Origin: Syntrophorhabdaceae bacterium
Lineage (GTDB): Bacteria > Desulfobacterota > Syntrophorhabdia > Syntrophorhabdales > Syntrophorhabdaceae
Assembly: GCA_963666485.2 (NCBI GenBank)
Contig: CAXXUO010000001.1
Location: forward strand, 224,001-288,000
Direction of reading: 5' to 3'
DNA: 64,000 nt
Position numbers and translations under genes: made by a program
Notes under the pieces: generated by a model
Told to the model about the DNA's origin: nothing
What the model saw: only the letters and a program-made list of their open reading frames with translations
The model's database searches: none
Part shown: piece by piece, positions 1 through 64,000 of the stretch
How the letters are laid out: every line of letters begins with the position of its first letter
Position numbering within the stretch: the stretch's first letter is position 1

Positions 1-771
1 CAGGGGGTATGCCGATGCCCTGTCGTCCTGCCCGTATGCCCCGACCATGCTCCGGTCAAGGCCGACATCGCGTGCCTTGAACGCCGGGACCACCTCGATC
101 TCGGCTGTAATAAAATCGTCCTCGGTCATGCCGTACCTGTCGTTCAGCAATTTCAGGATGTACTGCTTTACCGGCTCCTTATCAGCCCCTGCAAGGGGAA
201 GGGATCCAAAAAGGACGATGAGCTTTTCGCCCTCGATCGCCTCGGACAGCTTCTTTTCGCCCTGTGTCTTGCGCGACAGGTGGGGCAAAAGGTCATCGAT
301 GATGAAGACCGGGTCGTCGCTGTCCTCGCCGATGCATATGTCAACGGCTGTGCCGTCCGCCTTTATCACGATCCCGTGCAGTGCAAGCGGGGCCGCAACC
401 CACTGATATTTCTTTATGCCCCCGTAATAATGGGTCCTGAGCAGTGCGAGGTCCACATCTTCGTAGAGGGGGTTCTGCTTGAGATCGAGCCTCGGCGCAT
501 CGATATGCGCAACAATGATGTTGAGTCCTTCAACGATATCGGAAGACCCGCGTACAAATGCCATCACCGTTTTGTTCCGGTTGACCGCAAATACCCGCTC
601 CTGTGAGGGGTCCACATCAAACCCGCTCTGCGACAGGGCGGCTGTAATGCACCGGACCGCCTCACGCTCGGTTTTCCCCCTGTCGAGAAAATCCTTGTAG
701 CCTTCCGAGAAGTTGTAGATGGTCCTGATCTCTTGCTTCGATTTCGATTTCCAGCCGGATTGTCTTTGCAT
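1..771 (-). CDS. M18-family aminopeptidase (3' part runs off the window)
   Basis: Manual translation from ATG 771: MQRQSGWK...FLDRGKTERE...IVAHIDAPRLDLKQNPLYED...THYYGGIKKYQW, typical M18 motifs; AAGGA RBS; absent from the ORF track because it has no stop in the window. Confidence 0.9.
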   Translation of the reverse strand, partial: MQRQSGWKSKSKQEIRTIYNFSEGYKDFLDRGKTEREAVRCITAALSQSGFDVDPSQERVFAVNRNKTVMAFVRGSSDIVEGLNIIVAHIDAPRLDLKQNPLYEDVDLALLRTHYYGGIKKYQWVAAPLALHGIVIKADGTAVDICIGEDSDDPVFIIDDLLPHLSRKTQGEKKLSEAIEGEKLIVLFGSLPLAGADKEPVKQYILKLLNDRYGMTEDDFITAEIEVVPAFKARDVGLDRSMVGAYGQDDRASAYPL

Positions 772-832
772 GAGGTCCTTTCAGGGTATCAGAATAGCGC
801 AGGTCGCGTCAACCGGGCTTCGCGTACATATA

Positions 833-1187
833 TGGTGGAGGCGGTGGGAATCGAACCCACGTCCAGAAAAGAAGGCGTCAGACAGACTACATGCTTAGTC
901 AGCGTATTAGATCTTAAACACCATGGCACCCGCTGACGAGTTCCCTGCTGTTCCAGCCTATAAGGTTTCGCCCGGCACTATAGGCGTCCCGCCGGACTAT
1001 CCCGCTAAGAATGACACCATGCACGGACCTGGAAGCGGGAGGAAGGCCCGGATGATGTGGCTGCTCTAGGCAGCCAGTGCGTAGTCGTATGACTCTGCAG
1101 TTGTGTTTAGTTCCGCTTGGGTACGGGTAAGCAGTAACCCGGCATGCCTCTCTGGCCCTTGCATCCCTGTCGAAGCCTGTCGCCCCC
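833..1187 (-). ncRNA. ssrA: tmRNA
   Basis: 5' GGGGGCGACAGGCTTCGAC, 3' T-arm GTGGGTTCGATTCCCAC plus CTCCACCA end; internal tag ORF; directly downstream of smpB. Confidence 0.96.
1066..1098 (-). other. tmRNA proteolysis tag reading frame (A)AESYDYALAA*
   Basis: GCA GAG TCA TAC GAC TAC GCA CTG GCT GCC TAG; canonical YALAA end. Confidence 0.9.
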
Positions 1188-1188
1188 T

Positions 1189-1635
1189 TTATCGTATTCT
1201 TTCCTCGCGCTCCATAAGACGTTTCTCGTCCTTGCGCCTGATTCCCTCTCTTTTATCGTAAAGTGTCTTGCCCTTGGCCAGCGCCAGTTCCATCTTGGCT
1301 CTGTTCCGTTTGTCAAAATAGAGGGAAAGGGGGACCAGCGTGTACCCCCGTTCTTTTACCTTACCGATGAGTCGCATGATCTCCCGCTTGTGCATGAGCA
1401 GCTTGCGGGTCCTTTTCGGCTCGTGATTGTAGATGTTCCCGCACGAATAGGGTGTTATATGGGCGTTAACGAGGAACACTTCGCCGTCCTTGACCTTTGC
1501 GTAGCTCTCCTTGAGGTTCGCCCGCCCTTCACGGAGCGACTTCACCTCGGTCCCTGTCAGCACGAGCCCCGTCTCGAATTTCTCCTCGATATGGTACTCG
1601 TGATAAGCCTTCCTGTTCGTGCAAATAACCTTCAT
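1189..1635 (-). CDS. smpB: SsrA-binding protein
   Basis: NRKAYHEY, GLVLTGTEVKSLREG, RKLLMHKREI, KGKTLYDKRE. Confidence 0.98.
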   Translation of the reverse strand: MKVICTNRKAYHEYHIEEKFETGLVLTGTEVKSLREGRANLKESYAKVKDGEVFLVNAHITPYSCGNIYNHEPKRTRKLLMHKREIMRLIGKVKERGYTLVPLSLYFDKRNRAKMELALAKGKTLYDKREGIRRKDEKRLMEREERIR

Positions 1636-1686
1636 CGCCTATAATATAACACATTTACAGGCGAAAAAGAAGGGCAGCCGAAAGGC

Positions 1687-1863
1687 GGTTCAAGGTTCAA
1701 GGTTCAAGGTTCAATGCTATTTTTTTACTTGAACTTTGAACTTTCAACCTTGAACTGGTTCAGGTTCCTATTATCGGGAGTTCAATGATGAACTTCAGCC
1801 AAAAAGTCGTCCCGGTTTCAATGTTCGATGCTATTTTTTTCCTTGAACCTTGAACCTTGAACC
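1687..1863. repeat. Inverted heptamer arrays (GGTTCAA)4 / (TTGAACY)4 plus (TTGAACC)3
   Basis: Units at 1687-1714, 1729-1756 (one degenerate) and 1843-1863. Confidence 0.9.
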
Positions 1864-1867
1864 TTCT

Positions 1868-4003
1868 TTAAGTTTCGATTATCGGGAGTTCGATGATGAA
1901 CTTCGCTCCGCGCGGCTTGTTGTCTTCTACCCGTATCTTGCCGTGGTGCTCGAGGATGATCGAATGGACAATGGCGAGACCGAGACCTGTGCCGTCCTTT
2001 TCTTTCGTGAAATACGGGTCGAACACTTTTTCCTTGTCCTCGTCCGCGATGCCTTTGCCGGTATCTGCAAATTCTATGATGCCGGTATGCTTCGGTACAT
2101 CGAACCGTGTACTGACGGCGATGCTCCCCGCGCCGCCCTCCATCGCCTTGACGGCATTTGTTACCAGGTTGATGAATGCCCTTTTCAGGGCCTCACGGTC
2201 GACACGGACACGGGGCATGTTCTTCGGGCTAAAGGTTATCGAGACGCCCTGGTAGAGATTGCGGTAAAGATCGAGGGTTTCCTCTACAATAGCGTTGAGG
2301 TCCTCCGATGTCTTCGCCTGGGACGTATGCGTTAACTTCGTAAGCTCATTGACTATTTCCTTGATATCATCGACGGAGCGTATGATGACGGAGGTGGTTT
2401 GATCGAGGACTTCCTTTTCGTTTCCCGATGAATTGCTCATGATCTTCCTGCGGATACGCTGGGCCGAGAGGATAATGGGCGTCAGCGGGTTTTTGATCTC
2501 GTGCGTCAGTTTGCGCGCGATCTCCTGCCAGGTAGCAAGTTTTTCCGCCCGGACAACATGGGTTATGTCATCGAAGGCAATAATATATCCGGCGACCTTC
2601 CCGGCTTCATCCTTGAGGGCGGTCAATGACGCCCGAAGATATGTCACGTCCTTCTTCAGGTTGAGCCTTAAGTCCATCGTGATGCTTTCATCGCCCGCGG
2701 CCTTTACCTCTTTCAGGAAAGATTTTGTCAGTGTCCGGAAATCATTCCCGAATATCTCCCGCAACGACATCCCGTCGAGACTTTCCTGCTCCACACCCAG
2801 GATATGCCGTGCTGCATTGTTTCCGAGGCGGATGACCCCTTTTTTATCCGTAGATATAATGCCCGCAGCCACATTGTTGAGGACGAATTCGAGAGAGCGG
2901 CTTTTGCTTTCGATCTCGTCCTTCGCTACCTTGAGTTCCCTCGCCATGCTGTTGAACGCCCTGACAAGGGTGCTTATCTCGTCCTCTCCGCGCTCCTCGA
3001 GGTTGATATCGAATTTACCCTTCGCGATGATGGCCGCACCTTCTTTCATCTTCTCGATGGGAACGGTTATCTCGGTGGCCATTTTTATCCCGACCCAGAG
3101 TGAAACGAATATCGTCAGTATCGTTATCAGGAAAAGCGGGATGATGAAGCTGTACTTGAGCACTTTCTTGAAGACCCGGGATTCCTTGAATTCCTTGCTG
3201 GTCACGGCGATCTGCTTCATGCGTTCCGTGCCCTTCATCTTGATCATATCGCCCAGAAGAAGAAGCGGATAAGGCGAATTCACGTCCTGTGTGTCCGTCC
3301 GGATGCGCAGGCCCACGACGAGCATTTCACCCCCGTCGACCGGGATGATCTCCCGCGACACGCCGGAGCCCGACAGGGCCTTGAGCCGTGAACGGATGGC
3401 CTGGTCCGAACTGTCGGAACCGCTGGCCCTGATGATCTTGCCGGTCGCCGGGTCATAAACGGCCAGGTAGCTCAGGACATGCCATGTCTCGTACCGGTCG
3501 AGAAAATTCTTCAATTCCTTTTCATCGGCGATCATGTCCTTCTTCTGGATCTGTTCCGCCATCCGCGTCCCGATCCTCATGTGGCGCTGGAAGATCTCCT
3601 CGTAATGGAACTGGGACAGTTCGAGTGCACTTTCCAAAGTGTCCTCTACCTGCTGGCTGAACCAGCGGTCCATGGACACGTAAAAGAAGCCCGTCGCCAG
3701 TATGAAAAGGGTGAATGACGGGACGATCGATATAAAAAGGAGTGTGGATGTCAGCCTTTTCTTAAGGTCGGACCCCCAGATGCCCCTCTTTTTCTCGATG
3801 TAGGCCTTGAGAACGATGCGCGTGATGAGGAAAAGAAGGAGCAGTATCAGAAGAAGATTTAAGTTGAGGACAACGACGAGGAGCTTGTTTTCCCAGACCG
3901 GGAAGAATCTCGCGAAATTCGGGAGATTCGTTTCGAGCAGGACGAGTGCCCCGAAAACGACCAGGATGCCTATTATGAATGAGAGTTCTTTCTTAAATTT
4001 CAT
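1868..4003 (-). CDS. NtrY-like sensor histidine kinase (TM, HAMP, PAS, HisKA, HATPase)
   Basis: WQEIARKLTHEIKNPLTPI H-box, NLVTNA, DTGKG, GTGLGL; DRWFS periplasmic start typical of NtrY. Confidence 0.9.
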   Translation of the reverse strand: MKFKKELSFIIGILVVFGALVLLETNLPNFARFFPVWENKLLVVVLNLNLLLILLLLFLITRIVLKAYIEKKRGIWGSDLKKRLTSTLLFISIVPSFTLFILATGFFYVSMDRWFSQQVEDTLESALELSQFHYEEIFQRHMRIGTRMAEQIQKKDMIADEKELKNFLDRYETWHVLSYLAVYDPATGKIIRASGSDSSDQAIRSRLKALSGSGVSREIIPVDGGEMLVVGLRIRTDTQDVNSPYPLLLLGDMIKMKGTERMKQIAVTSKEFKESRVFKKVLKYSFIIPLFLITILTIFVSLWVGIKMATEITVPIEKMKEGAAIIAKGKFDINLEERGEDEISTLVRAFNSMARELKVAKDEIESKSRSLEFVLNNVAAGIISTDKKGVIRLGNNAARHILGVEQESLDGMSLREIFGNDFRTLTKSFLKEVKAAGDESITMDLRLNLKKDVTYLRASLTALKDEAGKVAGYIIAFDDITHVVRAEKLATWQEIARKLTHEIKNPLTPIILSAQRIRRKIMSNSSGNEKEVLDQTTSVIIRSVDDIKEIVNELTKLTHTSQAKTSEDLNAIVEETLDLYRNLYQGVSITFSPKNMPRVRVDREALKRAFINLVTNAVKAMEGGAGSIAVSTRFDVPKHTGIIEFADTGKGIADEDKEKVFDPYFTKEKDGTGLGLAIVHSIILEHHGKIRVEDNKPRGAKFIIELPIIET

Positions 4004-4013
4004 AAAGTGACCT

Positions 4014-4100
4014 GGCGATGGGCGACGGGCGATGGGCGATGGGGAACGCCCATTCCCTGCATATTTCTTTCCTATCGCCTATTGCCCATTGCCTATCGCC
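4014..4100. repeat. Inverted heptamer arrays (GGCGAYG)4 / (YATYGCC)4
   Basis: Left arm 4014-4041, right arm 4073-4100, between pgeF stop and kinase start. Confidence 0.9.
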
Positions 4101-4105
4101 TGTCT

Positions 4106-4870
4106 TCATTTTATTCCAACAAAATTTATCTGCCGTTCGTTGCGGGCACCTCTCCGGTATGAAGCAAAAAGCGGGTCTTCGGAACAGAACGTGCATAATC
4201 CCGTATCGAGGATAGTATGAACACCCGACTCCGTCAAAAGCCAGGTGTTTGCATCTTTCAGGTCAAGATAGGTTGCGCCATCCTTGTCGTGAAATATATT
4301 TTCAGGGAAACCTTCACCGAGGAATGCCTCTTTTACCTCCGCCCCCACGGTATAGCAGCAGCCACGGATCGACGGGCCGAGGAGCGCAATGATGCGCGAA
4401 GGCGCGGCTCCCCGCTCCGACATCGCGGTGACGGCATCCGTCGTGATGCGCCCGAGAGTACCCCGCCACCCGGCATGGATTATTGCTGCCATGGGAAAAG
4501 CAAGGTCTACAAGGACGATGCTCATGCAATCGGCCGTTTTAATGACCCCCGCAATCCCGGGTTTGTAAAGCAGGATCCCGTCCCCCGTTTCCGGCCGGTC
4601 ATTGGGTCCCACCGCGTGGATAGTATTTCCATGCTCCTGGTGAAGCGTAACAGAACGCTCAAGGGAAAACATATCGAGAAATACCCGGGTTTCCTTATCG
4701 TCCAGTAACGAGGGGCAGGCCCGCGTGAAAAATCCATGGATGATTCCCCGCGCCGTCAACTCAGGGACGTGACAGTATTCCCAGCCATTCTTTCTTTCCC
4801 GGGCAAATTCCCATGCCGGAGGTGTCACATTTCTGTGATCCATGTTGTAGTTTACGGATTTTTTAGGCAT
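4106..4870 (-). CDS. pgeF: Peptidoglycan editing factor / YfiH laccase-domain protein
   Basis: HGFFTR, QEHG, KTADC, HAGWRG, GPSI..CCY, CTFC, SYRR motifs; next to rluD. Confidence 0.92.
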   Translation of the reverse strand: MPKKSVNYNMDHRNVTPPAWEFARERKNGWEYCHVPELTARGIIHGFFTRACPSLLDDKETRVFLDMFSLERSVTLHQEHGNTIHAVGPNDRPETGDGILLYKPGIAGVIKTADCMSIVLVDLAFPMAAIIHAGWRGTLGRITTDAVTAMSERGAAPSRIIALLGPSIRGCCYTVGAEVKEAFLGEGFPENIFHDKDGATYLDLKDANTWLLTESGVHTILDTGLCTFCSEDPLFASYRRGARNERQINFVGIK

Positions 4871-5819
4871 TTTGTCTACGATGTTTTTCCGCGAACTTGT
4901 TCATATCGGCAGGGACGGGTGCCTCGATCTTTACCGCGGCCCCGGTTACCGGGTGAATGAACTCTATGCGATATGCATGAAGAAGGGGCCTTGGCTCCAG
5001 CTTTTTGGCTTTTCTTCCATATGTCTCGTCGCCGACGACCGGAAAGCCGGCATGGCTCAAGTGAACGCGTATCTGGTGCGTTCTTCCTGTCGCGGGATAC
5101 GCCTCGACAAGGGAAAATCCCTCGAGGCGTTCCACGACCTTAAAACCGGTCGTAGCGTTCCTGCCGCCTGACGTGAGAACCGTCATCTTCTTCCTGTCCA
5201 CCGGGTGGCGGCCAATATTCCCGTCGACGGTCAAAACGTCCCAGGCCGGAATTCCCTCGACAATGGCCCGGTAGGTCTTTTTGACCTCCCTGTCCTTGAA
5301 CAATCCCGACAATCTTTCCTGTGTCCTTGAATCGCGGGCGATAAGTATGACACCCGTCGTGCCCTTGTCGAGTCGATGGACGATCCCCGGCCGCATCCCC
5401 GTCGTCCCGTCTTTATTGCCCTCTTCTCCCGTGGAACTTGAAACGTGGAACTTGAAACTATCTTTATTGAGGTATCCCAGTACCGCATTTACCAGCGTTC
5501 CCGAGTTGTGGCCGAAAGACGGGTGGACAACCATATCTGCAGGTTTGTCGATGGCGAGAAAATAATTGTCTTCGTAGAGAATGGAAAGAGGGATCTCCTC
5601 CGGGGCAAGATCGACCGGCTCTTCATCCGGGATATCACCGGCAATTTCGGCGCCTGCCTTCAGGCGCATCGACGGCTTGGGAATTTTGCCGGCCACCCGG
5701 ACATGGCCTCCGTCTATCATTTCTTTGATCTTTGTCCGTGTCAGGGTTAATTGCTCGGAGAGGAAAACGTCGAGCCTGATATCGTTTTGTTCGCAGGTGA
5801 TCGTGAAACTATGGGGCAT
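4863..5819 (-). CDS. rluD: RluA-family 23S rRNA pseudouridine synthase
   Basis: N-terminal S4 domain (RLDVFLS), KPADMVVHP, GIVHRLDKGTTG, TGRTHQIRVH. Confidence 0.93.
   Translation of the reverse strand: MPHSFTITCEQNDIRLDVFLSEQLTLTRTKIKEMIDGGHVRVAGKIPKPSMRLKAGAEIAGDIPDEEPVDLAPEEIPLSILYEDNYFLAIDKPADMVVHPSFGHNSGTLVNAVLGYLNKDSFKFHVSSSTGEEGNKDGTTGMRPGIVHRLDKGTTGVILIARDSRTQERLSGLFKDREVKKTYRAIVEGIPAWDVLTVDGNIGRHPVDRKKMTVLTSGGRNATTGFKVVERLEGFSLVEAYPATGRTHQIRVHLSHAGFPVVGDETYGRKAKKLEPRPLLHAYRIEFIHPVTGAAVKIEAPVPADMNKFAEKHRRQNA
5430..5457. repeat. Heptamer-pair repeat (CGTGGAA CTTGAAA)2 inside rluD
   Basis: Direct 14-mer duplication encoding SFKFHVSSST; same units as intergenic arrays at 10618 and 35591. 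Confidence 0.8.
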
Positions 5820-7206
5820 CCGTATAAACCGAGGCTATTGCTTCAATAAGGTCTTTTTCGTCGTGCGCAAGGACCGTTCTCATGTCGAATATCAATCTTT
5901 CTTTTTCGATCCTGGCAATAACGGGGACCGGGCGGTCCCTCAAGCGCTTTTCGAAGGCATCGGCTGTTATAGCGGACGGGACAATGGCGATCGCCGAGGA
6001 AGGTATGACCATATCGGGAAAGCTGCCGCCTCCTACCTCCGATCCTGTGTGGACCACCGATATATCGGCACCCGGACACCGTTTCTTCAGGACCGATGCG
6101 AGACGCCGGGCCCTTTTGTCGAGGTTGTCCCTGGATTCGGATATCATTGCGATAGTCGGAATTTTCCGTGCAGCCGACGCTGCATCGAGGCATAAGAGGA
6201 GGGTTGCCTCAAGGCCCGCAAGGGTGAATTTGTCCGGTCTCAATGCCCTTGTTATCGGGTTGCGCTTTATGACATCTATGCATTCCTCTTTGCCGAGGAT
6301 TATTCCCGCCTGGGGGGCGCCTAAGAGCTTGTCACCGCTAAACGATATAACATCGAACCCAGTCTTCAGCTCCTCGGATATTATCGGCTCGCCCGTGTGG
6401 CCAAGGCTCTCGTGGGCATGGAAAAGCCCGCTGCCCGTGTCGAAATATGTCGGGATGCCATACCTCGCACCCAATCCCACCAATTCGCCCGAAGACGCTT
6501 CATGCGTGAAACCGCGTACACGGTAGTTGCTCGTATGGGCCTTCATGATGAGGCCCGTGTTGTCCCCGATCGCACGTTCGAAGTCTTCGATGTAGGTCCT
6601 GTTTGTCGTACCGACTTCCTTTAAGATTGCGCCGCTCTTTTTCATGACATCGGGTATCCTGAACGATCCGCCGATCTCTATGAGTTCGCCGCGCGAGATA
6701 ATGACCTCCTTGCCTTCTGCCAGGGCATTGAGGATGAGGAATACCGCTCCGGCGTTATTGTTCACCACAAGCGCATCCCCGGCAGACGTGAGCCTTTTCA
6801 AGACCGACGTACAGTGGTCATACCTGCTGCCGCGCACCCCTGTCACGAGGTTGTATTCGAGGTTGCAATACCCTGTTGCAACCTTCATGATGGCGTTCAC
6901 CGCTTCTTCGACGAGCACGGACCTGCCGAGGTTTGTATGGATTATCACTCCCGTCGCGTTTATAACACGTTTGAGGTGCGGCTCGACAAGGGCCTGGGCG
7001 AGGCGGGAGACCTCATCGACGATCGTATCAATGCCCGGCACCGCGACGGCGCGACCAGTCTTGATACCGGAACGAAGGGAATCGAGATATTCACGCAGGA
7101 CATCTTTCAGGATTGTTTCCGGGAAGCGAGCCTCGAGCTTCTTGAAACCCGGGTTCACAAGTATGGCATCGACCTTCGGTATCTTCCGCAACGGGTTGTC
7201 TGGCAT
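5809..7206 (-). CDS. selA: L-seryl-tRNA(Sec) selenium transferase
   Basis: VINATGVIIHTNLGRS, VNNNAGA, SRGELIEIGGSFRIPD, FSGDKLLG.PQAG. Confidence 0.97.
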   Translation of the reverse strand: MPDNPLRKIPKVDAILVNPGFKKLEARFPETILKDVLREYLDSLRSGIKTGRAVAVPGIDTIVDEVSRLAQALVEPHLKRVINATGVIIHTNLGRSVLVEEAVNAIMKVATGYCNLEYNLVTGVRGSRYDHCTSVLKRLTSAGDALVVNNNAGAVFLILNALAEGKEVIISRGELIEIGGSFRIPDVMKKSGAILKEVGTTNRTYIEDFERAIGDNTGLIMKAHTSNYRVRGFTHEASSGELVGLGARYGIPTYFDTGSGLFHAHESLGHTGEPIISEELKTGFDVISFSGDKLLGAPQAGIILGKEECIDVIKRNPITRALRPDKFTLAGLEATLLLCLDAASAARKIPTIAMISESRDNLDKRARRLASVLKKRCPGADISVVHTGSEVGGGSFPDMVIPSSAIAIVPSAITADAFEKRLRDRPVPVIARIEKERLIFDMRTVLAHDEKDLIEAIASVYTDAP

Positions 7207-7241
7207 AGCTTTAGTTATTTTCTACCATATGGAGGGATGCG

Positions 7242-9281
7242 TCAACAGGTAATTTCCACCTTCGCGTCGACGATAACGCACCCTTTCCCCTCATCGTTCA
7301 CGATAACGGGGTTTATGTCCAGGCTGGTTATGTGCGGATTTTCAATGAGAAGCTGCGACACCCGGACGATAACGTCCTCGAGGGCATGGATGTCGGCCGG
7401 TCTCTTCCCGCGTGCACCTTTGAGAATCGCGGAGCCTTTGAGCTCATCGACCATGCTCCGGGCGTTTTCTTTGTCGACAGGTGCCACGCGGATCGACCGG
7501 TCTGCCATGATCTCGACATAGACCCCTCCGAGCCCGCAGACGATGACCGGCCCGAATTCATTATCGAAACGACCTCCGATGATCATTTCAAAACCGGGGG
7601 CGGCCATCTTCTGGATAACACAGCGAACCGGGCCCAGCTGTTCAAAGGCATCGACCAGTTCTTTCTCGTCCCTGATGTCAAGGTATACGCCTTTCTCTTC
7701 GGATTTATGGAGGACGGACGGGTCAGCCAGCTTCAATGCTACCGGATAACCAAGCTGTCCCGCGGCGGCAACAAGTTTTTCCCGGTTTTCCACGATATTG
7801 TAGCGTGCGACAGGAAGCCCGGATCGCTCGAGCAGGGAGAAGCATTCGTCGGGGCCCAGAAACCTCCGTCCCGCCCTGGCATCACACCGTATCTTTCCCG
7901 GGTACTTGTAGGAAAAGTGTTTTCCCCGCCCCCTTGCCTCATAATGCCTCAGGGACCAGGACAGGGCCTTGAGCGCCTGGTCAACGTCAGTAAAGACCGG
8001 AACGTCCGCCGCTTCCTTTATTGCAAACCACTCCGCCCGATTGGTCACAACGCACAAGGCGACCGGCTTATCATAGTTCGGGATGATCGCGGAGGCAAAC
8101 TTAAGAAAATTCCGCACCTTTCCGCCATCGCTTTCCGAACTGTAGGTAACGACGAACACGATCCCGTCCACGTTCTCTTCCTTAAGTGCCATCTCGAGGA
8201 TCGGGCAATAGTCATCGAGATCGTAGACATCGCCGATATCCAGCGGGTTCGTGGCGGCGATAACGTTCAGTTTCTTCGCATGGATACCGGAGAAGAAACC
8301 ATCCGAAAATACGGCAAAATCAAAACCGTACCGTTTCGCGGCGTCAGCGCAGAGTACACCATGACCGCCGGAGCGGGAGATGAGGGCCAGCCTTTTGCCT
8401 TTGAGCACGGGAAGGCTGAATATCTTGAATGAGTCCACCATCTCCTGAAAATTCGTGACCCGGATGATCCCCGCCTGCCTCATGGCGGCCTCTGCCACAT
8501 CGTCGTCACCCGCAAGCGCCGTGGTATGGAATTTGGCGATCTCGCCGCTCGATGGACTTCTGTTCGCCTTGAGCATGACGGCCGGTTTGGGGCTTGATGC
8601 GGCCAGCGCCATCAATTTCCGCCCGTCCGAGAAATTTTCGAGGTAGAGCCCGACAACACGTGTCCCGTCATCCTTCATGACGTATTCAAGGACATCGTTC
8701 TCGTCCGTCATCAGTTTGTTGCCGATGCTGACAAGCTTTCTCAGGCCAACATTTTCGACGGAGCACAGCATGCACGTGTCATAAAAGACGCCGCCGCTCT
8801 GCGAAATAAGGGAGGCCGAACCTTTTTTCATATAATCAGGGTCTATGATGAAAAAAGGAAGCACAACCCCGGCTTCGAGGTTGACGACGCCGAAGCAATT
8901 GGGGCCCACTATTCTCATGCCGTACCGTTCGGCCGCAAGAAGAACAGCCCCTTCGAGCCCGAGCCGCTCTCCCGAGAATTCGGTGAAGCCTCCCGATTCC
9001 AGGATCACGTTCCGTATGCCCTTTTTCCCGCACATCTCGACCGCCTGAGGTGCATAACGGGCGGGCACAAGTATGACCGCAAGGTCGGGAACACCGGGAA
9101 CCGTATCGAGGTCCTTCAGTATCTTCCTGCCGGCGACGACACCGCCGCGCGCACCGACGGGATACACGTCGCCGCGAAAGCCAAAGCGGGCAAGATTCTC
9201 GACAATGACACGCGCAAGGTTGCCCGGTGTATCGGAAACGCCGAATACTGCTATGCTTTCTGGATAGAAGAATTTTTCCAT
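7242..9281 (-). CDS. ADP-forming acyl/acetyl-CoA synthetase, fused alpha+beta
   Basis: FFYPESIAVFG, GPNCFG, SQSGG, HTTALAG phospho-His, NPLDI; C-terminal ATP-grasp (HKSE, FGPVI, DINP). Confidence 0.9.
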   Translation of the reverse strand: MEKFFYPESIAVFGVSDTPGNLARVIVENLARFGFRGDVYPVGARGGVVAGRKILKDLDTVPGVPDLAVILVPARYAPQAVEMCGKKGIRNVILESGGFTEFSGERLGLEGAVLLAAERYGMRIVGPNCFGVVNLEAGVVLPFFIIDPDYMKKGSASLISQSGGVFYDTCMLCSVENVGLRKLVSIGNKLMTDENDVLEYVMKDDGTRVVGLYLENFSDGRKLMALAASSPKPAVMLKANRSPSSGEIAKFHTTALAGDDDVAEAAMRQAGIIRVTNFQEMVDSFKIFSLPVLKGKRLALISRSGGHGVLCADAAKRYGFDFAVFSDGFFSGIHAKKLNVIAATNPLDIGDVYDLDDYCPILEMALKEENVDGIVFVVTYSSESDGGKVRNFLKFASAIIPNYDKPVALCVVTNRAEWFAIKEAADVPVFTDVDQALKALSWSLRHYEARGRGKHFSYKYPGKIRCDARAGRRFLGPDECFSLLERSGLPVARYNIVENREKLVAAAGQLGYPVALKLADPSVLHKSEEKGVYLDIRDEKELVDAFEQLGPVRCVIQKMAAPGFEMIIGGRFDNEFGPVIVCGLGGVYVEIMADRSIRVAPVDKENARSMVDELKGSAILKGARGKRPADIHALEDVIVRVSQLLIENPHITSLDINPVIVNDEGKGCVIVDAKVEITC

Positions 9282-9373
9282 ATTGGTCCTTCGAATTACG
9301 GGTAATCGAAAGCATCGTTAGTATAACGCCGGAACCCCTTAAAAAACAAGGATTAACGGCCGTATACCCAAGG

Positions 9374-9402
9374 TTGACAAGACCTCCCCCATTTGCTACA
9401 TT
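9374..9402 (+). promoter_or_regulatory. sigma70 promoter
   Basis: TTGACA-17 nt-TACATT with TGn extension, upstream of the 9455 gene. Confidence 0.7.
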
Positions 9403-9454
9403 TCGAAGGTGATGGTCTTTTCAGACATTTCAAACCAACCATAACGGAGACCCC

Positions 9455-9919
9455 ATGACAAAAGTTGAGCATGCGTTGTCACTCTTTCAAAACGGCTTCA
9501 ATTGCTCTCAGGCCGTTTTTTCATCATTCGCCGAAGACCTGGGGTTGCCTGAAGAAAAAGCACTTATGATCGCAAGCGGTTTCGGCGCGGGAATGGGAAG
9601 GATGTCCCGTACGTGCGGGGCCGTGGCGGGGGCCTTCATGGTGCTCGGCTTAAAGGAAGGCTTTTCCTCCGGTGGCAACAAAGGGTCCAAAGAGATGATC
9701 TACCGGCTTGTCCGTGAATTGAGCGATGCGTTCGCCGCCGCTCACGGTTCCATTGAATGCCGTGAACTGCTCGGTCTCGATATCTCGACACCAGACGGCT
9801 ATAAGCAGGCGGCGGATTCCGGGATATTCCGCGACAAGTGCCCCCGATTCGTGCAGCAGGCCGTCGAAATAACGGAAAAAATGCTTGGTTTGCAACCTAA
9901 AAAATGTGATACAAACTGA
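9455..9919 (+). CDS. C_GCAxxG_C_C family putative redox protein
   Basis: FNCSQAV, GFGAGMG..TCGAVAG, IECRELL, KCPRFV. Confidence 0.88.
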   Translation: MTKVEHALSLFQNGFNCSQAVFSSFAEDLGLPEEKALMIASGFGAGMGRMSRTCGAVAGAFMVLGLKEGFSSGGNKGSKEMIYRLVRELSDAFAAAHGSIECRELLGLDISTPDGYKQAADSGIFRDKCPRFVQQAVEITEKMLGLQPKKCDTN

Positions 9920-9947
9920 CAAATCGGTGATATACTTAGAAAGGATC

Positions 9948-10340
9948 ATGAAAAAGATCGCGATAATATCACTTCTCGTATTCAGCGCGGCGCTTATTCT
10001 GCCATTGACCGGCGAGGCCGGTGGCTATTATTATCATGGCGGATACTACGGCGGCTGCGGAAATTATTGGGTTCCCGCAGCGATCGTCGGCGGCGCAATA
10101 CTGGCCGGGGCCCTTTTTATCGGGACCATGAATTACCAGGCTTCAAAACCTGTACCCCCGCCGCAGCCCGTGCCCTACGCTTCCCCGGACCCGAACTTTG
10201 TTGCACGCTACGGAACGGCCCCCGCCCCTTCACTACCACCTCAGCAGCAACCGACCGGCGGTCAATGGGTCACGGTTCCTGCCCAGCAGGTCGGCAGCAC
10301 CTGGGTACCCGCGCACCGGGTCTTCGTACCGAACTCATAA
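9948..10340 (+). CDS. Exported Gly/Tyr/Pro-rich hypothetical protein
   Basis: AAGGA RBS, signal peptide MKKIAIISLL...GEA, second hydrophobic helix, C-terminal W.PAH motif. Confidence 0.7.
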   Translation: MKKIAIISLLVFSAALILPLTGEAGGYYYHGGYYGGCGNYWVPAAIVGGAILAGALFIGTMNYQASKPVPPPQPVPYASPDPNFVARYGTAPAPSLPPQQQPTGGQWVTVPAQQVGSTWVPAHRVFVPNS

Positions 10341-10345
10341 AAAAC

Positions 10346-10645
10346 CGTTCCACGTTCAGCTCATCCGCCCTCAGAGCGTTTCCCTGCCGTAAGATCCTGC
10401 AATTTTTTCAGCCAGATGTTCGAAATCCCCTGGGCCGTCATTCCGGCGAAGGCCGGAATCCAGCGTCTTTGTTTTTTTGGCCTGACTTTTCATTGGTGCA
10501 AAAATATTAAAGGCACTGGATTCCGCCGCAAAAGCCGGCGGAATGACGAGAAACAATTATTCATAAGTGGCTTTTTAACATTTGAACGATAGAACGGCAT
10601 TGAGGGTTTTTTTATCGTGGAACCTGGAACGTGGAACGTGGAACC
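10346..10645. repeat. Composite element: CGTTCCA arm - inverted CGTC-REP pair - (TGGAACS)4 arm
   Basis: REPs CGTCATTCCGGCGAAGGCCGGAATCCAG (10436) and CTGGATTCCGCCGCAAAAGCCGGCGGAATGACG (to 10548); between convergent stops. Confidence 0.85.
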
Positions 10646-10650
10646 TCTTT

Positions 10651-11835
10651 TTATTCAGTAAGTTCTCTGAAGCACGCTGCTCCACGGATGTAGTTGAAGT
10701 CTTTTTCGTTCTCGAAGATGCGGAGGTCTTTCACTTGGCCCGTGTCTAAGGCGGTCTTGATCCACTGGCATGCGCGGGTCGAGTTATGCCTGAGCGCTTC
10801 GACACGGGCGAGGAGCAACATCGATGCTACGTCATCGGGTTTTGATTCCCTGAACTTCGTAATGTCGGCAATTGATTTGTCGAACTGAAGCAGGTCTTTG
10901 TATATGACGGCCCTGGCGAGGTACGGGCCCGGGTTGTCCGGTTTTATCTCGATCGCTTTCGTGAAATCTGCAAGCGCCTTTTCCGGTTTTTTCTCGAAGG
11001 TATACATCATGCCGCGCTGGGAATATAGGAGTACATTCGACGGATTGATCGCGATCGCCCTGGTCAGCTCTTCTATTCCCTTGTCATATTTCTTCAGTAT
11101 GGCGTATATATCTGCCCGTCCCTGGTGCGCCTGCCAGAATTTGGGGGCTATCTCAAGCAACCTCTCGTAGTCGGCCATGGACCTGTCGTAATACCCGGTC
11201 TTTTGCTCGATAATGGCCCTTCCCAGGAGACTTAAGAATTCCTTCGGATTGAGCTCAAGCGCCTTCCCGTAGTCATCCACCGCCTTCTGGTTCTCGTTTA
11301 ACGCGGCGTACGTATTTCCCCGGAAGGTGAATGCACGCGGGTTCTTCGGGTCGAGCTCGATCGCCTTGTTGAGGTCGGTCAAGGCCTCAGGGTATTTTCT
11401 TTCGACATAAGACAGGATACCCCGCATCTCCCACGCCGCCTGGTTCCGCGGATTTATCCTGATGGCCTCCGACAGGTCTGTACGGGCAGCCCCGTAATTT
11501 CTCTCTTTTTCCCATACCTGGGCCCGCCCGATATGCGTCACGTCGCTCGCCGGGTTCAGCCCGATCGCCTTGTCGAAATCCGCCTTTGCCTTTCCCATAT
11601 CCCCCATGCCCTTGTAGGCAAATCCCCGCCATGTATACATGTCTGCGAGGGCAATGTCCTCCAGGTCGCCCTTCTTTATCGCATCGGTGCATGCTTTAAC
11701 CGCCTTGTCATACTGGCGGCCTACTGTCAGGTCCCTGCATCCTCCGGACGCTTTCACCCGGGCAGGCGCGAATAATACCATCGTTATCAAGACGATCGTT
11801 ATCAGACAGGTTGATCTCGAGATGCCCTGGCGCAT
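10651..11835 (-). CDS. Exported TPR-repeat protein
   Basis: Signal peptide; many AxxxRG...A..D..KAIELxP repeats; AGGAGG RBS. Confidence 0.9.
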   Translation of the reverse strand: MRQGISRSTCLITIVLITMVLFAPARVKASGGCRDLTVGRQYDKAVKACTDAIKKGDLEDIALADMYTWRGFAYKGMGDMGKAKADFDKAIGLNPASDVTHIGRAQVWEKERNYGAARTDLSEAIRINPRNQAAWEMRGILSYVERKYPEALTDLNKAIELDPKNPRAFTFRGNTYAALNENQKAVDDYGKALELNPKEFLSLLGRAIIEQKTGYYDRSMADYERLLEIAPKFWQAHQGRADIYAILKKYDKGIEELTRAIAINPSNVLLYSQRGMMYTFEKKPEKALADFTKAIEIKPDNPGPYLARAVIYKDLLQFDKSIADITKFRESKPDDVASMLLLARVEALRHNSTRACQWIKTALDTGQVKDLRIFENEKDFNYIRGAACFRELTE

Positions 11836-11903
11836 GGACGAAGCCTCCTTTAAGCCTGTGCATACTTTACATTATTCCGGTCAAATTTCAAGGGCTATGG
11901 ACG

Positions 11904-11932
11904 AAAAAAACCCCGTCTTTGATGGCGGGGTT
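11904..11932 (-). terminator. Intrinsic terminator of the nuo operon
   Basis: Minus strand AACCCCGCC-ATCAAA-GACGGGGTTTTTTT. Confidence 0.8.
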
Positions 11933-11954
11933 CAGGATGCTCAATAAAGTTCGT

Positions 11955-13415
11955 TTAACCGAAGATACCGACGGCCTTCTGCGCCATCACTATGAATACC
12001 TTCGGGAAAATACCCATGTACAGGAGGGCCAATATGCAGATGAGCATGACAAGCCCATACTGGGGCGCCCGGTCGGCTGTTCCCGACTCAGCGACAGGTT
12101 CCTTGAAATACATGTACATCATCACCCTGAGGTAGTAGTATGCGGCCACGACGCTGTTCAGGAAGCCGATGATAGCAAGCCAGTAAAACTGGGATTTGAC
12201 CGCCGTACTGAAAACATAGAACTTGCCCATGAACCCGGCAAGCGGCGGCACGCCGGCAAGTGACAGGAGAAAGATACTCATGCAAAGGGCTATGAACGGG
12301 TAGCGTGCGCCAAGCCCTGCAAAACTGTCGAGGTCGCTTCCGTTGTCGCCCTTCCGCTGCATCATGATAACAGCGGTGAAGGCGCCGATGTTCATGAATG
12401 TGTATGCGGCGAGATAATACAGCATGCTCGACGCCTGGGCCCTGTCGCCCGTGATAAAGGCAACCAGGATATACCCGGCATGCGCAATGCTTGAATATGC
12501 CAGCATCCTCTTGATGTCACGCTGGACGAGCGCTGTGATGTTCCCGACGGTCATCGTAAGCACCGCCAAAACCCATATGATCTCCGTCCAGCCAAACTGG
12601 AACGGGAGGAACGCCGTGAAAAAGACGCGTATCAGTGCGCCGAATGCGGCGGCCTTCACACCGGTCGCCATGTATGCGGTTATCGACGTCGGTGCGCCCT
12701 GGTAAACGTCCGGTGTCCACATATGAAAAGGCACCGAAGCGATCTTGAACCCGAAGCCGACAAGAAGGAAGCCAAGGCCGATCAGGAACATGGTAACCGA
12801 GAACGGCTGTTTCATGAGGAAGTATCTCTTCAGTTCGACCACGTCTATTATGCCGGTGGACCCGTATATCATGGACATGCCGTACAGGAGAAACCCTGTC
12901 GCGAATGCACCGAGGAGAAAATATTTCAGGGCTGCCTCGACGGATGCGATATTGCCCCTCAAAAGGCCGCAGAGAACATAGATCGAAAGGGACATCACCT
13001 CGAGCCCGATGAATATCGTGATGAAATGATGCGACGAGGTCATGACCATCATGCCGAGAACGCCGAACATGAGCAGCGAATAATATTCGCCTCCCCCTAT
13101 CTCCTCCCGGTCGGCATATCTTAAGGAAACGAGTGACACGAGGATGAGGATGGCGAGGAACATTATTTTAAAGAAGGTCCCGTAATTGTCGATCGTGTAA
13201 AGCTGATTGAAGATATCGAGGTTCGTCCCCCACAGGTTGGCTGTGAAGATAAGCGCCAGCAGGGAGCCGAATATGCACAGGGAACCGGAGATCTTCGACG
13301 CCACGGGGCCCTTCGTCAGGCCGCCTATGATAAGCAGCAGAAGTCCGAACCCGGTGATCATGATCTCGGGTAATATCCATCTAAATTCGCAGGCTGGTAT
13401 TAAAGCGTCCATCAA
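11955..13415 (-). CDS. nuoN: NADH-quinone oxidoreductase subunit N
   Basis: EAALKYFLLG, FKIASVPFHMWTPDVYQGAP, KRMLAYSSIAH. Confidence 0.96.
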   Translation of the reverse strand: MMDALIPACEFRWILPEIMITGFGLLLLIIGGLTKGPVASKISGSLCIFGSLLALIFTANLWGTNLDIFNQLYTIDNYGTFFKIMFLAILILVSLVSLRYADREEIGGGEYYSLLMFGVLGMMVMTSSHHFITIFIGLEVMSLSIYVLCGLLRGNIASVEAALKYFLLGAFATGFLLYGMSMIYGSTGIIDVVELKRYFLMKQPFSVTMFLIGLGFLLVGFGFKIASVPFHMWTPDVYQGAPTSITAYMATGVKAAAFGALIRVFFTAFLPFQFGWTEIIWVLAVLTMTVGNITALVQRDIKRMLAYSSIAHAGYILVAFITGDRAQASSMLYYLAAYTFMNIGAFTAVIMMQRKGDNGSDLDSFAGLGARYPFIALCMSIFLLSLAGVPPLAGFMGKFYVFSTAVKSQFYWLAIIGFLNSVVAAYYYLRVMMYMYFKEPVAESGTADRAPQYGLVMLICILALLYMGIFPKVFIVMAQKAVGIFG

Positions 13416-13423
13416 TCAGACCC

Positions 13424-15010
13424 CTATCTCGTCATATTCGTGTTCGTTGCTTCAACTGCAACTTTCGCCGTGGACCCGGTATTCTGTTCAAGCATCCTCG
13501 CCTGGGCATTCCTGTTCTTGACGAGGCTTAAATACTCGGTAACCGATGTATCCATTTTATTGAAGAACATCTTCGGGTAGATACCCATCAGAAGGATAAA
13601 GAAGACCATGCAGCACAGGATGGTTATTTCGCGGCCTTCAAGGTCTTTGAGTTCCCTGTTGGCGTCCTTCGTAACAACGCCGAACATGACCCTCTGGAAC
13701 ATCCAGAGCATGTACACCGCGCCGAGGATGACACCCGTCGTCGCGAGTATGCCGTAGACCGTGTTGGCCTTGAACGCGCCAAGCAGGATAAGGAACTCAC
13801 CCACGAAGCCATTCGTCCCGGGCAGGGCTATGGATGAAAGCGTTATGATCATAAAGAAAACGGCAAATATGGGCATAACCTTCGAGATCCCACCGAAATC
13901 GGCGATCATCCTCGTGTGCCTTCTCTCATATATCATGCCGACGATAAGGAAGAGCCCGCCGGTGGAGATGCCGTGGTTGAGCATCTGGTAGATGCCGCCC
14001 TGGACGCCCTGCATGTTGAAGGCAAAAATACCGAGCATGACGTAACCTAAGTGGCTCACGCTCGAGAAGGCGATAAGCCGCTTGAGATCGGGCTGCATCA
14101 TGCTGACGATCGCGCCGTAAATGATGCCGATGACAGCGAGTATGGACATGAGGGGGACCGCATCAATCGCGGCAGCCGGGAACAGGGGGATCGCAAACCG
14201 GATGAAACCGTATGTTCCCATTTTCAGGAGAACACCGGCGAGGATGACACTGCCGGCGGTAGGTGCCTCGGTATGGGCATCGGGCAACCATGTATGCACC
14301 GGGAACATCGGCACCTTGATGGCGAACGACAGGGCGAATGCGCCGAACAGCCAGTACTGTTTCGCGATCGGTATACTCGCCTTATACAGTTCCATTACGT
14401 TGAACGTATAGATGCCGCTCTGTGCGTAATAGTAGAAGTACAGGTAAAGTATGGCGACCAGCATGAGAACGCTGCCTGCCATCGTGAAGAGAAAGAACTT
14501 TATGGCTGCGTAAATGCGGTTCGGGCCGCCCCATATGCCGATGAGAAGGTACATCGGGATGAGCATCAATTCCCAGAAAACGTAGAAGAGAACGAGGTCG
14601 AGGGCGCAGAGTGTACCGATCATTGCCGTTTCCAGGAAAAGGAACGTGATATAGTATTCCTTCACCTTGTCCTCGATCGCCTTCCATGAACAGAGCACAC
14701 AGATCACCGTGAGGAACGTGGTGAGAAGGACGAGCAGGAGGCTGATACCGTCAATGCCGATATAGTAGCTGATACCCCAATCCGGGAACCAGTCGGCTTT
14801 TTCGACAAACTGCATTCCCTTCGCTGTATTGCTGAACTTGTAAAAGAGCGGGACAGACGCGAAGAGTTCGAACAGGGAGAATACCAGCGTGGCAGACTTG
14901 ATGAGAAGGGTGTTTTCGCGCTTTACGAAAAGCAGCAGCACCGCCCCCAGAAGAGGGAAGAATATCAGGAATGTAAGTATTGGTATACCGAAAACTGAGA
15001 ACTCCGTCAT
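13424..15010 (-). CDS. nuoM: NADH-quinone oxidoreductase subunit M
   Basis: GIDGIS, FYVFWE, KVPMFPVHTWLPDAHTEAP, LPGTNGFVGE. Confidence 0.96.
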   Translation of the reverse strand: MTEFSVFGIPILTFLIFFPLLGAVLLLFVKRENTLLIKSATLVFSLFELFASVPLFYKFSNTAKGMQFVEKADWFPDWGISYYIGIDGISLLLVLLTTFLTVICVLCSWKAIEDKVKEYYITFLFLETAMIGTLCALDLVLFYVFWELMLIPMYLLIGIWGGPNRIYAAIKFFLFTMAGSVLMLVAILYLYFYYYAQSGIYTFNVMELYKASIPIAKQYWLFGAFALSFAIKVPMFPVHTWLPDAHTEAPTAGSVILAGVLLKMGTYGFIRFAIPLFPAAAIDAVPLMSILAVIGIIYGAIVSMMQPDLKRLIAFSSVSHLGYVMLGIFAFNMQGVQGGIYQMLNHGISTGGLFLIVGMIYERRHTRMIADFGGISKVMPIFAVFFMIITLSSIALPGTNGFVGEFLILLGAFKANTVYGILATTGVILGAVYMLWMFQRVMFGVVTKDANRELKDLEGREITILCCMVFFILLMGIYPKMFFNKMDTSVTEYLSLVKNRNAQARMLEQNTGSTAKVAVEATNTNMTR

Positions 15011-15020
15011 GTACGCACCT

Positions 15021-17006
15021 TTACAAGATTCTCGAAATAAGATAACCGACCACTGCTATCGCGCCGAGGATGACCGCAAATGCATAGCCCTGCACCGCAC
15101 CCGTCTGTACCTTGCGGATGATGCCGCCCACTCCGGCCAGGAGCGATGCGATACCATTCACGATGCCATCTACGATCATCTCGTCGAAAAAGTCTTTGCA
15201 GAACCTGCCGAGTTTCAGAAGGCCCCGCACGAATATGAAGCCGTACAGCTCATCTATGAAATACTTGTTATGGACCAGCGTGAACAGCCCGTGGAACTTT
15301 TCCACAAATTTCTTCGGGAGGTTCGGGTTCTTCACGTAAAAAAGCCAGGCGATGAATATGCCGAGGAGCCCGATGATAACGGCGCCTATCATGAGCTGCA
15401 TCTCCATCCCGTGATCGGCGCCCGCCGCTCCGCCGGATGAGGCGAATGCGGTGCTGATGATATTGAAGCCGCCCGCGTGCGCCGCAGCCGGTGCCGCATG
15501 GTGCCCAAATACAGGTTCCAGCCATTTCTCTATATGATTGGAGCCGCCGAGCAGGCCGGGGACGCCGACGTAGCCGCCGATTATGCTGAGGACCGCAAGG
15601 ATCATGAGAGGCACGGTCATAACCTTCGGAGACTCGTGGATGTGATGTTTTACCTCTTCATCCGCCCTGCATTCTCCGTGGAATGTGCTGAAGAACATCC
15701 GGAACATGTAGAACGCGGTCATGCCGGCTGTTATGGCGCCTATGGCCCAGAACCAGAAGCTGTTATATTTGCTGAAGGCCATCCAGAGGATCTCGTCCTT
15801 GCTGAAAAACCCTGATAAGCCCGGTACGCCCGCGATGGCGAGACATGCGATAAATGTCGTCCAGTAGGTGATGGGGGTTTTCTTGCGGAGCCCGCCCATT
15901 TTTCTCATGTCGAGTTCGCCGCTCATAGCGTGCATCACGGAACCGGCCGCGAGGAAGAGCAGGCCCTTGAAGAAGGCATGCGTCATGAGGTGGAAAACGC
16001 CGGCTGCGTATGCGCCCGCGCCCACACCGACGAACATGTAGCCGAGCTGGCTGACGGTGGAATACGCGAGGACGCGCTTGATATCGTACTGGGCTGTGCC
16101 GATCGTTGCGGCAAAGAACGCGGTCGCGAGACCGATGATCGTGACGACGAGGAGCGTCGTCGGCGCGAGGACGTACAGGAAATTAAGCCGTGCGATCATG
16201 TAGACGCCGGCGGTGACCATCGTGGCAGCGTGGATCAGCGAGCTGACAGGCGTCGGGCCTTCCATCGCGTCAGGCAGCCAGACATAAAGGGGTATCTGCG
16301 CCGATTTTCCCGTTGCGCCGACAAAGAACAGAAGCGTGATGACCGTTGCAAGCCCCGGCCCGATGAGGTGCGCGTTGGCCTGAATTTCGGAGAATTTCAA
16401 TGTCCAGATGCCCTGGGAGCCCAGGTACCCGACCAGCGTGAACACGCCGAGGAGGAACCCGAAGTCGCCGATCCTGTTGACGATGAACGCTTTTTTGCCG
16501 GCATTCGCCGCCGAGTCCTTTTCATACCAGAACCCGATGAGGAGATATGAACACAAACCGACGCCTTCCCACCCGACAAACATGAGAAGGGCGTTGTCGG
16601 CGGTGACCAGCGTCAGCATCATGAAAACGAACAGGTTGAGATAGCAGAAAAAGCGTCTGAACCCGGGGTCGTCGTGCATATAGCCGACAGAATAAATATG
16701 GATGAGTGAGCCGACACCCGAGACGATGAGGCACATGATGATGGACAAGGCGTCGATCCGGAACCCGATCGTTGTCTTGAGGTCGCCCGAGACGATCCAG
16801 TCGAACACGGTCTTTTCGAATACCCTGCTTTCCGGCGCCATCTGCAGGAACTGGACGAATATGGTTGCCGATACGGCGAAGGATGCAATAACAGCCAGGC
16901 ATGCAATCCAGGCGGTCAAAGTCTTCGGGAATTTTATCCCGAGAAGGCCATTGATCAGGAACCCGATCGCGGGAAATGCCGGAATAAGCCAGATAAGGTC
17001 AGCCAT
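15021..17006 (-). CDS. nuoL: NADH-quinone oxidoreductase subunit L
   Basis: GWEGVG, NRIGD, KSAQIPLYVWLPDAMEGPTPVS, HAFFKG. Confidence 0.96.
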   Translation of the reverse strand: MADLIWLIPAFPAIGFLINGLLGIKFPKTLTAWIACLAVIASFAVSATIFVQFLQMAPESRVFEKTVFDWIVSGDLKTTIGFRIDALSIIMCLIVSGVGSLIHIYSVGYMHDDPGFRRFFCYLNLFVFMMLTLVTADNALLMFVGWEGVGLCSYLLIGFWYEKDSAANAGKKAFIVNRIGDFGFLLGVFTLVGYLGSQGIWTLKFSEIQANAHLIGPGLATVITLLFFVGATGKSAQIPLYVWLPDAMEGPTPVSSLIHAATMVTAGVYMIARLNFLYVLAPTTLLVVTIIGLATAFFAATIGTAQYDIKRVLAYSTVSQLGYMFVGVGAGAYAAGVFHLMTHAFFKGLLFLAAGSVMHAMSGELDMRKMGGLRKKTPITYWTTFIACLAIAGVPGLSGFFSKDEILWMAFSKYNSFWFWAIGAITAGMTAFYMFRMFFSTFHGECRADEEVKHHIHESPKVMTVPLMILAVLSIIGGYVGVPGLLGGSNHIEKWLEPVFGHHAAPAAAHAGGFNIISTAFASSGGAAGADHGMEMQLMIGAVIIGLLGIFIAWLFYVKNPNLPKKFVEKFHGLFTLVHNKYFIDELYGFIFVRGLLKLGRFCKDFFDEMIVDGIVNGIASLLAGVGGIIRKVQTGAVQGYAFAVILGAIAVVGYLISRIL

Positions 17007-17020
17007 TTGAAACCCCTTCT

Positions 17021-17332
17021 TTAGCCTTTAAGCAGATTGAATTCGTCTACGTGTACTGTGCCCTTGTGCCTGAAGATGAGCACGAATATAGCAAGGCCCA
17101 CCGCCGCCTCGGCCGCCGCAACGGCCATGATGAAGATGACGAAGATGGCCCCGTCAAGGGAATTCAGGAAATTACCCGAGGTGATAAAGCTCAGGTTGAC
17201 CGCATTCAGCATGAGCTCTATGCACATGAAGATCACGATCGCGTTCCGGCGCGTGATGACGCCGATCGCCCCGATGGTGAAAAGTACTGCCGACAACAGA
17301 TAATAGAGGTCCTGCGGTATCTCGGGCAACAT
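17021..17332 (-). CDS. nuoK: NADH-quinone oxidoreductase subunit K
   Basis: [22 protein letters not shown]. Confidence 0.96.
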
Positions 17333-17340
17333 TATCTCTC

Positions 17341-17874
17341 CTATTCCTTTCTTTTCCTGGCAAGCAGCACCGCGCCGACGATACCGACAAGGAGAAGTAT
17401 CGAGGCGACTTCAAATGCGAATGCGTACTTGCCGTAAAGCAGGGCCCCAATCGCCCGGGTATTGCCTATCTCGGCGAGTTTCTGGGCGCTGTAGATGCCG
17501 TGCTGTCCTGAGTCGCTGTATGTGTATATGCCTGCAAGGACCTGCAGGAAGAGTGCTATCGTAATAATGGACCCGATGACTTTCGGGAAAGACTTTTTTG
17601 AGCCCCACTGTGCGCCCCATTCCAGGTGGATAAGCATGATAACGAAAAGGACGAGCATCATGATCGCCCCGGCGTATACCATGACCTGTGCGACTGCTAT
17701 GAAGGTCGCGTTGAGGGTGATGTACAGGACGGCGACGGAGAAAAATGTCACGATCAGCCATAATGCGCTGTGGATCGGGTTTTTACGTGTTACCATCATA
17801 AGGGATGAGCCCGTTGCCGTAAGGGCCATCACAACAAAGATAAACCATTTAAATCCGAGTCCAATTTCCATCAT
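17341..17874 (-). CDS. nuoJ: NADH-quinone oxidoreductase subunit J
   Basis: [33 protein letters not shown]. Confidence 0.95.
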
Positions 17875-18296
17875 TTTTTATCCTCATACATGGAAAGGAG
17901 TTTTTTCGTATCCAGCACAAAATCTTCCTTCCGGTAATGTGCCTGCTCGTAATCCTTGCCGAGGTTGATGGCATTGACCGGACATGCATCCTGGCAAAAT
18001 CCGCAGAAGATGCAGCGCCAGGGATCTATCTCGTATTTGACGGGGTAACGTTTCCCGTCGAATTTCTCGCCTATTTCAAGCGTGATGCACTGGTTCGGGC
18101 AGGCTGCCACGCACAGGCCGCACGCTACGCAGGCTGTCTCGCCGGCCTCGTTTTTCTTGAAATAATGCACGCCGCGCCATCTTTCCGGCACTTCGTGCTT
18201 CTTTTCCGGGTATTGGTACGTGATCGGCTTCGTGAACACCCGGGTGAACGTGAGCCGAAGTCCTTTAAGGAGAGGAAGGACTATCTTGTCTTTCAT
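17871..18296 (-). CDS. nuoI: NADH-quinone oxidoreductase subunit I
   Basis: TYQYPE, CVACGLCVAACP and CIFCGFCQDACP; ATG overlaps nuoH stop (TAATG). Confidence 0.94.
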   Translation of the reverse strand: MKDKIVLPLLKGLRLTFTRVFTKPITYQYPEKKHEVPERWRGVHYFKKNEAGETACVACGLCVAACPNQCITLEIGEKFDGKRYPVKYEIDPWRCIFCGFCQDACPVNAINLGKDYEQAHYRKEDFVLDTKKLLSMYEDKK

Positions 18297-19294
18297 TACA
18301 GCACCCCCATTGCCACGAGGGCAGCAGTTACGACAACGTTGAGAAGCGTCAGCGGCAGAAGGACCTTCCATCCGAACTGCATGATATGGTCATATCTCAA
18401 CCGCGGATAGGTTCCCCTCTCCCAGATGAAGAAGAAGATGATCACGAAGACCTTGATGATGAACCACAGCGGCCCGAGGTACGCGGGGCCGGGGCCCATC
18501 CAGCCGCCGAGGAAGAGCGTCGTGACGATCGCCGCGACCGTGAACATGTGGGCGTATTCCGCGATCATGAACGTTGCGAATTTCATACTGCTGTACTCAA
18601 TATTAAAACCGCATGCCAGCTCGCTTTCCGATTCCGGCATGTCGAACGGTGTCCTGTTTATTTCTGCAAGGCCTGCAACCAGGTAAAAGATGAAGCCGAA
18701 GGGATACTTGACGATGAACCAGAGCCCCGACTGTGCATTGACGATCTCGCGCAGGTTGAGCGACCCGGCGATGATGATCGTGCCTATTACGGCGAGGCCG
18801 AGGGCCACTTCGTAGCTGATCATCTGGGCCGCGGCACGCAGGGCGCCGAGGACGCCGTACTTGTTGCCGGACGCCCATCCGCCGAGGACCACCCCGTATT
18901 CGCCGAGGGTAGCGAGGGCGAGGAGGTAAAGGAGCCCGGTGTCGATATCTGCGACAACCATCTTGACCTGCCTGCCCAACAATTCCACGGTCGGCCCGAA
19001 CGGGATGACGGCGAACATGCTGAGCGCCGCAAAAAGTGATATGCCGGGCGCGAGCACGTATAACACCTTGTCGGCCTCATCGGGGATGATGTCTTCCTTG
19101 AAGAAGGACTTGACGCCGTCTGCGATCGGCTGGAGAAGACCGAAGGGGCCTACCCTGTTCGGCCCGGGCCTGACCTGCAGGCGGCCGAGGAGCTTCCTTT
19201 CAAGGAGAGTGGTGTATGCCACGCACCCCATGAGAACGGCCACGACGACGATGTTCTTAACGACCATTATACCTAACGTGATAAGCTGTTCCAT
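18296..19294 (-). CDS. nuoH: NADH-quinone oxidoreductase subunit H
   Basis: ERK...Q.RPGPNRVGPFGLLQPIADGVK, RTPFD, RLRYD. Confidence 0.97.
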   Translation of the reverse strand: MEQLITLGIMVVKNIVVVAVLMGCVAYTTLLERKLLGRLQVRPGPNRVGPFGLLQPIADGVKSFFKEDIIPDEADKVLYVLAPGISLFAALSMFAVIPFGPTVELLGRQVKMVVADIDTGLLYLLALATLGEYGVVLGGWASGNKYGVLGALRAAAQMISYEVALGLAVIGTIIIAGSLNLREIVNAQSGLWFIVKYPFGFIFYLVAGLAEINRTPFDMPESESELACGFNIEYSSMKFATFMIAEYAHMFTVAAIVTTLFLGGWMGPGPAYLGPLWFIIKVFVIIFFFIWERGTYPRLRYDHIMQFGWKVLLPLTLLNVVVTAALVAMGVL

Positions 19295-19297
19295 GCG

Positions 19298-21691
19298 TTA
19301 ACCTTTTTTTACCGTCACTGCGATGTGTTTGGCATATCCATCGGTCAGATTCAATATGTCCTGCCTGTTCTTCAACATTCTATATTCAAGCACGCCCTTC
19401 TTCAGACCTTCTTTGATCATCGCAGGGTACTGCGCTTTTCCGTGATCGGATTCGATGACCACCTGGCCGCCTTCCGTGATCCCCAGTTCGTCAGCGTCCT
19501 CGCGCGAGATGAACAGCTTGTCGCCGGCGATCGCAGGGTTCTGGAGGTACGCCATTTTCGTATACACGCCCTTCCCTGCCAGGTGATGGTGGAAGAAGAC
19601 GTTCTTGAGGACAAGGGTGAACGGTTTCCGGGGGGCGCCTGCCCCGGCTGCGACCGGCGCGGCCTTTGCCGTACCGTTCGTGGGCTTGAGGCTCAACCGC
19701 CCGGACTCGCCCGTTACGATAAAATCCTTCTGGAAGACAACCGATGACGCCTCGGCCTCGTCCTTGTAGAGCCCGCCGCCCAGCCTGTCGAGGAGCATCC
19801 TCAGGAAATCGAACCCCGGCGACGCCTTGCCTTCGCCCCGTGCGACCGTGCGCACATATCCGTCCTCGGCGATATAGCTGCCCTCTTTCTGGGCGAAGCT
19901 GCCGGTCGGGACAACGACGTGGGCATATGCCGACGCGTTCGTTGCGAACATGTCGCATACCGCCATAAAGGCCTTGCCCTTCAGGGCTGCCTCGACGTTC
20001 TTGCCGGAAAGGTAGTGGAAAAGATCATCTTCATAGATGAAAAGCGCGTCCGCCTTGTTCAGCGCGTCCGATGGTGAAACCGCGCCGGGGAGGAATGACA
20101 GGGTGCCGACGGCATTCGACTGAAGGGCGGTCGGCATGACCACGCCTGTCTTCTGGATACCCTTCACGATACACAGGTTGAGGAGTGCCTCCATGCTCGC
20201 GATGTTGCCGCTTATGCCCGTGCCGAATATGACGGCAACAGACGATGCGTTCGAGAGGAGCTTGTAAAATTTATCAACGGCCTTTTCATCAGCACCGCTT
20301 GCCGCGACTGCATCGGCCTTGCTTCCGCTTAAACCCTCGATGCTCCCGGCATCCGGGTCGTTCTTCTTGTCGGCGATGAACTGGGCCGCTATTCCATTAA
20401 AGAATGCCGCATCCGAGCCCGGCGCGACCTTTACCCAGCAATCGCTGATGCGCGTGAGGTTCACGGGTGACGGGTCGACGACGGCTACTTTCGCCCCGGT
20501 GGTCTTCATGGCTTCCCGGACCTTGTTGGCGAGAAGGTGATTGTTCCCGAGAAGGTCCGCACCGGCAACGACGATGAGGTCGCATGTGTTCAGCGCGTCA
20601 TATTCATAAGGATACGGGATGCCCATCCGGCGCATCGTGTCGAGCACCTTGCCCGTATGGTAATACCCGGCAGTGCCAAAGACGGTCTTCGAAAATCCCT
20701 TCGCGATCTGCGTCACCAGGTAGGTTTCTTCGTTCGTTGCCCGCGGGGATACGATAAAACCGATGGTCTTGCCTTCTTTATCGAGTTTGGTCAACGCAGA
20801 TGCCGTTGCTTCTACGGCCTCGGCCAGCGTCGCTGCCGCTGCTTCCGCCCCCTGTTTGACCGTCGGTGCGGTAAGCCGCGCTTCGTTATTTGCGAAATCA
20901 TATCCAAAACGTCCCATCACGCACAGTGAGCCCTTGTTCGGCTCAAGCGACGCGTTCGTGACGACTTTCGTGATGAATTTGTCCTCGTACACATCGAGGT
21001 TGAGCGAGCACCCGAAACCGCAGTGCGGGCAGGTTGTCGTCTGCCGCTTTGTCTGCCATTTCCTGCTTTTCTGCGGGCTTTCCTGCTCGGTCAGCGCGCC
21101 GACGGGGCACATGAAGAGGCATTCGCCGCAGGAGATGCAGTCCTCGGGGACTGTCGGCTTCATCGCCGCCTCTATTCCCGTTCCCACAAGTTCCAGGACC
21201 TTCCGCCCGGATACCTCGCGGCATGCATGCACGCAGCGCAGGCACAGGACGCAGCGGTCCTCGGCATACCTGATCATCGCGGTCGCGTACGGTTTTACGG
21301 TCTTCGGCTCCCTATCCGCCTCGAGGTCGACACATTCGAGCCTGTGCTCGAAAACGAGGTCCTGAAGGCGGCACTCGCCGGCGGAATCGCAGTGCGGGCA
21401 TTCCAGCGGATGATTGATGAGGAGGAACTTAAGATATTCCTGGCGCATCGCGAAAAGCTTGTCGGACTGGGTCGTGACCGAGATACCCTCGATGGCGTTC
21501 GTCGTGCACGAGGCCATGGGTTTTTCGTACCCGTCGATCTCGACGATGCAGAGCCTGCAGGAGCCAATGGGAAGAAGGTTCTCGTGGTAGCACAGCGTTG
21601 GGATGTATATGTCGTTCTCCCGCGCAGCTTCGAGTATCGTCTTGCCTTCCTCTGTCTTTATCTCTTTGCCGTCTATCTTGAATGTTATCAT
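19298..21691 (-). CDS. NuoG/SfrA-like multi-Fe-S subunit with molybdopterin-oxidoreductase fold
   Basis: 2Fe-2S (IPTLC..SCRLC..SC), HPLECPHC....EC, CVLCLRCVHAC / CISCGECLFMCP, TCPHCGFGC..LC; ATG 21691 preferred, TTG 21712 alternative. Confidence 0.88.
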   Translation of the reverse strand: MITFKIDGKEIKTEEGKTILEAARENDIYIPTLCYHENLLPIGSCRLCIVEIDGYEKPMASCTTNAIEGISVTTQSDKLFAMRQEYLKFLLINHPLECPHCDSAGECRLQDLVFEHRLECVDLEADREPKTVKPYATAMIRYAEDRCVLCLRCVHACREVSGRKVLELVGTGIEAAMKPTVPEDCISCGECLFMCPVGALTEQESPQKSRKWQTKRQTTTCPHCGFGCSLNLDVYEDKFITKVVTNASLEPNKGSLCVMGRFGYDFANNEARLTAPTVKQGAEAAAATLAEAVEATASALTKLDKEGKTIGFIVSPRATNEETYLVTQIAKGFSKTVFGTAGYYHTGKVLDTMRRMGIPYPYEYDALNTCDLIVVAGADLLGNNHLLANKVREAMKTTGAKVAVVDPSPVNLTRISDCWVKVAPGSDAAFFNGIAAQFIADKKNDPDAGSIEGLSGSKADAVAASGADEKAVDKFYKLLSNASSVAVIFGTGISGNIASMEALLNLCIVKGIQKTGVVMPTALQSNAVGTLSFLPGAVSPSDALNKADALFIYEDDLFHYLSGKNVEAALKGKAFMAVCDMFATNASAYAHVVVPTGSFAQKEGSYIAEDGYVRTVARGEGKASPGFDFLRMLLDRLGGGLYKDEAEASSVVFQKDFIVTGESGRLSLKPTNGTAKAAPVAAGAGAPRKPFTLVLKNVFFHHHLAGKGVYTKMAYLQNPAIAGDKLFISREDADELGITEGGQVVIESDHGKAQYPAMIKEGLKKGVLEYRMLKNRQDILNLTDGYAKHIAVTVKKG

Positions 21692-21704
21692 TCCCGTTCC
21701 CTTT

Positions 21705-23654
21705 TCAGCCAACTGCGATCATGCCTATTCTGTAACAGCGAAGGCAGCGTGACGCCTCCGTGATCGCCTCATCGGTCCGGAACCCTTCCTCGAACTCTTC
21801 GAACGTCCATTTCCTGACCTCGGGGGCCATCGGCCGAAGCAGCATTCTCGGATGGTCGCCGAGGAACCCGACGTTCTCGTTCTTGTCGTACACCTTGAGC
21901 TGACCGAAGAACTTCACGTACTTTTCGCTTTCCCTGGCCTTTGGCTTCTCGCCTTTCAAATATTCGTCGATCTTCCAGGCCGCGCGCTTGCCGTTCCCGC
22001 AGGCGCGGACGAGGACATCGGGACCCGTTTCGCAGTCGCCGGCCGAGAATATGCCGGGGATGTTCGTCTCGAACGTCTCCTGGTCAACCTGGAAGGTGTT
22101 CCACTTTGTGATCGTGAACTCTTCCTTCTTTTCGAGGAATGACCAGTCGATCGCCTGCCCGATAGCCGGTATCAGGATATCGGTCTCGATCACGAATTCG
22201 GAGCCCGGAACGGGGACCGGCCGCCTGCGGCCGCTGGCGTCCGGCTCGCCGAGTTCCATGCGGATGCACTCGACGCCGACAACCTTGCCGTCCTTCTCGA
22301 TGACGCGTGACGGGTTGCACAGGTAATGGAACTCAACGCCCTCTTCCTCTGCCTCGTGGATCTCGACGGGGTCCGCAGGCATTTCCTTCTTCGTCCGCCT
22401 GTATACGAGGTGGACGTCGGGCTTGCCGATGCGGAACGATGAGCGAACACAGTCCATCGCAACGTTGCCGCCGCCGACAACCACGACCTTTTTCCCCTCG
22501 GGATACGGGTCTTTGCCGTTATTGATGTCGAGCAGGTATTTTACGCCGGCGATAAACCCGCGATAACCTGCGTCCTCACCCTGGACACCCATAGGCTGTG
22601 ACGTATGGGCCCCGACACCGATAAAGATCGCATCGAATTCCTTGCGCAGCTGCTCGAGGGTGATATCCTTTCCCATCTCGACGCCATACTTCATGGTGAC
22701 GCCGAATGATTCAACAAATTTGCCCTCAACGTCAAGGACCATCCTCGGCAGACGATAGTCGGGGATGCCGACGGCGGCCATTCCGCCCGGCTCGCCGAGT
22801 TTCTCGAAGACCGTTACCGGATATCCCATCTGGGCAAGGTAATATGCGCAGGAAAGACCGGCAGGGCCGGCACCGATAACAGCAACCTTCTTTGTTTTAT
22901 CTATCTTCGGCACGATATCGCGCTTGACGTTCTTGTCAATTTCCCAGTCCGCGACAAATCTCTTGAGGCTTTTTATGGAAATGGATTCATCGATGTTCGC
23001 GCGCCGGCAATTCGATTCGCACGGCCTTACGCAGACCCGCCCTAAGGTGCCGGCCATGCAGGTGTTCTCGCGGACGGTCTTGAGCGATTCGGTCATCCTT
23101 CCTTCGCTTATCGCCTCGACGTATGCCGGGATATCGAGCTGGCTCGGACAGACGCTCATGCACGGGGCGGTCACGGAGATCCTGTAATCGCCCGGTTTTG
23201 CCTTGCGGCCTTCGGCTATCGACTTGTCGAACTCGGGGCCGAAGAAATCGAGCGCCTGAAGGAGCGGCACGAAGCCGGTCTGCCCGATCTGGCATTTCGA
23301 CCCGTCCTTGATCTCGGCGGCGATAGCGCGTATCTTGCCGAGGTCTTCTTTCTTGCCCTTGCCGTCGGCGATCCTTTTCAGCGTTCCCAGGATAACCTTG
23401 CTTCCGATCCTGCACGGTATGCACCGGCCGCAGGATTCTTTCTGGACCGCCTCGGCGTACTTCACGGACATATCGATTATGTCCACGTTCTCATCGCAGA
23501 GGATGATGCCGTCCCATCCCATGAACGCCTTTACGGAAAGACCATTCTCGAACTCTCCGGGGAGCTTGACCTTCGGGGCTTCGAAAGACTCACGGGCCTT
23601 GCCCCTATTGTCTATTACCTCACCCTGCCAGGAACTAAAGATCACGTCAGCCAT
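21705..23654 (-). CDS. SfrB/GltD-like FAD-NAD(P)H oxidoreductase with N-terminal NuoF-type 4Fe-4S domain
   Basis: VIFSSW...AFMGWDG N-terminus as in Geobacter SfrB; ESCGRCIPCRIG; APC..VCP, GRVC..PCE..CRR; GAGPAG; GGGNVAMD; YRR; EASRCLRC. Confidence 0.88.
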   Translation of the reverse strand: MADVIFSSWQGEVIDNRGKARESFEAPKVKLPGEFENGLSVKAFMGWDGIILCDENVDIIDMSVKYAEAVQKESCGRCIPCRIGSKVILGTLKRIADGKGKKEDLGKIRAIAAEIKDGSKCQIGQTGFVPLLQALDFFGPEFDKSIAEGRKAKPGDYRISVTAPCMSVCPSQLDIPAYVEAISEGRMTESLKTVRENTCMAGTLGRVCVRPCESNCRRANIDESISIKSLKRFVADWEIDKNVKRDIVPKIDKTKKVAVIGAGPAGLSCAYYLAQMGYPVTVFEKLGEPGGMAAVGIPDYRLPRMVLDVEGKFVESFGVTMKYGVEMGKDITLEQLRKEFDAIFIGVGAHTSQPMGVQGEDAGYRGFIAGVKYLLDINNGKDPYPEGKKVVVVGGGNVAMDCVRSSFRIGKPDVHLVYRRTKKEMPADPVEIHEAEEEGVEFHYLCNPSRVIEKDGKVVGVECIRMELGEPDASGRRRPVPVPGSEFVIETDILIPAIGQAIDWSFLEKKEEFTITKWNTFQVDQETFETNIPGIFSAGDCETGPDVLVRACGNGKRAAWKIDEYLKGEKPKARESEKYVKFFGQLKVYDKNENVGFLGDHPRMLLRPMAPEVRKWTFEEFEEGFRTDEAITEASRCLRCYRIGMIAVG

Positions 23655-23662
23655 AATCTACC

Positions 23663-24835
23663 TTATTTATCTATTTCGCCGAGGACTATGTCGATGCTTC
23701 CTATCGCTGCGACAACGTCGGCGACCAGCGATCCTTCTATCATCTTCGATATCGAGCCGAGGTTCAGGAATGAAGGCGGCCGGATCCTCACCCGGTAGGG
23801 TTTCTCCGTACCGTCGCTCACGATGTAGAACCCGAGTTCGCCCTTCGACGACTCGATAGAGGCGTAAGCCTCGCCTTTGGGCGGCCTGAAGCCGTCCGTC
23901 ATCAACTTGAAATGACGGATGAGCGCCGCCATATCATTCGCCACGTCTTCCTTTTCCGGGGGCACGTACGCCGGGGCGTCCGCTTTGATCGGTCCCTCGG
24001 GAAGTTTGTCGATGGCCTGCTGCACGATCCGTATCGATTGCCTCATCTCCTTCAGCCTGACGAGGTACCGGTCATATACGTCACCCTTCGTTCCGAGAGG
24101 TATCTCGAAATCGAAGTCTTCATAACTGGAGTACGGGTAGGCCTTGCGTACGTCATAGTTGACACCGGAAGCACGGAGCACCGGGCCCGTTACGCCGTAC
24201 GTGATCGCGTCATCGGCGCTCAAGGGACAGACGCCTTTCAGACGGCCTTTCCATATCACGTTCTCTGTGAGCAGGGTCTCGTACTCGTCTATCCTGCCCG
24301 GAAGTTCCTTGATCAAGGCCTGCGCCTCTGCGAGGAAACCTTCAGGCAACTCTTCGCGCAGACCGCCGAAACGTATGTAATCGGGCATGAGCCGTGCGCC
24401 CGAGACCTTTTCCAGGAGCTTCAGGCATGATTCCCTTTCACGGAAACCGTAGAAAAGGACCGTCATGGCACCCATGTCGAGGGCGTGTGTCGATACCCAC
24501 AGGAGATGCGCCGCGATGCGCTGCAATTCGCTCAGCATGACCCGGATGTACTGGGCCCTTTTCGGGATCTCGACGCCGATAAGCTTCTCGACGGCGAGGA
24601 CATACGCGAGGTTGTTGGACATGCCGCTTGTATAGTCGAGCCTGTCGGTCAGCGGCATACCCTGCCAGTACGTTCTGTTCTCGAAGATCTTTTCTATCCC
24701 GCGATGGAGATACCCAATGTCCGGGACGCTTGAAACGATCGTTTCGCCGTCGAGTTCAAGAACCACCCTCAGAACCCCGTGTGTTGCGGGGTGCTGAGGC
24801 CCCATATTGATCGTCATGTACTTTGTGTCAGCCAT
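23663..24835 (-). CDS. nuoD: NADH-quinone oxidoreductase subunit D
   Basis: NMGPQHPATHGVLR, GYLHRG, DRLDY, SIDIVLGEIDK; no NiFe CxxC motifs. Confidence 0.97.
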   Translation of the reverse strand: MADTKYMTINMGPQHPATHGVLRVVLELDGETIVSSVPDIGYLHRGIEKIFENRTYWQGMPLTDRLDYTSGMSNNLAYVLAVEKLIGVEIPKRAQYIRVMLSELQRIAAHLLWVSTHALDMGAMTVLFYGFRERESCLKLLEKVSGARLMPDYIRFGGLREELPEGFLAEAQALIKELPGRIDEYETLLTENVIWKGRLKGVCPLSADDAITYGVTGPVLRASGVNYDVRKAYPYSSYEDFDFEIPLGTKGDVYDRYLVRLKEMRQSIRIVQQAIDKLPEGPIKADAPAYVPPEKEDVANDMAALIRHFKLMTDGFRPPKGEAYASIESSKGELGFYIVSDGTEKPYRVRIRPPSFLNLGSISKMIEGSLVADVVAAIGSIDIVLGEIDK

Positions 24836-25327
24836 TTATGCCTTCTCCAGGTCCACCACGAAACGCTTGTCGAAATCCTTGCCTTCGAGGGGAAACTCCT
24901 TGCACAGGGGATGTCCCTCGAAATCGTCGGGGTTATAGATCCTGCGCAGGTCGGGATGGTTAGCGAACGGCACGCCGAACATGTCGTAAATCTCCCTTTC
25001 GAGGAAATTGGCCGCCGGCCACAGGTCGCTGACCGTTTCTATGCCTTCGTCGCCGCATCTCGTCTTCACCACGATCCGTGCGTTGGTCTTGTGTGAGCGG
25101 AGGATGTACACGATTTCGAAGCGCGCCTCCTCGCCCATGTAATCGATCGCGAACATATCGACGAGCATGTTGAAGCCAAGGTCGCGGTCATATCGGCAAT
25201 GGTCGAGGGCTTCACGGATGCTGGCCTTGTCGACCATCGCGCTCGGCTCGCCGGGAGGGGTCGGTACGATCTTTATCCCGTCGGCCTTGCCGGAGAGTAT
25301 GTCCAAATATTCTTTATTATCGCTCAT
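24836..25327 (-). CDS. nuoC: NADH-quinone oxidoreductase subunit C
   Basis: [36 protein letters not shown]; start MSDNK chosen. Confidence 0.93.
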
Positions 25328-25818
25328 GCGCTCTTCCCGGGCAGTGATATCAAAGGCCTGTCTTTGATCGTTTCTTTCTGGATCTTCTTCTGCAGTTCTA
25401 TAATACCGGCCAGCAATGCCTCCGGCCTCGGAGGGCATCCGGGGATATATACGTCAACGGGGATTATCTGGTCCACCCCCTGAACAACGCTGTATGACCG
25501 GAAGATACCGCCGGATGACGCGCAGGCGCCGTATGCGATGACCCATTTCGGGTTCGGCATCTGCTCATAGATCCTGCGGACAACGGGGGCCATCTTCTTC
25601 GACAGCGTGCCGGCCACGATCATGAGGTCTGACTGCCTGGGTGACGGGCGGAAGACCTCCGCGCCGAAACGGGCGATATCGTATTCCGCGCAGCTGGCGA
25701 CCATCATTTCGAGGGCGCAGCAGGCAAGGCCGAACGTGACAGGGAAGAGGGAGTTTTTCCGGGACCAGTTTATAAGCCAGTCGACTGTTGATACCAATAC
25801 GTTGTTTTCTATTCCCAT
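25324..25818 (-). CDS. nuoB: NADH-quinone oxidoreductase subunit B
   Basis: [31 protein letters not shown]; start MGIEN chosen. Confidence 0.96.
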
Positions 25819-26162
25819 TCCAATGCACCTTTTTTCCAGATATAGAGATATCCTATGAAAAGAATGAACACGAAGATGATCATCTCGACGAACCCGAAAA
25901 GCCCGAGCCGCCGGGTGACCACCGCCCACGGGTACAGGAAGATGATTTCAATGTCGAACACGAGGAAGAGCATGGCAACGATATAATAGCGGATCGTCAT
26001 GATACGCTGGGTCGGCCCGATCGTCGTCATACCGCATTCGTAGGGGGCAAGTTTTGCTTTGGATTTCGTCCTGTGTCCGAGAACATGTGAAAAACCGATT
26101 ATAGCGGCGGCTATGATCCCGGCAAGACACATCATGACAAAGATCGCTACATATTCGAGCAT
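25809..26162 (-). CDS. nuoA: NADH-quinone oxidoreductase subunit A
   Basis: [26 protein letters not shown]. Confidence 0.96.
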
Positions 26163-26229
26163 GTCTCAGGTCCTCTTTAGAAGTCGCTGCATATCAGACA
26201 AAATGACAGAAATGGATTTTTGAGCCACT

Positions 26230-26283
26230 TTGTTCACAATTTCACAATGGCAAACTTTATCTTAATTTTGACAGTCTTGTCAA
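26230..26283 (-). promoter_or_regulatory. sigma70 promoter of nuo operon with Rex-like operator
   Basis: TTGACA (26283-26278)-18 nt-TAAAGT; TTGTGAA-ATTG-TGAACAA at 26247-26230 (2 mismatches to TTGTGAAN4TTCACAA). Confidence 0.6.
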
Positions 26284-26396
26284 TCAGAAAAATAGGAATA
26301 TTTTCACTTTTCGCAGGGGGGCCATGATGTGCCGGAAACGTGTTATTACCTTCATAATGTGTGGAACATCAGATAGTTGCGAAAACAGCACCCGTA

Positions 26397-27449
26397 TCAC
26401 TGGCACTGGATGTAATTGTACGATTTCATTTTTTTTATGAAAGAATCCTTCTTTTCGGTGGGTACATTGACCCTGTACACGCCCTTCGGAAGCTTATACC
26501 TTCTCAGGTGGAGGTTGTTGTTCCGGTACGTCCGGTATGACACCTCCATGGCCTTCGCCAGGATGCACGAGTCGAACTCGTGGCTGGATTCGATGACGAC
26601 CTCGGACAGGAGGGCCGGGCGGTATAATTCCTTCTCGTCAACGCGGAACCCGTAGCGTTCCTTGTTCGCAATGATCTCCTTGAGCGCGAGTATCCTGAAA
26701 ACGTACCGCTCGGTCTCTTCCGGGAGGTACATGTCAAAAAAATCACGCGTCATCTGGTTGTCGATGGCCTCGCGCACCCGTCCGGGGCCGGCATTGTAGG
26801 CGGCCATGGCGAGGAGCCAGTCATTGAACTGGGCGTTGAGCTTCTTGAGATGACCGAGCGCCGAGCGCGTGGATTTTTTCATGTTGAACCTCTCGTCGAC
26901 AATATCATTGACGACGAGGCCCTCCAGCTTTCCCGTCTCCTTCATGAACTGCCACATCCCCCCGGCATTCGCCTTCGAGACCGCCCGGGGGTTCAGGTAG
27001 CTTTCCGTCACCGCGAGGTAAACGAGGTCTGTGGGGACCCCCATGCGCGCAACCTCTTCCGTCATCATGGGCAGGTATTTATAGTAGCGTTTTACGATGA
27101 TCGTGATGAGTCCCCGGTTCTCGAGAAGCTGGAACAGTTCGCGCTCGAACCGTTCCCGGATGTCGCCCCGAAAGATCGGGATCTTCTTGTCGCACAGCAC
27201 GAGATGGTCCGGCAGGGCGTCGAGATTGAAAATATCCGCCTGTCTCTGGAGGCGCAGAACGTCCTTTTCCAGGTCTCCCAACCTTTTGTCGACGGGCTGG
27301 GTGTTCTTCCGGGAGGCGTTCTGGGCGCCGAGGGTGTCCGCGCCGGCAAGAAGCATTGAGAAAAGAATACACGCGACGATACCTGCAATAACAAAAAACC
27401 GCCCCGGCTTTACCGCGGCGGACAGGAATCCGGATAATGCACTTTTCAC
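26397..27449 (-). CDS. MltD-like lytic transglycosylase (SLT domain)
   Basis: YLAVTES.LNPRAVS...AGGMWQFM, DERF, AAYNAG, LPEET.RYV. Confidence 0.9.
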   Translation of the reverse strand: MKSALSGFLSAAVKPGRFFVIAGIVACILFSMLLAGADTLGAQNASRKNTQPVDKRLGDLEKDVLRLQRQADIFNLDALPDHLVLCDKKIPIFRGDIRERFERELFQLLENRGLITIIVKRYYKYLPMMTEEVARMGVPTDLVYLAVTESYLNPRAVSKANAGGMWQFMKETGKLEGLVVNDIVDERFNMKKSTRSALGHLKKLNAQFNDWLLAMAAYNAGPGRVREAIDNQMTRDFFDMYLPEETERYVFRILALKEIIANKERYGFRVDEKELYRPALLSEVVIESSHEFDSCILAKAMEVSYRTYRNNNLHLRRYKLPKGVYRVNVPTEKKDSFIKKMKSYNYIQCQ

Positions 27450-27670
27450 GATTCTTCCCTCACCATCTTCGTCAGGATCGATATTCTGTTCCCCATGCGT
27501 TCGATCACGCGCTTCATCTCGGTCTGCACGGCGGCCAGGTTGTCATATTTCTTCCGGTAGACGGATTCTATCTCCTGTTTCCAGTGGTCGACTATCTCGA
27601 TCTCCTTTTTGTTCATCTCGACATCGAACTTCTTCCGGAGGTCGCGCAGCATCTTCTCGTTAATCTCCAT
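27446..27670 (-). CDS. Small helical hypothetical protein
   Basis: AGGAG RBS; overlaps both neighbours; 74 aa, charged. Confidence 0.65.
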   Translation of the reverse strand: MEINEKMLRDLRKKFDVEMNKKEIEIVDHWKQEIESVYRKKYDNLAAVQTEMKRVIERMGNRISILTKMVREES

Positions 27671-28232
27671 AGGTCTCCTTCTCCTTCTTGCTCATGATAT
27701 ACCGGTACACGAGAATAAACAACAGAACGAGACCCAGGACCACCGGTACGATAATTGTTTCATATTTCTTGATGTCATCGACAAAGACAAGTATGACCCG
27801 TCCGAAAAGATACCCGACCATGCCGACGAGGATGCTCCAGCATACCGAGTTGAGGACACTGTACATAAAAAATTTGCCGGCCTTCATATTCGTGCACCCG
27901 AGGAGTATCAGGACAACTGCCCGGATCCCGACGAGAAAACGGATAATGAAAATAATAAAATTGCCGTAATGCTTAATGATCTTGTCAGCGAGCGGAACTT
28001 TGTGCTTTATAAATTCAAATCGCTCGGTGATGTTCTTGCCGAAGAGCCTGCCGATGGCGAAGAAAGTGCAATCCCCGGCCAGTGTGCCTGCAAAGGCATA
28101 GAACATGACCATCAGGATGTTCATATACCCCAGCCGCGAGAAGATCCCGCCAAGGAGCACCGTTGTTTCACCTTCAAGAAAAGTGCCGATGAAGATACCT
28201 ATGTAACCGTATTTGGCAATATATGCTTCCAT
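27660..28232 (-). CDS. DedA family membrane protein
   Basis: YGY..IF.GTFLEGET, GD...F.IGR.FG, RFLVGIR. Confidence 0.9.
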   Translation of the reverse strand: MEAYIAKYGYIGIFIGTFLEGETTVLLGGIFSRLGYMNILMVMFYAFAGTLAGDCTFFAIGRLFGKNITERFEFIKHKVPLADKIIKHYGNFIIFIIRFLVGIRAVVLILLGCTNMKAGKFFMYSVLNSVCWSILVGMVGYLFGRVILVFVDDIKKYETIIVPVVLGLVLLFILVYRYIMSKKEKETYGD

Positions 28233-28328
28233 ATTTTGTACAGCGCCGCCTGAAAAAGGCGGCTCCAAAATTATCTCCTTATTGTGGACTTCATTTTATA
28301 AAGATTATTGGCGAATGGTCAAGGATAA

Positions 28329-28400
28329 TAGGCGATAGGCAAGAGGCGACACAATGCACCCCTCCTTTCGCCGTTAGCCGTTAGCCGTTAGCCGTTAGCC
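28329..28400. repeat. Heptamer arrays TAGGCGA-like / (GCCGTTA)4 containing the tatC stop
   Basis: GCCGTTA at 28370-28397; last unit contains the tatC TAA. Confidence 0.88.
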
Positions 28401-29102
28401 TTTCGCCCGTCTTTTTTCCACCATCCTCACCAATATTATTCCGATCTCGTAGAAGATATACATCGGGACGGAAAGGAGCATCAGGTTGTATACGTCCGGG
28501 GTCGGCGTTATGATGGCGGCGGCTATGACGATGCCGAGAATGGCATATCTGCGCGTGCGCACGAGCATCTGCGCCTTCACAATGCCTAATTTGCCGAGCG
28601 CAAGAAGGATGAGGGGCACCTCGAACGTTATCCCGAACGCAAATATCATCGTCGAGCAGAACGTGATGTAGCGGTCCATCGATATCATGGCCTTTACGAT
28701 CGCGCTCTCATAATCCGACACCAGGAACTTCACGCCGGACGGGAGCACGATGAAGTAACAGAAAACGCTTCCTCCATAAAAGAGCACCGCCGCGGCGAAC
28801 ACGAGGAGCCATCCGTGGATCTTTTTGATCCCGTACAGGCTTTTGAGCTCATTCCAGGCGAGGAAAAAGACGAAGGGGATGGCGAGAAAGATGCCCGCGA
28901 GCAGGGCAAGCTTGATGCTGCTGAAAAACACCTCGTGAATTGCGAGGTAATAGAGCTTGACGCCCGTCGCCTTAATCATCAGGCGCAGGATATACCGTGA
29001 AAAAATGAAGCTCCCGGTGCCCATAAGCCCTATGAAGATGAGGGATTTGAGGATCACCCGCCGGACCCCCGTCAGGGCCGCTATGACGGTTTCGCGCTGC
29101 AT
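28395..29102 (-). CDS. tatC: Twin-arginine translocase subunit TatC
   Basis: FCYFIVLP, FGITFEVP, RRYAI, AAIITPTPD, YEIGI. Confidence 0.92.
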   Translation of the reverse strand: MQRETVIAALTGVRRVILKSLIFIGLMGTGSFIFSRYILRLMIKATGVKLYYLAIHEVFFSSIKLALLAGIFLAIPFVFFLAWNELKSLYGIKKIHGWLLVFAAAVLFYGGSVFCYFIVLPSGVKFLVSDYESAIVKAMISMDRYITFCSTMIFAFGITFEVPLILLALGKLGIVKAQMLVRTRRYAILGIVIAAAIITPTPDVYNLMLLSVPMYIFYEIGIILVRMVEKRRAKG

Positions 29103-29698
29103 GTGAACCCGCTTCGGGACGTTCCCAGCGAGATTATGTATTTCAATGCATCGTCTGTTGCCATGTCGAGGAACAGAAGTTCCGCCTCAGGAGCGAAGAT
29201 GATATATCCGGAGGTCGGGTTCGGTGTGGTGGGGACAAAGACCGAACAATGGCGTGCCCCGTTTAAGTCGACCCGGTTGGTAACGAGCCCTATGGCATAT
29301 CTCCCCTTGAAGGGAAATTCGATGAGGACAACCTCTTTGAAAGATTTTATCTTGTCCGAGGAGAACGCCTCGGTCATATCCTTTACCGATCCGTATATGC
29401 TCTTGATGATCGGGATCCGGGCAACGATCCTTTCCCCTCGCGCAAATATCGTCTTGCCGAAATAGTTCGAGACAAAAACCCCTGTCACGTACGTGATAAC
29501 GATAAAGATCAGGAACGCCGTCCCCGTTACATAGACCTCGCGCTGGAATACCTGGAAGAAAATGTTCCTCAGGGCCGGCCCGATAAAATTCTCGATAAAG
29601 GACACGACGACGTAAATGATATAAGCCGTAACGATCACGGGGATAAGGACGAACAGTCCGGCGATGAATTTCTTTTTAAGATGGTTGGTTATCGACAT
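29081..29698 (-). CDS. DUF502 membrane protein
   Basis: FIAGL..LIP, RIPIIKSIY, VFVPTTPNPTSG. Confidence 0.9.
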   Translation of the reverse strand: MSITNHLKKKFIAGLFVLIPVIVTAYIIYVVVSFIENFIGPALRNIFFQVFQREVYVTGTAFLIFIVITYVTGVFVSNYFGKTIFARGERIVARIPIIKSIYGSVKDMTEAFSSDKIKSFKEVVLIEFPFKGRYAIGLVTNRVDLNGARHCSVFVPTTPNPTSGYIIFAPEAELLFLDMATDDALKYIISLGTSRSGFTCSAKPS

Positions 29699-29736
29699 CG
29701 TGGGGAAATAGTAGCATGAAAAACGGGTAAAAAAAA

Positions 29737-30091
29737 CCGTAAGGCGAGAAGCGGCTAACGGCTAACGGCTAACGGCTAACGGCTAACGGAAAAAAACATG
29801 ATCATTGCCGATCGAGAATTGTAAAAAGGTTGGTTGTAACTATTCGTCATTGTGTCCGGGACTAACTTTTTCCCCGTCACCCCGGGCTTGACCCGGGACC
29901 CAAGGTTTTGTTTTTATTTCGTTTTTATTTTTCATTTTGTTCTTAATTTGGTGTGCTAATTATTGCCTGCTGAAAAGAAAAACCTTGGGCCCCGGCTCCT
30001 AGGCCGGGGTGACGGTAGAGAACCGGTTTCGGTTTTTCAGAAGATATCAGACAGGGAAGAGAAGCCGTTAGCCGTTAGCCGTTAGCCGTTA
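29737..30091. repeat. Composite element: (CGGCTAA)5 - inverted CGTC-REP pair - (GCCGTTA)4
   Basis: Arms 29752-29786 and 30064-30091; REPs CCGTCACCCCGG...CCAAGGTTTT at 29874-29909 and inverted copy 29979-30015. Confidence 0.9.
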
Positions 30092-32043
30092 CGCTCTTTC
30101 AGGAACTCGTTGAGCGCCTGCGCCGTATCCACCGGCTGATAGCATGTCGTTCCGGCGCAAGGTATTATTTCGTTTTCCCCGGTATTACTGTATGCAATGA
30201 CCGAATAGGGATAGTATGCGCTGCGGGCTGCCTGCGCAATGTCGGAGCCGGGGTCCGAACGCACGTCGAGTTTTAGCATCCGGAAGAAAGCCTCAAGTGC
30301 GCAGAAAAAATAGCCGCCGTGAATCGACAGGGAACCGGCATCCGGCAGGAAGGCCCGCAAGGATTCCGTCGCGTACGACCTGTAGGCCTCTTCGCCGGAA
30401 ATTGCGGCTAGCTTGAGGAGGACGAGGATCGCGACCGCGTTGGGTGACGGGCGGGGCACGTCTTCGATGCCTTTGAGCCGAAGCCCGATAACTTCCGACT
30501 CCGTGTCGAAGAATCCCCATCCATTCGTATCCCGGAAGCGTTCGAGGCAGATATCGAAAAACCGTTTCGCATCGTGGAAATAGCAGTCTTCCCCCGTTGC
30601 TTCGTAGGCGCTGATAAGCGCTTCACACAGGTAAGCGTAATCCTCGAGCAGGGCCTTCACGCCCTCCGAATGATAAAGTTCATCATCGCGGACATTGACT
30701 GCCAGGACCCTGTTGAGGGCAGCAATTGCCCTGTCGAGCACATGCGGGTCGCCGAACGTTCTGTACGCCTTGAGGTATGCGGATATCATCATACCGTTCA
30801 GGGACGTATACAGGGCTGTGTCAATGTACGGTTTCTGCCTCTTTTCCCGCTCCGCGAGCAGTTTCTGCTTCCCGGATGCGAGCAGGGCCTTCAGTTCGGA
30901 TACAGGTTTGTCCATCTTAAGGGCAATATCCCCGACATTCCCGACGACGGAAAGGACGACCTTGTTCGGGGCATGGTGCACGGCATTGCGCGGGTTGAAC
31001 AGGTGCCGTGAGCATACCTCGAATTCTTCGCCGGACAGTGTTTTCTCGAGTTCTTCCCGGGTCCACGTGAAATAGCCGCCTTCATCATCCGGGGTCACGT
31101 CCGCGTCCATGCTGGCATAAAAGCCGCCTGACGGATCGGACAGTTCCTTATCGACAAAATCGATGATGCCGTCCGCGACATCCTTGAAATAGCCATCGCC
31201 GAAGATCCGGAACGCGTCGCAATAGTTCCTGAGGAGCCAGGCGTTATCGTCCGTCATCTTCTCGAAATGGGGCACGCCCCATGCCTGGTCTGTTGAATAA
31301 CGGTGGAAGCCCCCTCCTATCTGATCATGGAATCCCCCCGATGCCATGGCATACAGGGTTTTTTTGAGGGCGGCGGCGATCGTTTCATTCCCGGAGATGA
31401 CGTATCTGCCGAGGAGAAACTCGAGGGCGCCCGGCATCGGAAATTTCGGCGCTGACCCGAAGCCGCCGTGCACCTTGTCGACGGAAGCAAGCATCCGTTC
31501 ACCAGCCGAATCGATGAAGTCCGTCGAAAGGGTCCCTTTCGGTCCGCCATCGGATCTCAGTGCATCGATGAACAGCGCGCTCTGCTCCTCGATCTCATCC
31601 CGCCTTTCCTTGTAATACTGGCTTATCGCGGTGAGGACCATAGAAAAAGACGGCATGCCGAAGCTTTCGACGGGCGGGAAATAGGTGCCGCCAAAAAAAG
31701 GTTTTTTCTCGGGGGTCAGAAAAACGCTGAGCGGCCAGCCTCCGCTCCGTCCCATTGCAGCAACTGCCTGCTGGTACCGGCGGTCGATATCGGGGCGCTC
31801 GTCGCGGTCAAGCTTTATCGCGACAAAGTTCTCGTTCATGATCTGCGCAATGAAATCGTCCTCGAAGCTTTCCTTCGCCATGACGTGGCACCAGTGGCAC
31901 CAGATCGCGCCCGAGCTCAAGAACACCGGCTTGTTCTCCCGGGCCGCCTTTTCGAATGCCTCCTCCGACCATGGATGCCAGTCGATCTTCTGGTTCGCGG
32001 CATGCCTCAGGTACGCGGATTTTTCATTGACCAGCCTGTTCAT
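30082..32043 (-). CDS. YyaL/DUF255 thioredoxin-domain plus six-hairpin glycosidase-like protein
   Basis: [45 protein letters not shown]. Confidence 0.93.
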
Positions 32044-32123
32044 GCTTTATTGTCCTCCTGGAAATATGGTGACCACATACGCAGTATCAGCATAAATAAA
32101 TAGGATGTCAATGATGAAAAGAC

Positions 32124-32211
32124 CGTTCTACGTTCCGCGTTCTACGTTCTACGTCAAGAAAATACCCGGTTTGGTTTTTAACGTAGAACGTAGAACCTAG
32201 AACGTAGAACA
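32124..32211. repeat. Inverted heptamer arrays (CGTTCTA)4 / (TAGAACN)4 overlapping the ahbD 3' end
   Basis: Left 32124-32151 (one degenerate unit), right 32184-32211; ahbD TAG lies inside the array. Confidence 0.9.
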
Positions 32212-33210
32212 ATATGAACAAAGCGGTTCTGCTTCGAGAAAGTTCCCCGTCGCCTCGAAGGCGCGGGCACGGCATCCGCCGCAGATCTTTATGTAACGGC
32301 ATCCGCCGCATTTGCCGCGATAGGATGATAGGTCGCGAAGGCTGCGGTATATTTCGGAGTCTTCCCAGACTTTTTGCACACCCTTCTCGCGCACGCTGCC
32401 GCAGTTGATCTCGAGGTATCCGCAGGGCTGGGCCTCACCGCGGTGCGAGATGAACATGAAGCTTTTTCCCGCAAGGCAGCCGGCGCTTGAGGGGGTACCC
32501 CCATCCTCGGTTACGATCCGATAATAATGCGGCGCGCAGGTGACTTTTATCTCGAGCTCATTTCGTGTTTCGATCCGGCGCAGATGATGCAGCACATCCT
32601 CGTAATTACCGGCTGATAACTCTTTTCCTTTGAGTCCCCGGCCCCTTCCCACGGGGACGAGAAGGAAAACGTGCCAGGCAACGGCGCCGATCGATCGGGC
32701 GAGCGAATATATGTCATCTATCTCATTGACATTAAGCGCGGTAACGGTTGTGTTGACCTGAAAAGGCAGACCTGCCTCCAGGAGAATGCGCGCGGCACGT
32801 GTTACGGCATCGAAAGAGCCCGATACCCCGCGGAAAGAATCGTGGCTTTCCCGGTCCTTCCCGTCAATGCTGAGGCTCACCCTGCGTATCCCGGAGGCCC
32901 TAAGCCGCGCCGCGATAGTTTCATCAAGGAGTGTCCCGTTGATGGCTATCACCATGCGCAGACCTTTTTTCTCCCCGTACTCGATAATGTCGAAAAGATC
33001 GGGCCTCATGAGCGGCTCGCCACCGGTGAGGATGACCGTCGGGGTGGAAAAACCCGTGATCTCATCGATGATCGTTCTGCACTCGGCGGTCGACAGCTCG
33101 CCCTCATGGGGGCCGTTGGCGGCCGAAGCGCGGCAATGGATACACGCGAGATTACAGTTGCGCGTGAGCTCCCACGCGACCATCCTTAAAGGGTATGTTC
33201 TTTCGCCCAT
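32197..33210 (-). CDS. ahbD: Radical SAM/SPASM heme b synthase (NirJ2-type)
   Basis: LRMVAWELTRNCNLACIHCRA, KVTCAPHYYR, GCLAG, CGGCRARA; next to hemB. Confidence 0.85.
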   Translation of the reverse strand: MGERTYPLRMVAWELTRNCNLACIHCRASAANGPHEGELSTAECRTIIDEITGFSTPTVILTGGEPLMRPDLFDIIEYGEKKGLRMVIAINGTLLDETIAARLRASGIRRVSLSIDGKDRESHDSFRGVSGSFDAVTRAARILLEAGLPFQVNTTVTALNVNEIDDIYSLARSIGAVAWHVFLLVPVGRGRGLKGKELSAGNYEDVLHHLRRIETRNELEIKVTCAPHYYRIVTEDGGTPSSAGCLAGKSFMFISHRGEAQPCGYLEINCGSVREKGVQKVWEDSEIYRSLRDLSSYRGKCGGCRYIKICGGCRARAFEATGNFLEAEPLCSYCSTF

Positions 33211-34172
33211 CTGCACAGGTCTTTCGCAAAATATGTGATCACTATATCGGCACCCGCACGCCGGATGCTCGTTGTCGACTCTAAGACGGCCCTCTTGTAA
33301 TCCAGCCAGCCTTTTTCGGCCGCGAGCTTTATCATGGCGTATTCACCGCTGACGCTGTATGCAGCGAGAGGGTAATCGAACCGTTCCCTCGCGCTCTTGA
33401 GAATATCGAGATAGAACAGGGCAGGCTTAACCATGATTATATCGGCGCCTTCCTCTATATCGAGTTCCATTTCCCTTAAGGCCTCGCGTGCATTCGGGGG
33501 GTCCATCTGGTAGGACTTGCGGTCGCCGAACTGCGGGGCCGATTCCGCCGCATCCCGGAACGGTCCGTAAAGGCATGACGCATACTTGGCAGAATATGCC
33601 ATGATCGGGACGTTGTAGTCCCCGTGGAGATCGAGGATCTCCCTCACCGCGTGTATCCTTCCATCCATCATGTCGGACGGCGCCACCATGTCGGCACCCG
33701 CGATAACGTGCGACAGGGCGCTGCGTGCAAGGAGTTTCACCGATTCATCGTTGTCGACGTACCCGTCCTTTATCACGCCGCAATGGCCATGGCTCGTATA
33801 TTCGCACATGCATACGTCGGTGATGACAAGGATGTCATCGCTGAAACGGCTTTTAATGCCCCGCACCGTGCGCTGGACGATCCCATTTTTATCATACGCA
33901 CCACTGCCGGTCTCGTCCTTTTTTTCGGGTATCCCGAATACCAGGATGGTCCGCACACCGGCTTTGAGGGCAACCTCGATCTCTCCCAGGACGCCATCCG
34001 GAGAAAACTGGCTGATGCCCGGCATGGACTCAACGGGCACTTCACGCTCGTTCATTTCCTTGACAAAGACGGGGTATACGAGCGCGTCCGGCGCGATCGC
34101 CGTCTCACGGACCATGCCCCTCAAGAGGTCATTTTTTCTCAGCCTTCTCGGTCGATGGGTGGGATAATACAT
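33186..34172 (-). CDS. hemB: Porphobilinogen synthase
   Basis: RPRRLR, DVCMCEYTSHGHCG, APSDMMDGR, MVKPA, VSGEY. Confidence 0.98.
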   Translation of the reverse strand: MYYPTHRPRRLRKNDLLRGMVRETAIAPDALVYPVFVKEMNEREVPVESMPGISQFSPDGVLGEIEVALKAGVRTILVFGIPEKKDETGSGAYDKNGIVQRTVRGIKSRFSDDILVITDVCMCEYTSHGHCGVIKDGYVDNDESVKLLARSALSHVIAGADMVAPSDMMDGRIHAVREILDLHGDYNVPIMAYSAKYASCLYGPFRDAAESAPQFGDRKSYQMDPPNAREALREMELDIEEGADIIMVKPALFYLDILKSARERFDYPLAAYSVSGEYAMIKLAAEKGWLDYKRAVLESTTSIRRAGADIVITYFAKDLCRWAKEHTL

Positions 34173-34212
34173 GGTACCCTCCTTAAAAGGACGTGGTATT
34201 CCCGGTCTTTTA

Positions 34213-35394
34213 TCACGCTATTTCAGTATCGGTCAGGTAGCATTGCGGGTCGTGCGCCCACAGGTCGCCCGCTGCCGCCTCCGCCCTGACACGGAAGTTG
34301 CCGGCACACACATCGAGCCACCTGCACCCGGCGCAGCGGCCGTGCACGTGTTTCTTCTTTTCCTTGAGCTTCGCCATGACCGGGTTTGCGAGGTCCGTCC
34401 AGATCGCGCTGAACGGGCGTTCCCGGACATTGCCGAAGCTTAAATGCCTCCAGAACTGATCGGCGTGAACATTGCCTTTTTCATCGATGCAGGCGATCCC
34501 GACCCCGGAGGAATTTCCCTCGTTCATCCTGAGAAGTTCGAGTACTTCGGACGCCCGCCGGGGATCTTCTTTAAGGAGTCTCAGGTAAATAAAAGGCCCG
34601 TCGGCGTGATTGTCCACGGTCAGGACCTCCGGCGAAAAACCCCTGTCAAAGAGGGATTTTGTCCGGTCCATGATAAGGTTCACGACGCGGCGGCTTTCCT
34701 CGTGGTCCAGATCTTCCTCGATAAGCTTTGATCCCCTGCCCGCATAAACAAGGTGATAAAAACAGATCCGCGGGATATTTTCCGTTTCCAGGAGATCGAA
34801 GATCTTCGGTATCTCCTCGACGTTCCTCTTGTTGATGGTGAAGCGAAGGCCCACTTTTATCCCCGCTTCGCGCGCGTTCCGGATCCCTTCGATCGCCTTC
34901 GCGAATGCCCCGGCAACCCCCCGGAATCTGTCATTGACCTCCTGCAAACCATCAAGGCTCACCCCGATGTACGACAGGTTGCACCGTGCAAAGACCCGCG
35001 CCTTGTCGGGCGTGATCAGCGTCCCGTTCGTCGATATAACGGCCCGCAATCCTTTCTTCACGGCATAGTCGATAAGGTCGGGAAGGTCTTCCCGGAGCAA
35101 CGGCTCGCCGCCCGAGAATAAAATGACCGGTGAACCGAAATTTGCCAGGTCATCGATGAGCGCCCTGCCCTCATCTGTCGACAGTTCGTCCCCTTTGTAA
35201 TTCTCATCTTGCGCAAATGCATAGCAGTGGACACAGCGGAGGTTGCACCTCCTCGTCATGTTCCAGACGACAACGGGTTTTTTATCGCGCGAGAACTGCA
35301 GGAGATGCGAGGGAAGCCGGGAGGAATCCCTGCCGTAGCGCAGCGGGTCCGATGCCTCGACCGCCCCGCAATAAAGCTTCGATATTCCGATCAT
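34213..35394 (-). CDS. ahbC: Radical SAM 12,18-didecarboxysiroheme deacetylase (NirJ1-type)
   Basis: MIGISKLYCG, KKPVVVWNMTRRCNLRCVHCY, VLTVDNHADG, GNSSG. Confidence 0.9.
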   Translation of the reverse strand: MIGISKLYCGAVEASDPLRYGRDSSRLPSHLLQFSRDKKPVVVWNMTRRCNLRCVHCYAFAQDENYKGDELSTDEGRALIDDLANFGSPVILFSGGEPLLREDLPDLIDYAVKKGLRAVISTNGTLITPDKARVFARCNLSYIGVSLDGLQEVNDRFRGVAGAFAKAIEGIRNAREAGIKVGLRFTINKRNVEEIPKIFDLLETENIPRICFYHLVYAGRGSKLIEEDLDHEESRRVVNLIMDRTKSLFDRGFSPEVLTVDNHADGPFIYLRLLKEDPRRASEVLELLRMNEGNSSGVGIACIDEKGNVHADQFWRHLSFGNVRERPFSAIWTDLANPVMAKLKEKKKHVHGRCAGCRWLDVCAGNFRVRAEAAAGDLWAHDPQCYLTDTEIA

Positions 35395-35464
35395 AACGTC
35401 ATATTGTGGCCTTAAAACGCCGAAAAGTCAACGGTGTACACCGCATGCAAACATCCCGTAATTA

Positions 35465-35493
35465 TTGAATTGAGATATTTTCTGTGCTATGCT
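35465..35493 (+). promoter_or_regulatory. sigma70 promoter of tRNA-Pro
   Basis: TTGAAT-17 nt-TATGCT with TGn extension. Confidence 0.55.
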
Positions 35494-35503
35494 TGACCCT
35501 GTT

Positions 35504-35582
35504 CGGGGCGTGGCGCAGCATGGTTTAGCGCGCTTGCCTTGGGAGCAAGAGGTCGCTGGTTCAAATCCAGTCGCCCCGACCA
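35504..35582 (+). tRNA. tRNA-Pro (TGG)
   Basis: CGGGGCG/CGCCCCG acceptor stem, CTTGC-CTTGGGA-GCAAG anticodon arm, GGTTCAAATCC, encoded CCA. Confidence 0.97.
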
Positions 35583-35590
35583 TAAAAGAC

Positions 35591-35622
35591 CGTTCCACGT
35601 TCCACGTTTCAAAGTTCCACGT
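35591..35622 (+). repeat. CGTTCCA-type heptamer array just after the tRNA CCA
   Basis: TAAAAGAC-CGTTCCA-CGTTCCA-CGTTTCA-AAGTTCCA-CGT. Confidence 0.8.
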
Positions 35623-35969
35623 AAAGACAAAAAACTTAGGGCGCACGGCGGCCCCGTCTCCAGAACTTCTGGGGGGAACTGCTTGACGATACCTGCCGGC
35701 AAAACATCCGCAATGACGTAGATATGAGCGATCATGACTTTCCAGGTCCTCGCTTCCTTTGCTAAATCCCTTACATTTACATTGTTGACCTGTTGAATGA
35801 AATATAGGTTACAGAAGTTTGCCGTCAACGTTCCGGAAAGAGTGCGTGGGACCGTAAAAGGTCGCAGGGCAAGGCTTTCCGTCACCGGGCTGTTTGGGAT
35901 AGCGGCGGTAATTATTATAATGAAGTAGGACGAGATCTTTCCTGAGCGGGAGTTAAGGAGAAAACACGC

Positions 35970-36983
35970 ATGGATACTATTTACAGACTATTGTACACCA
36001 TCGGGTACCATCATCCGCTGCACCCCGCCATGACGCATATACCCGTCGGCCTCATTATCGGCGCATTCATCCTTGCCATCCTCAGCCTTGCATTCCATCG
36101 TGACAACATGGCCCGGGCGGCCAAATCCTGTGCCGTGATCGCCCTCGTATCCATCTTTCCCACAGCGTTCCTCGGTATAATGGACTGGCAGCATTATTTT
36201 GCCGGGGGATGGATCTATCCCGTCGAGATAAAGATCGTACTGGCATCGCTGCTTGTCATTATCCTTTGCATGGCCGCCATAATCCTGCGCAACGGGCCTG
36301 CATCGACTAAAGCCGTTGTCATGTGCGGGTTGTCCTCCCTGATCGCGCTGGGGCTGGGTTATTTCGGAGGGCAGCTCGTATACACGGGCAGGGTCCCGGC
36401 GGCATCGCCGGGGTTTGAAAAAGGGGCGTACCTGTTCCGTGCGAACTGCAGCGGCTGCCATCCCTATGGCGGCAACATCGTGGACCGCGATGCTATTCTC
36501 ACCGGATCGCCCGAGTTAAGGGACCTCAAGGCATTCGTCCGTTTTATCAGGGACCCGCGCCTGGACAATGGTAAAAGGGGACCCATGCCCGTTTTCACAC
36601 GATCGAGGATCCCGGATGCCGAGGCGCAGGTTTTATGGGCCTATCTTTCGGACGCCGTGGGACCTAAGAAAGGGGTCCCGGGTGAAGTGCAGGTACCCGA
36701 CATCACGGTCAGGACCGCTTCCGGAAGCGTTAAAAACGGGGCAAAACTCTTCAAAGCAAATTGCAGCGGATGCCACACTGTCGAAAGCACCGAAACCATC
36801 ATCGGGCCGGGGTTGAAAGGTATACTAAAGAGGCAATTATTACCTGTAAGCGGCCGCCCGGCCTCGCCGGCCAACATCTATCGCCAGTTAAAGGCCCCGT
36901 ATAAAGAGATGCCATCTTTCTCAACAAAATTGACCGACGACCAGGTACTGGATATTATTGCGTATTTAAATACCCTGTCATGA
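35970..36983 (+). CDS. Membrane-anchored diheme c-type cytochrome with DUF2231-like N-terminal membrane domain
   Basis: HPLHPAMTHIPVG plus about 4 TM; two ANCSGCH motifs with distal GPMP / EMP; AAGGAG RBS. Confidence 0.85.
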   Translation: MDTIYRLLYTIGYHHPLHPAMTHIPVGLIIGAFILAILSLAFHRDNMARAAKSCAVIALVSIFPTAFLGIMDWQHYFAGGWIYPVEIKIVLASLLVIILCMAAIILRNGPASTKAVVMCGLSSLIALGLGYFGGQLVYTGRVPAASPGFEKGAYLFRANCSGCHPYGGNIVDRDAILTGSPELRDLKAFVRFIRDPRLDNGKRGPMPVFTRSRIPDAEAQVLWAYLSDAVGPKKGVPGEVQVPDITVRTASGSVKNGAKLFKANCSGCHTVESTETIIGPGLKGILKRQLLPVSGRPASPANIYRQLKAPYKEMPSFSTKLTDDQVLDIIAYLNTLS

Positions 36984-37014
36984 GGGGGGTAGGCAGGCCC
37001 CTTTCTTGCTTTTG

Positions 37015-37042
37015 CGTTGAACGGTTGAACGGTTGAACGGTT
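37015..37042. repeat. Octamer array (CGGTTGAA) after the nitroreductase stop
   Basis: Minus strand TAA AAAA CCGTTCAA CCGTTCAA CCGTTCAA CG. Confidence 0.75.
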
Positions 37043-37044
37043 TT

Positions 37045-37698
37045 TTAATCTATCCAGTGCACGAAGTTGCTGACATCATCCCTTGGCGAGGTAAATTCAT
37101 TGATCGGGACCGAGTCATCACGGTAGCCGAGGGCAAGGCCGATGACGACGTCCTTATTGTCGGGGATGTTGAGCATGTCTTTGATGTCGTCCTCATAGGC
37201 ATTAATGAGCCCGATGGGGCATGTTGAAAAACCGAAATTGTGCGCGATCAGGACAAAATATCCGAGCGCTATGCCGATATCGACGAGGCGCGCCTCGGAG
37301 AACGCGTTGTCAAGGCACATGATGACCGCCGTGGGCGCACCGTAGAAGTTGCAGCTTCCCTCGTTAACGAAGCAGTTGAAATCAATTCCCATCTTTTCAA
37401 GGTACGGGTTCATCAATATGAAGGATTCGGCCCCTCTTTTGTTGAATTCGGCAGAAAGCGGCTTGACATTGCCGGGACTGCAGGATATCTGTTTCTCCCG
37501 GTAAAGCTTTACCAGGCGGCGGCTTAACCGTGCCTTTTCCTCACCCATGACAACGTAGAATTCCCAGGGCTGGAGATTGATGGCGGAGGGAGCGCGGACG
37601 ACCAGTTTGAGCATTTCCTCTATCTGTTCCCTGCTGACAGGGTCGGGCTTGAACCCCCTGATGCTTTTTCTCGTTCTTATTGCTTCAAGCAGGTCCAT
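37045..37698 (-). CDS. Nitroreductase family protein
   Basis: AIRTRKSIRGF, APSAINLQPW, FYGAP, ALGY; AGGAGG RBS. Confidence 0.92.
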   Translation of the reverse strand: MDLLEAIRTRKSIRGFKPDPVSREQIEEMLKLVVRAPSAINLQPWEFYVVMGEEKARLSRRLVKLYREKQISCSPGNVKPLSAEFNKRGAESFILMNPYLEKMGIDFNCFVNEGSCNFYGAPTAVIMCLDNAFSEARLVDIGIALGYFVLIAHNFGFSTCPIGLINAYEDDIKDMLNIPDNKDVVIGLALGYRDDSVPINEFTSPRDDVSNFVHWID

Positions 37699-37730
37699 TG
37701 ATGACCTCCTCCAGGTTGATGTGCTCAATT

Positions 37731-38429
37731 TTACACTGCAAATTCCGTCTCCCTCTTCGACACTGTGAGTATATCCCGATGAATGATCCTTCCGTACTCA
37801 TTGACAAGAATGCTCTCCGCCAGGTCCCTGACCACCTGTTCGCACAGCCAGGAGGGCAGACCGTCCATCACATGGACCGTAAGCATCGCGATGGTAGTGT
37901 CGCTCTCTAACCGGTCCTTGTTCGAATGTTTCCACACCCACCGCCGGGTCAATGCCTCTCTCTCATCCCTGTAGATGACTTCGTCCTTTTCCGCTGTTTC
38001 CTGTTCCCCCATATCGATCGGCACGAAGGTCTCTGTCCCGTCGGAAAATGTCAGGCGGATGTCGCCGTCGACCGCATTGATCGCGTGGCCGCCGATAGGG
38101 ACAAGATATTTCAGGGACAGGGCATTGCAAAGATCCATGATCGGGTTGAAGCGGGGGAAAGGCCCGCCTTTCAGTGCACGCCGGAGCAGGGATTCGAGAG
38201 AACTGGGATACTTCGACAGGGAGATCCCCATTTTTTTATAGGCTTCACGCCAGGCCTTTACGTTCGGGTGGTCCTGCGGCCTTTCAAAAGAGAAATGGAC
38301 TGTCAGATCGTCTACGACATCTTCCAGCCCATCTTCTCCGTACCTTATATTATCGATCTCACAAACAATCACACCGACCTGCAATGCAGGAAAAAGGCTG
38401 AAGAGCCTTTCATCGATGGTGAAGAACAT
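37731..38429 (-). CDS. Stand-alone B3/4 (PheRS-beta editing-like) domain protein
   Basis: AWREAY, SSLESLLRR, NP.MDLCNALSLKY.VPIGG, EVIYRD. Confidence 0.85.
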   Translation of the reverse strand: MFFTIDERLFSLFPALQVGVIVCEIDNIRYGEDGLEDVVDDLTVHFSFERPQDHPNVKAWREAYKKMGISLSKYPSSLESLLRRALKGGPFPRFNPIMDLCNALSLKYLVPIGGHAINAVDGDIRLTFSDGTETFVPIDMGEQETAEKDEVIYRDEREALTRRWVWKHSNKDRLESDTTIAMLTVHVMDGLPSWLCEQVVRDLAESILVNEYGRIIHRDILTVSKRETEFAV

Positions 38430-38830
38430 TATAATTTTTTGCCAGCTACGCCAATTCGGGCTATAGCCCGAAGAAGAGCCATTTCCATCATCTTATATTC
38501 TGCCTGGTCGTAGGTCAGGGATTTCAGCAGTTCTTCGGCTCTCTCCTGCGCCTTCTTTGCCCGTATGACATCAATGTCCTGCGCGCGTTCAGCCGTATCG
38601 ACAAGCAGGGTGACCTTATCCTCGACGACCTCGGCAAACCCGCCGCTTGACGCCAGGTAGACGGTCTCGTTACCCTTCTTGTACCGTATTTCGCCTATTT
38701 TAAGGACAGTAAGGAACTGCGTGTGGCCGGGCATGATGCCGAATTCGCCTTCAGTGCCGGTGGCCTCCAACACATCGACCTCGTCCTTGACAATTGTCTT
38801 CTCAGGGGTAACTATCTCAAGACTGAGCAT
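38429..38830 (-). CDS. atpC: ATP synthase epsilon subunit
   Basis: LEIVTPE, GEFGIMPGH, GGFAEV. Confidence 0.96.
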   Translation of the reverse strand: MLSLEIVTPEKTIVKDEVDVLEATGTEGEFGIMPGHTQFLTVLKIGEIRYKKGNETVYLASSGGFAEVVEDKVTLLVDTAERAQDIDVIRAKKAQERAEELLKSLTYDQAEYKMMEMALLRAIARIGVAGKKL

Positions 38831-38833
38831 GTA

Positions 38834-40255
<1,422 letters not shown>

Positions 40256-40272
40256 CTATCTTCCTCCTTGGA

Positions 40273-41133
40273 TTATTGGCCTCGTAACGCCTCGGCGCCG
40301 CCGACGATGTCCAGCATCTCGTTGGTTATGCCTTCCTGACGTCTCTTATTGTAAACCAGGGTGAGGTACCTGACCATTTCACCGCAGTTGCTCGTCGCAT
40401 TTTCCATTGCGCTCATCCGGGCCGCATGTTCGGATGTCTGGGACTCGACCAGGGCATAATATATCTTTGTACTGATGTACCGCGGAATGAGAGTGCCGAC
40501 AATTTCCGTGCGTGCCGGTTCGCTGATGTAATCGATGTATTCCAGGTCCTCGGGCGTCTTGATGGGGATGAACTCATCAAAGACCACGCGCTGCTTTACC
40601 GCGGATTCAAAGTACGTATAGGAAAGGTAAACCTTATCAAATTCCCCGGTCAGGTATAATTCGATGATATCTGCCGCAACGACATCGACCAGGTCCTGGT
40701 CCACCTTCTTGACGTCGACCCAGTCTTTAACGATGTCGTGTTTCCTCTTGGCGAGGTAATCGCGGATCTTCCGCCCGAAGACATAGACCCCGATCCTTTC
40801 ATAATTCGGATGATTCATCCGTACGAAATTCTCCGCTGCCAGGGAAACGTTAACGTTGAAGCCGCCGCAGAGCCCGCGGTCCGACCCGATCGAAACAATG
40901 AGGACCTTCTTGATCTCTTCCCGCGTGGCGAGAAGCGGATGGGCGTCCTCGGGCATGTTCATGACGACCCTGCCCGTCAATTCTTCCATCTTGATCGCGT
41001 AGTCCTTGATCTTCTCGAGGTCGGTCTGGGCGCGCCTGAGCTTCGAGGCGGAGACCATCTTCATGGTCCTCGTGATGGTCTGCGTGCTGTTGACGCTGCT
41101 TATCTTGCGTTTTATCTCTCGTAACGTGGCCAC
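40273..41133 (-). CDS. atpG: ATP synthase gamma subunit
   Basis: ITRTMKMVSASK, DRGLCG, ARMSAM, RQ.GITNE. Confidence 0.98.
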   Translation of the reverse strand: MATLREIKRKISSVNSTQTITRTMKMVSASKLRRAQTDLEKIKDYAIKMEELTGRVVMNMPEDAHPLLATREEIKKVLIVSIGSDRGLCGGFNVNVSLAAENFVRMNHPNYERIGVYVFGRKIRDYLAKRKHDIVKDWVDVKKVDQDLVDVVAADIIELYLTGEFDKVYLSYTYFESAVKQRVVFDEFIPIKTPEDLEYIDYISEPARTEIVGTLIPRYISTKIYYALVESQTSEHAARMSAMENATSNCGEMVRYLTLVYNKRRQEGITNEMLDIVGGAEALRGQ

Positions 41134-41152
41134 TTAAAGCTCCCTTACTCGA

Positions 41153-42661
41153 TTAATAGGTGAATCCGTCTCTGAACTCGCTCAGTAATTTCTGGAGTTT
41201 TTCTTCGATCGACGCATCGATGGCCTTCTTCTCCTCGATCTCCTTCAATGCTGCGCCGCCCTTGGAATCGAGGAAACGTGAAAGTTCGGCCTCGTATTTC
41301 TTCAGTGAGCTTTCCGGGTACGTATCGATGAACCCATTTGCCGCCGCATACAGCAGAACGATCTGTTTCTCCACGGGGATCGGCACATACTGTCCCTGTT
41401 TGAAAAGCTCGGTCAGCCGTGAACCGCGGGCGAGCAATGCCTGGGTCGCCTTGTCGAGGTCGCTGCCGAATTTTGCAAAAGCGGCCATTTCGCGGTATTG
41501 GGCCATTTCCAGCCTGAGTTTACCGGCAACCTGCTTCATTGCCTTGATCTGTGCGTTGCCGCCGACGCGGGATACGGAGATACCGACGTTGATGGCGGGA
41601 CGGACACCGGCGTAGAACAACTCCGGTTCGAGGTATATCTGGCCGTCGGTGATCGAGATGACATTCGTGGGAATGTAAGCGGACACGTCGCCGGCCTGTG
41701 TTTCGATGATGGGAAGTGATGTCAGGGAGCCGCCGCCATGGGCGTCGTCCCATTTCGCGGACCGCTCGAGGAGGCGTGAATGCAGATAGAAGATGTCGCC
41801 CGGATACGCCTCACGTCCCGGGGGCCGCCTGAGCAGGAGTGCCAGCTGGCGGTATGCAACGGCGTGCTTTGACAGGTCATCGTAGACGATGAGGGCATGT
41901 TTCCCGTTGTCCCTGAAGTACTCGCCCATGGCCGTTCCTGAAAAGGGTGCCAGGAACTGCAGGGGGGCGGAGTCGCTTGCCGTGGCTGCGACGATCGTTG
42001 TGTATTCCATTGCGCCGTGCTCTGTCAGAAGGTCGACGATCCTCGCTACGGAGAATCTCTTCTGGCCGATGGCGACATATATACAGAAAACGCCTTTGCC
42101 TTTCTGATTGATGATGGTGTCAAGGGCTACGACCGTCTTGCCGGTTCCGCGGTCGCCGATGATGAGCTCCCTCTGGCCCCTTCCGATGGGGATCAGTGCG
42201 TCGACCTCTTTGATGCCGGTCTGGAGCGGCTCTTTCACGGGCTGGCGGACGACGACGCCCGGAGCGACCTGTTCGACGGGGCGGAATTCCTTCGTGTCGA
42301 TCGGGCCTTTGCCGTCTATGGGGTTTCCAAGGGCGTCCACGACCCTGCCGACCAGTGCCTCACCGACGGGGACCTGGGCGATCTTCCCGGTCCTCTTGGC
42401 CAGGTCGCCTTCCTTGATCTTATAGTCTTCGCCGAAGATAACGGCGCCGATGTTGTCTTCTTCGAGGTTCTGGACCATGCCCGTGATGCCGTGGGGCAGC
42501 TCGAGAAGCTCGCCGGCCATGGCATTCTCAAGTCCGTAGATCCTTGCGATACCATCGCCTACCGTCATGATGACACCGGTTTCCTGGAGGTCGATCTCCT
42601 TCTCGAAGCCCGATATCTTCTGCTCTATAATCCTGCTTATTTCGTCGGCCCTGATCTCCAT
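41153..42661 (-). CDS. atpA: ATP synthase alpha subunit
   Basis: [27 protein letters not shown]. Confidence 0.99.
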
Positions 42662-42666
42662 AGACA

Positions 42667-43209
42667 CTACTCCTTCAGTATATTTTCCTGCAGTGTATGC
42701 AGCTGTCTTTTGACGCTACCGTCGATGATGGTCCCTTTAATGGCCACCTTGACGCCCCCAATGAGACTTTTGTCTTCCTTTACGGCGAGACTGACCTGCT
42801 TGTTGAGCTTTGCTCCCAGTTCCTTCTCTATGTTTCCCCTGACGTCGTCGCTGACAGGAAATGCGGAGAAGAGCGTACCCTTTATCCTTCCTTCCTTTTC
42901 ATCGACGAGGTCATTGTAGACGTCGCGGATGAGGTTTAAATAACCCATCCTGTTCTTCTCTAAAAGCATGGTGAACATGCTGGCAAGAGGAGACGAGATC
43001 TGAAGCGACTTCATAACGTCGCTCAAGACTTCCTTACGTTTCTCCACTTCGACGAGAGGAAGGACGATCGCCCTTTTCAGGCGCTCTTCCTTGTCGAAAA
43101 CACTCAGGATACCTTCGATCTCCGCCTGGTATTCCTTGTATTTCCCGTTCTTCTCACCAACGTTGAACAGACCCTTTGCATATCTTTTGGCGATGGATTG
43201 GCTTATCAA
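42667..43209 (-). CDS. atpH: ATP synthase delta subunit
   Basis: [20 protein letters not shown]. Confidence 0.95.
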
Positions 43210-43700
43210 TTCATGCTCCTCAGTTTGACAATGAACTCCTCAACCAGTTTATCGTGGTCCGACTGGGTTATCTTCTCGGTAATGAGCTGCTCCGCTTTTT
43301 CCATTGTAAGGCGGGAGATCTCTTCCTTGATCCTGCGGGCCATGTCCTTGTTTTCCTGTTCGGCGGTCAGGCGTGCCTGCTCGCGGATCCTTTCGGCGAA
43401 GGCGTGGGCCTCTTCGATTATCTTCTTCTTCTCGGCCTCTGCTTCCTGCAGTGTCTGTTTCTTGAAGACCTCTATCTCACCATCCAGCTTGTCGAGCCGT
43501 GCCTGGTACTGGGCCCGCAGTTCCTGCGCGTCTTTCAGGACCTTCTCGGTCTCTTCGAGCTGGGTCTTTACGGTGTTATGACGTTTTGCGAGGTACGCTT
43601 TCAGCGGTTTCCCCACAAAATAGATAAGCAATCCGACTAATACAAAGAAGTTAAAGAACTTGAGGATTAAACTCCAGGCTGATTCTCCACCGGGTGCCAT
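43206..43700 (-). CDS. atpF: ATP synthase F0 subunit b
   Basis: N-terminal TM (FNF..L), long coiled coil; operon position. Confidence 0.9.
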   Translation of the reverse strand: MAPGGESAWSLILKFFNFFVLVGLLIYFVGKPLKAYLAKRHNTVKTQLEETEKVLKDAQELRAQYQARLDKLDGEIEVFKKQTLQEAEAEKKKIIEEAHAFAERIREQARLTAEQENKDMARRIKEEISRLTMEKAEQLITEKITQSDHDKLVEEFIVKLRSMN

Positions 43701-44125
43701 CAGATGCTCCTTCTTAAGATCTTCTGTGCCGCTTCCGTCGAAAGCTTGCCGACATCGGCCATCAATGAGTTGTAAACTTTCTTCCCTTCGGCCTCTATCC
43801 CGCTCTTGATCTTCGCGAGCTCTTCGGAGAGTTCATTTCTCGCTTTTTCGATGACATGAACCGCTTCCTTATTCGCGTCAGCGATGATAGCGTCTCTGTT
43901 GCCCAGGATAGGTTTCCTTTTTTCAACAAACGCCAGGTCGTATCCCTTTTCGAGGTCGACCGTGTCGCCCTTCGCTTTCTCGAGGCCGTCCGTCAGACCC
44001 TGGAGGGTGCTGTTGCGCTTGTCGAGCGCTTTCAGGACGGGCTTAAACAGGAGAAAATTGAGGATAATGAGGAGGATCAGGAAATGGCCAAACTGGTACA
44101 GAATGGTTACATCGAAGTTAATCAT
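43700..44125 (-). CDS. ATP synthase F0 subunit b'
   Basis: Q..HFLILL..LNFLLFKPV...LDKR; second b-type gene. Confidence 0.88.
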   Translation of the reverse strand: MINFDVTILYQFGHFLILLIILNFLLFKPVLKALDKRNSTLQGLTDGLEKAKGDTVDLEKGYDLAFVEKRKPILGNRDAIIADANKEAVHVIEKARNELSEELAKIKSGIEAEGKKVYNSLMADVGKLSTEAAQKILRRSI

Positions 44126-44261
44126 AGGGAACTTCCTAATTAGATTGGCGTTTAACTATCCGTAGCGTTTTAACACAATTCCCAGCGGTATTTCAATTAT
44201 TTTGTTGCACAATTTAAGAAAAAAAGCACAAAGTCGATGCGGGCGGCCTTTTCCGGGGCTG

Positions 44262-45077
44262 TTACGCCTCGCCGGTGATCAGCTCCGACAATCTTTCGAG
44301 ATCGTCGCGGGAATAAAATTCGATAATGATCTTGCCGCGGTTCTTCCTCATACTGATGTTGACCTTCGTTTGCAGGGCCTTTATCAGTGCCTCCTCGATG
44401 GAGGCCACGCCGAACTCCCTGGCCGGGGCGGCTTTCTTTCTGACGGCCCGTTCGAGTTCCCTGACGGAGGTCCCTTCGTTCAAGACCTTGTCGACGAACC
44501 TTTTTTGCTCCCTTTCATTCTTTAAGGACAGGAGGACCCTTCCGTGGCCCTGGGTAAGCCTGCCCTCGGACATTATCTCGCGTATCCAGTCGGGCAGCTT
44601 GAGGAGCCGCAGATAATTCGTGACGGACGAGCGGTCAACGCCCATTTTTTTCGCCAGTTCTTCATGCGTATAGGCAAATTCCTCAACGAATTTATCATAC
44701 ACGGCAGCTACTTCGAGGGGGTTCAGGTCCTCTCTCTGCAGGTTTTCCATGAGAGCGATCTCGAGCGCCTCCCTGTCGTCCACGTCACGGACAATGGCCG
44801 GAACTTCCCGTAATCCCGCGAGGATAGCTGCCCGGTACCGTCTCTCGCCGGCTATGATCTCGTACAGCTTGCCCTTGTTCTTCACCAGGATGGGCTGCAG
44901 AACACCTTTTTCGGCTATCGAGGCCGCCAGTTCGTCGAGCGACCTGTCGTCCATCCGGATGCGGGGCTGGGCGGGGTTGGGCACGATCTGGTCGATCGCT
45001 ATCGGCCGGGACGTCCCTTTGTCCTCGATATCCTTCAATATCGCGGACAATCCTCTCCCCAGGGGGTCTTTTTTCAT
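44262..45077 (-). CDS. parB: Chromosome partitioning protein ParB/Spo0J
   Basis: LGRGL, PNPAQPR, IAGERRYRA, ENLQREDL, HTH. Confidence 0.96.
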   Translation of the reverse strand: MKKDPLGRGLSAILKDIEDKGTSRPIAIDQIVPNPAQPRIRMDDRSLDELAASIAEKGVLQPILVKNKGKLYEIIAGERRYRAAILAGLREVPAIVRDVDDREALEIALMENLQREDLNPLEVAAVYDKFVEEFAYTHEELAKKMGVDRSSVTNYLRLLKLPDWIREIMSEGRLTQGHGRVLLSLKNEREQKRFVDKVLNEGTSVRELERAVRKKAAPAREFGVASIEEALIKALQTKVNISMRKNRGKIIIEFYSRDDLERLSELITGEA

Positions 45078-45838
45078 GCTTCGCTCCTTTTCTCCAGGAT
45101 CTCTGAAGCAAGCCTCAGGTAGCTGTCTGCACCGCGGGAGCTTATATCGTAAAGAAGGGCAGGCTTGCCATGGCTCGGGGATTCGCTCAGTTTCACGTTT
45201 CTGGGGATGACCGTCTTAAAAACAGTGTCGTCGAAGCATTTTGTGACCTCTTCCCAGACCCGGAACGAAAGGTTGTTCCTTCTGTCGAACATTGTCAGGA
45301 GTATTCCCAGGACCTCGAGTTCCGGGTTGAGCTTCTTCTGGATGATCGAAATGGTCCTTAAGAGCATGGCAAGGCCTTCGAGGGCAAAATATTCGCACTG
45401 CAAAGGGATTATCACCTTATCCGACGCCGCGAGCGAATTGATGGTGAGAAGGCCCAGGGAAGGCGGGCAATCTATGAATATATATTGATATGTATCACCC
45501 AGCTGTTCGATGGCCCGTTTCAGCGCGTATTCCCTCTCGGGGGTATCGAGGAGCTCGATCTCGGCGCCGATGAGGTCGGGATGAGAGGGGATGATGTCAA
45601 GGTAGGGGATGGCGGTCGGCCGGACCACCTCGTGTATCGTCCTCTCCCCGATGAGGACGTGATAGATGTTGCTGCCGGTATTGCTGTAGGATATACCGTA
45701 GCCCGAGGACGTGTTGCATTGCGAATCCATGTCGATGACCAGTGTCTTGCGCTCGGAGACGGCAATCGAGGCAGACAGGTTGACCGCGGTGGTGGTTTTT
45801 CCAACCCCGCCTTTTTGATTCGCTATTGAGATGACCAT
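45074..45838 (-). CDS. parA: Chromosome partitioning ATPase ParA/Soj
   Basis: NQKGGVGKTT, IDCPPSLG, QCEYFALEG, PRNVKLSE.PS. Confidence 0.97.
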   Translation of the reverse strand: MVISIANQKGGVGKTTTAVNLSASIAVSERKTLVIDMDSQCNTSSGYGISYSNTGSNIYHVLIGERTIHEVVRPTAIPYLDIIPSHPDLIGAEIELLDTPEREYALKRAIEQLGDTYQYIFIDCPPSLGLLTINSLAASDKVIIPLQCEYFALEGLAMLLRTISIIQKKLNPELEVLGILLTMFDRRNNLSFRVWEEVTKCFDDTVFKTVIPRNVKLSESPSHGKPALLYDISSRGADSYLRLASEILEKRSEA

Positions 45839-45871
45839 GACAGTTGCTTTACCATACCATATAAATCCCTG

Positions 45872-46489
45872 TTAGGAAATTTTTTTGTAGATGATCAGAC
45901 GATAGGTCTTGCCGGTCCCCGGCAGGGAATAATCCCGTGATGTTTCGACCAGGTAGCCGTCCCGTGAGAATTCTTCCTGCGAGCTCCCTTTCACAATACA
46001 GACAAGACCTCCTGCCAGGACATGCCGATCGGCCGCTTCGAGGACCGCCTCGCCCGTCCCGTACGCTTTCGCGACGAGCCGGTCAGCCTGAAGGGGATCG
46101 ATGGCCTCAACCCTTCCCCGGACGGGTATGAAATTGACAAGGCCGATCGCACGCCTGACGTGCCTTTGAAACTGGATCTTCTTGAGGTTGCTGTCGATCG
46201 AGCATACCTCGAGCGAACGGTCAAGGATGGCGAACGGGATGCCGGCGATCCCCGATCCCGATCCCAGGTCTATCACGCGCCTGCCATCGGCAACATATGC
46301 ATAGAGGAAAAAGGAATCGGCGAGAAGCTCCGAGCACACCCTGTCCATGTCCCGGATCCCGACCAGGTTGACCGCCCGGTTCCATCTTTCGAGCTCTTCT
46401 ATAAACGTCACGAGGTCGGCCAATTGTTCCCCGGAAACGGGGATCTGAAAATGATCTAAAGTCTTTTGTATCAGTCCGTTACGGTCCAT
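45872..46489 (-). CDS. rsmG: 16S rRNA m7G527 methyltransferase (GidB)
   Basis: WN..VNL, DLGSGSG..GIP, KK..F; upstream of parA. Confidence 0.9.
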   Translation of the reverse strand: MDRNGLIQKTLDHFQIPVSGEQLADLVTFIEELERWNRAVNLVGIRDMDRVCSELLADSFFLYAYVADGRRVIDLGSGSGIAGIPFAILDRSLEVCSIDSNLKKIQFQRHVRRAIGLVNFIPVRGRVEAIDPLQADRLVAKAYGTGEAVLEAADRHVLAGGLVCIVKGSSQEEFSRDGYLVETSRDYSLPGTGKTYRLIIYKKIS

Positions 46490-46535
46490 GTGCTAAAGAA
46501 TAGCATAATTTCTTTTGTTCTGTTATACTACGGCC

Positions 46536-48218
46536 ATGCGAAAATTTATCCTTTTTTTACTGGTAGTATTTCTGTTGGTATCTTGCTCTTCCAAGCCCGC
46601 CGTGAAAAAAAATGAAAACCCCGTAGACCTGTATGTTTCCGGCGTCGATCTCATGAAAAAGAAAAAGTACGACGACGCCGTGAAGAAGTTCAATGCCATC
46701 CGCGAGCAGTACCCTTTTGATCCCATGGCCCTGGTAGCGGCCGTGAAGCTCGGTGACACCTATTTCCTGAAAAAGGACTATGTCCTTGCAACCAGTACGT
46801 ACGAGGATTACTTCAAGGCGCACCCCGACGAGGAAAATATCCCCTATGTGCTTTTCAAGCTTGGAGAGTGCTACGAAAAGCTCTCGCCATCGGCTGACAG
46901 GGACCAGGCCAATACTATTAAAGGCATAGAGAGGATCACGTATCTGAGGAACAGGTACCCGGCGACCCAGTACGCGGCCGAATCCGAAGGCAGGCTGAAG
47001 ATGTTTATCCAGAAACTGGCGGACCGCGAGCTCTATGTCGGGGAATTTTACGTGAGGACCGCCCAGTACAACGCGGCCATCATGCGGCTCGAGTCAATGC
47101 TCAAGCAGTTTCCCGATTCGAAGAACACCGACAAGGCGCTCTTTTTGCTCTATGATGCCCACCGGCAGCTTGGCAACCAGGAAAAAGCGGACGAATACCT
47201 CCAGGCATTGCGCACAAAGTACCCGAAGAGCGTCTATGCCCGTGCCACTATCCGGGAGCGCAAGACATTAAAGATAACGCAGGTTGATCCCGCGCAACCC
47301 GGGCAGGCGACCGCTTCGGTAAAGAAACAGGCGCCTCCGGCGACCGCGCAGAAACCCGCCCAAACGCCTCCGGCTGCACCGGAGCCCGTCCCGTCAGTTC
47401 CAACTCAGGCCGGGTTCAAGCCGCCCGCGGAGATCCAGCAGACCTCGGAGATCCCGCTCCTTGTCGACCCGATGGCGACGAGCTCCGCGGGAGGGCCATC
47501 CGACCAGGTAACCACGACGCCGCAAGCTCCGACGTATGCCGAAAGGCCGAAGAAAGTGATCGACCTGAGGCCGCCAGAGCAACCGGCAGCACCGGCACAG
47601 CCGGCCCCGGCACCTGAAACACCAAAGGCGTCTGCACCGGTCGCGTCTGCACCGAAAGCACAGGCGCCTGAAGCTCCAAAGGCACCGCAGACACAGGCCT
47701 CTCTTAAACCCGCCGAAGCCCCGAAACCCGCCGAACCGGCAAAACCGCAGACGGAAAAACCCGAGACCGGAAAAACATCAGATAAAAAGCTCGGGTTCCT
47801 CGACCAGAAAAAACCCATCGATATCGTATCGGATACAATGGAGGGTTTCGACAAGGAAAAATATGTCCTGTTCAAGGGTAATGTCGTCGCAAAGCAGGAC
47901 GACCTTTATATTTACTCCGACACCATGGAAGCTTACATGAGCGCCGACACGAACGAGATCGACAGGGCAAATGCCAAGGGCCACGTGCGGATCATCAAGC
48001 AGAACAGGACAGCAACATCCCGGGAAGCATACTTCGATAACGTCAAAGGGGAGATCCTCCTGAAAGGCGATGCCGTCGTAACGTCCGACAAGGACAGGGT
48101 CGAGGGCGACGTCGTTACATATTATGTCAATGAAGACCTCGCCGTCGTGACCGTTGATAAGGTAAAAGACAAGGATAAGAAGGCGAAGGTAACGATCTAT
48201 CCGAAGCAGAAACAGTAA
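46536..48218 (+). CDS. bamD: BamD lipoprotein fused via Pro/Ala-rich linker to an LptA/OstA-like domain
   Basis: Lipobox LVSC; TPR-like BamD motifs (YPF, DRDQ, RELYVGEFY, AAIMR); ~170 aa PAQ/PKA linker; C-terminal PIDIVSD...FKGNVVAKQDD...AKGHV...LKGDA..EGD. Confidence 0.85.
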   Translation: MRKFILFLLVVFLLVSCSSKPAVKKNENPVDLYVSGVDLMKKKKYDDAVKKFNAIREQYPFDPMALVAAVKLGDTYFLKKDYVLATSTYEDYFKAHPDEENIPYVLFKLGECYEKLSPSADRDQANTIKGIERITYLRNRYPATQYAAESEGRLKMFIQKLADRELYVGEFYVRTAQYNAAIMRLESMLKQFPDSKNTDKALFLLYDAHRQLGNQEKADEYLQALRTKYPKSVYARATIRERKTLKITQVDPAQPGQATASVKKQAPPATAQKPAQTPPAAPEPVPSVPTQAGFKPPAEIQQTSEIPLLVDPMATSSAGGPSDQVTTTPQAPTYAERPKKVIDLRPPEQPAAPAQPAPAPETPKASAPVASAPKAQAPEAPKAPQTQASLKPAEAPKPAEPAKPQTEKPETGKTSDKKLGFLDQKKPIDIVSDTMEGFDKEKYVLFKGNVVAKQDDLYIYSDTMEAYMSADTNEIDRANAKGHVRIIKQNRTATSREAYFDNVKGEILLKGDAVVTSDKDRVEGDVVTYYVNEDLAVVTVDKVKDKDKKAKVTIYPKQKQ

Positions 48219-48224
48219 AAAGAC

Positions 48225-48793
48225 CGGCTAACGGCGTACGGCTAACGGCTAACGGAAAAAACAAAGTCATCGTCATTCCGCCGTATTTGCGGCGGAATCC
48301 AGAGTTTTTTAAGGCAACTCATCCCATTATCAATTTCTGACATGAAAAAGCAAAGACGCTGGATTCCCGCTTTCGCGGGAATGACGGCAGGATGCACTGG
48401 TCAGGATAAGCGTTGACAACTACAGACTCATAAATGAAGAGTCACGGTCTTCCGGTTAAGATTGTTTCAGTGTAAGACACTCCAATCGCAGAGGGATATC
48501 AGCTGCCACTCATTCATTGTCAAACCTTCCGGAAAAATTTGGGGGACGTCCTTAAGAAAGTAAGAAACTCCTCAAACAACTAAACGGACCGCCCTGTCGT
48601 TATTATCCCCGGACCGGGTAATTCTAAGTTACTTACTTTCTTAAGGACGTCCCCTTTGCCTTTAAAGACACTGGATTCCCGCTTTCGCGGGAATGACGGC
48701 AGGGTGGAGAAGCCTTACGCCTTACGCCTTACGCCTTACGCCTTACGCCTTACGCCTTACGCCGTTAGCCGTTAGCCGTTAGCCGTTAGCCGT
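48225..48793. repeat. Composite element: CGGCTAA arm - three CGTC-REPs and an internal IR element - (GCCTTAC)7(GCCGTTA)4 arm
   Basis: Arms 48225-48252 and 48712-48788; REPs at 48271, 48352-48391, 48664-48703. Confidence 0.9.
48542..48654. mobile_element. Putative MITE with perfect 23-bp terminal inverted repeats
   Basis: GGGGACGTCCTTAAGAAAGTAAG (48542-48564) and its exact reverse complement (48632-48654); no coding capacity. Confidence 0.55.
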
Positions 48794-49208
48794 CTATAAA
48801 CGGTATCGCATCATTTTTCCGATATACCAATGCCTGGCACACCGCTATCAGGTCATCCCCATCTTTCACGGTTATGTAGTATGACGCCGTCCGGTTCGTT
48901 CTGTGCGTCTCGTTGGATTCAGCCACGAGAAGCGAACCTTTTTTCGGCGGCTTCATATAGGTTATGTTCATATTCAGCGCGACTGAGATGCGGTCGTGGC
49001 TGTTCGAGGATATCTCGAAGGCCTCGTCGATAAGACCGAAGATCGCGCCGCCGTGGGCATTGCCGTATATGTTGTCCATATCATCAGTGTAGACCATCTC
49101 GCACAGGGCATACCCTTCACGAATGTCTTTAAGCCGTATGTTGAGAAGACGGGCGAACGGTTCCTTGTCTACCTGACGGAAATAGGCATTCCTTTTTCCA
49201 TCATCCAT
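48786..49208 (-). CDS. PaaI-family hotdog-fold thioesterase
   Basis: N.YG.AHGGAIF.L.D, NITYMKP. Confidence 0.9.
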   Translation of the reverse strand: MDDGKRNAYFRQVDKEPFARLLNIRLKDIREGYALCEMVYTDDMDNIYGNAHGGAIFGLIDEAFEISSNSHDRISVALNMNITYMKPPKKGSLLVAESNETHRTNRTASYYITVKDGDDLIAVCQALVYRKNDAIPFIDG

Positions 49209-49211
49209 GGC

Positions 49212-49535
49212 CTATAGGACCTTTTTGAGTGCTTCGTCGACATTCCCTTTCGGTGACGCACCGATGATACGCTGCATCTCCTCACCGCCTTTAAATACGA
49301 TCAATGTCGGGATGCCCCGAATGCCGTACTGGGCGGGGGTCTGTGGATTCTCGTCCACATTGAGCTTCATTATCTTGACCCTGCCTTCGTATTCCCCGGC
49401 AAGGGCGTCGATCACGGGCCCCATCGTCTGGCACGGCCCGCACCAGGTCGCCCAGAAATCAACCAGCACGGGAACCGCGGAATCAAGTACCTCCGTTTTA
49501 AACTCGGCATCTGTCACTGCCCTGGCGTTGCTCAT
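49212..49535 (-). CDS. trxA: Thioredoxin
   Basis: VDFWATWCGPC, LNVDENP, IRGIPTL. Confidence 0.96.
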   Translation of the reverse strand: MSNARAVTDAEFKTEVLDSAVPVLVDFWATWCGPCQTMGPVIDALAGEYEGRVKIMKLNVDENPQTPAQYGIRGIPTLIVFKGGEEMQRIIGASPKGNVDEALKKVL

Positions 49536-49556
49536 ACATCCTCCCTTTCTTTTCGG

Positions 49557-50162
49557 TCATTCTTTCAGGCTTTCGAGCCATTCCCCTTCAGAAATGCGGC
49601 GGATCCTGCCCCCGTCATTCATATCCCGGACGAGGCCTGCCTCGATATACGCCTCGTCGGTATATCCTCGTTTTTCCCAGTATCCCGGGACGTAATGGTC
49701 CATCAATATTATTCGGCTCACCGTCTTGGCCGATTTATATCCCCAGAGATAGGGGACGAAAGCACGGATAGGCCCGCCGTAATCTTCTTCGAGATACTCA
49801 CCGTCAAATTCATAGGCCAGCAAGGTGCCCTTTTTCATGGCCGTTTCAACAGGAATGGATGTGTCGTATATGCTCCGGACCGACCAGAACCGTACATACG
49901 TTACGGTCGAATGGGCCTTTACGGCATCCATAATGTCATGGAGACTTACACCGCCCCAACTGCCCCGGACGGTAAACCGCGTCACGCTCGTCAGCCTCGC
50001 GTCAACGACCGTCTTCGGCATCCCGAGAAGCTCGGCCCACGTGAATGTCCGGGGCGCATCGCAAAGTCCTGACACCTCGATGGTCCACGACTCCCTGTCG
50101 ATCGATCCGGGATGCCCTTCGGCCCAGAACACGGGGGTTTTCAGTTCTTTAAGGCGGGTCAT
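49557..50162 (-). CDS. Sulfite-oxidase/MsrP-like molybdopterin-binding domain protein
   Basis: W.IEVSGL, WGGV, LLAYEFDGE.L...YGGPIR, WGYKSAK, GYWEKRGY; CAGGAGG RBS. Confidence 0.82.
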   Translation of the reverse strand: MTRLKELKTPVFWAEGHPGSIDRESWTIEVSGLCDAPRTFTWAELLGMPKTVVDARLTSVTRFTVRGSWGGVSLHDIMDAVKAHSTVTYVRFWSVRSIYDTSIPVETAMKKGTLLAYEFDGEYLEEDYGGPIRAFVPYLWGYKSAKTVSRIILMDHYVPGYWEKRGYTDEAYIEAGLVRDMNDGGRIRRISEGEWLESLKE

Positions 50163-50263
50163 AGCCCCTCCTGTCTGAAATAATATAATAATCGCTGAAC
50201 AAAAAACAAAGAATTCCCGCGAAATATTCCTTTTTAACAACGGTTGGTCTATACTGAGCCGGT

Positions 50264-51436
50264 ATGTTGAAGCTGACGGTAAAAAATGACCGGAGCGGTC
50301 CTGTCAGGGGGTCCCATCCCTGGCTATTCTCGAAGGCGCTGGCCTCTTTGCCTGAAGGCATTGTTCCCGGAGAACCGGTCCTCCTCTACGACCAATCCGG
50401 CAACTTTCTCGCATCGGGATACTTCAATTCATACGGACAGATAACGGTACGGATCTGGGGACAGGAAGAAAACGAAGACGTCGGGGTGGAGTTCTTTGCG
50501 AGACGCATCGCCCGGGCCCGCGACATCCGGCGAAACTACGTGGAAACTGAGGGCACCAATGCGTACCGTCTTGTCAACGGCGAAAACGACGGTCTGCCCG
50601 GGCTCGTCGTCGACAAATACAGCGATTGGCTTGTTGTCCAGTTCCACACCCGCGGCATTGAAAGATGGAAGGAAGATATCGTCAGCGCGCTGGAAAGTAC
50701 CGTCAATCCCCGGGGTATCTACGAACGTTCGGACATAGCCGTCCGCAATTTCGACGGGTTGGGCCCGGTCAAGGGGACCCTGCACGGGGATGTGCCCGAC
50801 CTCATCACGATACGGGAGAATGGCCTCACGTTTCTCGTTGATGTTAAAGAGGGACAGAAGACCGGCTTCTTCCTCGACCAGCGCGACAAGCGATCGGCGT
50901 TTACAAAATACGCCCGGGACCGGAACGTCCTGAACTGTTTCTCTTACACCGGAGGTTTCTCGGTCTATGCAATAGCCGGCGGGGCCAAAAGAGTGGTCAG
51001 CGTCGACTCCTCGAGCCGGGCGCTCGACCTGGCACGCGAAAACATGCGCCTCAACGGGTTCGACCAATCCCTGTGCGAGTTCATCTGCACTGACGTAAAG
51101 AAATATCTCAGGGACATAAACGAGGCTTTCGAGGCGATCGTCCTCGATCCGCCCGCCTTCATCAAGGACCGGAGAAAAAAACATGAAGGATTGGCCGGAT
51201 ACAAATCCATCAATGAAATGGCCTTAAGGCGCCTTGTACCCGGATGCATTCTCCTGACCTGTTCGTGCTCCGCCCACCTTTCGCTGAACGATTTCCGTTT
51301 TCTGTTATCCGAGGTAGGAGCAAAAGCCCATCGCTCGATGGCCATTCTCGAAGAACACACACACGGCATCGACCACCCCCAGCTTGTCCCCTTCACGGAA
51401 GGGGAGTATCTCAAAGCGATCTTTTTAAGAACGTAA
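50264..51436 (+). CDS. rlmI: RlmI-like class I SAM rRNA methyltransferase
   Basis: HPWLFS, E.DGLPGLVVDKY, GQKTGFFLDQR, LNCFSYTGGF, LDPPAF, EYLK. Confidence 0.88.
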   Translation: MLKLTVKNDRSGPVRGSHPWLFSKALASLPEGIVPGEPVLLYDQSGNFLASGYFNSYGQITVRIWGQEENEDVGVEFFARRIARARDIRRNYVETEGTNAYRLVNGENDGLPGLVVDKYSDWLVVQFHTRGIERWKEDIVSALESTVNPRGIYERSDIAVRNFDGLGPVKGTLHGDVPDLITIRENGLTFLVDVKEGQKTGFFLDQRDKRSAFTKYARDRNVLNCFSYTGGFSVYAIAGGAKRVVSVDSSSRALDLARENMRLNGFDQSLCEFICTDVKKYLRDINEAFEAIVLDPPAFIKDRRKKHEGLAGYKSINEMALRRLVPGCILLTCSCSAHLSLNDFRFLLSEVGAKAHRSMAILEEHTHGIDHPQLVPFTEGEYLKAIFLRT

Positions 51437-51571
51437 GGCGTAAGGCGCGAGCGCGTAAGGCGTAAAAAAAGACCGATCACTAAAACCGGTCTCTTTTTGT
51501 TTCCGTTACTTGAAGTTATTGCAGAAGATTTTTCGCTTCGAACGCCTTACGCCTCACGCCTCACGCCTTAC
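51432..51571. repeat. Inverted heptamer arrays CGTAAGG / GCCTYAC containing both convergent stops, around a bidirectional terminator-like hairpin
   Basis: Left 51432-51465, right 51544-51571; inner AAAAAGACCG...CGGTCTCTTTTT. Confidence 0.88.
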
Positions 51572-52101
51572 GTGTTTTTATTTTTCCACTCATCTATCTG
51601 CTGTTTGAAAGACCGGCGTATCTGAAGGGACGCCTCCTGCCACTTCGGCCAGGCTTCAACGTTCGGCTCAATGCTGTCTCCCTCGACGCCCGATGCCGCA
51701 AGGTCTTTGAGGATCCGGCCCTTTATGCCTGACTTCTCTTTTTCGAGCTCATCGGCAAACGATCGTTCGATCTCTTTGAGTTCCCTGTACGACCTTTCGT
51801 CAATGACAAACCGGACAAAAGAAAAGAGGCGGTCCAGGGACGATACATCCTCAGCAGACTCAAATTCATCGCCCAGGAGGTCGAGAACGATCCTCTTTTT
51901 CGTTTCATTGTCGCACTTCAGGGCATCGAGCTGCTCCTCGGCCTCGACATCGTCCGCAAGGTTCTCGCGATAGCGCCTGAATATAGTCAGTACGCCTGAT
52001 GCAAGCTCTTTCTGCGCCATGGACCTTTTTTCTTTTTCATCCATGACGAGGCCCTGCGTTCTTTCCATGGCCAGCTGGATCGCGCTTTTTATTTCAGCCA
52101 T
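51568..52101 (-). CDS. Conserved-looking hypothetical protein
   Basis: MAEIKSAIQLAMERT N-terminus, helical; follows upstream gene after 3 nt. Confidence 0.7.
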   Translation of the reverse strand: MAEIKSAIQLAMERTQGLVMDEKEKRSMAQKELASGVLTIFRRYRENLADDVEAEEQLDALKCDNETKKRIVLDLLGDEFESAEDVSSLDRLFSFVRFVIDERSYRELKEIERSFADELEKEKSGIKGRILKDLAASGVEGDSIEPNVEAWPKWQEASLQIRRSFKQQIDEWKNKNT

Positions 52102-52104
52102 GAC

Positions 52105-53049
52105 CTATCCTCCCATGTCTACCTTGACCGTATCGGTCTTGTCATAGTATTGTGGGCTGTATTCCACGACGAGCGAGTCTTCGATGCCGTGAAAACTGTG
52201 GGCAATACCAGCGGGAACGCGTATCTTCATTCCTTTTTCAAGGGTCATTCGCTTTTTCCTGTCCGGGGGGCCGCTGATAAACAGCGCTTCTATCGTACCC
52301 CTGACAATATAAAAAACCTCATCCTTCTTCCTGTGACGATGATTGCCGCGCGTTGTGCCTTTACGCAGTTCGAAAAAAGCCACGTGTCCGATATCTTCAC
52401 GATATGAAACCTGAATAAATTCGCCTTTATCATCGGCCCAGCGTTTCGCCCCGTCACATTCCTGTCCTTCAGACAGCCTCTCAATAAGTATATCATCAAT
52501 TGTCGGCGCGAGTTGTGTGGTCGCGGCCGTCACCGGGTGCATGCCAATTTCGAGGTAGCGTGCGGCGAGGTCAACGTAGAGCTGTTTGCCCATCTTCCAG
52601 TATTCGACGTCCTTGTCGGCGACATCCCTGATAACGTGAGCGGGATTGCCCCCGGCCACCACGCCTTCTTCGATGATCTGTCTCATCTTGACGACAGCGC
52701 CTTCGGCTATGATCGTACCCTCGCCGACCTCGCTGTAGATGCTCAATATCGCTCCCATGCCGATCACTGCAAGATCGCCCACGTGTGCGGCGTGTATGAT
52801 CGCCCCGTGCCCGATCGTGACGCTCCTGCCGATCCGGCACTGTTTACCGGGGGGTGCATGGACGACGACCCCCTCCTCCACCGCGGTACCGCTCCCGATC
52901 TCTATAGAGCCGTAATCCCCGCGCAGGATAGCGCCATGTCCTATGTAACAGTTGCCGCCAATGACGACATCCCCGATGACCTGGGCCGTTTCACTGATGT
53001 ACGTGCCCTCACCTGCGCGGGGGCGCCTCCCGTCATACTCAAAGATCAT
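52105..53049 (-). CDS. Gamma-carbonic-anhydrase-like (YrdA/PaaY) domain fused to C-terminal cupin
   Basis: Hexapeptide repeats, GAILRGD, VVHA, IGHGAIIH; then RGNH.H...E.FY and PAGIAHSF; start MIFEY chosen. Confidence 0.82.
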   Translation of the reverse strand: MIFEYDGRRPRAGEGTYISETAQVIGDVVIGGNCYIGHGAILRGDYGSIEIGSGTAVEEGVVVHAPPGKQCRIGRSVTIGHGAIIHAAHVGDLAVIGMGAILSIYSEVGEGTIIAEGAVVKMRQIIEEGVVAGGNPAHVIRDVADKDVEYWKMGKQLYVDLAARYLEIGMHPVTAATTQLAPTIDDILIERLSEGQECDGAKRWADDKGEFIQVSYREDIGHVAFFELRKGTTRGNHRHRKKDEVFYIVRGTIEALFISGPPDRKKRMTLEKGMKIRVPAGIAHSFHGIEDSLVVEYSPQYYDKTDTVKVDMGG

Positions 53050-53081
53050 ATGTGGTCCCGCGAGTCTCGCATCGTAACCCT

Positions 53082-53861
53082 CTACTTGGCCTTTGCGGGT
53101 GCCTCGGGCGCTTTGGGTGCCTCGGGCGCTTTTGGCGCCTCCATCCCGAGTGCGGCCTGCAGTGCAGGAATGTTGGCGCCGACAACGAGGTCCTTTCCAT
53201 TTACGATGAACATCGGTGTCCCGTTGACCCCGATCCGGGAACCTACTTCCTTGTGAAGGTTGAGGCGTTCCGCGACCTCCGGCTTCTTGCATACCGTGTA
53301 TTTCTGGGTGTCGAGCTTGCCTTTCATGGCCTCTTCGTACGCCTTCGCCTGATCAGATGAACAGAAGATGTACTTAATCTTGTTCTCCGCATCCTTGTGC
53401 GACGGCAGGGGGAAGAAGAACACGTAGCGTGTCGCATCCTTCACCGTTTCGAGAAATTGAGCCGCCCGGCGGCAATACGGGCAATCCGGGTCGGTGAATT
53501 CGATGATCGTCTGCTTTCCGCTTCCGATCTTTATGGCCTTATCGAGGGGAATCTTTTTGACGTTGTTCAGGAGAAGCTGGCCTTTTCTCTCGTCCGTTAA
53601 GCTCCTGCCTGTCTTGTCTATGATCTCGCCGACGAAAAGAAGGTCCTTTTCCTGGAAATAATAGATGAGATCAGTCCCCTTGGAAACCTCATACAGGCCC
53701 TTGACGGGGCCCGGCTTGATCGAATCATACGGTACGTTGGGATACGCCTTCTTAAACGCCTGCTCATAGTCCCCCCCGGCTGCATCCTGACCGAACCCGG
53801 CGGTCGCCAGGCAAAGGAGAATTATACCCGAGAACAGCACGCGCAGCAGATTATCTTTCAT
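53082..53861 (-). CDS. dsbC: DsbC-family disulfide isomerase
   Basis: Signal peptide, GLYEV dimerisation domain, FTDPDCPYC, GVNGTP; GGAGG RBS. Confidence 0.88.
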   Translation of the reverse strand: MKDNLLRVLFSGIILLCLATAGFGQDAAGGDYEQAFKKAYPNVPYDSIKPGPVKGLYEVSKGTDLIYYFQEKDLLFVGEIIDKTGRSLTDERKGQLLLNNVKKIPLDKAIKIGSGKQTIIEFTDPDCPYCRRAAQFLETVKDATRYVFFFPLPSHKDAENKIKYIFCSSDQAKAYEEAMKGKLDTQKYTVCKKPEVAERLNLHKEVGSRIGVNGTPMFIVNGKDLVVGANIPALQAALGMEAPKAPEAPKAPEAPAKAK

Positions 53862-53999
53862 TGTTCCTCCCATAGTGTTCAATGGAGCAAATATATCATC
53901 GACCCGCGGACAATTCCATGAATAAATTCGGCGCTGTCCTCAGCTTGCTGAATGTCCGTCTCCGGAAGGGGCACACGCGGGTCGCCGGCATGAACTCTC

Positions 54000-54680
54000 T
54001 CATACCGTTGCGTTCACAAGATCGATTATCCCCCGTATATCGTCAAATACGTGATCGGCATCGGCAAGGTCTTCCCGTGAACACCTGCCCGAAAGCACTC
54101 CCGCAGTCTGAGCGCCCAGCGCTTTCCCGGCGGCTATGTCCGTCGGGTGATCACCCGCTATTATCGCGTTCCCCGCAGGCACATCGAGCGCCTCAACGGC
54201 CATGCGCAGCTGGTGCGGGTCCGGCTTGACATACCGGGTGTCGTCACGGGTCACCATGACATCCACGTGATGATCGACATCGGGAAAGATGGTCCGGACG
54301 ACTGCCGCCGAAGACCGTGTTATGATCCCGGCGCGTATGTTCCGTTCCCTGAGAAACGAAAGGACCCGGCGTGCGTAGGGGTAGAGCTCTTTGTTGCGGC
54401 AGGCCTCTATCTCGAGCCTGTCAAGTTCCTGGAAGGCCCTTGCGCGAAAAGAGTCCGTGCCTTGATCGATCTCGTCTTCTATTGCGTGGACCATTTCGAG
54501 TATGTACTGGTCTTTGAGGCGGTCGATCATCTCCTGTCCGACGTATTCCCGGGCAATTTCCTCGACCCTTGCCCTCAAGAGCGAGAAATCGAGTGTAAGC
54601 GGCGTAAGGGTGCCATCGAAATCGAAAATGACAGCACGGATGGAATTCACTGCAGGCCCGTCACGGTCACCGGGACGCAC
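54000..54680 (-). CDS. HAD-superfamily phosphatase
   Basis: FDFDGTL, ITRS, KPDP, GDHPTDI; start may be GTG 54650. Confidence 0.88.
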   Translation of the reverse strand: MRPGDRDGPAVNSIRAVIFDFDGTLTPLTLDFSLLRARVEEIAREYVGQEMIDRLKDQYILEMVHAIEDEIDQGTDSFRARAFQELDRLEIEACRNKELYPYARRVLSFLRERNIRAGIITRSSAAVVRTIFPDVDHHVDVMVTRDDTRYVKPDPHQLRMAVEALDVPAGNAIIAGDHPTDIAAGKALGAQTAGVLSGRCSREDLADADHVFDDIRGIIDLVNATV

Positions 54681-55820
54681 TTACAGGTCTTTAAGGCAGT
54701 TCACGGCCGCGGCGACGCCGGTCCCGAGAGGGAACGTGTACCCGAGGTCGTTCAGGGTGAACTCTATGGCCGCAACGGCCGTTATAACATCGTACTTGTC
54801 CGCATAGCCGAGCGTCGCGAGGCGGAATATGCGACCCTTGAGAAAATCCTGCCCGCCCGCGCCGGTCACGCCGTATTTTTTCCACAGGGTCTTGTAGATG
54901 GCCTGGCCGTCTATCCCGTCAGGTGCGCATAACGCGGTCACTGCCGGGGACGGGTTCTTCGAAAATATCTCGAGGCCGATCGCCATCGCACCTTCGCGGG
55001 TGGCCTTCGCCAGCATTTCACTGCGCCGGTAGACATTATCGAGTCCTTCATCCTTGAGTATCTTGAGCGACTCCCTCAACCCCGTGATAAGAGAAATGGC
55101 CGGGGTGAAATTCGTCTGGTTTTTTTTCAGGTTCTCGCGTTCCTTCTCCCAGTTGAAATAGAACCTGGGTATCTTTGACGTTTTACCGACCTCCCACGCC
55201 TTGTCGCTGACCCCCGCAAAGGCGAGGCCAGGGGGAAGCATGAGGGCCTTTTGCGACCCGCTGATCAGGATATCGATGCCCCATTCATCCATCGGCAGGG
55301 GGATGACGCCCACACCGGTGATACCGTCGACAACCATAAGTGTGCCGGGGTAATTCCTGACAATATCCGCTATCTCTTTCGTCGGGAACAGCGTCCCCGT
55401 CGATGTCTCGGTCGCCTGCGTGTACACGGCCTTCGCGTCGGGATGTGCCTTGAGCGCCTCTCCGACTGCCGACGGGTCCAGTTTGTCTCCCCAGGGGATA
55501 TCGATGTTGACCGGTACGACGCCGTATGCCTCGCAAATCTCGGCCCAGCGTTCCCCGAACTTGCCGCTCCTCACGACGATCGCCTTGTCACCCGGGGACA
55601 GCATGTTCGTGATCGCTCCCTCCATTGCGCCCGTACCTGATGATGCGAATATCAGGACCTCATTGTGCGTACCGAAGAGAAATTTCAGTCCTGCTCTCAC
55701 CTCTTCCACCACGGTTTCGAACATGGGGTTCCGGTGATGGACCATCGGTTCGGCCATTTTCAAGAGGACTTCAGGGGGGATCTGGGTAGGTCCCGGGGCG
55801 AGCAAATAGCGTTTCTGCAT
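54681..55820 (-). CDS. Class V PLP aminotransferase (alanine-glyoxylate/serine-pyruvate type)
   Basis: LLAPGPT, HHR, SSGTGAME, ETSTG, SGSQKALMLPPGL. Confidence 0.93.
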   Translation of the reverse strand: MQKRYLLAPGPTQIPPEVLLKMAEPMVHHRNPMFETVVEEVRAGLKFLFGTHNEVLIFASSGTGAMEGAITNMLSPGDKAIVVRSGKFGERWAEICEAYGVVPVNIDIPWGDKLDPSAVGEALKAHPDAKAVYTQATETSTGTLFPTKEIADIVRNYPGTLMVVDGITGVGVIPLPMDEWGIDILISGSQKALMLPPGLAFAGVSDKAWEVGKTSKIPRFYFNWEKERENLKKNQTNFTPAISLITGLRESLKILKDEGLDNVYRRSEMLAKATREGAMAIGLEIFSKNPSPAVTALCAPDGIDGQAIYKTLWKKYGVTGAGGQDFLKGRIFRLATLGYADKYDVITAVAAIEFTLNDLGYTFPLGTGVAAAVNCLKDL

Positions 55821-55955
55821 CGTTGATCTCCTCAATTTTAATGCTAGTTTCTAACAAATTCGCCTCAAAACCTCAAGCAAAATGAGTTATACAACATGGC
55901 GTGTTTGTGCTATATTCAAGGAAACAAAATTGTTCCAGAAGAAGGAGAAAGAGGT

Positions 55956-56342
55956 ATGGCCCAGGGCCCCTATAGCGATATTGTCATAGATCATTTCGAG
56001 AATCCCCGGAACATGGGGGAGATCGAATCAGCTGACGGCGAGGCCGAGGTCGGCAACCCGACGTGCGGCGACGTTACAAAGATATTTCTCAAGATCGAGG
56101 ATGGACGGATCGTCGATGTGAGGTTCAAGACGTTCGGCTGCGCGGCAGCCATTGCATCGGCCAGCATGACGACGGAGCTGATCAAGGGCAAGACCCTCGA
56201 TGAAGCCCTGAAAGTGACGAACGAACTTGTCGCAAAAGAGCTCGGAGGCCTTCCCGCTGCAAAGCTCCATTGTTCTGTCATGGCGGAAGAGGCACTGCAG
56301 GCGGCGATCGACGATTACAGGAAGAAGAGCGTAAAACAATAA
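55956..56342 (+). CDS. IscU/NifU-type Fe-S scaffold
   Basis: DHFENPRN.G, GNPTCGD, FGCAAAIAS, KLHCS. Confidence 0.93.
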   Translation: MAQGPYSDIVIDHFENPRNMGEIESADGEAEVGNPTCGDVTKIFLKIEDGRIVDVRFKTFGCAAAIASASMTTELIKGKTLDEALKVTNELVAKELGGLPAAKLHCSVMAEEALQAAIDDYRKKSVKQ

Positions 56343-56346
56343 CATC

Positions 56347-56730
56347 ATGCCCGAATTCTCTATCAGATCATCGAAAAGGATCGAAGCGATCGACATTACC
56401 GGCCAGGTCATGGACGTGGTCCGGGGCCAGTCGGGCAAGCTTCTGCACGTTTACACGCCGCACACCACCTGCGGCATGATCATCAATGAAGATGCGGACC
56501 CTGATGTCATGCGCGACATCATCGAGAAATTCGCGAAGCTCGCCCCGGCTGAGGGCCCGTACCGGCACAGGGAAGGCAATTCAGATGCCCACATCAAGGC
56601 AGTATTGACCGGTGCCTCGGTCAGCATCCCTTTTGTCAACAACTCCCCTGCCCTCGGCACATGGCAGGGCATTTTCCTGATGGAATTCGACGGGCCGAGG
56701 GAACGCAGGGTTTTGGTAACAGTGATCTGA
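56347..56730 (+). CDS. yjbQ: YjbQ/UPF0047 family protein
   Basis: PHTT, INE.ADPDV, H.EGNSDAHIK, LGTWQ, EFDGPR. Confidence 0.93.
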   Translation: MPEFSIRSSKRIEAIDITGQVMDVVRGQSGKLLHVYTPHTTCGMIINEDADPDVMRDIIEKFAKLAPAEGPYRHREGNSDAHIKAVLTGASVSIPFVNNSPALGTWQGIFLMEFDGPRERRVLVTVI

Positions 56731-56748
56731 TATCCTGGAGGATATTAA

Positions 56749-57255
56749 ATGAAAAAAAGAATCGGAATAGCATTCGTCATCGGCCTCTGCATGATCCTAT
56801 TGTGCGTCTTCGCCGCCGGGCCGGTTTATGCAAAGAACGAAAAACCTGCGAAGGCAAACCAGCCGGCACCGGTGAAGACCATCCCGAGCATCAAGGAATA
56901 CGGGGCCTATGTCAAACTCGCAAAAGGATATGTTCGCCTGCTTCCGAACATCGTCTTCGACGAGAAGGGCGTGTTTTTTATCGAACCGAACAATCCCCCC
57001 CATTTTTTCCTCAAGGACGTGCAATACCTGGTCGTTTACGGCGAGTATGACTGGAGCGTTCTGACGGTAAATCCCATGGGGTTCTATCAGCCGTCCCCCC
57101 TGGGGAAGCCGCGTTTCGCCTTCGGCAAGGAGATCGGCATCGATGCGAAACCGCAGCAGAAGGGCATGTATAACCTGAAGCCCAAAGAACTCCTGGGCCG
57201 CGGCTACTACAGCATCTGGATCAACGATACTGCCTGGGATTTTATCCTGGATTGA
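56749..57255 (+). CDS. Exported hypothetical protein
   Basis: GGAGG RBS, signal peptide ending VYA, beta-rich mature region. Confidence 0.7.
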   Translation: MKKRIGIAFVIGLCMILLCVFAAGPVYAKNEKPAKANQPAPVKTIPSIKEYGAYVKLAKGYVRLLPNIVFDEKGVFFIEPNNPPHFFLKDVQYLVVYGEYDWSVLTVNPMGFYQPSPLGKPRFAFGKEIGIDAKPQQKGMYNLKPKELLGRGYYSIWINDTAWDFILD

Positions 57256-57318
57256 TTTTTTGTCGGAAGACGTAAAGAAAGTGTCGTAAGACGTTACCGG
57301 AAAAAGAAGATAACGAGC

Positions 57319-58071
57319 TTACCATAGCTTTTCTGTCACGAACCTGAAGCCCATTCCCACGAATGTGGATATCTGCTCGCTCCCGAAGATGCCGGACCCC
57401 GTGGTAAGATCGATCTGCACGGCGTCGCTGATAATGTGGCGAAAACCAACCTGATATGCGCCGCCGGTCTTCCCGGCGTACGGGTCGTTGCAGAAGATCT
57501 CCATGACGCCGTGAAGTCCCCCGAACAACCGGATCTGCGAACCGATGCCCCAGGTGCCTACGGTTACCTCGCTGCTGGTGGATATCCCTATGTTGCCATG
57601 GATCAGCACCCGGTCATTGTCGAAAAGGGATTCCGTCATTGCCGCATAGACGAACCCGTTCCATTGCTCGGGCCTGAATTCGCCTTTCCCCCAGGGAGGG
57701 GCCGCGCCGGCAGCCATGGCAAGACCGGGATACTTGTTCGGCTTCGCGTCCCAGAAGAGATACTTGAACTGCATCAGCGGACCGGTGATGGAATAGCTCC
57801 GGTTGGACTCCTTTTCGAGGGGAAACCCGTTCGTGAAGCCGATCGTCAGTTCAGAATTCGCCGTAGGCCCAAACGCACCCAGCGTGAGGTTCGAGAACTC
57901 ATCCTGCGAATACCTGACCGAGGTCTCGACCTGGGCCTGGTGGTCCCCGACGACACGGGCGTCGTCGGTGACAAAGGGACGCACCGCGCACGCCGGTCCG
58001 GGCATAACGATTATGGCGAACACGGCAAGCAAGCAGGCCGCGATGTATAGGAACCGTAGCTGAGGGTCCAT
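57319..58071 (-). CDS. Putative outer-membrane beta-barrel protein
   Basis: Signal peptide, RPFVTDDA motif, alternating beta strands, terminal aromatic W; AGGAGG RBS. Confidence 0.65.
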   Translation of the reverse strand: MDPQLRFLYIAACLLAVFAIIVMPGPACAVRPFVTDDARVVGDHQAQVETSVRYSQDEFSNLTLGAFGPTANSELTIGFTNGFPLEKESNRSYSITGPLMQFKYLFWDAKPNKYPGLAMAAGAAPPWGKGEFRPEQWNGFVYAAMTESLFDNDRVLIHGNIGISTSSEVTVGTWGIGSQIRLFGGLHGVMEIFCNDPYAGKTGGAYQVGFRHIISDAVQIDLTTGSGIFGSEQISTFVGMGFRFVTEKLW

Positions 58072-58213
58072 GTTCCTCCTAAGGTTTTTACTTTTCCAAT
58101 AGACTAATGCAAGTGACAGCCTGTTTTCAATGCCGGAAACTCGATTCTTTTTGTAGTGTTGCTATGTTTTTTGTTTACTCGAAATTGCACTTTGTGATAA
58201 ATGTCATACTACC

Positions 58214-58495
58214 ATGCGCCCCGGGCCGATAGTCAAATCCGTCATTACCTGCCTCGTTCTTATCCTGCTTTTTTCAATTTTCACCGTTGAGACAAACCAG
58301 GACAACCGGGCGTCTTTCAAAGAACGGTGCCCGACATGTATCGACAGCAATACTGTTTTTATCCCTCTCAATGAAATAGATCCCTCGTCTTTCGTGAACT
58401 ACGTGGAAAAACATATTGTTTTTGCCGACAGCGAACAGATCTCCGAGTACAAGGACCTTACCAACCATTACGACAGGGCACCTCCTCGCCTCTAA
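58214..58495 (+). CDS. DUF2946/CruR-like leader peptide with TM, CxxC and C-terminal RAPP
   Basis: Hydrophobic N-terminus, CPTC, ends DRAPPRL*; first gene before the efflux operon. Confidence 0.72.
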   Translation: MRPGPIVKSVITCLVLILLFSIFTVETNQDNRASFKERCPTCIDSNTVFIPLNEIDPSSFVNYVEKHIVFADSEQISEYKDLTNHYDRAPPRL

Positions 58496-58612
58496 AGGTT
58501 TTTATGCGCATCGAGAAGGCCGTGGCGGTGTCCGTGCCCGCTGCGCCTGCCTGTCCGATCATCGCACCGCGGTCGGATACCGGAAGAACCGATTCAGGAG
58601 AGGTAGAAAAAG

Positions 58613-59908
58613 TTGATTTCAGATCCTTTAAAACATCTGGCAAGCTCCATCCCGCAATGCCTGGTACGCCGGTATGCACAGGTTGCCTTAGCCCTGGCGC
58701 TCGCCATGTTCCTCGGGTGCGCCGCAGCGGGTGCCGCACCGGGCGAGCTGACCATCGACGAGGCGCTGGCCCAATTTTACGAGAACAATCTCGATATCAT
58801 AATAAACCGGTACGAGGTCGATAAATCGTATGCAGATTATGTCACGGCCAAACTGATACCCAACCCTGCCCTGACGGTCAATTATAACAATCTCGAGATC
58901 TCACAGGGCAAAACGAACCGCGGTGACAACACCCAGCTGACCATCCGCGTCGACCAGCTCATCGAGACAGCGGGGAAGAGGACGTACAGGACGAATACGG
59001 CCAACGAACTGTACGAGGCCGCCAAGATCACGCATAAAGACGTCATCAGGAATCTCCTGATCGGGTTTTACTCGTTGTACTACTCGATCAATCTCGACAT
59101 GTTCAACGTCGATTTTGCGAAACATGAGCTCACTCTTTACAACAGGCTCCTCGAGATCGCAAAAAAGAAGCACAATGCCGGGTTCCTCTCGACAATGGAT
59201 TACACAAAGCTCAAGATGAGGCGGATCGAGCTCGCCAACAACGTTGTAAACTTCGAGACGCAGCTGAAGAATGATCTGAGCGCCTTTACCGTACTTTTGG
59301 GAAAAGAGGAGGCAATGAGGCCGGCCAGGATCAAACTTCACGAGAATCTCCGGAAATACAACGAGGAAGAGCTCGTAACCATAGCCCAGGAGAACCGCTA
59401 CGACCTGCTCTCCTTGAAGCGGCAGCTCAAGGCCGCAGACAACGCTGTCATGCTCGCAAAGGCCGGGAGGTTTCCCGATTTCAGCATAGGCGGGGAATAC
59501 GATTCCATCGGCAATCCCGCGAAGAATGCTGTCGGGGCAGGTTTCAGCATACCGCTCCCGATCTTCTCGAGGTCGCAGGGTGCGATCCTGAAAAGCGAGG
59601 CCCTGAAAAAACAGGTGGAAACACAGATAACGAAAGTGAAGCGGACGATAACGCTGGAGGTCCAGCAGTCCCTCAATACCTACAAAGCATCCGCACAGAT
59701 CTTTGAGACATATAACCAGAGCAAACCTGAGATGGACAACCTCATGACGAACAGTACAAAGGCATTTACGCTGGGCGGCATTACGGTGCTCGACCTTCTC
59801 GACGCCGAGAGAACATACAGGGAGTTTATGACGAAATATCATCAGGCCTTCATCCAGGCAATTCTGAACAGCGATCTCATCAAGGTGTATACGGGTGAAA
59901 TGAAATGA
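58613..59908 (+). CDS. TolC/CzcC-family outer membrane efflux protein
   Basis: LTIDEAL, PNP.L, IETAGKR, SIPLPIF.R.QG, LLDA.R; AGGAGAGG RBS, TTG start. Confidence 0.9.
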   Translation: MISDPLKHLASSIPQCLVRRYAQVALALALAMFLGCAAAGAAPGELTIDEALAQFYENNLDIIINRYEVDKSYADYVTAKLIPNPALTVNYNNLEISQGKTNRGDNTQLTIRVDQLIETAGKRTYRTNTANELYEAAKITHKDVIRNLLIGFYSLYYSINLDMFNVDFAKHELTLYNRLLEIAKKKHNAGFLSTMDYTKLKMRRIELANNVVNFETQLKNDLSAFTVLLGKEEAMRPARIKLHENLRKYNEEELVTIAQENRYDLLSLKRQLKAADNAVMLAKAGRFPDFSIGGEYDSIGNPAKNAVGAGFSIPLPIFSRSQGAILKSEALKKQVETQITKVKRTITLEVQQSLNTYKASAQIFETYNQSKPEMDNLMTNSTKAFTLGGITVLDLLDAERTYREFMTKYHQAFIQAILNSDLIKVYTGEMK

Positions 59909-60975
59909 AAAGATCAGTCTATTCCCTCGTCTTCTTTCTTCTGTGCGCATTGCTTCTCGTTTCATGCCATTCCAAGGAGAAAAAAGAAGAGAAGAGCGAG
60001 CTGAAGACATATAAGGTCACCGCTCAAGAGGTCCAGTTCTATGTCGAGGCGACGGGAAGTGTCCAGCCGGACCTGGGCGGGGCATCGAAGATCATCAGCC
60101 ACGTCCCCGGAACGGTTGCACAGATCCTCGTAAAACCGGGAGAGCGGGTGAAGAAAGGCTCCGCACTGCTTGTTATCAAGAGCCCTGACGCCACTGATGC
60201 GTACGCCGCCTACCTTTCCTCGGTCGCCCAGCTAAAACAGACCGAACGCATTTACAATCTCAATAAAGAACTGTTCGAGGTGGGTGCGGTCACGAAGAAC
60301 GATCTCTTGAACAGTGAGGCCAGTTTCCGGCAGATGGAGGCGGTCTCCGCGGGTTTAAGAAAAAAACTGAACCTGTACGGGTGCGGCATATCCGGCAGCA
60401 ACGAGGTAAAACGGGACAGTTGCTCCGATACAGTGACCATACGGGCGTCGATCCCGGGCTTTGTCGCCGATATCCAGACGCGCATCGGGGACAAGGTCGA
60501 TGCCACGACCGGCCTCATGACCATCGCCGACCCGCAGAATATCATCATTGTCGCCAACATCTACGATTCGGACATACCCAAGATCAAGAAAGACAGCAAC
60601 GTTACATTTTACGCGGACATCTTCGAGAATACCCCGTTCAAGGGCGTCGTCACGTACGTAAGCGACATCTCGGACACGGAATCGAAAACGGTGAAGACCT
60701 TTATCAAGATCCTCGACAGAAAGGACGTCTTCAAACAGAACATGTTCCTGAAACTGAAGATCGAAAGGGAAAAGAGGTCTTTTGCCGTCGTCCCTCAATC
60801 CGCGATCATCTACAAAGACGGTAATTTCTACGTGTACAAGGCGCTCAAGGACGGGAAGAACGAGTTGAAACAGGTAAAGGCCGTTCGTGAACTTCCCGGG
60901 AAATTCATGGCCGTCGAAGGCATCAGCGAAGGCGACCCGATAGTCCTGTCGGCGATAGAACTGGAAAGACCATGA
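59905..60975 (+). CDS. RND efflux membrane fusion protein (CzcB-like)
   Basis: Lipobox LVSC, VKPGERVKKG, IRASIPG, EGISEGD. Confidence 0.9.
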   Translation: MKRSVYSLVFFLLCALLLVSCHSKEKKEEKSELKTYKVTAQEVQFYVEATGSVQPDLGGASKIISHVPGTVAQILVKPGERVKKGSALLVIKSPDATDAYAAYLSSVAQLKQTERIYNLNKELFEVGAVTKNDLLNSEASFRQMEAVSAGLRKKLNLYGCGISGSNEVKRDSCSDTVTIRASIPGFVADIQTRIGDKVDATTGLMTIADPQNIIIVANIYDSDIPKIKKDSNVTFYADIFENTPFKGVVTYVSDISDTESKTVKTFIKILDRKDVFKQNMFLKLKIEREKRSFAVVPQSAIIYKDGNFYVYKALKDGKNELKQVKAVRELPGKFMAVEGISEGDPIVLSAIELERP

Positions 60976-63900
60976 GAAAGTGGACCGTCTTCGTAACCCG
61001 CAACAGCGGGCTTATCATTGTCCTCATTTCGACTGCGTTTTTGATGTCCCTCTTTGTCGTAAGGGGCCTCAACATAGAGGCCTTTCCGGACCCCTCGCCC
61101 CCCATGGTGCAGATCGTTACGATATACGAGGGAAAGTCGGCGGAGGAGGTTGAAAGGCGGATAACGATCCCTCTCGAGACGGGCCTCGCCGGAATGCGGG
61201 GCATGGAGAGGATAAGTTCGACATCGCTCTACGGCCTGTCCGACGTGAAATGCAAGTTCTCCTACGACATACCGTACAGGGAGGCGCGGCAGGAGGTCTT
61301 GAACCGGCTCGCCGACACGCAGCTTCCCGACGGCGTGAACGCGAACATCATAGCGAGCCCGATGGGCGAGGTCATGCAGTACGTCTTTTACGGGTCGAAC
61401 AACCTCATGGAACTCAGGACGCTGCAGGACTGGACCGTCAGCAGGTACTTGAGGACCGCCCAGGGCGTAGAAGACGTCGCCAGCTACGGCGGCTTCATCA
61501 AGGCATATGTCGTCAAGGTCATACCGGAAGACCTCATTAAATACAACCTCACGTTATCTCAGATCATAGAAGCCCTCCAGAAATCCAACGTCAGCGTCGG
61601 TGGACGGATCGTCGAACTCGGAGACCAGTACTACATGGTCAGGGGACTGGGGCTCATCCGGGACATCAAGGACATCGAGAACAATGTCGTCCAGTACAAG
61701 AACGGCAAGGCGATCCTTATCAAGAACATAGCGGAAGTGAGCCTCGGCAATATTCCGAGGACCGGCATCGTTATCTATAACAGGAGTGATGACGTCGTCA
61801 TGGGCAACGTCATGCTCAGGCGCGGCGAGAAGAGCATCCCTTCCATTCAATCGCTCAACCAGAAGGTCGCCGAGCTCAATGAAAAGATACTCCCCAAGGG
61901 GATCACCATAAAACCTTACTACGAACGGTGGGAGCTGATCCGGACCGTCATCGTAAAGGTCGTTGAAACCGCAACGAGCGGTATCCTGCTCGTAGGGATC
62001 ACGCTCTTTTTGTTCCTGGGTAATTTCCGGGCAGCGATCCTCACCGCTCTCGTCATACCCATCTCGCTCGCCATTACCCTCGCGGTTATGGCGATGAGCG
62101 GGGATTCGGCGAACCTCCTGTCCATCGGGGCCATCGATTTCGGGATCATCGCCGACATCGCCCTCGTCCTTTCCGAGAACTATATCCGCATCGCGAGAAA
62201 ACAGGCAGGAAGGAAGAGCCCCGGGGACAGGCTCCTCGTGCGGGCAATGACCGAGGTCGGCTCCCCGATCATACTCCTCGTTCTCATCATCATCACCGCA
62301 TTCATACCCATATTCACGATGAAAGGTGCTGAGAAGCAGATCTTTTCGCCCATGGCGAAAACATATTCCTATGCCCTTTTCTTTACGCTCCTTTTGACAT
62401 TCACCTATCTCACCGCCTCGATACACCTTTTCATCGAGGGGCGCGAAGGGAAAGACCTGAAATTCGTCGACAAGATGGAGCGGTATTACTCGAAGATAGT
62501 CAGTTCCCTCATGGCAAACGCCCGCAGGGTGCTGACGATAACCGGATGCGTGATATTCGCGGGCTTCATTGTCGGCTACATTGTCATAGGCACGCAGTTC
62601 CTCCCGAAAATGGATGAAGGGAACATTTATATCCGTGTCACGTTCCCCTATTCGATAGCATTGACCAAGACCCACGAAAACGCAAAAAAGGTCCGGGACA
62701 TAATAATGCAGTTCGATGAGATCAAGACGGTCGCCGTACGTGTCGGCAGGCCCGAAGACGGCACCGATGCGACAGGCCCGTTCAACAGCGAGTTCTTCCT
62801 CGGCCTGAAACCCTACTCCAAGTGGAAAAGGGGCATCAGCAAGGAACAGCTGGAAGATGAGCTCAGGACGAAACTGACGCGGCAATTCGCGAACGCAACC
62901 ATCAGTGTCTCGCAATACATGCAGGACAACCTCGAGGAGATGACGTCCGGCGTCAAGGGCGAGAATGCCGTGAAGATCTACGGCGAAGACCTTATCCAGC
63001 TCGACAAGATGGCAAAGGACGTGAAGGAAAAGATGGAGAAGATCCGCGACATCAAAGAGGTCGGGGTATACAGGGAACTCGGGCAGCCGAACCTTCTCAT
63101 CGAGATAAACCGTGAGAACACCGCGTCGCTTGGCCTCAACATCCAGGACGTTCTCGACATGATATCGGCCGCACTCGGCGGCAAGATAGTCAACCAGGTC
63201 ATAGAGGGTGAGAAAAATTTCGCGCTCCAGGTCAGCTTTCCCTATGAATACAGGAACCAGCCGGAAAAGATAGCGAGCATCCCGATCGTCCTCCCGGGGG
63301 GCGGCATCGTGCCTCTTTCCCGGGTCGCACACATCCACTACGACACCGGTGCTTCCTTCATATACCGGGAAAATTACCGGAGATATATCCCGATCAAGTT
63401 CAACGTCGATTCCGGGGACCTCGGCGGGACCGTCGCAAAGGCCAAGAGAGAGGTTGAGAAGGTGCAGCTTCCCAGCGGGTATTTCATGGAATGGAGCGGT
63501 ATGTTCAATGAAATGAAAGCGGCATTCCAGAGGTTCTACATCTCTATCCCGATCGCCATCTTCCTCATCATCATCCTCCTCTATATCTTCTACGGAAACC
63601 TGAGGAACGTGGCACTGACGGTGGTCGCTCCGGTGTGCACGGTATTCGGAGGGCTCATAAGCCTTCTCGTGACAGGTCAGTCGCTCAGCATATCGTCAAT
63701 CGTGGGTTTCGTGTCCATCATAGGCATCTCCACCTTTGACACGTGCATCGTGATCAATCATTATATCGAGGTTTACAAGGAAATCAGGGACAAGGAAAAG
63801 GCGACGTTCCAGACGATCAAGGACAAGTTCAGGTCGATCCTTATGGTTGGCCTCGTAGCATCGATCGGTCTTCTGCCTGCCGCGATATCCCACGGGGTCG

Positions 63901-64000
63901 GCAGCCAGGTGCAAAAACCGCTTGCGATAGTCGTCGTGGGAGGCATGCTCATCGGGACATGCATCATACTTGTTATCGTACCCTTGCTTTTCAAGTATGT
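60972..64000 (+). CDS. CzcA/CusA-family heavy-metal RND transporter (3' end off the window)
   Basis: Manual translation: IEAFPD, EEVERRITIPLE, NLLSIGAIDFGII.D.....EN, FSPMA, FLPKMDEG, GRPEDGTD, QKPLAIVVVGG. Confidence 0.93.
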   Translation, partial: MRKWTVFVTRNSGLIIVLISTAFLMSLFVVRGLNIEAFPDPSPPMVQIVTIYEGKSAEEVERRITIPLETGLAGMRGMERISSTSLYGLSDVKCKFSYDIPYREARQEVLNRLADTQLPDGVNANIIASPMGEVMQYVFYGSNNLMELRTLQDWTVSRYLRTAQGVEDVASYGGFIKAYVVKVIPEDLIKYNLTLSQIIEALQKSNVSVGGRIVELGDQYYMVRGLGLIRDIKDIENNVVQYKNGKAILIKNIAEVSLGNIPRTGIVIYNRSDDVVMGNVMLRRGEKSIPSIQSLNQKVAELNEKILPKGITIKPYYERWELIRTVIVKVVETATSGILLVGITLFLFLGNFRAAILTALVIPISLAITLAVMAMSGDSANLLSIGAIDFGIIADIALVLSENYIRIARKQAGRKSPGDRLLVRAMTEVGSPIILLVLIIITAFIPIFTMKGAEKQIFSPMAKTYSYALFFTLLLTFTYLTASIHLFIEGREGKDLKFVDKMERYYSKIVSSLMANARRVLTITGCVIFAGFIVGYIVIGTQFLPKMDEGNIYIRVTFPYSIALTKTHENAKKVRDIIMQFDEIKTVAVRVGRPEDGTDATGPFNSEFFLGLKPYSKWKRGISKEQLEDELRTKLTRQFANATISVSQYMQDNLEEMTSGVKGENAVKIYGEDLIQLDKMAKDVKEKMEKIRDIKEVGVYRELGQPNLLIEINRENTASLGLNIQDVLDMISAALGGKIVNQVIEGEKNFALQVSFPYEYRNQPEKIASIPIVLPGGGIVPLSRVAHIHYDTGASFIYRENYRRYIPIKFNVDSGDLGGTVAKAKREVEKVQLPSGYFMEWSGMFNEMKAAFQRFYISIPIAIFLIIILLYIFYGNLRNVALTVVAPVCTVFGGLISLLVTGQSLSISSIVGFVSIIGISTFDTCIVINHYIEVYKEIRDKEKATFQTIKDKFRSILMVGLVASIGLLPAAISHGVGSQVQKPLAIVVVGGMLIGTCIILVIVPLLFKY

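Follow-up and report, generated by a model that had tools for sequence, protein, structure and literature searches.

A complex I operon from a Syntrophorhabdaceae bacterium with a predicted NADPH-type input module in the place of NuoEFG

The window analysed here, a 64,000-nucleotide stretch of a Syntrophorhabdaceae contig, contains a complex I operon in which the slot of nuoEFG is occupied by genes for a flavoprotein and a NuoG/FdhA-like Fe-S protein, and which points to a predicted proton pump joining NADPH and the membrane quinone pool. According to the open reading frame list and the Pfam scans, the genes are arranged on the minus strand in the order nuoA-B-C-D, a 649-amino-acid flavoprotein, an Fe-S protein of about 800 amino acids, and nuoH-I-J-K-L-M-N (Table 1). 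We consider it somewhat probable that the products form one membrane complex in which NuoA-D and NuoH-N, together with an input module made of two subunits and belonging to the NADP-formate-dehydrogenase/SfrAB type, would pass electrons from NADPH to quinone and pump protons.

Results

Organization of the operon

The initial annotation had described this gene order as tightly coupled and devoid of nuoE and nuoF, and both the gene assignments and the spacing bear it out. With refined start codons, the intergenic gaps across the nuo operon range from −13 to +14 nucleotides and therefore leave no space for a hidden nuoE, and neither PF01257 (NuoE) nor PF01512 (the FMN domain of NuoF) matched any of the 13 operon products in the Pfam scans. 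All eleven conserved subunits, NuoA-D and NuoH-N, were matched by Pfam in this one operon, with NuoB, NuoC and NuoD each exceeding their NCBIfam cut-offs. nuoD and nuoH flank the flavoprotein and G-like genes, the spacings along this stretch being 8, 13 and 3 nucleotides. The interval given in the initial annotation (19298-23654) coincides with these two reading frames, and the pair fills the exact slot where nuoEFG normally sits, so that the anatomy proposed earlier was right. The open reading frame of the G-like subunit encodes 804 amino acids if read from a TTG at 21712 (19298-21712) and 797 from the ATG at 21691.

The Q module appears intact. NuoD aligns to Nqo4 of T. thermophilus (2fug_4) with 455.8 bits, H38 and Y87 being aligned to His and Tyr; the ligand pattern of cluster N2 (CC...C...C) is present in the nuoB product, and the cluster motifs of NuoI are found as well. 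Nqo4 His38 and Tyr87, the N2 ligands and the NuoI clusters presumably play the roles assigned to them in the T. thermophilus structure papers. The promoter-like site upstream of nuoA is a candidate only, because the total of such sites in the region is no higher than in shuffled sequences.

Table 1 Features of the variant nuo operon in the window
Feature	Position	Strand	Evidence
Candidate promoter-like site upstream of nuoA, TTGACA-18 nt-TAAAGT	26254..26283	-	consensus scan, 10/12 matches
nuoA	25809..26162	-	PF00507, 125 bits
nuoB, start refined	25324..25818	-	PF01058; NF005012, 251.5 bits vs cut-off 116
nuoC, start refined	24836..25327	-	PF00329; TIGR01961, 123.6 bits vs cut-off 122.45
nuoD, quinone-site subunit	23663..24835	-	TIGR01962, 582.9 bits vs cut-off 459
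649-aa flavoprotein, NuoF C-terminal [4Fe-4S] domain fused to GltD/NfnL-like module	21705..23654	-	Pfam, NCBIfam, PDB alignments, ligand columns
797-aa NuoG/FdhA-like Fe-S subunit	19298..21691	-	Pfam, TIGR01973, FdsA alignment, relatives, invariant columns
nuoH	18296..19294	-	PF00146, 413 bits
nuoI, start refined to ATG 18296	17871..18296	-	Pfam; two CxxCxxCxxxCP motifs; ortholog lengths 137 aa
nuoJ	17341..17874	-	PF00499
nuoK	17021..17332	-	PF00420
nuoL	15021..17006	-	PF00361 + PF00662
nuoM	13424..15010	-	PF00361 + PF01059
nuoN	11955..13415	-	PF00361, 249 bits; after nuoM in related loci

The flavoprotein

Of NuoF, the flavoprotein retains only the C-terminal 4Fe-4S domain: its match to the NuoF model is limited to model positions 298-410 (64 bits; cut-off 558), and Pfam divides the chain into NADH_4Fe-4S (63-144), Fer4_20 (162-242) and Pyr_redox_2 (255-553). 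Together with the motifs ESCGRCIPCRIG (residues 73-84), GGGNVA (394-399) and YRR (418-420), these domains substantiate the earlier description of a NuoF-type cluster fused to a GltD-type core. In 40 aligned flavoprotein sequences, the NuoF-type cluster ligands C75, C78, C81 and C121 are invariant, as are C165, C169, C208, C212, C216, K231, C637 and C640, the GxGxxG of the FAD site, G394-A399, and Y418, R419 and R420. The GltD/NfnL-like module carries motifs for FAD, NADPH and two [4Fe-4S] clusters.

The closest solved relatives are the NfnL-like parts of NfnA and StnC (391 bits). The flavoprotein also aligns to T. maritima NfnB (335 bits), its VYRRT falling on the VYRRT of NfnB, whose Tyr310 and Arg311-312 are named as binders of the NADP phosphate in a preprint (bioRxiv 10.1101/717884); the Stn paper takes GxGxxA to be a motif for NADP(H). 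YRR was found in all five GltD-like paralogs checked in the host genome and is thus a family trait, which does not prove specificity here. Assignment to GltD, glutamate synthase's small subunit, was rejected: TIGR01317 and TIGR01318 scored below their cut-offs, the neighbours are nuo genes, and no GltB gene is adjacent. SfrB has been assigned to a GltD-like group (PMC7483475), and relatives of the flavoprotein bear the JGI label 'formate dehydrogenase (NADP+) beta subunit'.

The NuoG/FdhA-like subunit

The second protein of the pair comprises the Pfam domains Fer2_4, NADH-G_4Fe-4S_3, Fer4_Nqo3, Molybdop_Fe4S4, Molybdopterin and Molydop_binding. It displays motifs of the N1b, N4, N5 and N7 types, and every NuoG-type Fe-S ligand is invariant in 30 sequences. 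Although all Fe-S motifs are present, the NuoG model TIGR01973 gives 334.3 bits where its cut-off is 470, and the subunit is 31-35% identical to Sec-containing FdhA as opposed to 22-24% to canonical NuoG (24% to that of the host genome). At the position of the Mo-ligand Cys of FdsA, which is the Cys/Sec of formate dehydrogenases, the alignment places a Tyr, both in the window and in the 17 closest relatives (AGYYHTG, or AGCYHTG in two relatives). As the Fe-S ligands are kept while the Mo ligand is replaced by Tyr, this pattern suggests selection for electron transfer rather than catalysis.

Conservation and genomic context

A synteny survey, proposed with the initial annotation, agrees with the arrangement seen in the window. 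Among the 80 best related loci, the order nuoD-flavoprotein-G-like-nuoH is found in 51, nuoD-flavoprotein-nuoH in nine, and nuoD-flavoprotein-G-like up to the end of the DNA in one, and in five the locus starts at the flavoprotein and runs on into nuoH; a nuo context is thereby present in 66 of the 80, down to 54-60% identity. The same order in 51 loci shows that the operon arrangement is not due to chance. The flavoprotein lies outside any nuo context in 11 of these 80 loci (beside an FdhA-like gene in five of them), so the module can function without complex I; stand-alone pairs with Sec-FdhA occur among the relatives.

The same contig also bears a complete canonical nuoA-N operon, and we counted the presence of this canonical complex I against the main reading. 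Across 40 other genomes of the host order, the flavoprotein ortholog is found in 19 and canonical NuoG in 12, with both in 11 and the variant alone in eight, a co-occurrence pattern that fits two enzymes with different jobs. The ortholog occurs in just two of 17 other genomes of the host family, and the variant is therefore not required for the lifestyle of the family in general. A separate nuoEF that could supply the input module, a possibility raised at the outset, was looked for in the genome: five NuoE/NuoF pairs are encoded elsewhere, one in the canonical nuo operon, three with [FeFe] hydrogenases (HydA) and one with an FdhA-like gene, and because each belongs to its own unit, no spare pair is evident.

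Comparison with known systems

The variant and canonical complex I (NuoA-N; Nqo1-14 of T. thermophilus, and the E. coli enzyme) have eleven core subunits in common, and the residues of N2, the NuoI clusters and the quinone site, a NuoG-like Fe-S chain and a NuoF-type [4Fe-4S] domain are all retained. The variant differs in that NuoE and the FMN/NADH domain of NuoF are missing, a FAD/NADPH GltD-type module being present instead, and in that its G-like subunit scores below the NuoG cut-off and has low identity to the canonical NuoG of the host genome.

By architecture and descriptions, the pair is the same two-gene unit as Geobacter sulfurreducens SfrAB and the NADP+-dependent FdhAB. There as here, the beta subunit consists of the C-terminal cluster domain of NuoF and a GltD-like FAD/NADPH module, and the alpha subunit of a NuoG-like N-terminus and a molybdopterin-oxidoreductase fold. 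SfrAB and FdhAB are soluble enzymes, whereas the pair described here lies within a nuo operon, its alpha subunit having no Cys/Sec ligand.

The best solved match of the GltD-like part is NfnABC/StnABC, a Bfu-type transhydrogenase (PDB 9n5u, 9bov, 8oh5), which has a Lys cluster ligand, a CxxC segment at the C-terminus and YRR in common with the flavoprotein, and in whose solved structures NADPH feeds a NuoG-like cluster chain by way of the FAD. In NfnA, however, the GltD-like part is inserted in a NuoG-like polypeptide instead of being fused to the C-terminal domain of NuoF, and NfnABC/StnABC require NuoE-like and FMN-containing NuoF-like subunits, none of which is encoded nearby here. Membership in NfnSL (NfnAB) was rejected, there being no NfnS (PyrK-like) gene, a Lys and not a Glu ligand, and a C-terminal Cys segment.

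An NfnB homologue with Tyr-Arg-Arg was proposed in 2019 to replace NuoF in a nuo operon of Sulfurimonas denitrificans (Suden_1824) and to act in reverse electron transport; the consulted portion of the preprint reports no biochemical test of the subunit (bioRxiv 10.1101/717884). As described there, that system differs from ours in belonging to another phylum, in having two NuoG copies, and in a hypothesised bifurcation to ferredoxin. Another of the closest known systems is the complex I of Campylobacter jejuni, which depends on flavodoxin.

Discussion

Proposed electron path

In the proposed complex, NADPH would donate a hydride to the FAD bound by the flavoprotein's GltD-like part, from which single electrons would pass via the two [4Fe-4S] clusters of that protein and then the NuoF-type cluster to the 2Fe-2S/4Fe-4S chain of the FdhA-like subunit, here presumed to be catalytically dead, and further through NuoI and NuoB (N2) to quinone at NuoD/NuoH, this transfer being coupled to proton translocation by NuoL, NuoM and NuoN. 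The acceptor would presumably belong to the membrane pool; in a search of the genome for quinone-synthesis genes, MqnA/D were not found, MenB and MenD gave no score above cut-off, a MenA-like protein fell just under it, and MenG/UbiE-type methyltransferases were the only clear matches.

The reaction should be reversible, and in a syntroph the reverse mode, in which quinol and the proton-motive force would drive NADP+ reduction, most likely operates as well. NADPH formed in this way could serve the NADPH-type [FeFe] hydrogenases that the genome also encodes, GltD-type modules being fused to [FeFe] hydrogenases there. Both functions put forward in the initial annotation, an NADPH:quinone oxidoreductase and a reverse-driven NADP+ reductase, would agree with everything observed. 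More tentatively, in a reading that we rate as less likely than not, a quinol:NADP+ oxidoreductase driven by the proton-motive force may be the missing reverse-electron-transport step by which electrons from acyl-CoA oxidation in syntrophs would reach NADPH and, via [FeFe] hydrogenases, H2. Syntrophorhabdales and Syntrophales are the syntrophs named for this step.

Alternative interpretations

The complex could be attached as proposed and still use NADH or both nucleotides, which would make it functionally an ordinary complex I isozyme. Nucleotide specificity is read from motifs alone, one of which is common to all checked GltD-like paralogs, and the Stn paper describes weak NADH-dependent dye reduction by Stn; yet the phosphate-binding Tyr-Arg-Arg and GxGxxA do not vary in the flavoprotein alignment, and a canonical NADH-type operon accompanies the variant here and in 11 of the 40 other order genomes, which argues for different roles and leaves this interpretation fairly unlikely. 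A soluble NADPH oxidoreductase like SfrAB, merely co-transcribed with an eleven-subunit 'headless' complex I that uses ferredoxin or another carrier, is likewise an unlikely account of the pair. According to published papers, complexes of eleven subunits that lack an N-module are common among anaerobes, and the loci without nuo genes (11/80) are in line with this possibility, but the placement of the pair in the nuoEFG slot with gaps of 3-13 nucleotides and the order kept in 51/80 loci both speak against it, and a soluble dehydrogenase whose FdhA-like partner has every Fe-S ligand but no catalytic ligand, leaving NADPH as its sole substrate site, is harder to explain.

Kinship to GltD and NfnB, which the initial annotation took to raise the question of electron bifurcation, is borne out by the NfnB alignment; the further step, that an NADP(H) reaction at the FAD is coupled both to the quinone-directed chain and to ferredoxin (bifurcation or confurcation), is quite unlikely. 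Such a coupling is proposed for the NuoF-replacing NfnB homologue of Sulfurimonas in the preprint (bioRxiv 10.1101/717884), but the evidence leans against it here because K231 ('LKRF') as Lys ligand and a CxxC permuted to the C-terminus are of the NfnA/StnC type, NfnSL having instead a Glu ('LERF') and an N-terminal segment. Moreover, the FAD of NfnABC has a single exit path and is not the bifurcating site, and the operon contains neither an NfnS-like partner nor a NuoE/FMN-NuoF 'flavobicluster' gene. Continued formate oxidation or CO2 reduction by the FdhA-like subunit, as part of a formate-linked complex I, is highly improbable: the Molybdopterin and Molydop_binding domains are kept, and Sec-containing FdhA genes adjoin or replace the in-operon copy in relatives, but the Cys/Sec position is occupied by Tyr in the window and its 17 closest relatives, and the locus has no FdhA gene upstream of nuoA.

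Implications

Anaerobes commonly have complex I variants without NuoEFG, for most of which the electron donor is not known; in the present case, the operon itself suggests NADP(H) as a candidate donor or acceptor. We know of no purified complex I shown to use NADPH, and the predicted enzyme, if real, would combine a nucleotide specificity and a formate-dehydrogenase-derived head that have not been demonstrated for any purified enzyme. The organisms carrying it degrade aromatic compounds and fatty acids in syntrophy, and the design bears on the question of how they lift electrons from quinol to the level of H2 or formate. It also illustrates how complex I and soluble dehydrogenases exchange input modules. 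The variant enzyme would be missed by surveys demanding all of nuoA-N: for its four groups, a 2026 survey of Smithellaceae scored nuoA-N in 5, 4, 38 and 0%, and a 2015 phylogenomic study based its phylogeny on all 14 subunits.

A complex I operon with a GltD-type flavoprotein in the nuoEFG slot

An ORF list combined with Pfam scans delineates a 13-gene minus-strand operon in the window, in which a flavoprotein, built as a fusion of the NuoF C-terminus to a GltD-type module, and a NuoG-like Fe–S protein (the G-like protein) are encoded between nuoD and nuoH (see the table). With three gene starts refined by comparison with orthologs, adjacent genes are spaced by −13 to +14 nt. Pfam found no match to the NuoE family (PF01257) or to the NuoF FMN domain (PF01512) among the 13 products. 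The initial annotation had the coordinates and gene order right, and the flavoprotein motifs it had reported are present: ESCGRCIPCRIG at residues 73–84, GGGNVA at 394–399 and YRR at 418–420. NuoB, NuoC and NuoD score above their NCBIfam cut-offs. NuoD matches T. thermophilus Nqo4 with 455.8 bits and keeps the quinone-site residues His38 and Tyr87; NuoB shows the cluster N2 pattern (CC…C…C), and two CxxCxxCxxxCP motifs are present in NuoI.

Positions of the operon genes, flavoprotein domains and other features. Positions are in the window unless a locus (L), genome (G) or contig (C) is named; G000 is the window's own genome.
Feature	Position	Strand	Remark
nuoA	25809–26162	−	first gene of operon
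nuoB, nuoC		−	between nuoA and nuoD
nuoD	23663–24835	−	
Flavoprotein ORF	21705–23654	−	649 aa
NADH_4Fe-4S domain	residues 63–144		flavoprotein, Pfam
Fer4_20 domain	residues 162–242		flavoprotein, Pfam
Pyr_redox_2 domain	residues 255–553		flavoprotein, Pfam
G-like ORF	19298–21712	−	804 aa; 797 aa if started at ATG 21691
nuoH, I, J, K, L, M		−	in that order after the G-like ORF
nuoN	11955–13415	−	last gene of operon
F1Fo ATP synthase operon, adjoining parB, selA	38429–44125, 44262–45077, 5809–7206	−	
DUF2231–cytochrome c protein	35970–36983	+	337 aa
Canonical complex I operon	L105:4418–19004		G000 contig C1 ~804.4–819.0 kb
NuoF::GltD fusion	L107:6968–10021		1017 aa; G000 contig C1 ~1350968–1354021
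GltD::HydA	L110:4783–8211		1142 aa; G000 contig C1 ~1214783–1218211
HydA-like proteins	L108:6275–8401, L106:3121–4860		
Second flavoprotein gene copy of a relative	G014:C27:12862–14820		
Flavoprotein locus of Desulfobacterales MAGs	L085:9998–17046		also L093

The flavoprotein resembles NfnA/StnC

Among solved structures, the only match to the N-terminal part of the flavoprotein is the cluster domain at the C-terminus of NuoF/HydB proteins, and the NCBIfam NuoF model aligns to it with its last 113 positions only (64 bits, the cut-off being 558). The top whole-length NCBIfam models are GltD-like, all of them under their own cut-offs. The solved chains nearest to the GltD-like part are the NfnL-like parts of NfnA/StnC in the NfnABC/Stn enzymes (9n5u_A, 9bov_A and 8oh5_C, up to 391 bits), followed by NfnB/NfnL of T. 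maritima and P. furiosus and then by GltD.

Residue alignments refine this relationship. The flavoprotein VYRRT falls on VYRRT of T. maritima NfnB, of which Tyr310 and Arg311–312 bind the NADP phosphate according to a preprint (bioRxiv 10.1101/717884); YRR is common to all five GltD-like paralogs checked in this genome. The flavoprotein SLKRF aligns to QLKRF of T. sibiricus NfnA and to RLERF of T. maritima NfnB. In the NfnABC paper, the ligands of cluster A7 in NfnA are three Cys and Lys-165, with Glu in NfnSL instead; since the numbering of the NfnA chain is offset by 8, as verified at Ala-198, Asp-217 and Arg-234, Lys-165 is the lysine of QLKRF. Furthermore, the last 35 residues of the flavoprotein (…EASRCLRC) align to the first 42 of T. 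maritima NfnB (…EAQRCLQC). By this alignment, the C-terminus is a circularly permuted cluster-binding segment, and because of this permutation the Fer4_20 match starts at profile position 29, compared to position 1 in the NfnB-like paralogs of the genome. The flavoprotein has the lysine ligand and the permuted terminal segment in common with NfnA/StnC, whereas NfnSL and T. maritima NfnB have a glutamate and an N-terminal segment. Across 40 flavoprotein sequences, neither the aligned Fe–S ligands nor the FAD and NADPH motifs vary. The flavoprotein tree contains four supported groups, the branching among which is not resolved.

The G-like subunit resembles Sec-containing FdhAs

According to Pfam, the G-like protein carries the 2Fe–2S, His-ligated 4Fe–4S, di-cluster and Molybdop_Fe4S4 motifs of NuoG/FdhA as well as Molybdopterin and Molydop_binding domains, and all its Fe–S ligands are invariant in 30 orthologs with identities down to 32%. 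Its top solved match is the R. capsulatus formate dehydrogenase alpha subunit (255 bits), ahead of NuoG chains (~184 bits). A tyrosine (…AGYYHTG…) is aligned to the Mo-ligand cysteine of FdsA (…ARVCHSP…). With tyrosine at that position, the G-like protein, as read from the alignment, cannot be a conventional formate dehydrogenase. Its nearest relatives read YYH, and two read CYH.

In Syntrophaceae-type operons, the in-operon G-like copy reads …IDNGARLSSGSS…, and a second gene, often found upstream of nuoA, reads …IDHCARL*HSSTV…, the asterisk marking a TGA in frame where Sec would be encoded. This short Sec-FdhA (loci L049, L051, L052, L056, L058, L068, L071, L079 and L080) has no NuoG-like N-terminus, the matches beginning at query residue ~214–228. 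The full-length in-operon copy beside it is, judging from its sequence, catalytically dead. The in-operon copy is missing in 9 of the best 80 of 213 loci, eight of which carry a full-length G-like gene upstream of nuoA, the exception being the short contig L066. An in-frame TGA is present in seven of these eight upstream genes (L069, L072, L073, L074, L078, L089 and L090), and L060 has Cys there. Free-standing pairs of flavoprotein and Sec-FdhA occur at L081, L086, L094 and L095.

In pairwise comparisons, the window's G-like protein scores 353–381 bits (31–35% identity) against 7 of 11 Sec-FdhAs; the remaining four gave 125–276 bits, three of them with partial matches only, and canonical NuoGs gave 127–177 bits (22–24% identity). 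By these scores, it is more similar to most of the compared Sec-FdhAs than to canonical NuoG. A quick tree placed all in-operon G-like copies as one clade nested among the Sec-FdhAs. When a single long-branch row was removed, the attachment point of canonical NuoG moved to within the in-operon group, and an AU test did not reject in-operon monophyly (p = 0.18). Because the placement shifted and the test was non-rejecting, we claim similarity to FdhAs and no direction of descent.

A second complex I and the other NuoE/NuoF pairs of the genome

The initial annotation named, as a finding that would refute its reading, an input module provided by a nuoEF elsewhere. Outside the window, the genome (99% complete, 10 contigs) contains five PF01512 and five full PF01257 matches. 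One NuoE/NuoF pair belongs to a complete canonical nuoA-B-CD-E-F-G-H-I-J-K-L-M-N operon on the window's contig, three adjoin [FeFe] hydrogenase genes, one of these being a 1017-residue NuoF::GltD fusion, and one adjoins an FdhA-like gene. Since all five pairs appear to belong to other units, there is no obvious candidate for a spare nuoEF. Between the variant and the canonical operon of this genome, identity is 46% for NuoD against NuoCD and 24% for the G-like protein against NuoG; by these identities, the two complexes are old paralogs.

Distribution of the variant

Scanning a single genome from each species turned up 213 stretches that encode relatives. The best 80, most of them from MAGs that bear the labels Syntrophorhabdus, Syntrophaceae, Syntrophales or Thermodesulfobacteriota, were analysed and classed by script according to gene context. 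The order nuoD–flavoprotein–G-like–nuoH is found at 51 of these 80 loci and nuoD–flavoprotein–nuoH at nine; at one the DNA ends after nuoD–flavoprotein–G-like, and at five it begins at the flavoprotein, followed by nuoH. The module is also found outside nuo operons (11 loci, five with an FdhA-like neighbour and six without), and three loci could not be classed. Taken together, the nuo variant with the flavoprotein and G-like pair is well supported by genomic context.

Among 40 other genomes sampled from the order, flavoprotein orthologs (identity of 62% or more over nearly the full length) are present in 19: 2/17 in the window's own family and 0/2, 14/18 and 3/3 in families f2, f3 and f4, respectively. 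Canonical NuoG (at least 47% identity) is present in 12, every one in f3. Both occur in 11 genomes, the variant only in eight and the canonical form only in one. With the variant in 2/17 and canonical NuoG in 0/17 of its sampled family members, the window's genome is therefore unusual in its family on both counts. NuoG of this genome's canonical type occurs in 12/18 genomes of the sister family at 47–69% identity, and horizontal acquisition of the canonical operon would fit this pattern.

A relative carries a second flavoprotein gene copy with three in-frame stops (TGA, TAG, TAA), which is probably a pseudogene. In some Desulfobacterales MAGs, a flavoprotein without an FdhA-like neighbour is encoded ~1 kb upstream of a TetR-EtfB-EtfA-(CCG-domain Fe–S oxidoreductase) cluster.

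Proposed mechanism and relation to known systems

We infer the physical assembly, nucleotide preference, quinone type and direction of the complex. In the proposed mechanism, NADP(H) would react at the flavoprotein FAD, electrons would pass through the flavoprotein's three 4Fe–4S clusters, then along the cluster chain of the dead FdhA-like subunit to NuoI, NuoB and finally quinone at NuoD/NuoH, and the antiporter-like subunits would couple proton movement to electron transfer. The reverse direction, in which quinol and pmf would reduce NADP+, is attractive for a syntroph-type anaerobe such as this organism. The sharing of YRR by all five GltD-like paralogs checked and the occurrence of the module outside nuo operons count against this mechanism. 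The NfnABC paper describes the corresponding FAD as the NADPH entry with one exit path and states that it is not the bifurcating site.

Searches of the whole genome with profile models did not find MqnA/D, and MenB and MenD gave nothing above cut-off. A MenA-like prenyltransferase is just short of its cut-off (91 vs 102 bits), and two MenG/UbiE-type methyltransferases are above theirs. Menaquinone is likewise listed as 'unresolved' in a 2026 Smithellaceae survey.

That complex I can carry alternative input modules is already known. The nearest statement in the searchable literature is a 2019 preprint on Sulfurimonas denitrificans (bioRxiv 10.1101/717884), which proposes an NfnB homologue in NuoF's place, serving reverse electron transport with bifurcation. 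A full-text search of the papers available found no description of the arrangement in Syntrophorhabdales/Syntrophales. The Geobacter second nuo cluster is described, in the literature consulted, only with NuoBCD and NuoI-2 subunits and with no sign of a flavoprotein/G-like module.

Hydrogenase-linked GltD-type proteins and neighbouring genes

The 1017-residue fusion combines a partial NuoE-like stretch with a full NuoF (FMN domain and 4Fe–4S) and a GltD-like module. It is 45% identical to the window flavoprotein over residues 29–641, and its gene lies immediately upstream of one for the [FeFe] hydrogenase HydA. Its orthologs (~1020–1070 aa) occur in many genomes of the order. In a further protein, of 1142 residues, a GltD-like FAD/NADPH module and the catalytic domain of an [FeFe] hydrogenase form a single polypeptide, which suggests an NADPH-linked hydrogenase; the GltD-type modules of both proteins carry YRR. 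Two HydA-like proteins lack the usual hydrogenase partners and look like sensory [FeFe] hydrogenases: one is fused to histidine-kinase domains (HisKA/HATPase), and the other adjoins a SpoIIE-type phosphatase.

The window also encodes an F1Fo ATP synthase (b′, b, delta, alpha, gamma, beta, epsilon). Its operon adjoins parB and is situated 12 kb upstream of the nuo genes, and the selenocysteine synthase gene selA lies downstream. A protein with a DUF2231 membrane domain and a C-terminal mono-haem cytochrome c domain is encoded beside ALAD and two radical-SAM/SPASM enzymes, which may have a role in haem biosynthesis.

What the first reader, a model, noticed from the sequence alone, without database searches (positions are those of the whole stretch)
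46536..48218. BamD-LptA fusion joined by a long Pro/Ala-rich tether
Seen: one uninterrupted ORF with lipobox and full BamD-like region (~240 aa), ~170 aa low-complexity linker, then ~140 aa with LptA/OstA beta-jellyroll motifs. Known: BamD is the essential BAM lipoprotein and engages LptD during assembly; LptA bridges LptC to LptD. Inference: a covalent link between OMP assembly and LPS transport, e.g. capping the jellyroll of nascent LptD or nucleating the Lpt bridge at BAM. I do not recall this architecture being described.
Basis: partly seen in the sequence, partly recalled or inferred. Interest (0 to 1): 0.78.

Follow-up and report, generated by a model that had tools for sequence, protein, structure and literature searches.

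The report
BamD lipoprotein with tethered LptA domain
This gene makes one outer-membrane lipoprotein that joins BamD, a core part of the machine that inserts outer-membrane proteins, by a long floppy leash to an LptA-type unit of the bridge that delivers lipopolysaccharide, which hints that the two machines work side by side in this group of anaerobes.

Summary
Window 46536-48218 (+) is one open frame of 560 aa. It has a lipoprotein signal with Cys17 and a full BamD domain (TIGR03302, 206.5 bits; the only BamD over cut-off in the genome). A 173-aa disordered linker follows (41% Pro+Ala), then a complete LptA-type beta-jellyroll (PF03968, 65.1 bits; Foldseek to LptA 2r1a_C, TMt 0.82).

It is not an assembly artefact. 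All 120 best homologues carry both domains. 53 of 54 Syntrophorhabdus-type species loci hold them in one frame, including the cultured Syntrophorhabdus aromaticivorans UI. A diverged strain from another study keeps the frame.

The fusion is also in at least six other families of the phylum, while most of the phylum has plain BamD. This genome has no free LptA: the lptA place holds an LptC-LptA fusion, and LptD and LptE are present.

Best reading, inferred and not shown: BamD works in BAM while the tethered LptA unit docks at the LptD end of the LPS bridge.

No paper describing it was found in nine full-text searches. Databases hold it under automatic names. This scan found the same architecture before in three other genomes.

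The parts
46536..48218 (+). Whole gene: BamD-linker-LptA lipoprotein, 560 aa plus stop
   Evidence: Single ORF. Both domains are present in 120 of 120 best homologues. One contig spans 46400-48254 with no differences in runs X1 and X2.
46536..46586 (+). Lipoprotein signal peptide and lipobox, ending at Cys17 (codon 46584-46586)
   Evidence: The sequence MRKFILFLLVVFLLVSC was read directly. C17 is kept in at least 90% of 131 sequences. Lipoboxes were also found in 16 of 20 distant fused forms examined.
46617..47276 (+). BamD (YfiO) TPR-like helical domain, residues 28-247
   Evidence: TIGR03302 scores 206.5 bits and PF13525 129.6 bits. AlphaFold2 gives helices 29-247 with pLDDT about 97. Foldseek matches E. 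coli BamD 5d0o_D at TMt 0.92, rmsd 1.5. It is the only BamD over cut-off in the genome.
47277..47795 (+). Disordered Pro/Ala/Gln/Thr/Lys-rich linker, residues 248-420
   Evidence: Composition. pLDDT 37-64 with no secondary structure. Length varies from 22 to 205 aa among 120 homologues. This stretch diverged fastest in a related strain, which kept the same length.
47535..47573 (+). Short conserved motif inside the linker, residues 334-346 (YAERPKKVIDLRP)
   Evidence: I342, L344 and P346 are kept in at least 90% of 38 aligned relatives. The motif is missing only in the shortest-linker form. There is a small pLDDT bump of 58-63 at residues 330-360. It is not clearly present in the distant families. 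Its function is unknown.
47796..48215 (+). LptA-type OstA beta-jellyroll domain, residues 421-560
   Evidence: PF03968 scores 65.1 bits and TIGR03002 68.0 bits over model positions 5-142 of 142. All 7 PDB sequence hits are LptA. Strands 429-553 have pLDDT 93-97. Foldseek matches LptA 2r1a_C at TMt 0.82 and LptH 4uu4 at TMt 0.81.

Best explanation
The gene encodes a bifunctional outer-membrane lipoprotein.

Shown:
- The N-terminal half is the organism's only BamD, so it must serve in the BAM complex.
- The C-terminal 140 aa are a complete LptA-type jellyroll.
- The two are joined by a flexible, fast-evolving tether in one polypeptide.
- The arrangement is inherited across the Syntrophorhabdus order and is present in several other families of the phylum.

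Inferred:
- The lipid anchor and BamD hold the LptA unit under the outer membrane.
- There it docks head-to-tail, as LptA does, onto the N-terminal jellyroll of LptD and forms the outer-membrane-proximal link of the LPS bridge.
- In this genome the inner-membrane half of the bridge is an LptC-LptA fusion, so every jellyroll of the bridge would be membrane-tethered.
- LPS export sites would then be physically tied to BAM, the site of outer-membrane protein insertion.
For: - Domain identities and folds.
- Sole BamD in the genome.
- PF03968 domains in the genome are only three: this fusion, the 306-aa LptC-LptA ORF between kdsD and lptB, and LptD. LptE is present.
- The LptC-LptA ORF models as a TM helix plus two continuous jellyrolls, pLDDT 86.5. 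It matches LptC 3my2 at TMt 0.81 and LptA 2r1a_C at TMt 0.78. In 26 of 31 genomes of the order it is matched in one stretch over both domains.
- Both halves of the BamD fusion are under similar constraint. Among 120 homologues the BamD half is 55-92% and the LptA half 57-94% identical to the query.
- The first strands of the jellyroll, the edge that takes the upstream unit in LptA, are the most conserved part. K426, P427, D429, I430, S432, D433, M435 and E436 are each kept in at least 90% of 131 sequences.
- In the domain tree the tethered domains group with free LptAs of related genomes. The LptC-linked jellyroll sits apart on a long branch with 100/100 support. Free LptAs of relatives score 101-118 bits on the tethered-domain HMM.
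- Lipoboxes are kept in distant fused forms.
Against: - No binding partner of the tethered domain is shown by anything here.
- Linker length is unconstrained (22-205 aa), so it is a leash and not a ruler.
- In families f13, f26 and f15 the fusion coexists with a free LptA, so there the tethered unit is not needed to complete a bridge.
- The LptA equivalog model scores just under its cut-off (68.0 against 71.7).
- The gene has no lpt or bam neighbours. It sits alone between rsmG and paaI-trxA.
- Whether the fused domains have one origin is unresolved (p-AU 0.26).
Confidence: 0.45

Rival explanations
1. Anchor only. BamD is just a convenient outer-membrane lipoprotein carrier that keeps an LptA unit concentrated near LptD. 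The link to BAM has no functional meaning, and OMP and LPS insertion are not coordinated.
For: Linker length is free, 22-205 aa, and the linker is disordered. There is no synteny with lpt or bam genes. Other membrane-tethered jellyrolls exist in the same pathway: LptC, the LptD N-terminal domain, and the LptC-LptA fusion here.
Against: All 30 of the 150 best representative clusters in which my two domain HMMs found both domains pair the LptA-type domain with BamD. Ten others held the LptA-type domain without a BamD match (fragments or other architectures), and their remaining sequence was not examined. At least nine families keep this pairing. BamD is the sole copy and presumably essential, which makes it a costly place for an arbitrary passenger.
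Confidence: 0.2
2. LptD-assembly helper, one of the first reader's options. The tethered jellyroll caps or chaperones the N-terminal jellyroll of nascent LptD while BAM folds its barrel. It is not part of the working bridge.
For: LptD is a BAM substrate that engages BamD during assembly. This is established knowledge recalled for E. coli; papers on LptD intermediates at BAM appeared only as listings and were not read. In three families a free LptA exists beside the fusion, which leaves the tethered copy free for another task. Linkers as short as 22 aa keep the domain next to BAM.
Against: In this order no free LptA exists. The tethered domain is the more canonical LptA of the two present, which is hard to square with a pure chaperone role. 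A cap on LptD's acceptor edge would have to leave before every bridge forms.
Confidence: 0.15
3. Precursor. The protein is cut in the linker, perhaps at the conserved YAERPKKVIDLRP motif, which releases a soluble LptA. The fusion would then only be a way of co-expressing and exporting the two.
For: There is a short conserved motif in an otherwise free linker. This order lacks a free lptA gene.
Against: The motif is missing in the shortest-linker homologue and is not clearly present in the distant families. No protease site is known to match it. Families with a free LptA keep the fusion too. No proteomic data were seen.
Confidence: 0.07
4. Other cargo. The jellyroll carries something other than LPS to or from BAM, for example lipoprotein acyl chains or phospholipid.
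For: The fold is a generic hydrophobic groove. A preprint ties the Lpt pathway to surface lipoprotein export in Bacteroides (10.64898/2026.10.02.756314, passages only). In family f26 the fusion has a third NTF2-like domain and sits before tolQ-tolR.
Against: The domain groups with canonical LptAs and matches the LptA model end to end. The genome has a full LPS pathway: kdsA, kdsD, lptB, lptD and lptE.
Confidence: 0.04
5. Artefact. Two genes are wrongly joined by an assembly or sequencing error in the G+C-rich linker.
For: One related genome (G165, family f26) has the two halves in two overlapping frames.
Against: 120 of 120 homologues from many assemblies are single proteins. 53 of 54 species loci show one frame, and the 54th is cut by a contig end. 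An isolate genome has it (L038). A diverged strain from another study keeps the frame, with in-ORF indels of 3 bases only.
Confidence: 0.01

Closest known systems
BamD (YfiO), TPR lipoprotein of the BAM complex (E. coli 5d0o chain D; Rhodothermus marinus 3qky)
   Same: Lipoprotein signal and lipobox. Full-length match to TIGR03302. The fold superposes on solved BamD at TMt 0.85-0.92. It is the sole copy in the genome.
   Different: It carries about 310 extra residues: a disordered leash and an LptA domain. Known BamDs end after the TPR domain or have short tails. Anwari et al. 2012 (PMC3359395, passages read) mention only a 60-residue extension in alpha-proteobacteria.
LptA (YhbN), soluble periplasmic unit of the Lpt bridge (E. 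coli 2r19/2r1a; P. aeruginosa LptH 4uu4)
   Same: Same beta-jellyroll (TMt 0.81-0.82). It aligns end to end with the LptA model and with E. coli LptA. It groups with free LptAs of related genomes.
   Different: It is not a free protein, has no signal peptide of its own, and is not encoded in the lptC-lptA-lptB cluster. It scores 3.7 bits under the LptA equivalog cut-off.
LptC and the N-terminal domain of LptD: the two naturally membrane-tethered jellyrolls of the bridge
   Same: An OstA-fold unit held at one membrane by a covalent link. It is the same idea as LptD's N-terminal domain at the outer membrane.
   Different: The tether here is a long disordered leash to a subunit of a different machine (BAM). 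It is not a TM helix, as in LptC, and not the translocon barrel, as in LptD. No LptD barrel follows the domain.
The same architecture found earlier by this scan in three other genomes (e1-899530, e1-937479, e1-5254008)
   Same: BamD lipoprotein, long low-complexity leash, complete LptA domain. All were judged real, conserved and undescribed.
   Different: Different genomes and linker types (PAK-rich, E/K/R-rich). This report adds three points: the order has no free LptA but an LptC-LptA fusion, other families keep a free LptA, and family f26 adds a third domain.

Membership tests
BamD (TIGR03302 / PF13525) | Lipoprotein signal peptide with lipobox cysteine | tested here: met
   MRKFILFLLVVFLLVSC was read from the translation. 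Cys17 is kept in at least 90% of 131 relatives.
BamD (TIGR03302 / PF13525) | Full-length match to the family model over the curated cut-off | tested here: met
   TIGR03302 scores 206.5 bits against a cut-off of 81.4, model positions 1-238 of 239. PF13525 scores 129.6 bits against 25.
BamD (TIGR03302 / PF13525) | All-alpha TPR-like fold that superposes on solved BamD | tested here: met
   AlphaFold2 pLDDT is about 97 over residues 29-247. Foldseek matches 5d0o_D at TMt 0.92, rmsd 1.5.
BamD (TIGR03302 / PF13525) | It is the genome's BamD, with no other copy | tested here: met
   Only this locus is over cut-off among 6 matches in the 99%-complete genome. The next best scores 42.3 bits.
BamD (TIGR03302 / PF13525) | Binds BamA POTRA5 and acts in OMP assembly | not testable with these tools
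   This needs biochemistry or genetics.
LptA (TIGR03002 / PF03968) | OstA beta-jellyroll fold | tested here: met
   Strands 429-553 have pLDDT 93-97. Foldseek matches 2r1a_C at E 9.1e-9, TMt 0.82, rmsd 2.6 over 140 columns.
LptA (TIGR03002 / PF03968) | Score over the curated LptA equivalog cut-off | tested here: not met
   TIGR03002 scores 68.0 bits against a cut-off of 71.7, over model positions 5-142 of 142. The broader Pfam LptD_N model is met, 65.1 against 20.4.
LptA (TIGR03002 / PF03968) | Free periplasmic protein with its own signal peptide | tested here: not met
   The domain is the C-terminal part of a lipoprotein.
LptA (TIGR03002 / PF03968) | Encoded in the lptC-lptA-lptB cluster | tested here: not met
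   That place holds the 306-aa LptC-LptA ORF, about 790 kb away on the same contig.
LptA (TIGR03002 / PF03968) | Binds LPS and docks head-to-tail with LptC/LptA and LptD | not testable with these tools
   This needs binding assays or cross-linking.
LptD | OstA domain followed by the C-terminal LPS-translocon beta-barrel | tested here: not met
   The protein ends after the jellyroll. The genome's LptD is a separate 708-aa protein on contig 9.

The most novel reading that the evidence does not exclude
In the Syntrophorhabdus order the LPS bridge has no soluble part. An inner-membrane half, LptB2FG with an LptC-LptA fusion, meets an outer-membrane half in which the last LptA unit hangs from BamD. 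BAM would therefore organise where LPS is exported, and new outer-membrane proteins and new LPS would be inserted at the same spots. The natural fusion would be Rosetta-stone evidence for a BAM-Lpt coupling that may also exist, non-covalently, in other Gram-negative bacteria.
Probability: 0.3. Interest if true: 0.8.

Novelty: new variant of a known kind. Interest (0 to 1): 0.62.

Why it matters
How Gram-negative cells coordinate the insertion of proteins (BAM) and of lipopolysaccharide (Lpt) into a growing outer membrane is an open question. Both machines are antibiotic targets.

A conserved natural fusion of a core BAM subunit to a bridge unit of Lpt is the kind of gene-fusion evidence that usually marks proteins that work together. 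It offers a ready-made construct for testing such coupling.

The companion finding matters too. This order has no free LptA: one LptA-like unit is fused to LptC and one to BamD. That gives a natural system in which the number and the anchoring of bridge units are fixed by covalent links, a point still debated for the E. coli bridge.

The organisms are environmental anaerobes from methanogenic digesters and sediments. One member is cultured.

Tried and rejected
- **Complex prediction.** I sent the tethered domain (residues 415-560) with the LptC-LptA periplasmic part and the LptD N-terminal domain, each with its own alignment. The verdict was 'no answer': score 0.52, but a control with chain 1 replaced scored 0.46. 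This is neither support nor evidence against.
- **RNA evidence.** No RNA holder was listed among the 7 runs found. Nothing can be said on expression.
- **Raw-read run X7.** No reads were laid, so it was no test.
- **One origin of all tethered domains.** The 142-column tree leaves the backbone unresolved. The AU test neither rejects nor shows a single clade (p 0.26).
- **The linker motif as a structured docking strand.** The full-length AlphaFold2 model gives it only pLDDT 58-63 and no strand. It is not clearly present in distant families.
- **Rfam and signal scans around the gene.** Nothing over threshold and nothing above shuffled expectation.
- **Literature.** Nine searches found no paper on a BamD-LptA fusion. 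Hits for 'BamD fusion' were, by their titles, about BamA-BamD work or unrelated topics (not opened). Some 'BamD' hits in anaerobe papers are probably the benzoyl-CoA reductase subunit, going by their titles and abstracts and my recall (not opened). The LptZ preprint does not concern BamD.
- **Look-up of earlier findings by place and by sequence.** Both gave nothing. The look-up by words gave three.

Full report
**What is there.** Window 46536-48218 (+) is a single open frame of 560 codons. The product weighs 62.3 kDa, or 60.3 kDa from Cys17. It begins with a typical lipoprotein signal and lipobox, MRKFILFLLVVFLLVSC.

- Residues 28-220 match Pfam YfiO/BamD (129.6 bits). Residues 1-234 match NCBIfam TIGR03302 BamD almost end to end (206.5 bits; cut-off 81.4).
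- Residues 248-420 are a 173-aa stretch with 22% Pro and 19% Ala, and few hydrophobic residues.
- Residues 430-533 match Pfam LptD_N/OstA (65.1 bits; cut-off 20.4). Residues 423-557 match the LptA equivalog TIGR03002 over positions 5-142 of 142, at 68.0 bits against a cut-off of 71.7.

**Folds.** I made an AlphaFold2 model of the whole protein from an alignment of 131 relatives. Mean pLDDT is 78.6.

- Helices 29-247 have pLDDT about 97.
- The linker is disordered, with pLDDT 37-64.
- The all-beta domain, strands 429-553, has pLDDT 93-97.

Foldseek against the PDB places the N-terminal half on BamD of solved BAM complexes (5d0o_D TMt 0.92; 3qky E 7.4e-15). It places the C-terminal half on LptA (2r1a_C E 9.1e-9, TMt 0.82, rmsd 2.6 over 140 columns) and on LptH (4uu4, TMt 0.81). 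LptD N-terminal domains match more weakly. By sequence alone, all 7 PDB hits of the C-terminal 157 residues are LptA. The best is E. coli 2r19 (E 0.004), aligned over nearly the whole domain.

**Real gene, not an artefact.**

- Of 279 homologues found, the best 120 were listed. All 120 carry both Pfam families and both domains by BLAST.
- In one genome per species, 53 of 54 Syntrophorhabdus-type loci (L026-L079) have both domains in one frame. The 54th is cut by a contig end.
- These loci include the cultured isolate Syntrophorhabdus aromaticivorans UI (L038, 47% identity).
- In public runs, a single contig spans 46400-48254 with no differences in two runs of one sample.
- In a different study, a diverged strain runs through the gene with the linker 'diverged, same length'. 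Its in-ORF indels are of 3 bases only.

**Distribution.** In a sample of 301 genomes of the phylum, every genome has a BamD match.

- All 10 relatives of the same order show both halves in one frame.
- From the 150 listed matches I fetched the 27 cases with long frames (26 regions, plus locus L025) and tested them.
- 21 further genomes carry the fusion in one frame: family f13 (8), f26 (6), f15 (4), and f17, f49 and f27 (1 each).
- One f26 genome has it split over two overlapping frames. Five are plain BamD with other tails.
- Only 150 of 683 matches were listed, so these counts are lower bounds.
- 24 of 24 loci named Syntrophaceae, Syntrophales or Desulfobacterales (L080-L103) have BamD alone, with no LptA-like frame within 4 kb.
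- In 1.84 billion representative proteins, 30 of the best 150 clusters hold both domains, 110 hold BamD only, and 10 hold the LptA-type domain only.
- The ESM Atlas has three clusters (55, 108 and 92 members) with both families. Their commonest phylum is Thermodesulfobacteriota.

So this is a lineage-restricted but old and stable architecture.

**Anatomy of the leash.** Among the 120 homologues the linker is 22 to 205 aa long and varies in composition. The two domains keep similar identity to the query: 55-92% for the BamD half and 57-94% for the LptA half.

Inside the linker of the Syntrophorhabdus group lies one short conserved motif, YAERPKKVIDLRP (residues 334-346). I342, L344 and P346 are kept in at least 90% of 38 sequences. 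It is missing in the shortest-linker form and is not clearly present in distant families. Its role is unexplained.

**The rest of the pathway in this genome.** The genome is 99% complete.

- This fusion is the only BamD over cut-off.
- PF03968 finds only three loci: the fusion, LptD (708 aa, contig 9), and a 306-aa ORF between kdsA-kdsD and lptB-rpoN-hpf-hprK.
- The 306-aa ORF is LptC (residues 13-177, 60.3 bits) followed by an LptA-like domain (residues 189-296, 40.4 bits).
- It models as a TM helix plus two continuous jellyrolls, with pLDDT 86.5 and pTM 0.75. It matches LptC (3my2, TMt 0.81) and LptA (2r1a_C, TMt 0.78).
- In 26 of 31 genomes of the order it is matched in one stretch over both domains. 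One 74%-complete genome has no match.
- LptE is present.

So this order has no free LptA. One LptA-like unit is fused to LptC and one to BamD.

**Fused and unfused genomes compared.**

- Five of five unfused genomes of the phylum have a free LptA (frames of 170-288 aa). Four of the five also show an LptD match.
- The three fused genomes examined outside the order (f13, f26, f15) have a free LptA as well as the fusion and LptD.
- In a tree of 44 OstA domains, the tethered domains and the free LptAs lie together. The LptC-linked jellyroll forms a separate long-branch clade with 100/100 support.
- Free LptAs of relatives score 101-118 bits on the tethered-domain HMM. The genome's own LptC-linked domain scores 46.

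The tethered domain is therefore a canonical-looking LptA paralogue. Whether all tethered domains descend from one fusion is unresolved.

**Surroundings.** Upstream and divergent lie rsmG, parA, parB and an ATP synthase b subunit. Downstream and convergent lie a PaaI-type thioesterase, thioredoxin, an MsrP-like protein and an RlmI-type methyltransferase. The order rsmG | fusion | paaI-trxA is kept in S. aromaticivorans and in a family-f2 genome. No envelope genes are adjacent, so the gene stands alone. In family f26 the three-domain form (BamD-LptA-Cds6_C NTF2-like) is followed by tolQ-tolR.

**How it most likely works.** Shown: a lipoprotein that is the cell's BamD and carries a complete LptA-type jellyroll on a flexible leash, with both parts under selection.

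Inferred:

- BamD sits in BAM at the inner face of the outer membrane.
- The leash keeps the LptA unit within some nanometres to tens of nanometres of it. This is my estimate from the linker lengths.
- The unit docks as LptA does, taking LPS at its strongly conserved N-terminal edge and passing it to LptD's N-terminal jellyroll.
- In this order that would give a bridge LptC-LptA / LptA(BamD) / LptD made only of tethered parts, with LPS export tied to BAM.

I put this at 0.45. The rivals are:

- BamD as a mere anchor, with no functional link to BAM (0.2).
- A helper or cap for LptD assembly at BAM (0.15).
- A precursor cut in the linker (0.07).
- Another cargo (0.04).
- An artefact (0.01).

The free linker length and the coexistence with free LptA in other families weigh against a strict structural role. 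They leave the anchor-only and helper readings open.

**Known or new.** Nine full-text searches found no paper describing a BamD-LptA fusion. Anwari et al. 2012 (PMC3359395, passages read) survey BAM lipoproteins. They note that delta-proteobacteria have only BamA and BamD, and they do not mention such a domain. Supplements were not looked at.

Public databases already hold these proteins under automatic names such as 'BamD' or 'LptA'. This scan reported the same architecture before in three other genomes, with the same reading. I tested those claims again here, independently, and they hold. I rate it a new variant of known kinds: two well-known families in an undescribed, conserved combination.

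Noticed in passing
own genome G000:C1:1059501-1060418 (locus L004 5502-6419), outside the window: lptC and lptA are one 306-aa ORF between kdsD and lptB: a TM helix, an LptC jellyroll and an LptA-like jellyroll. It is matched in one stretch over both domains in 26 of 31 genomes of the order. There is no free LptA in this genome.
   Followed up: yes
window 48219-48793: The intergenic stretch after the stop is a nested palindromic, repeat-rich element. Heptamer arrays CGGCTAA (48225-48255) and GCCGTTA (48761-48793) form 31-nt inverted arms 506 nt apart. GCCTTAC is repeated 7.4 times at 48712-48763. An inner 28-nt inverted repeat lies at 48542-48569 / 48627-48654.
   Followed up: partly
window 48205-48400: Pieces of this stretch, including a short palindromic unit around TGGATTCCCGCTTTCGCGGGAATGACGG, have 84 matches across the genome's contigs. 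Contig depth jumps 500-1000-fold here and contigs break at 48254 in public runs. It is a dispersed REP/MITE-like family.
   Followed up: partly
loci L104, L112-L117 (family f26 genomes): A three-domain form of 674-953 aa: BamD, linker, LptA domain, then a Cds6_C NTF2-like domain (PF24125, 66-76 bits). In L112 and L113 it lies directly upstream of tolQ-tolR on the same strand. In G165 (L117) it is split over two overlapping frames.
   Followed up: partly
loci L119-L123 (families f15, f49): Short fused forms of 404-417 aa (417, 409, 418, 404 and 409 aa from the chosen start). Their OstA domain is much more diverged (PF03968 37.5 and 27.4 bits in the two scanned). It sits on a long branch beside a well-kept free LptA in the same genome.
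   Followed up: partly
window 45872-49535; L038; L024: The gene order rsmG (-) | fusion (+) | PaaI-type thioesterase (-) | thioredoxin (-) is kept between this genome, S. aromaticivorans UI and a family-f2 genome.
   Followed up: partly
protein P0263 (representative library): A 350-aa protein with a signal-like N-terminus and two tandem LptA-like domains (64 and 80 bits on the tethered-domain HMM). It is another covalent way of fixing bridge units.
   Followed up: no
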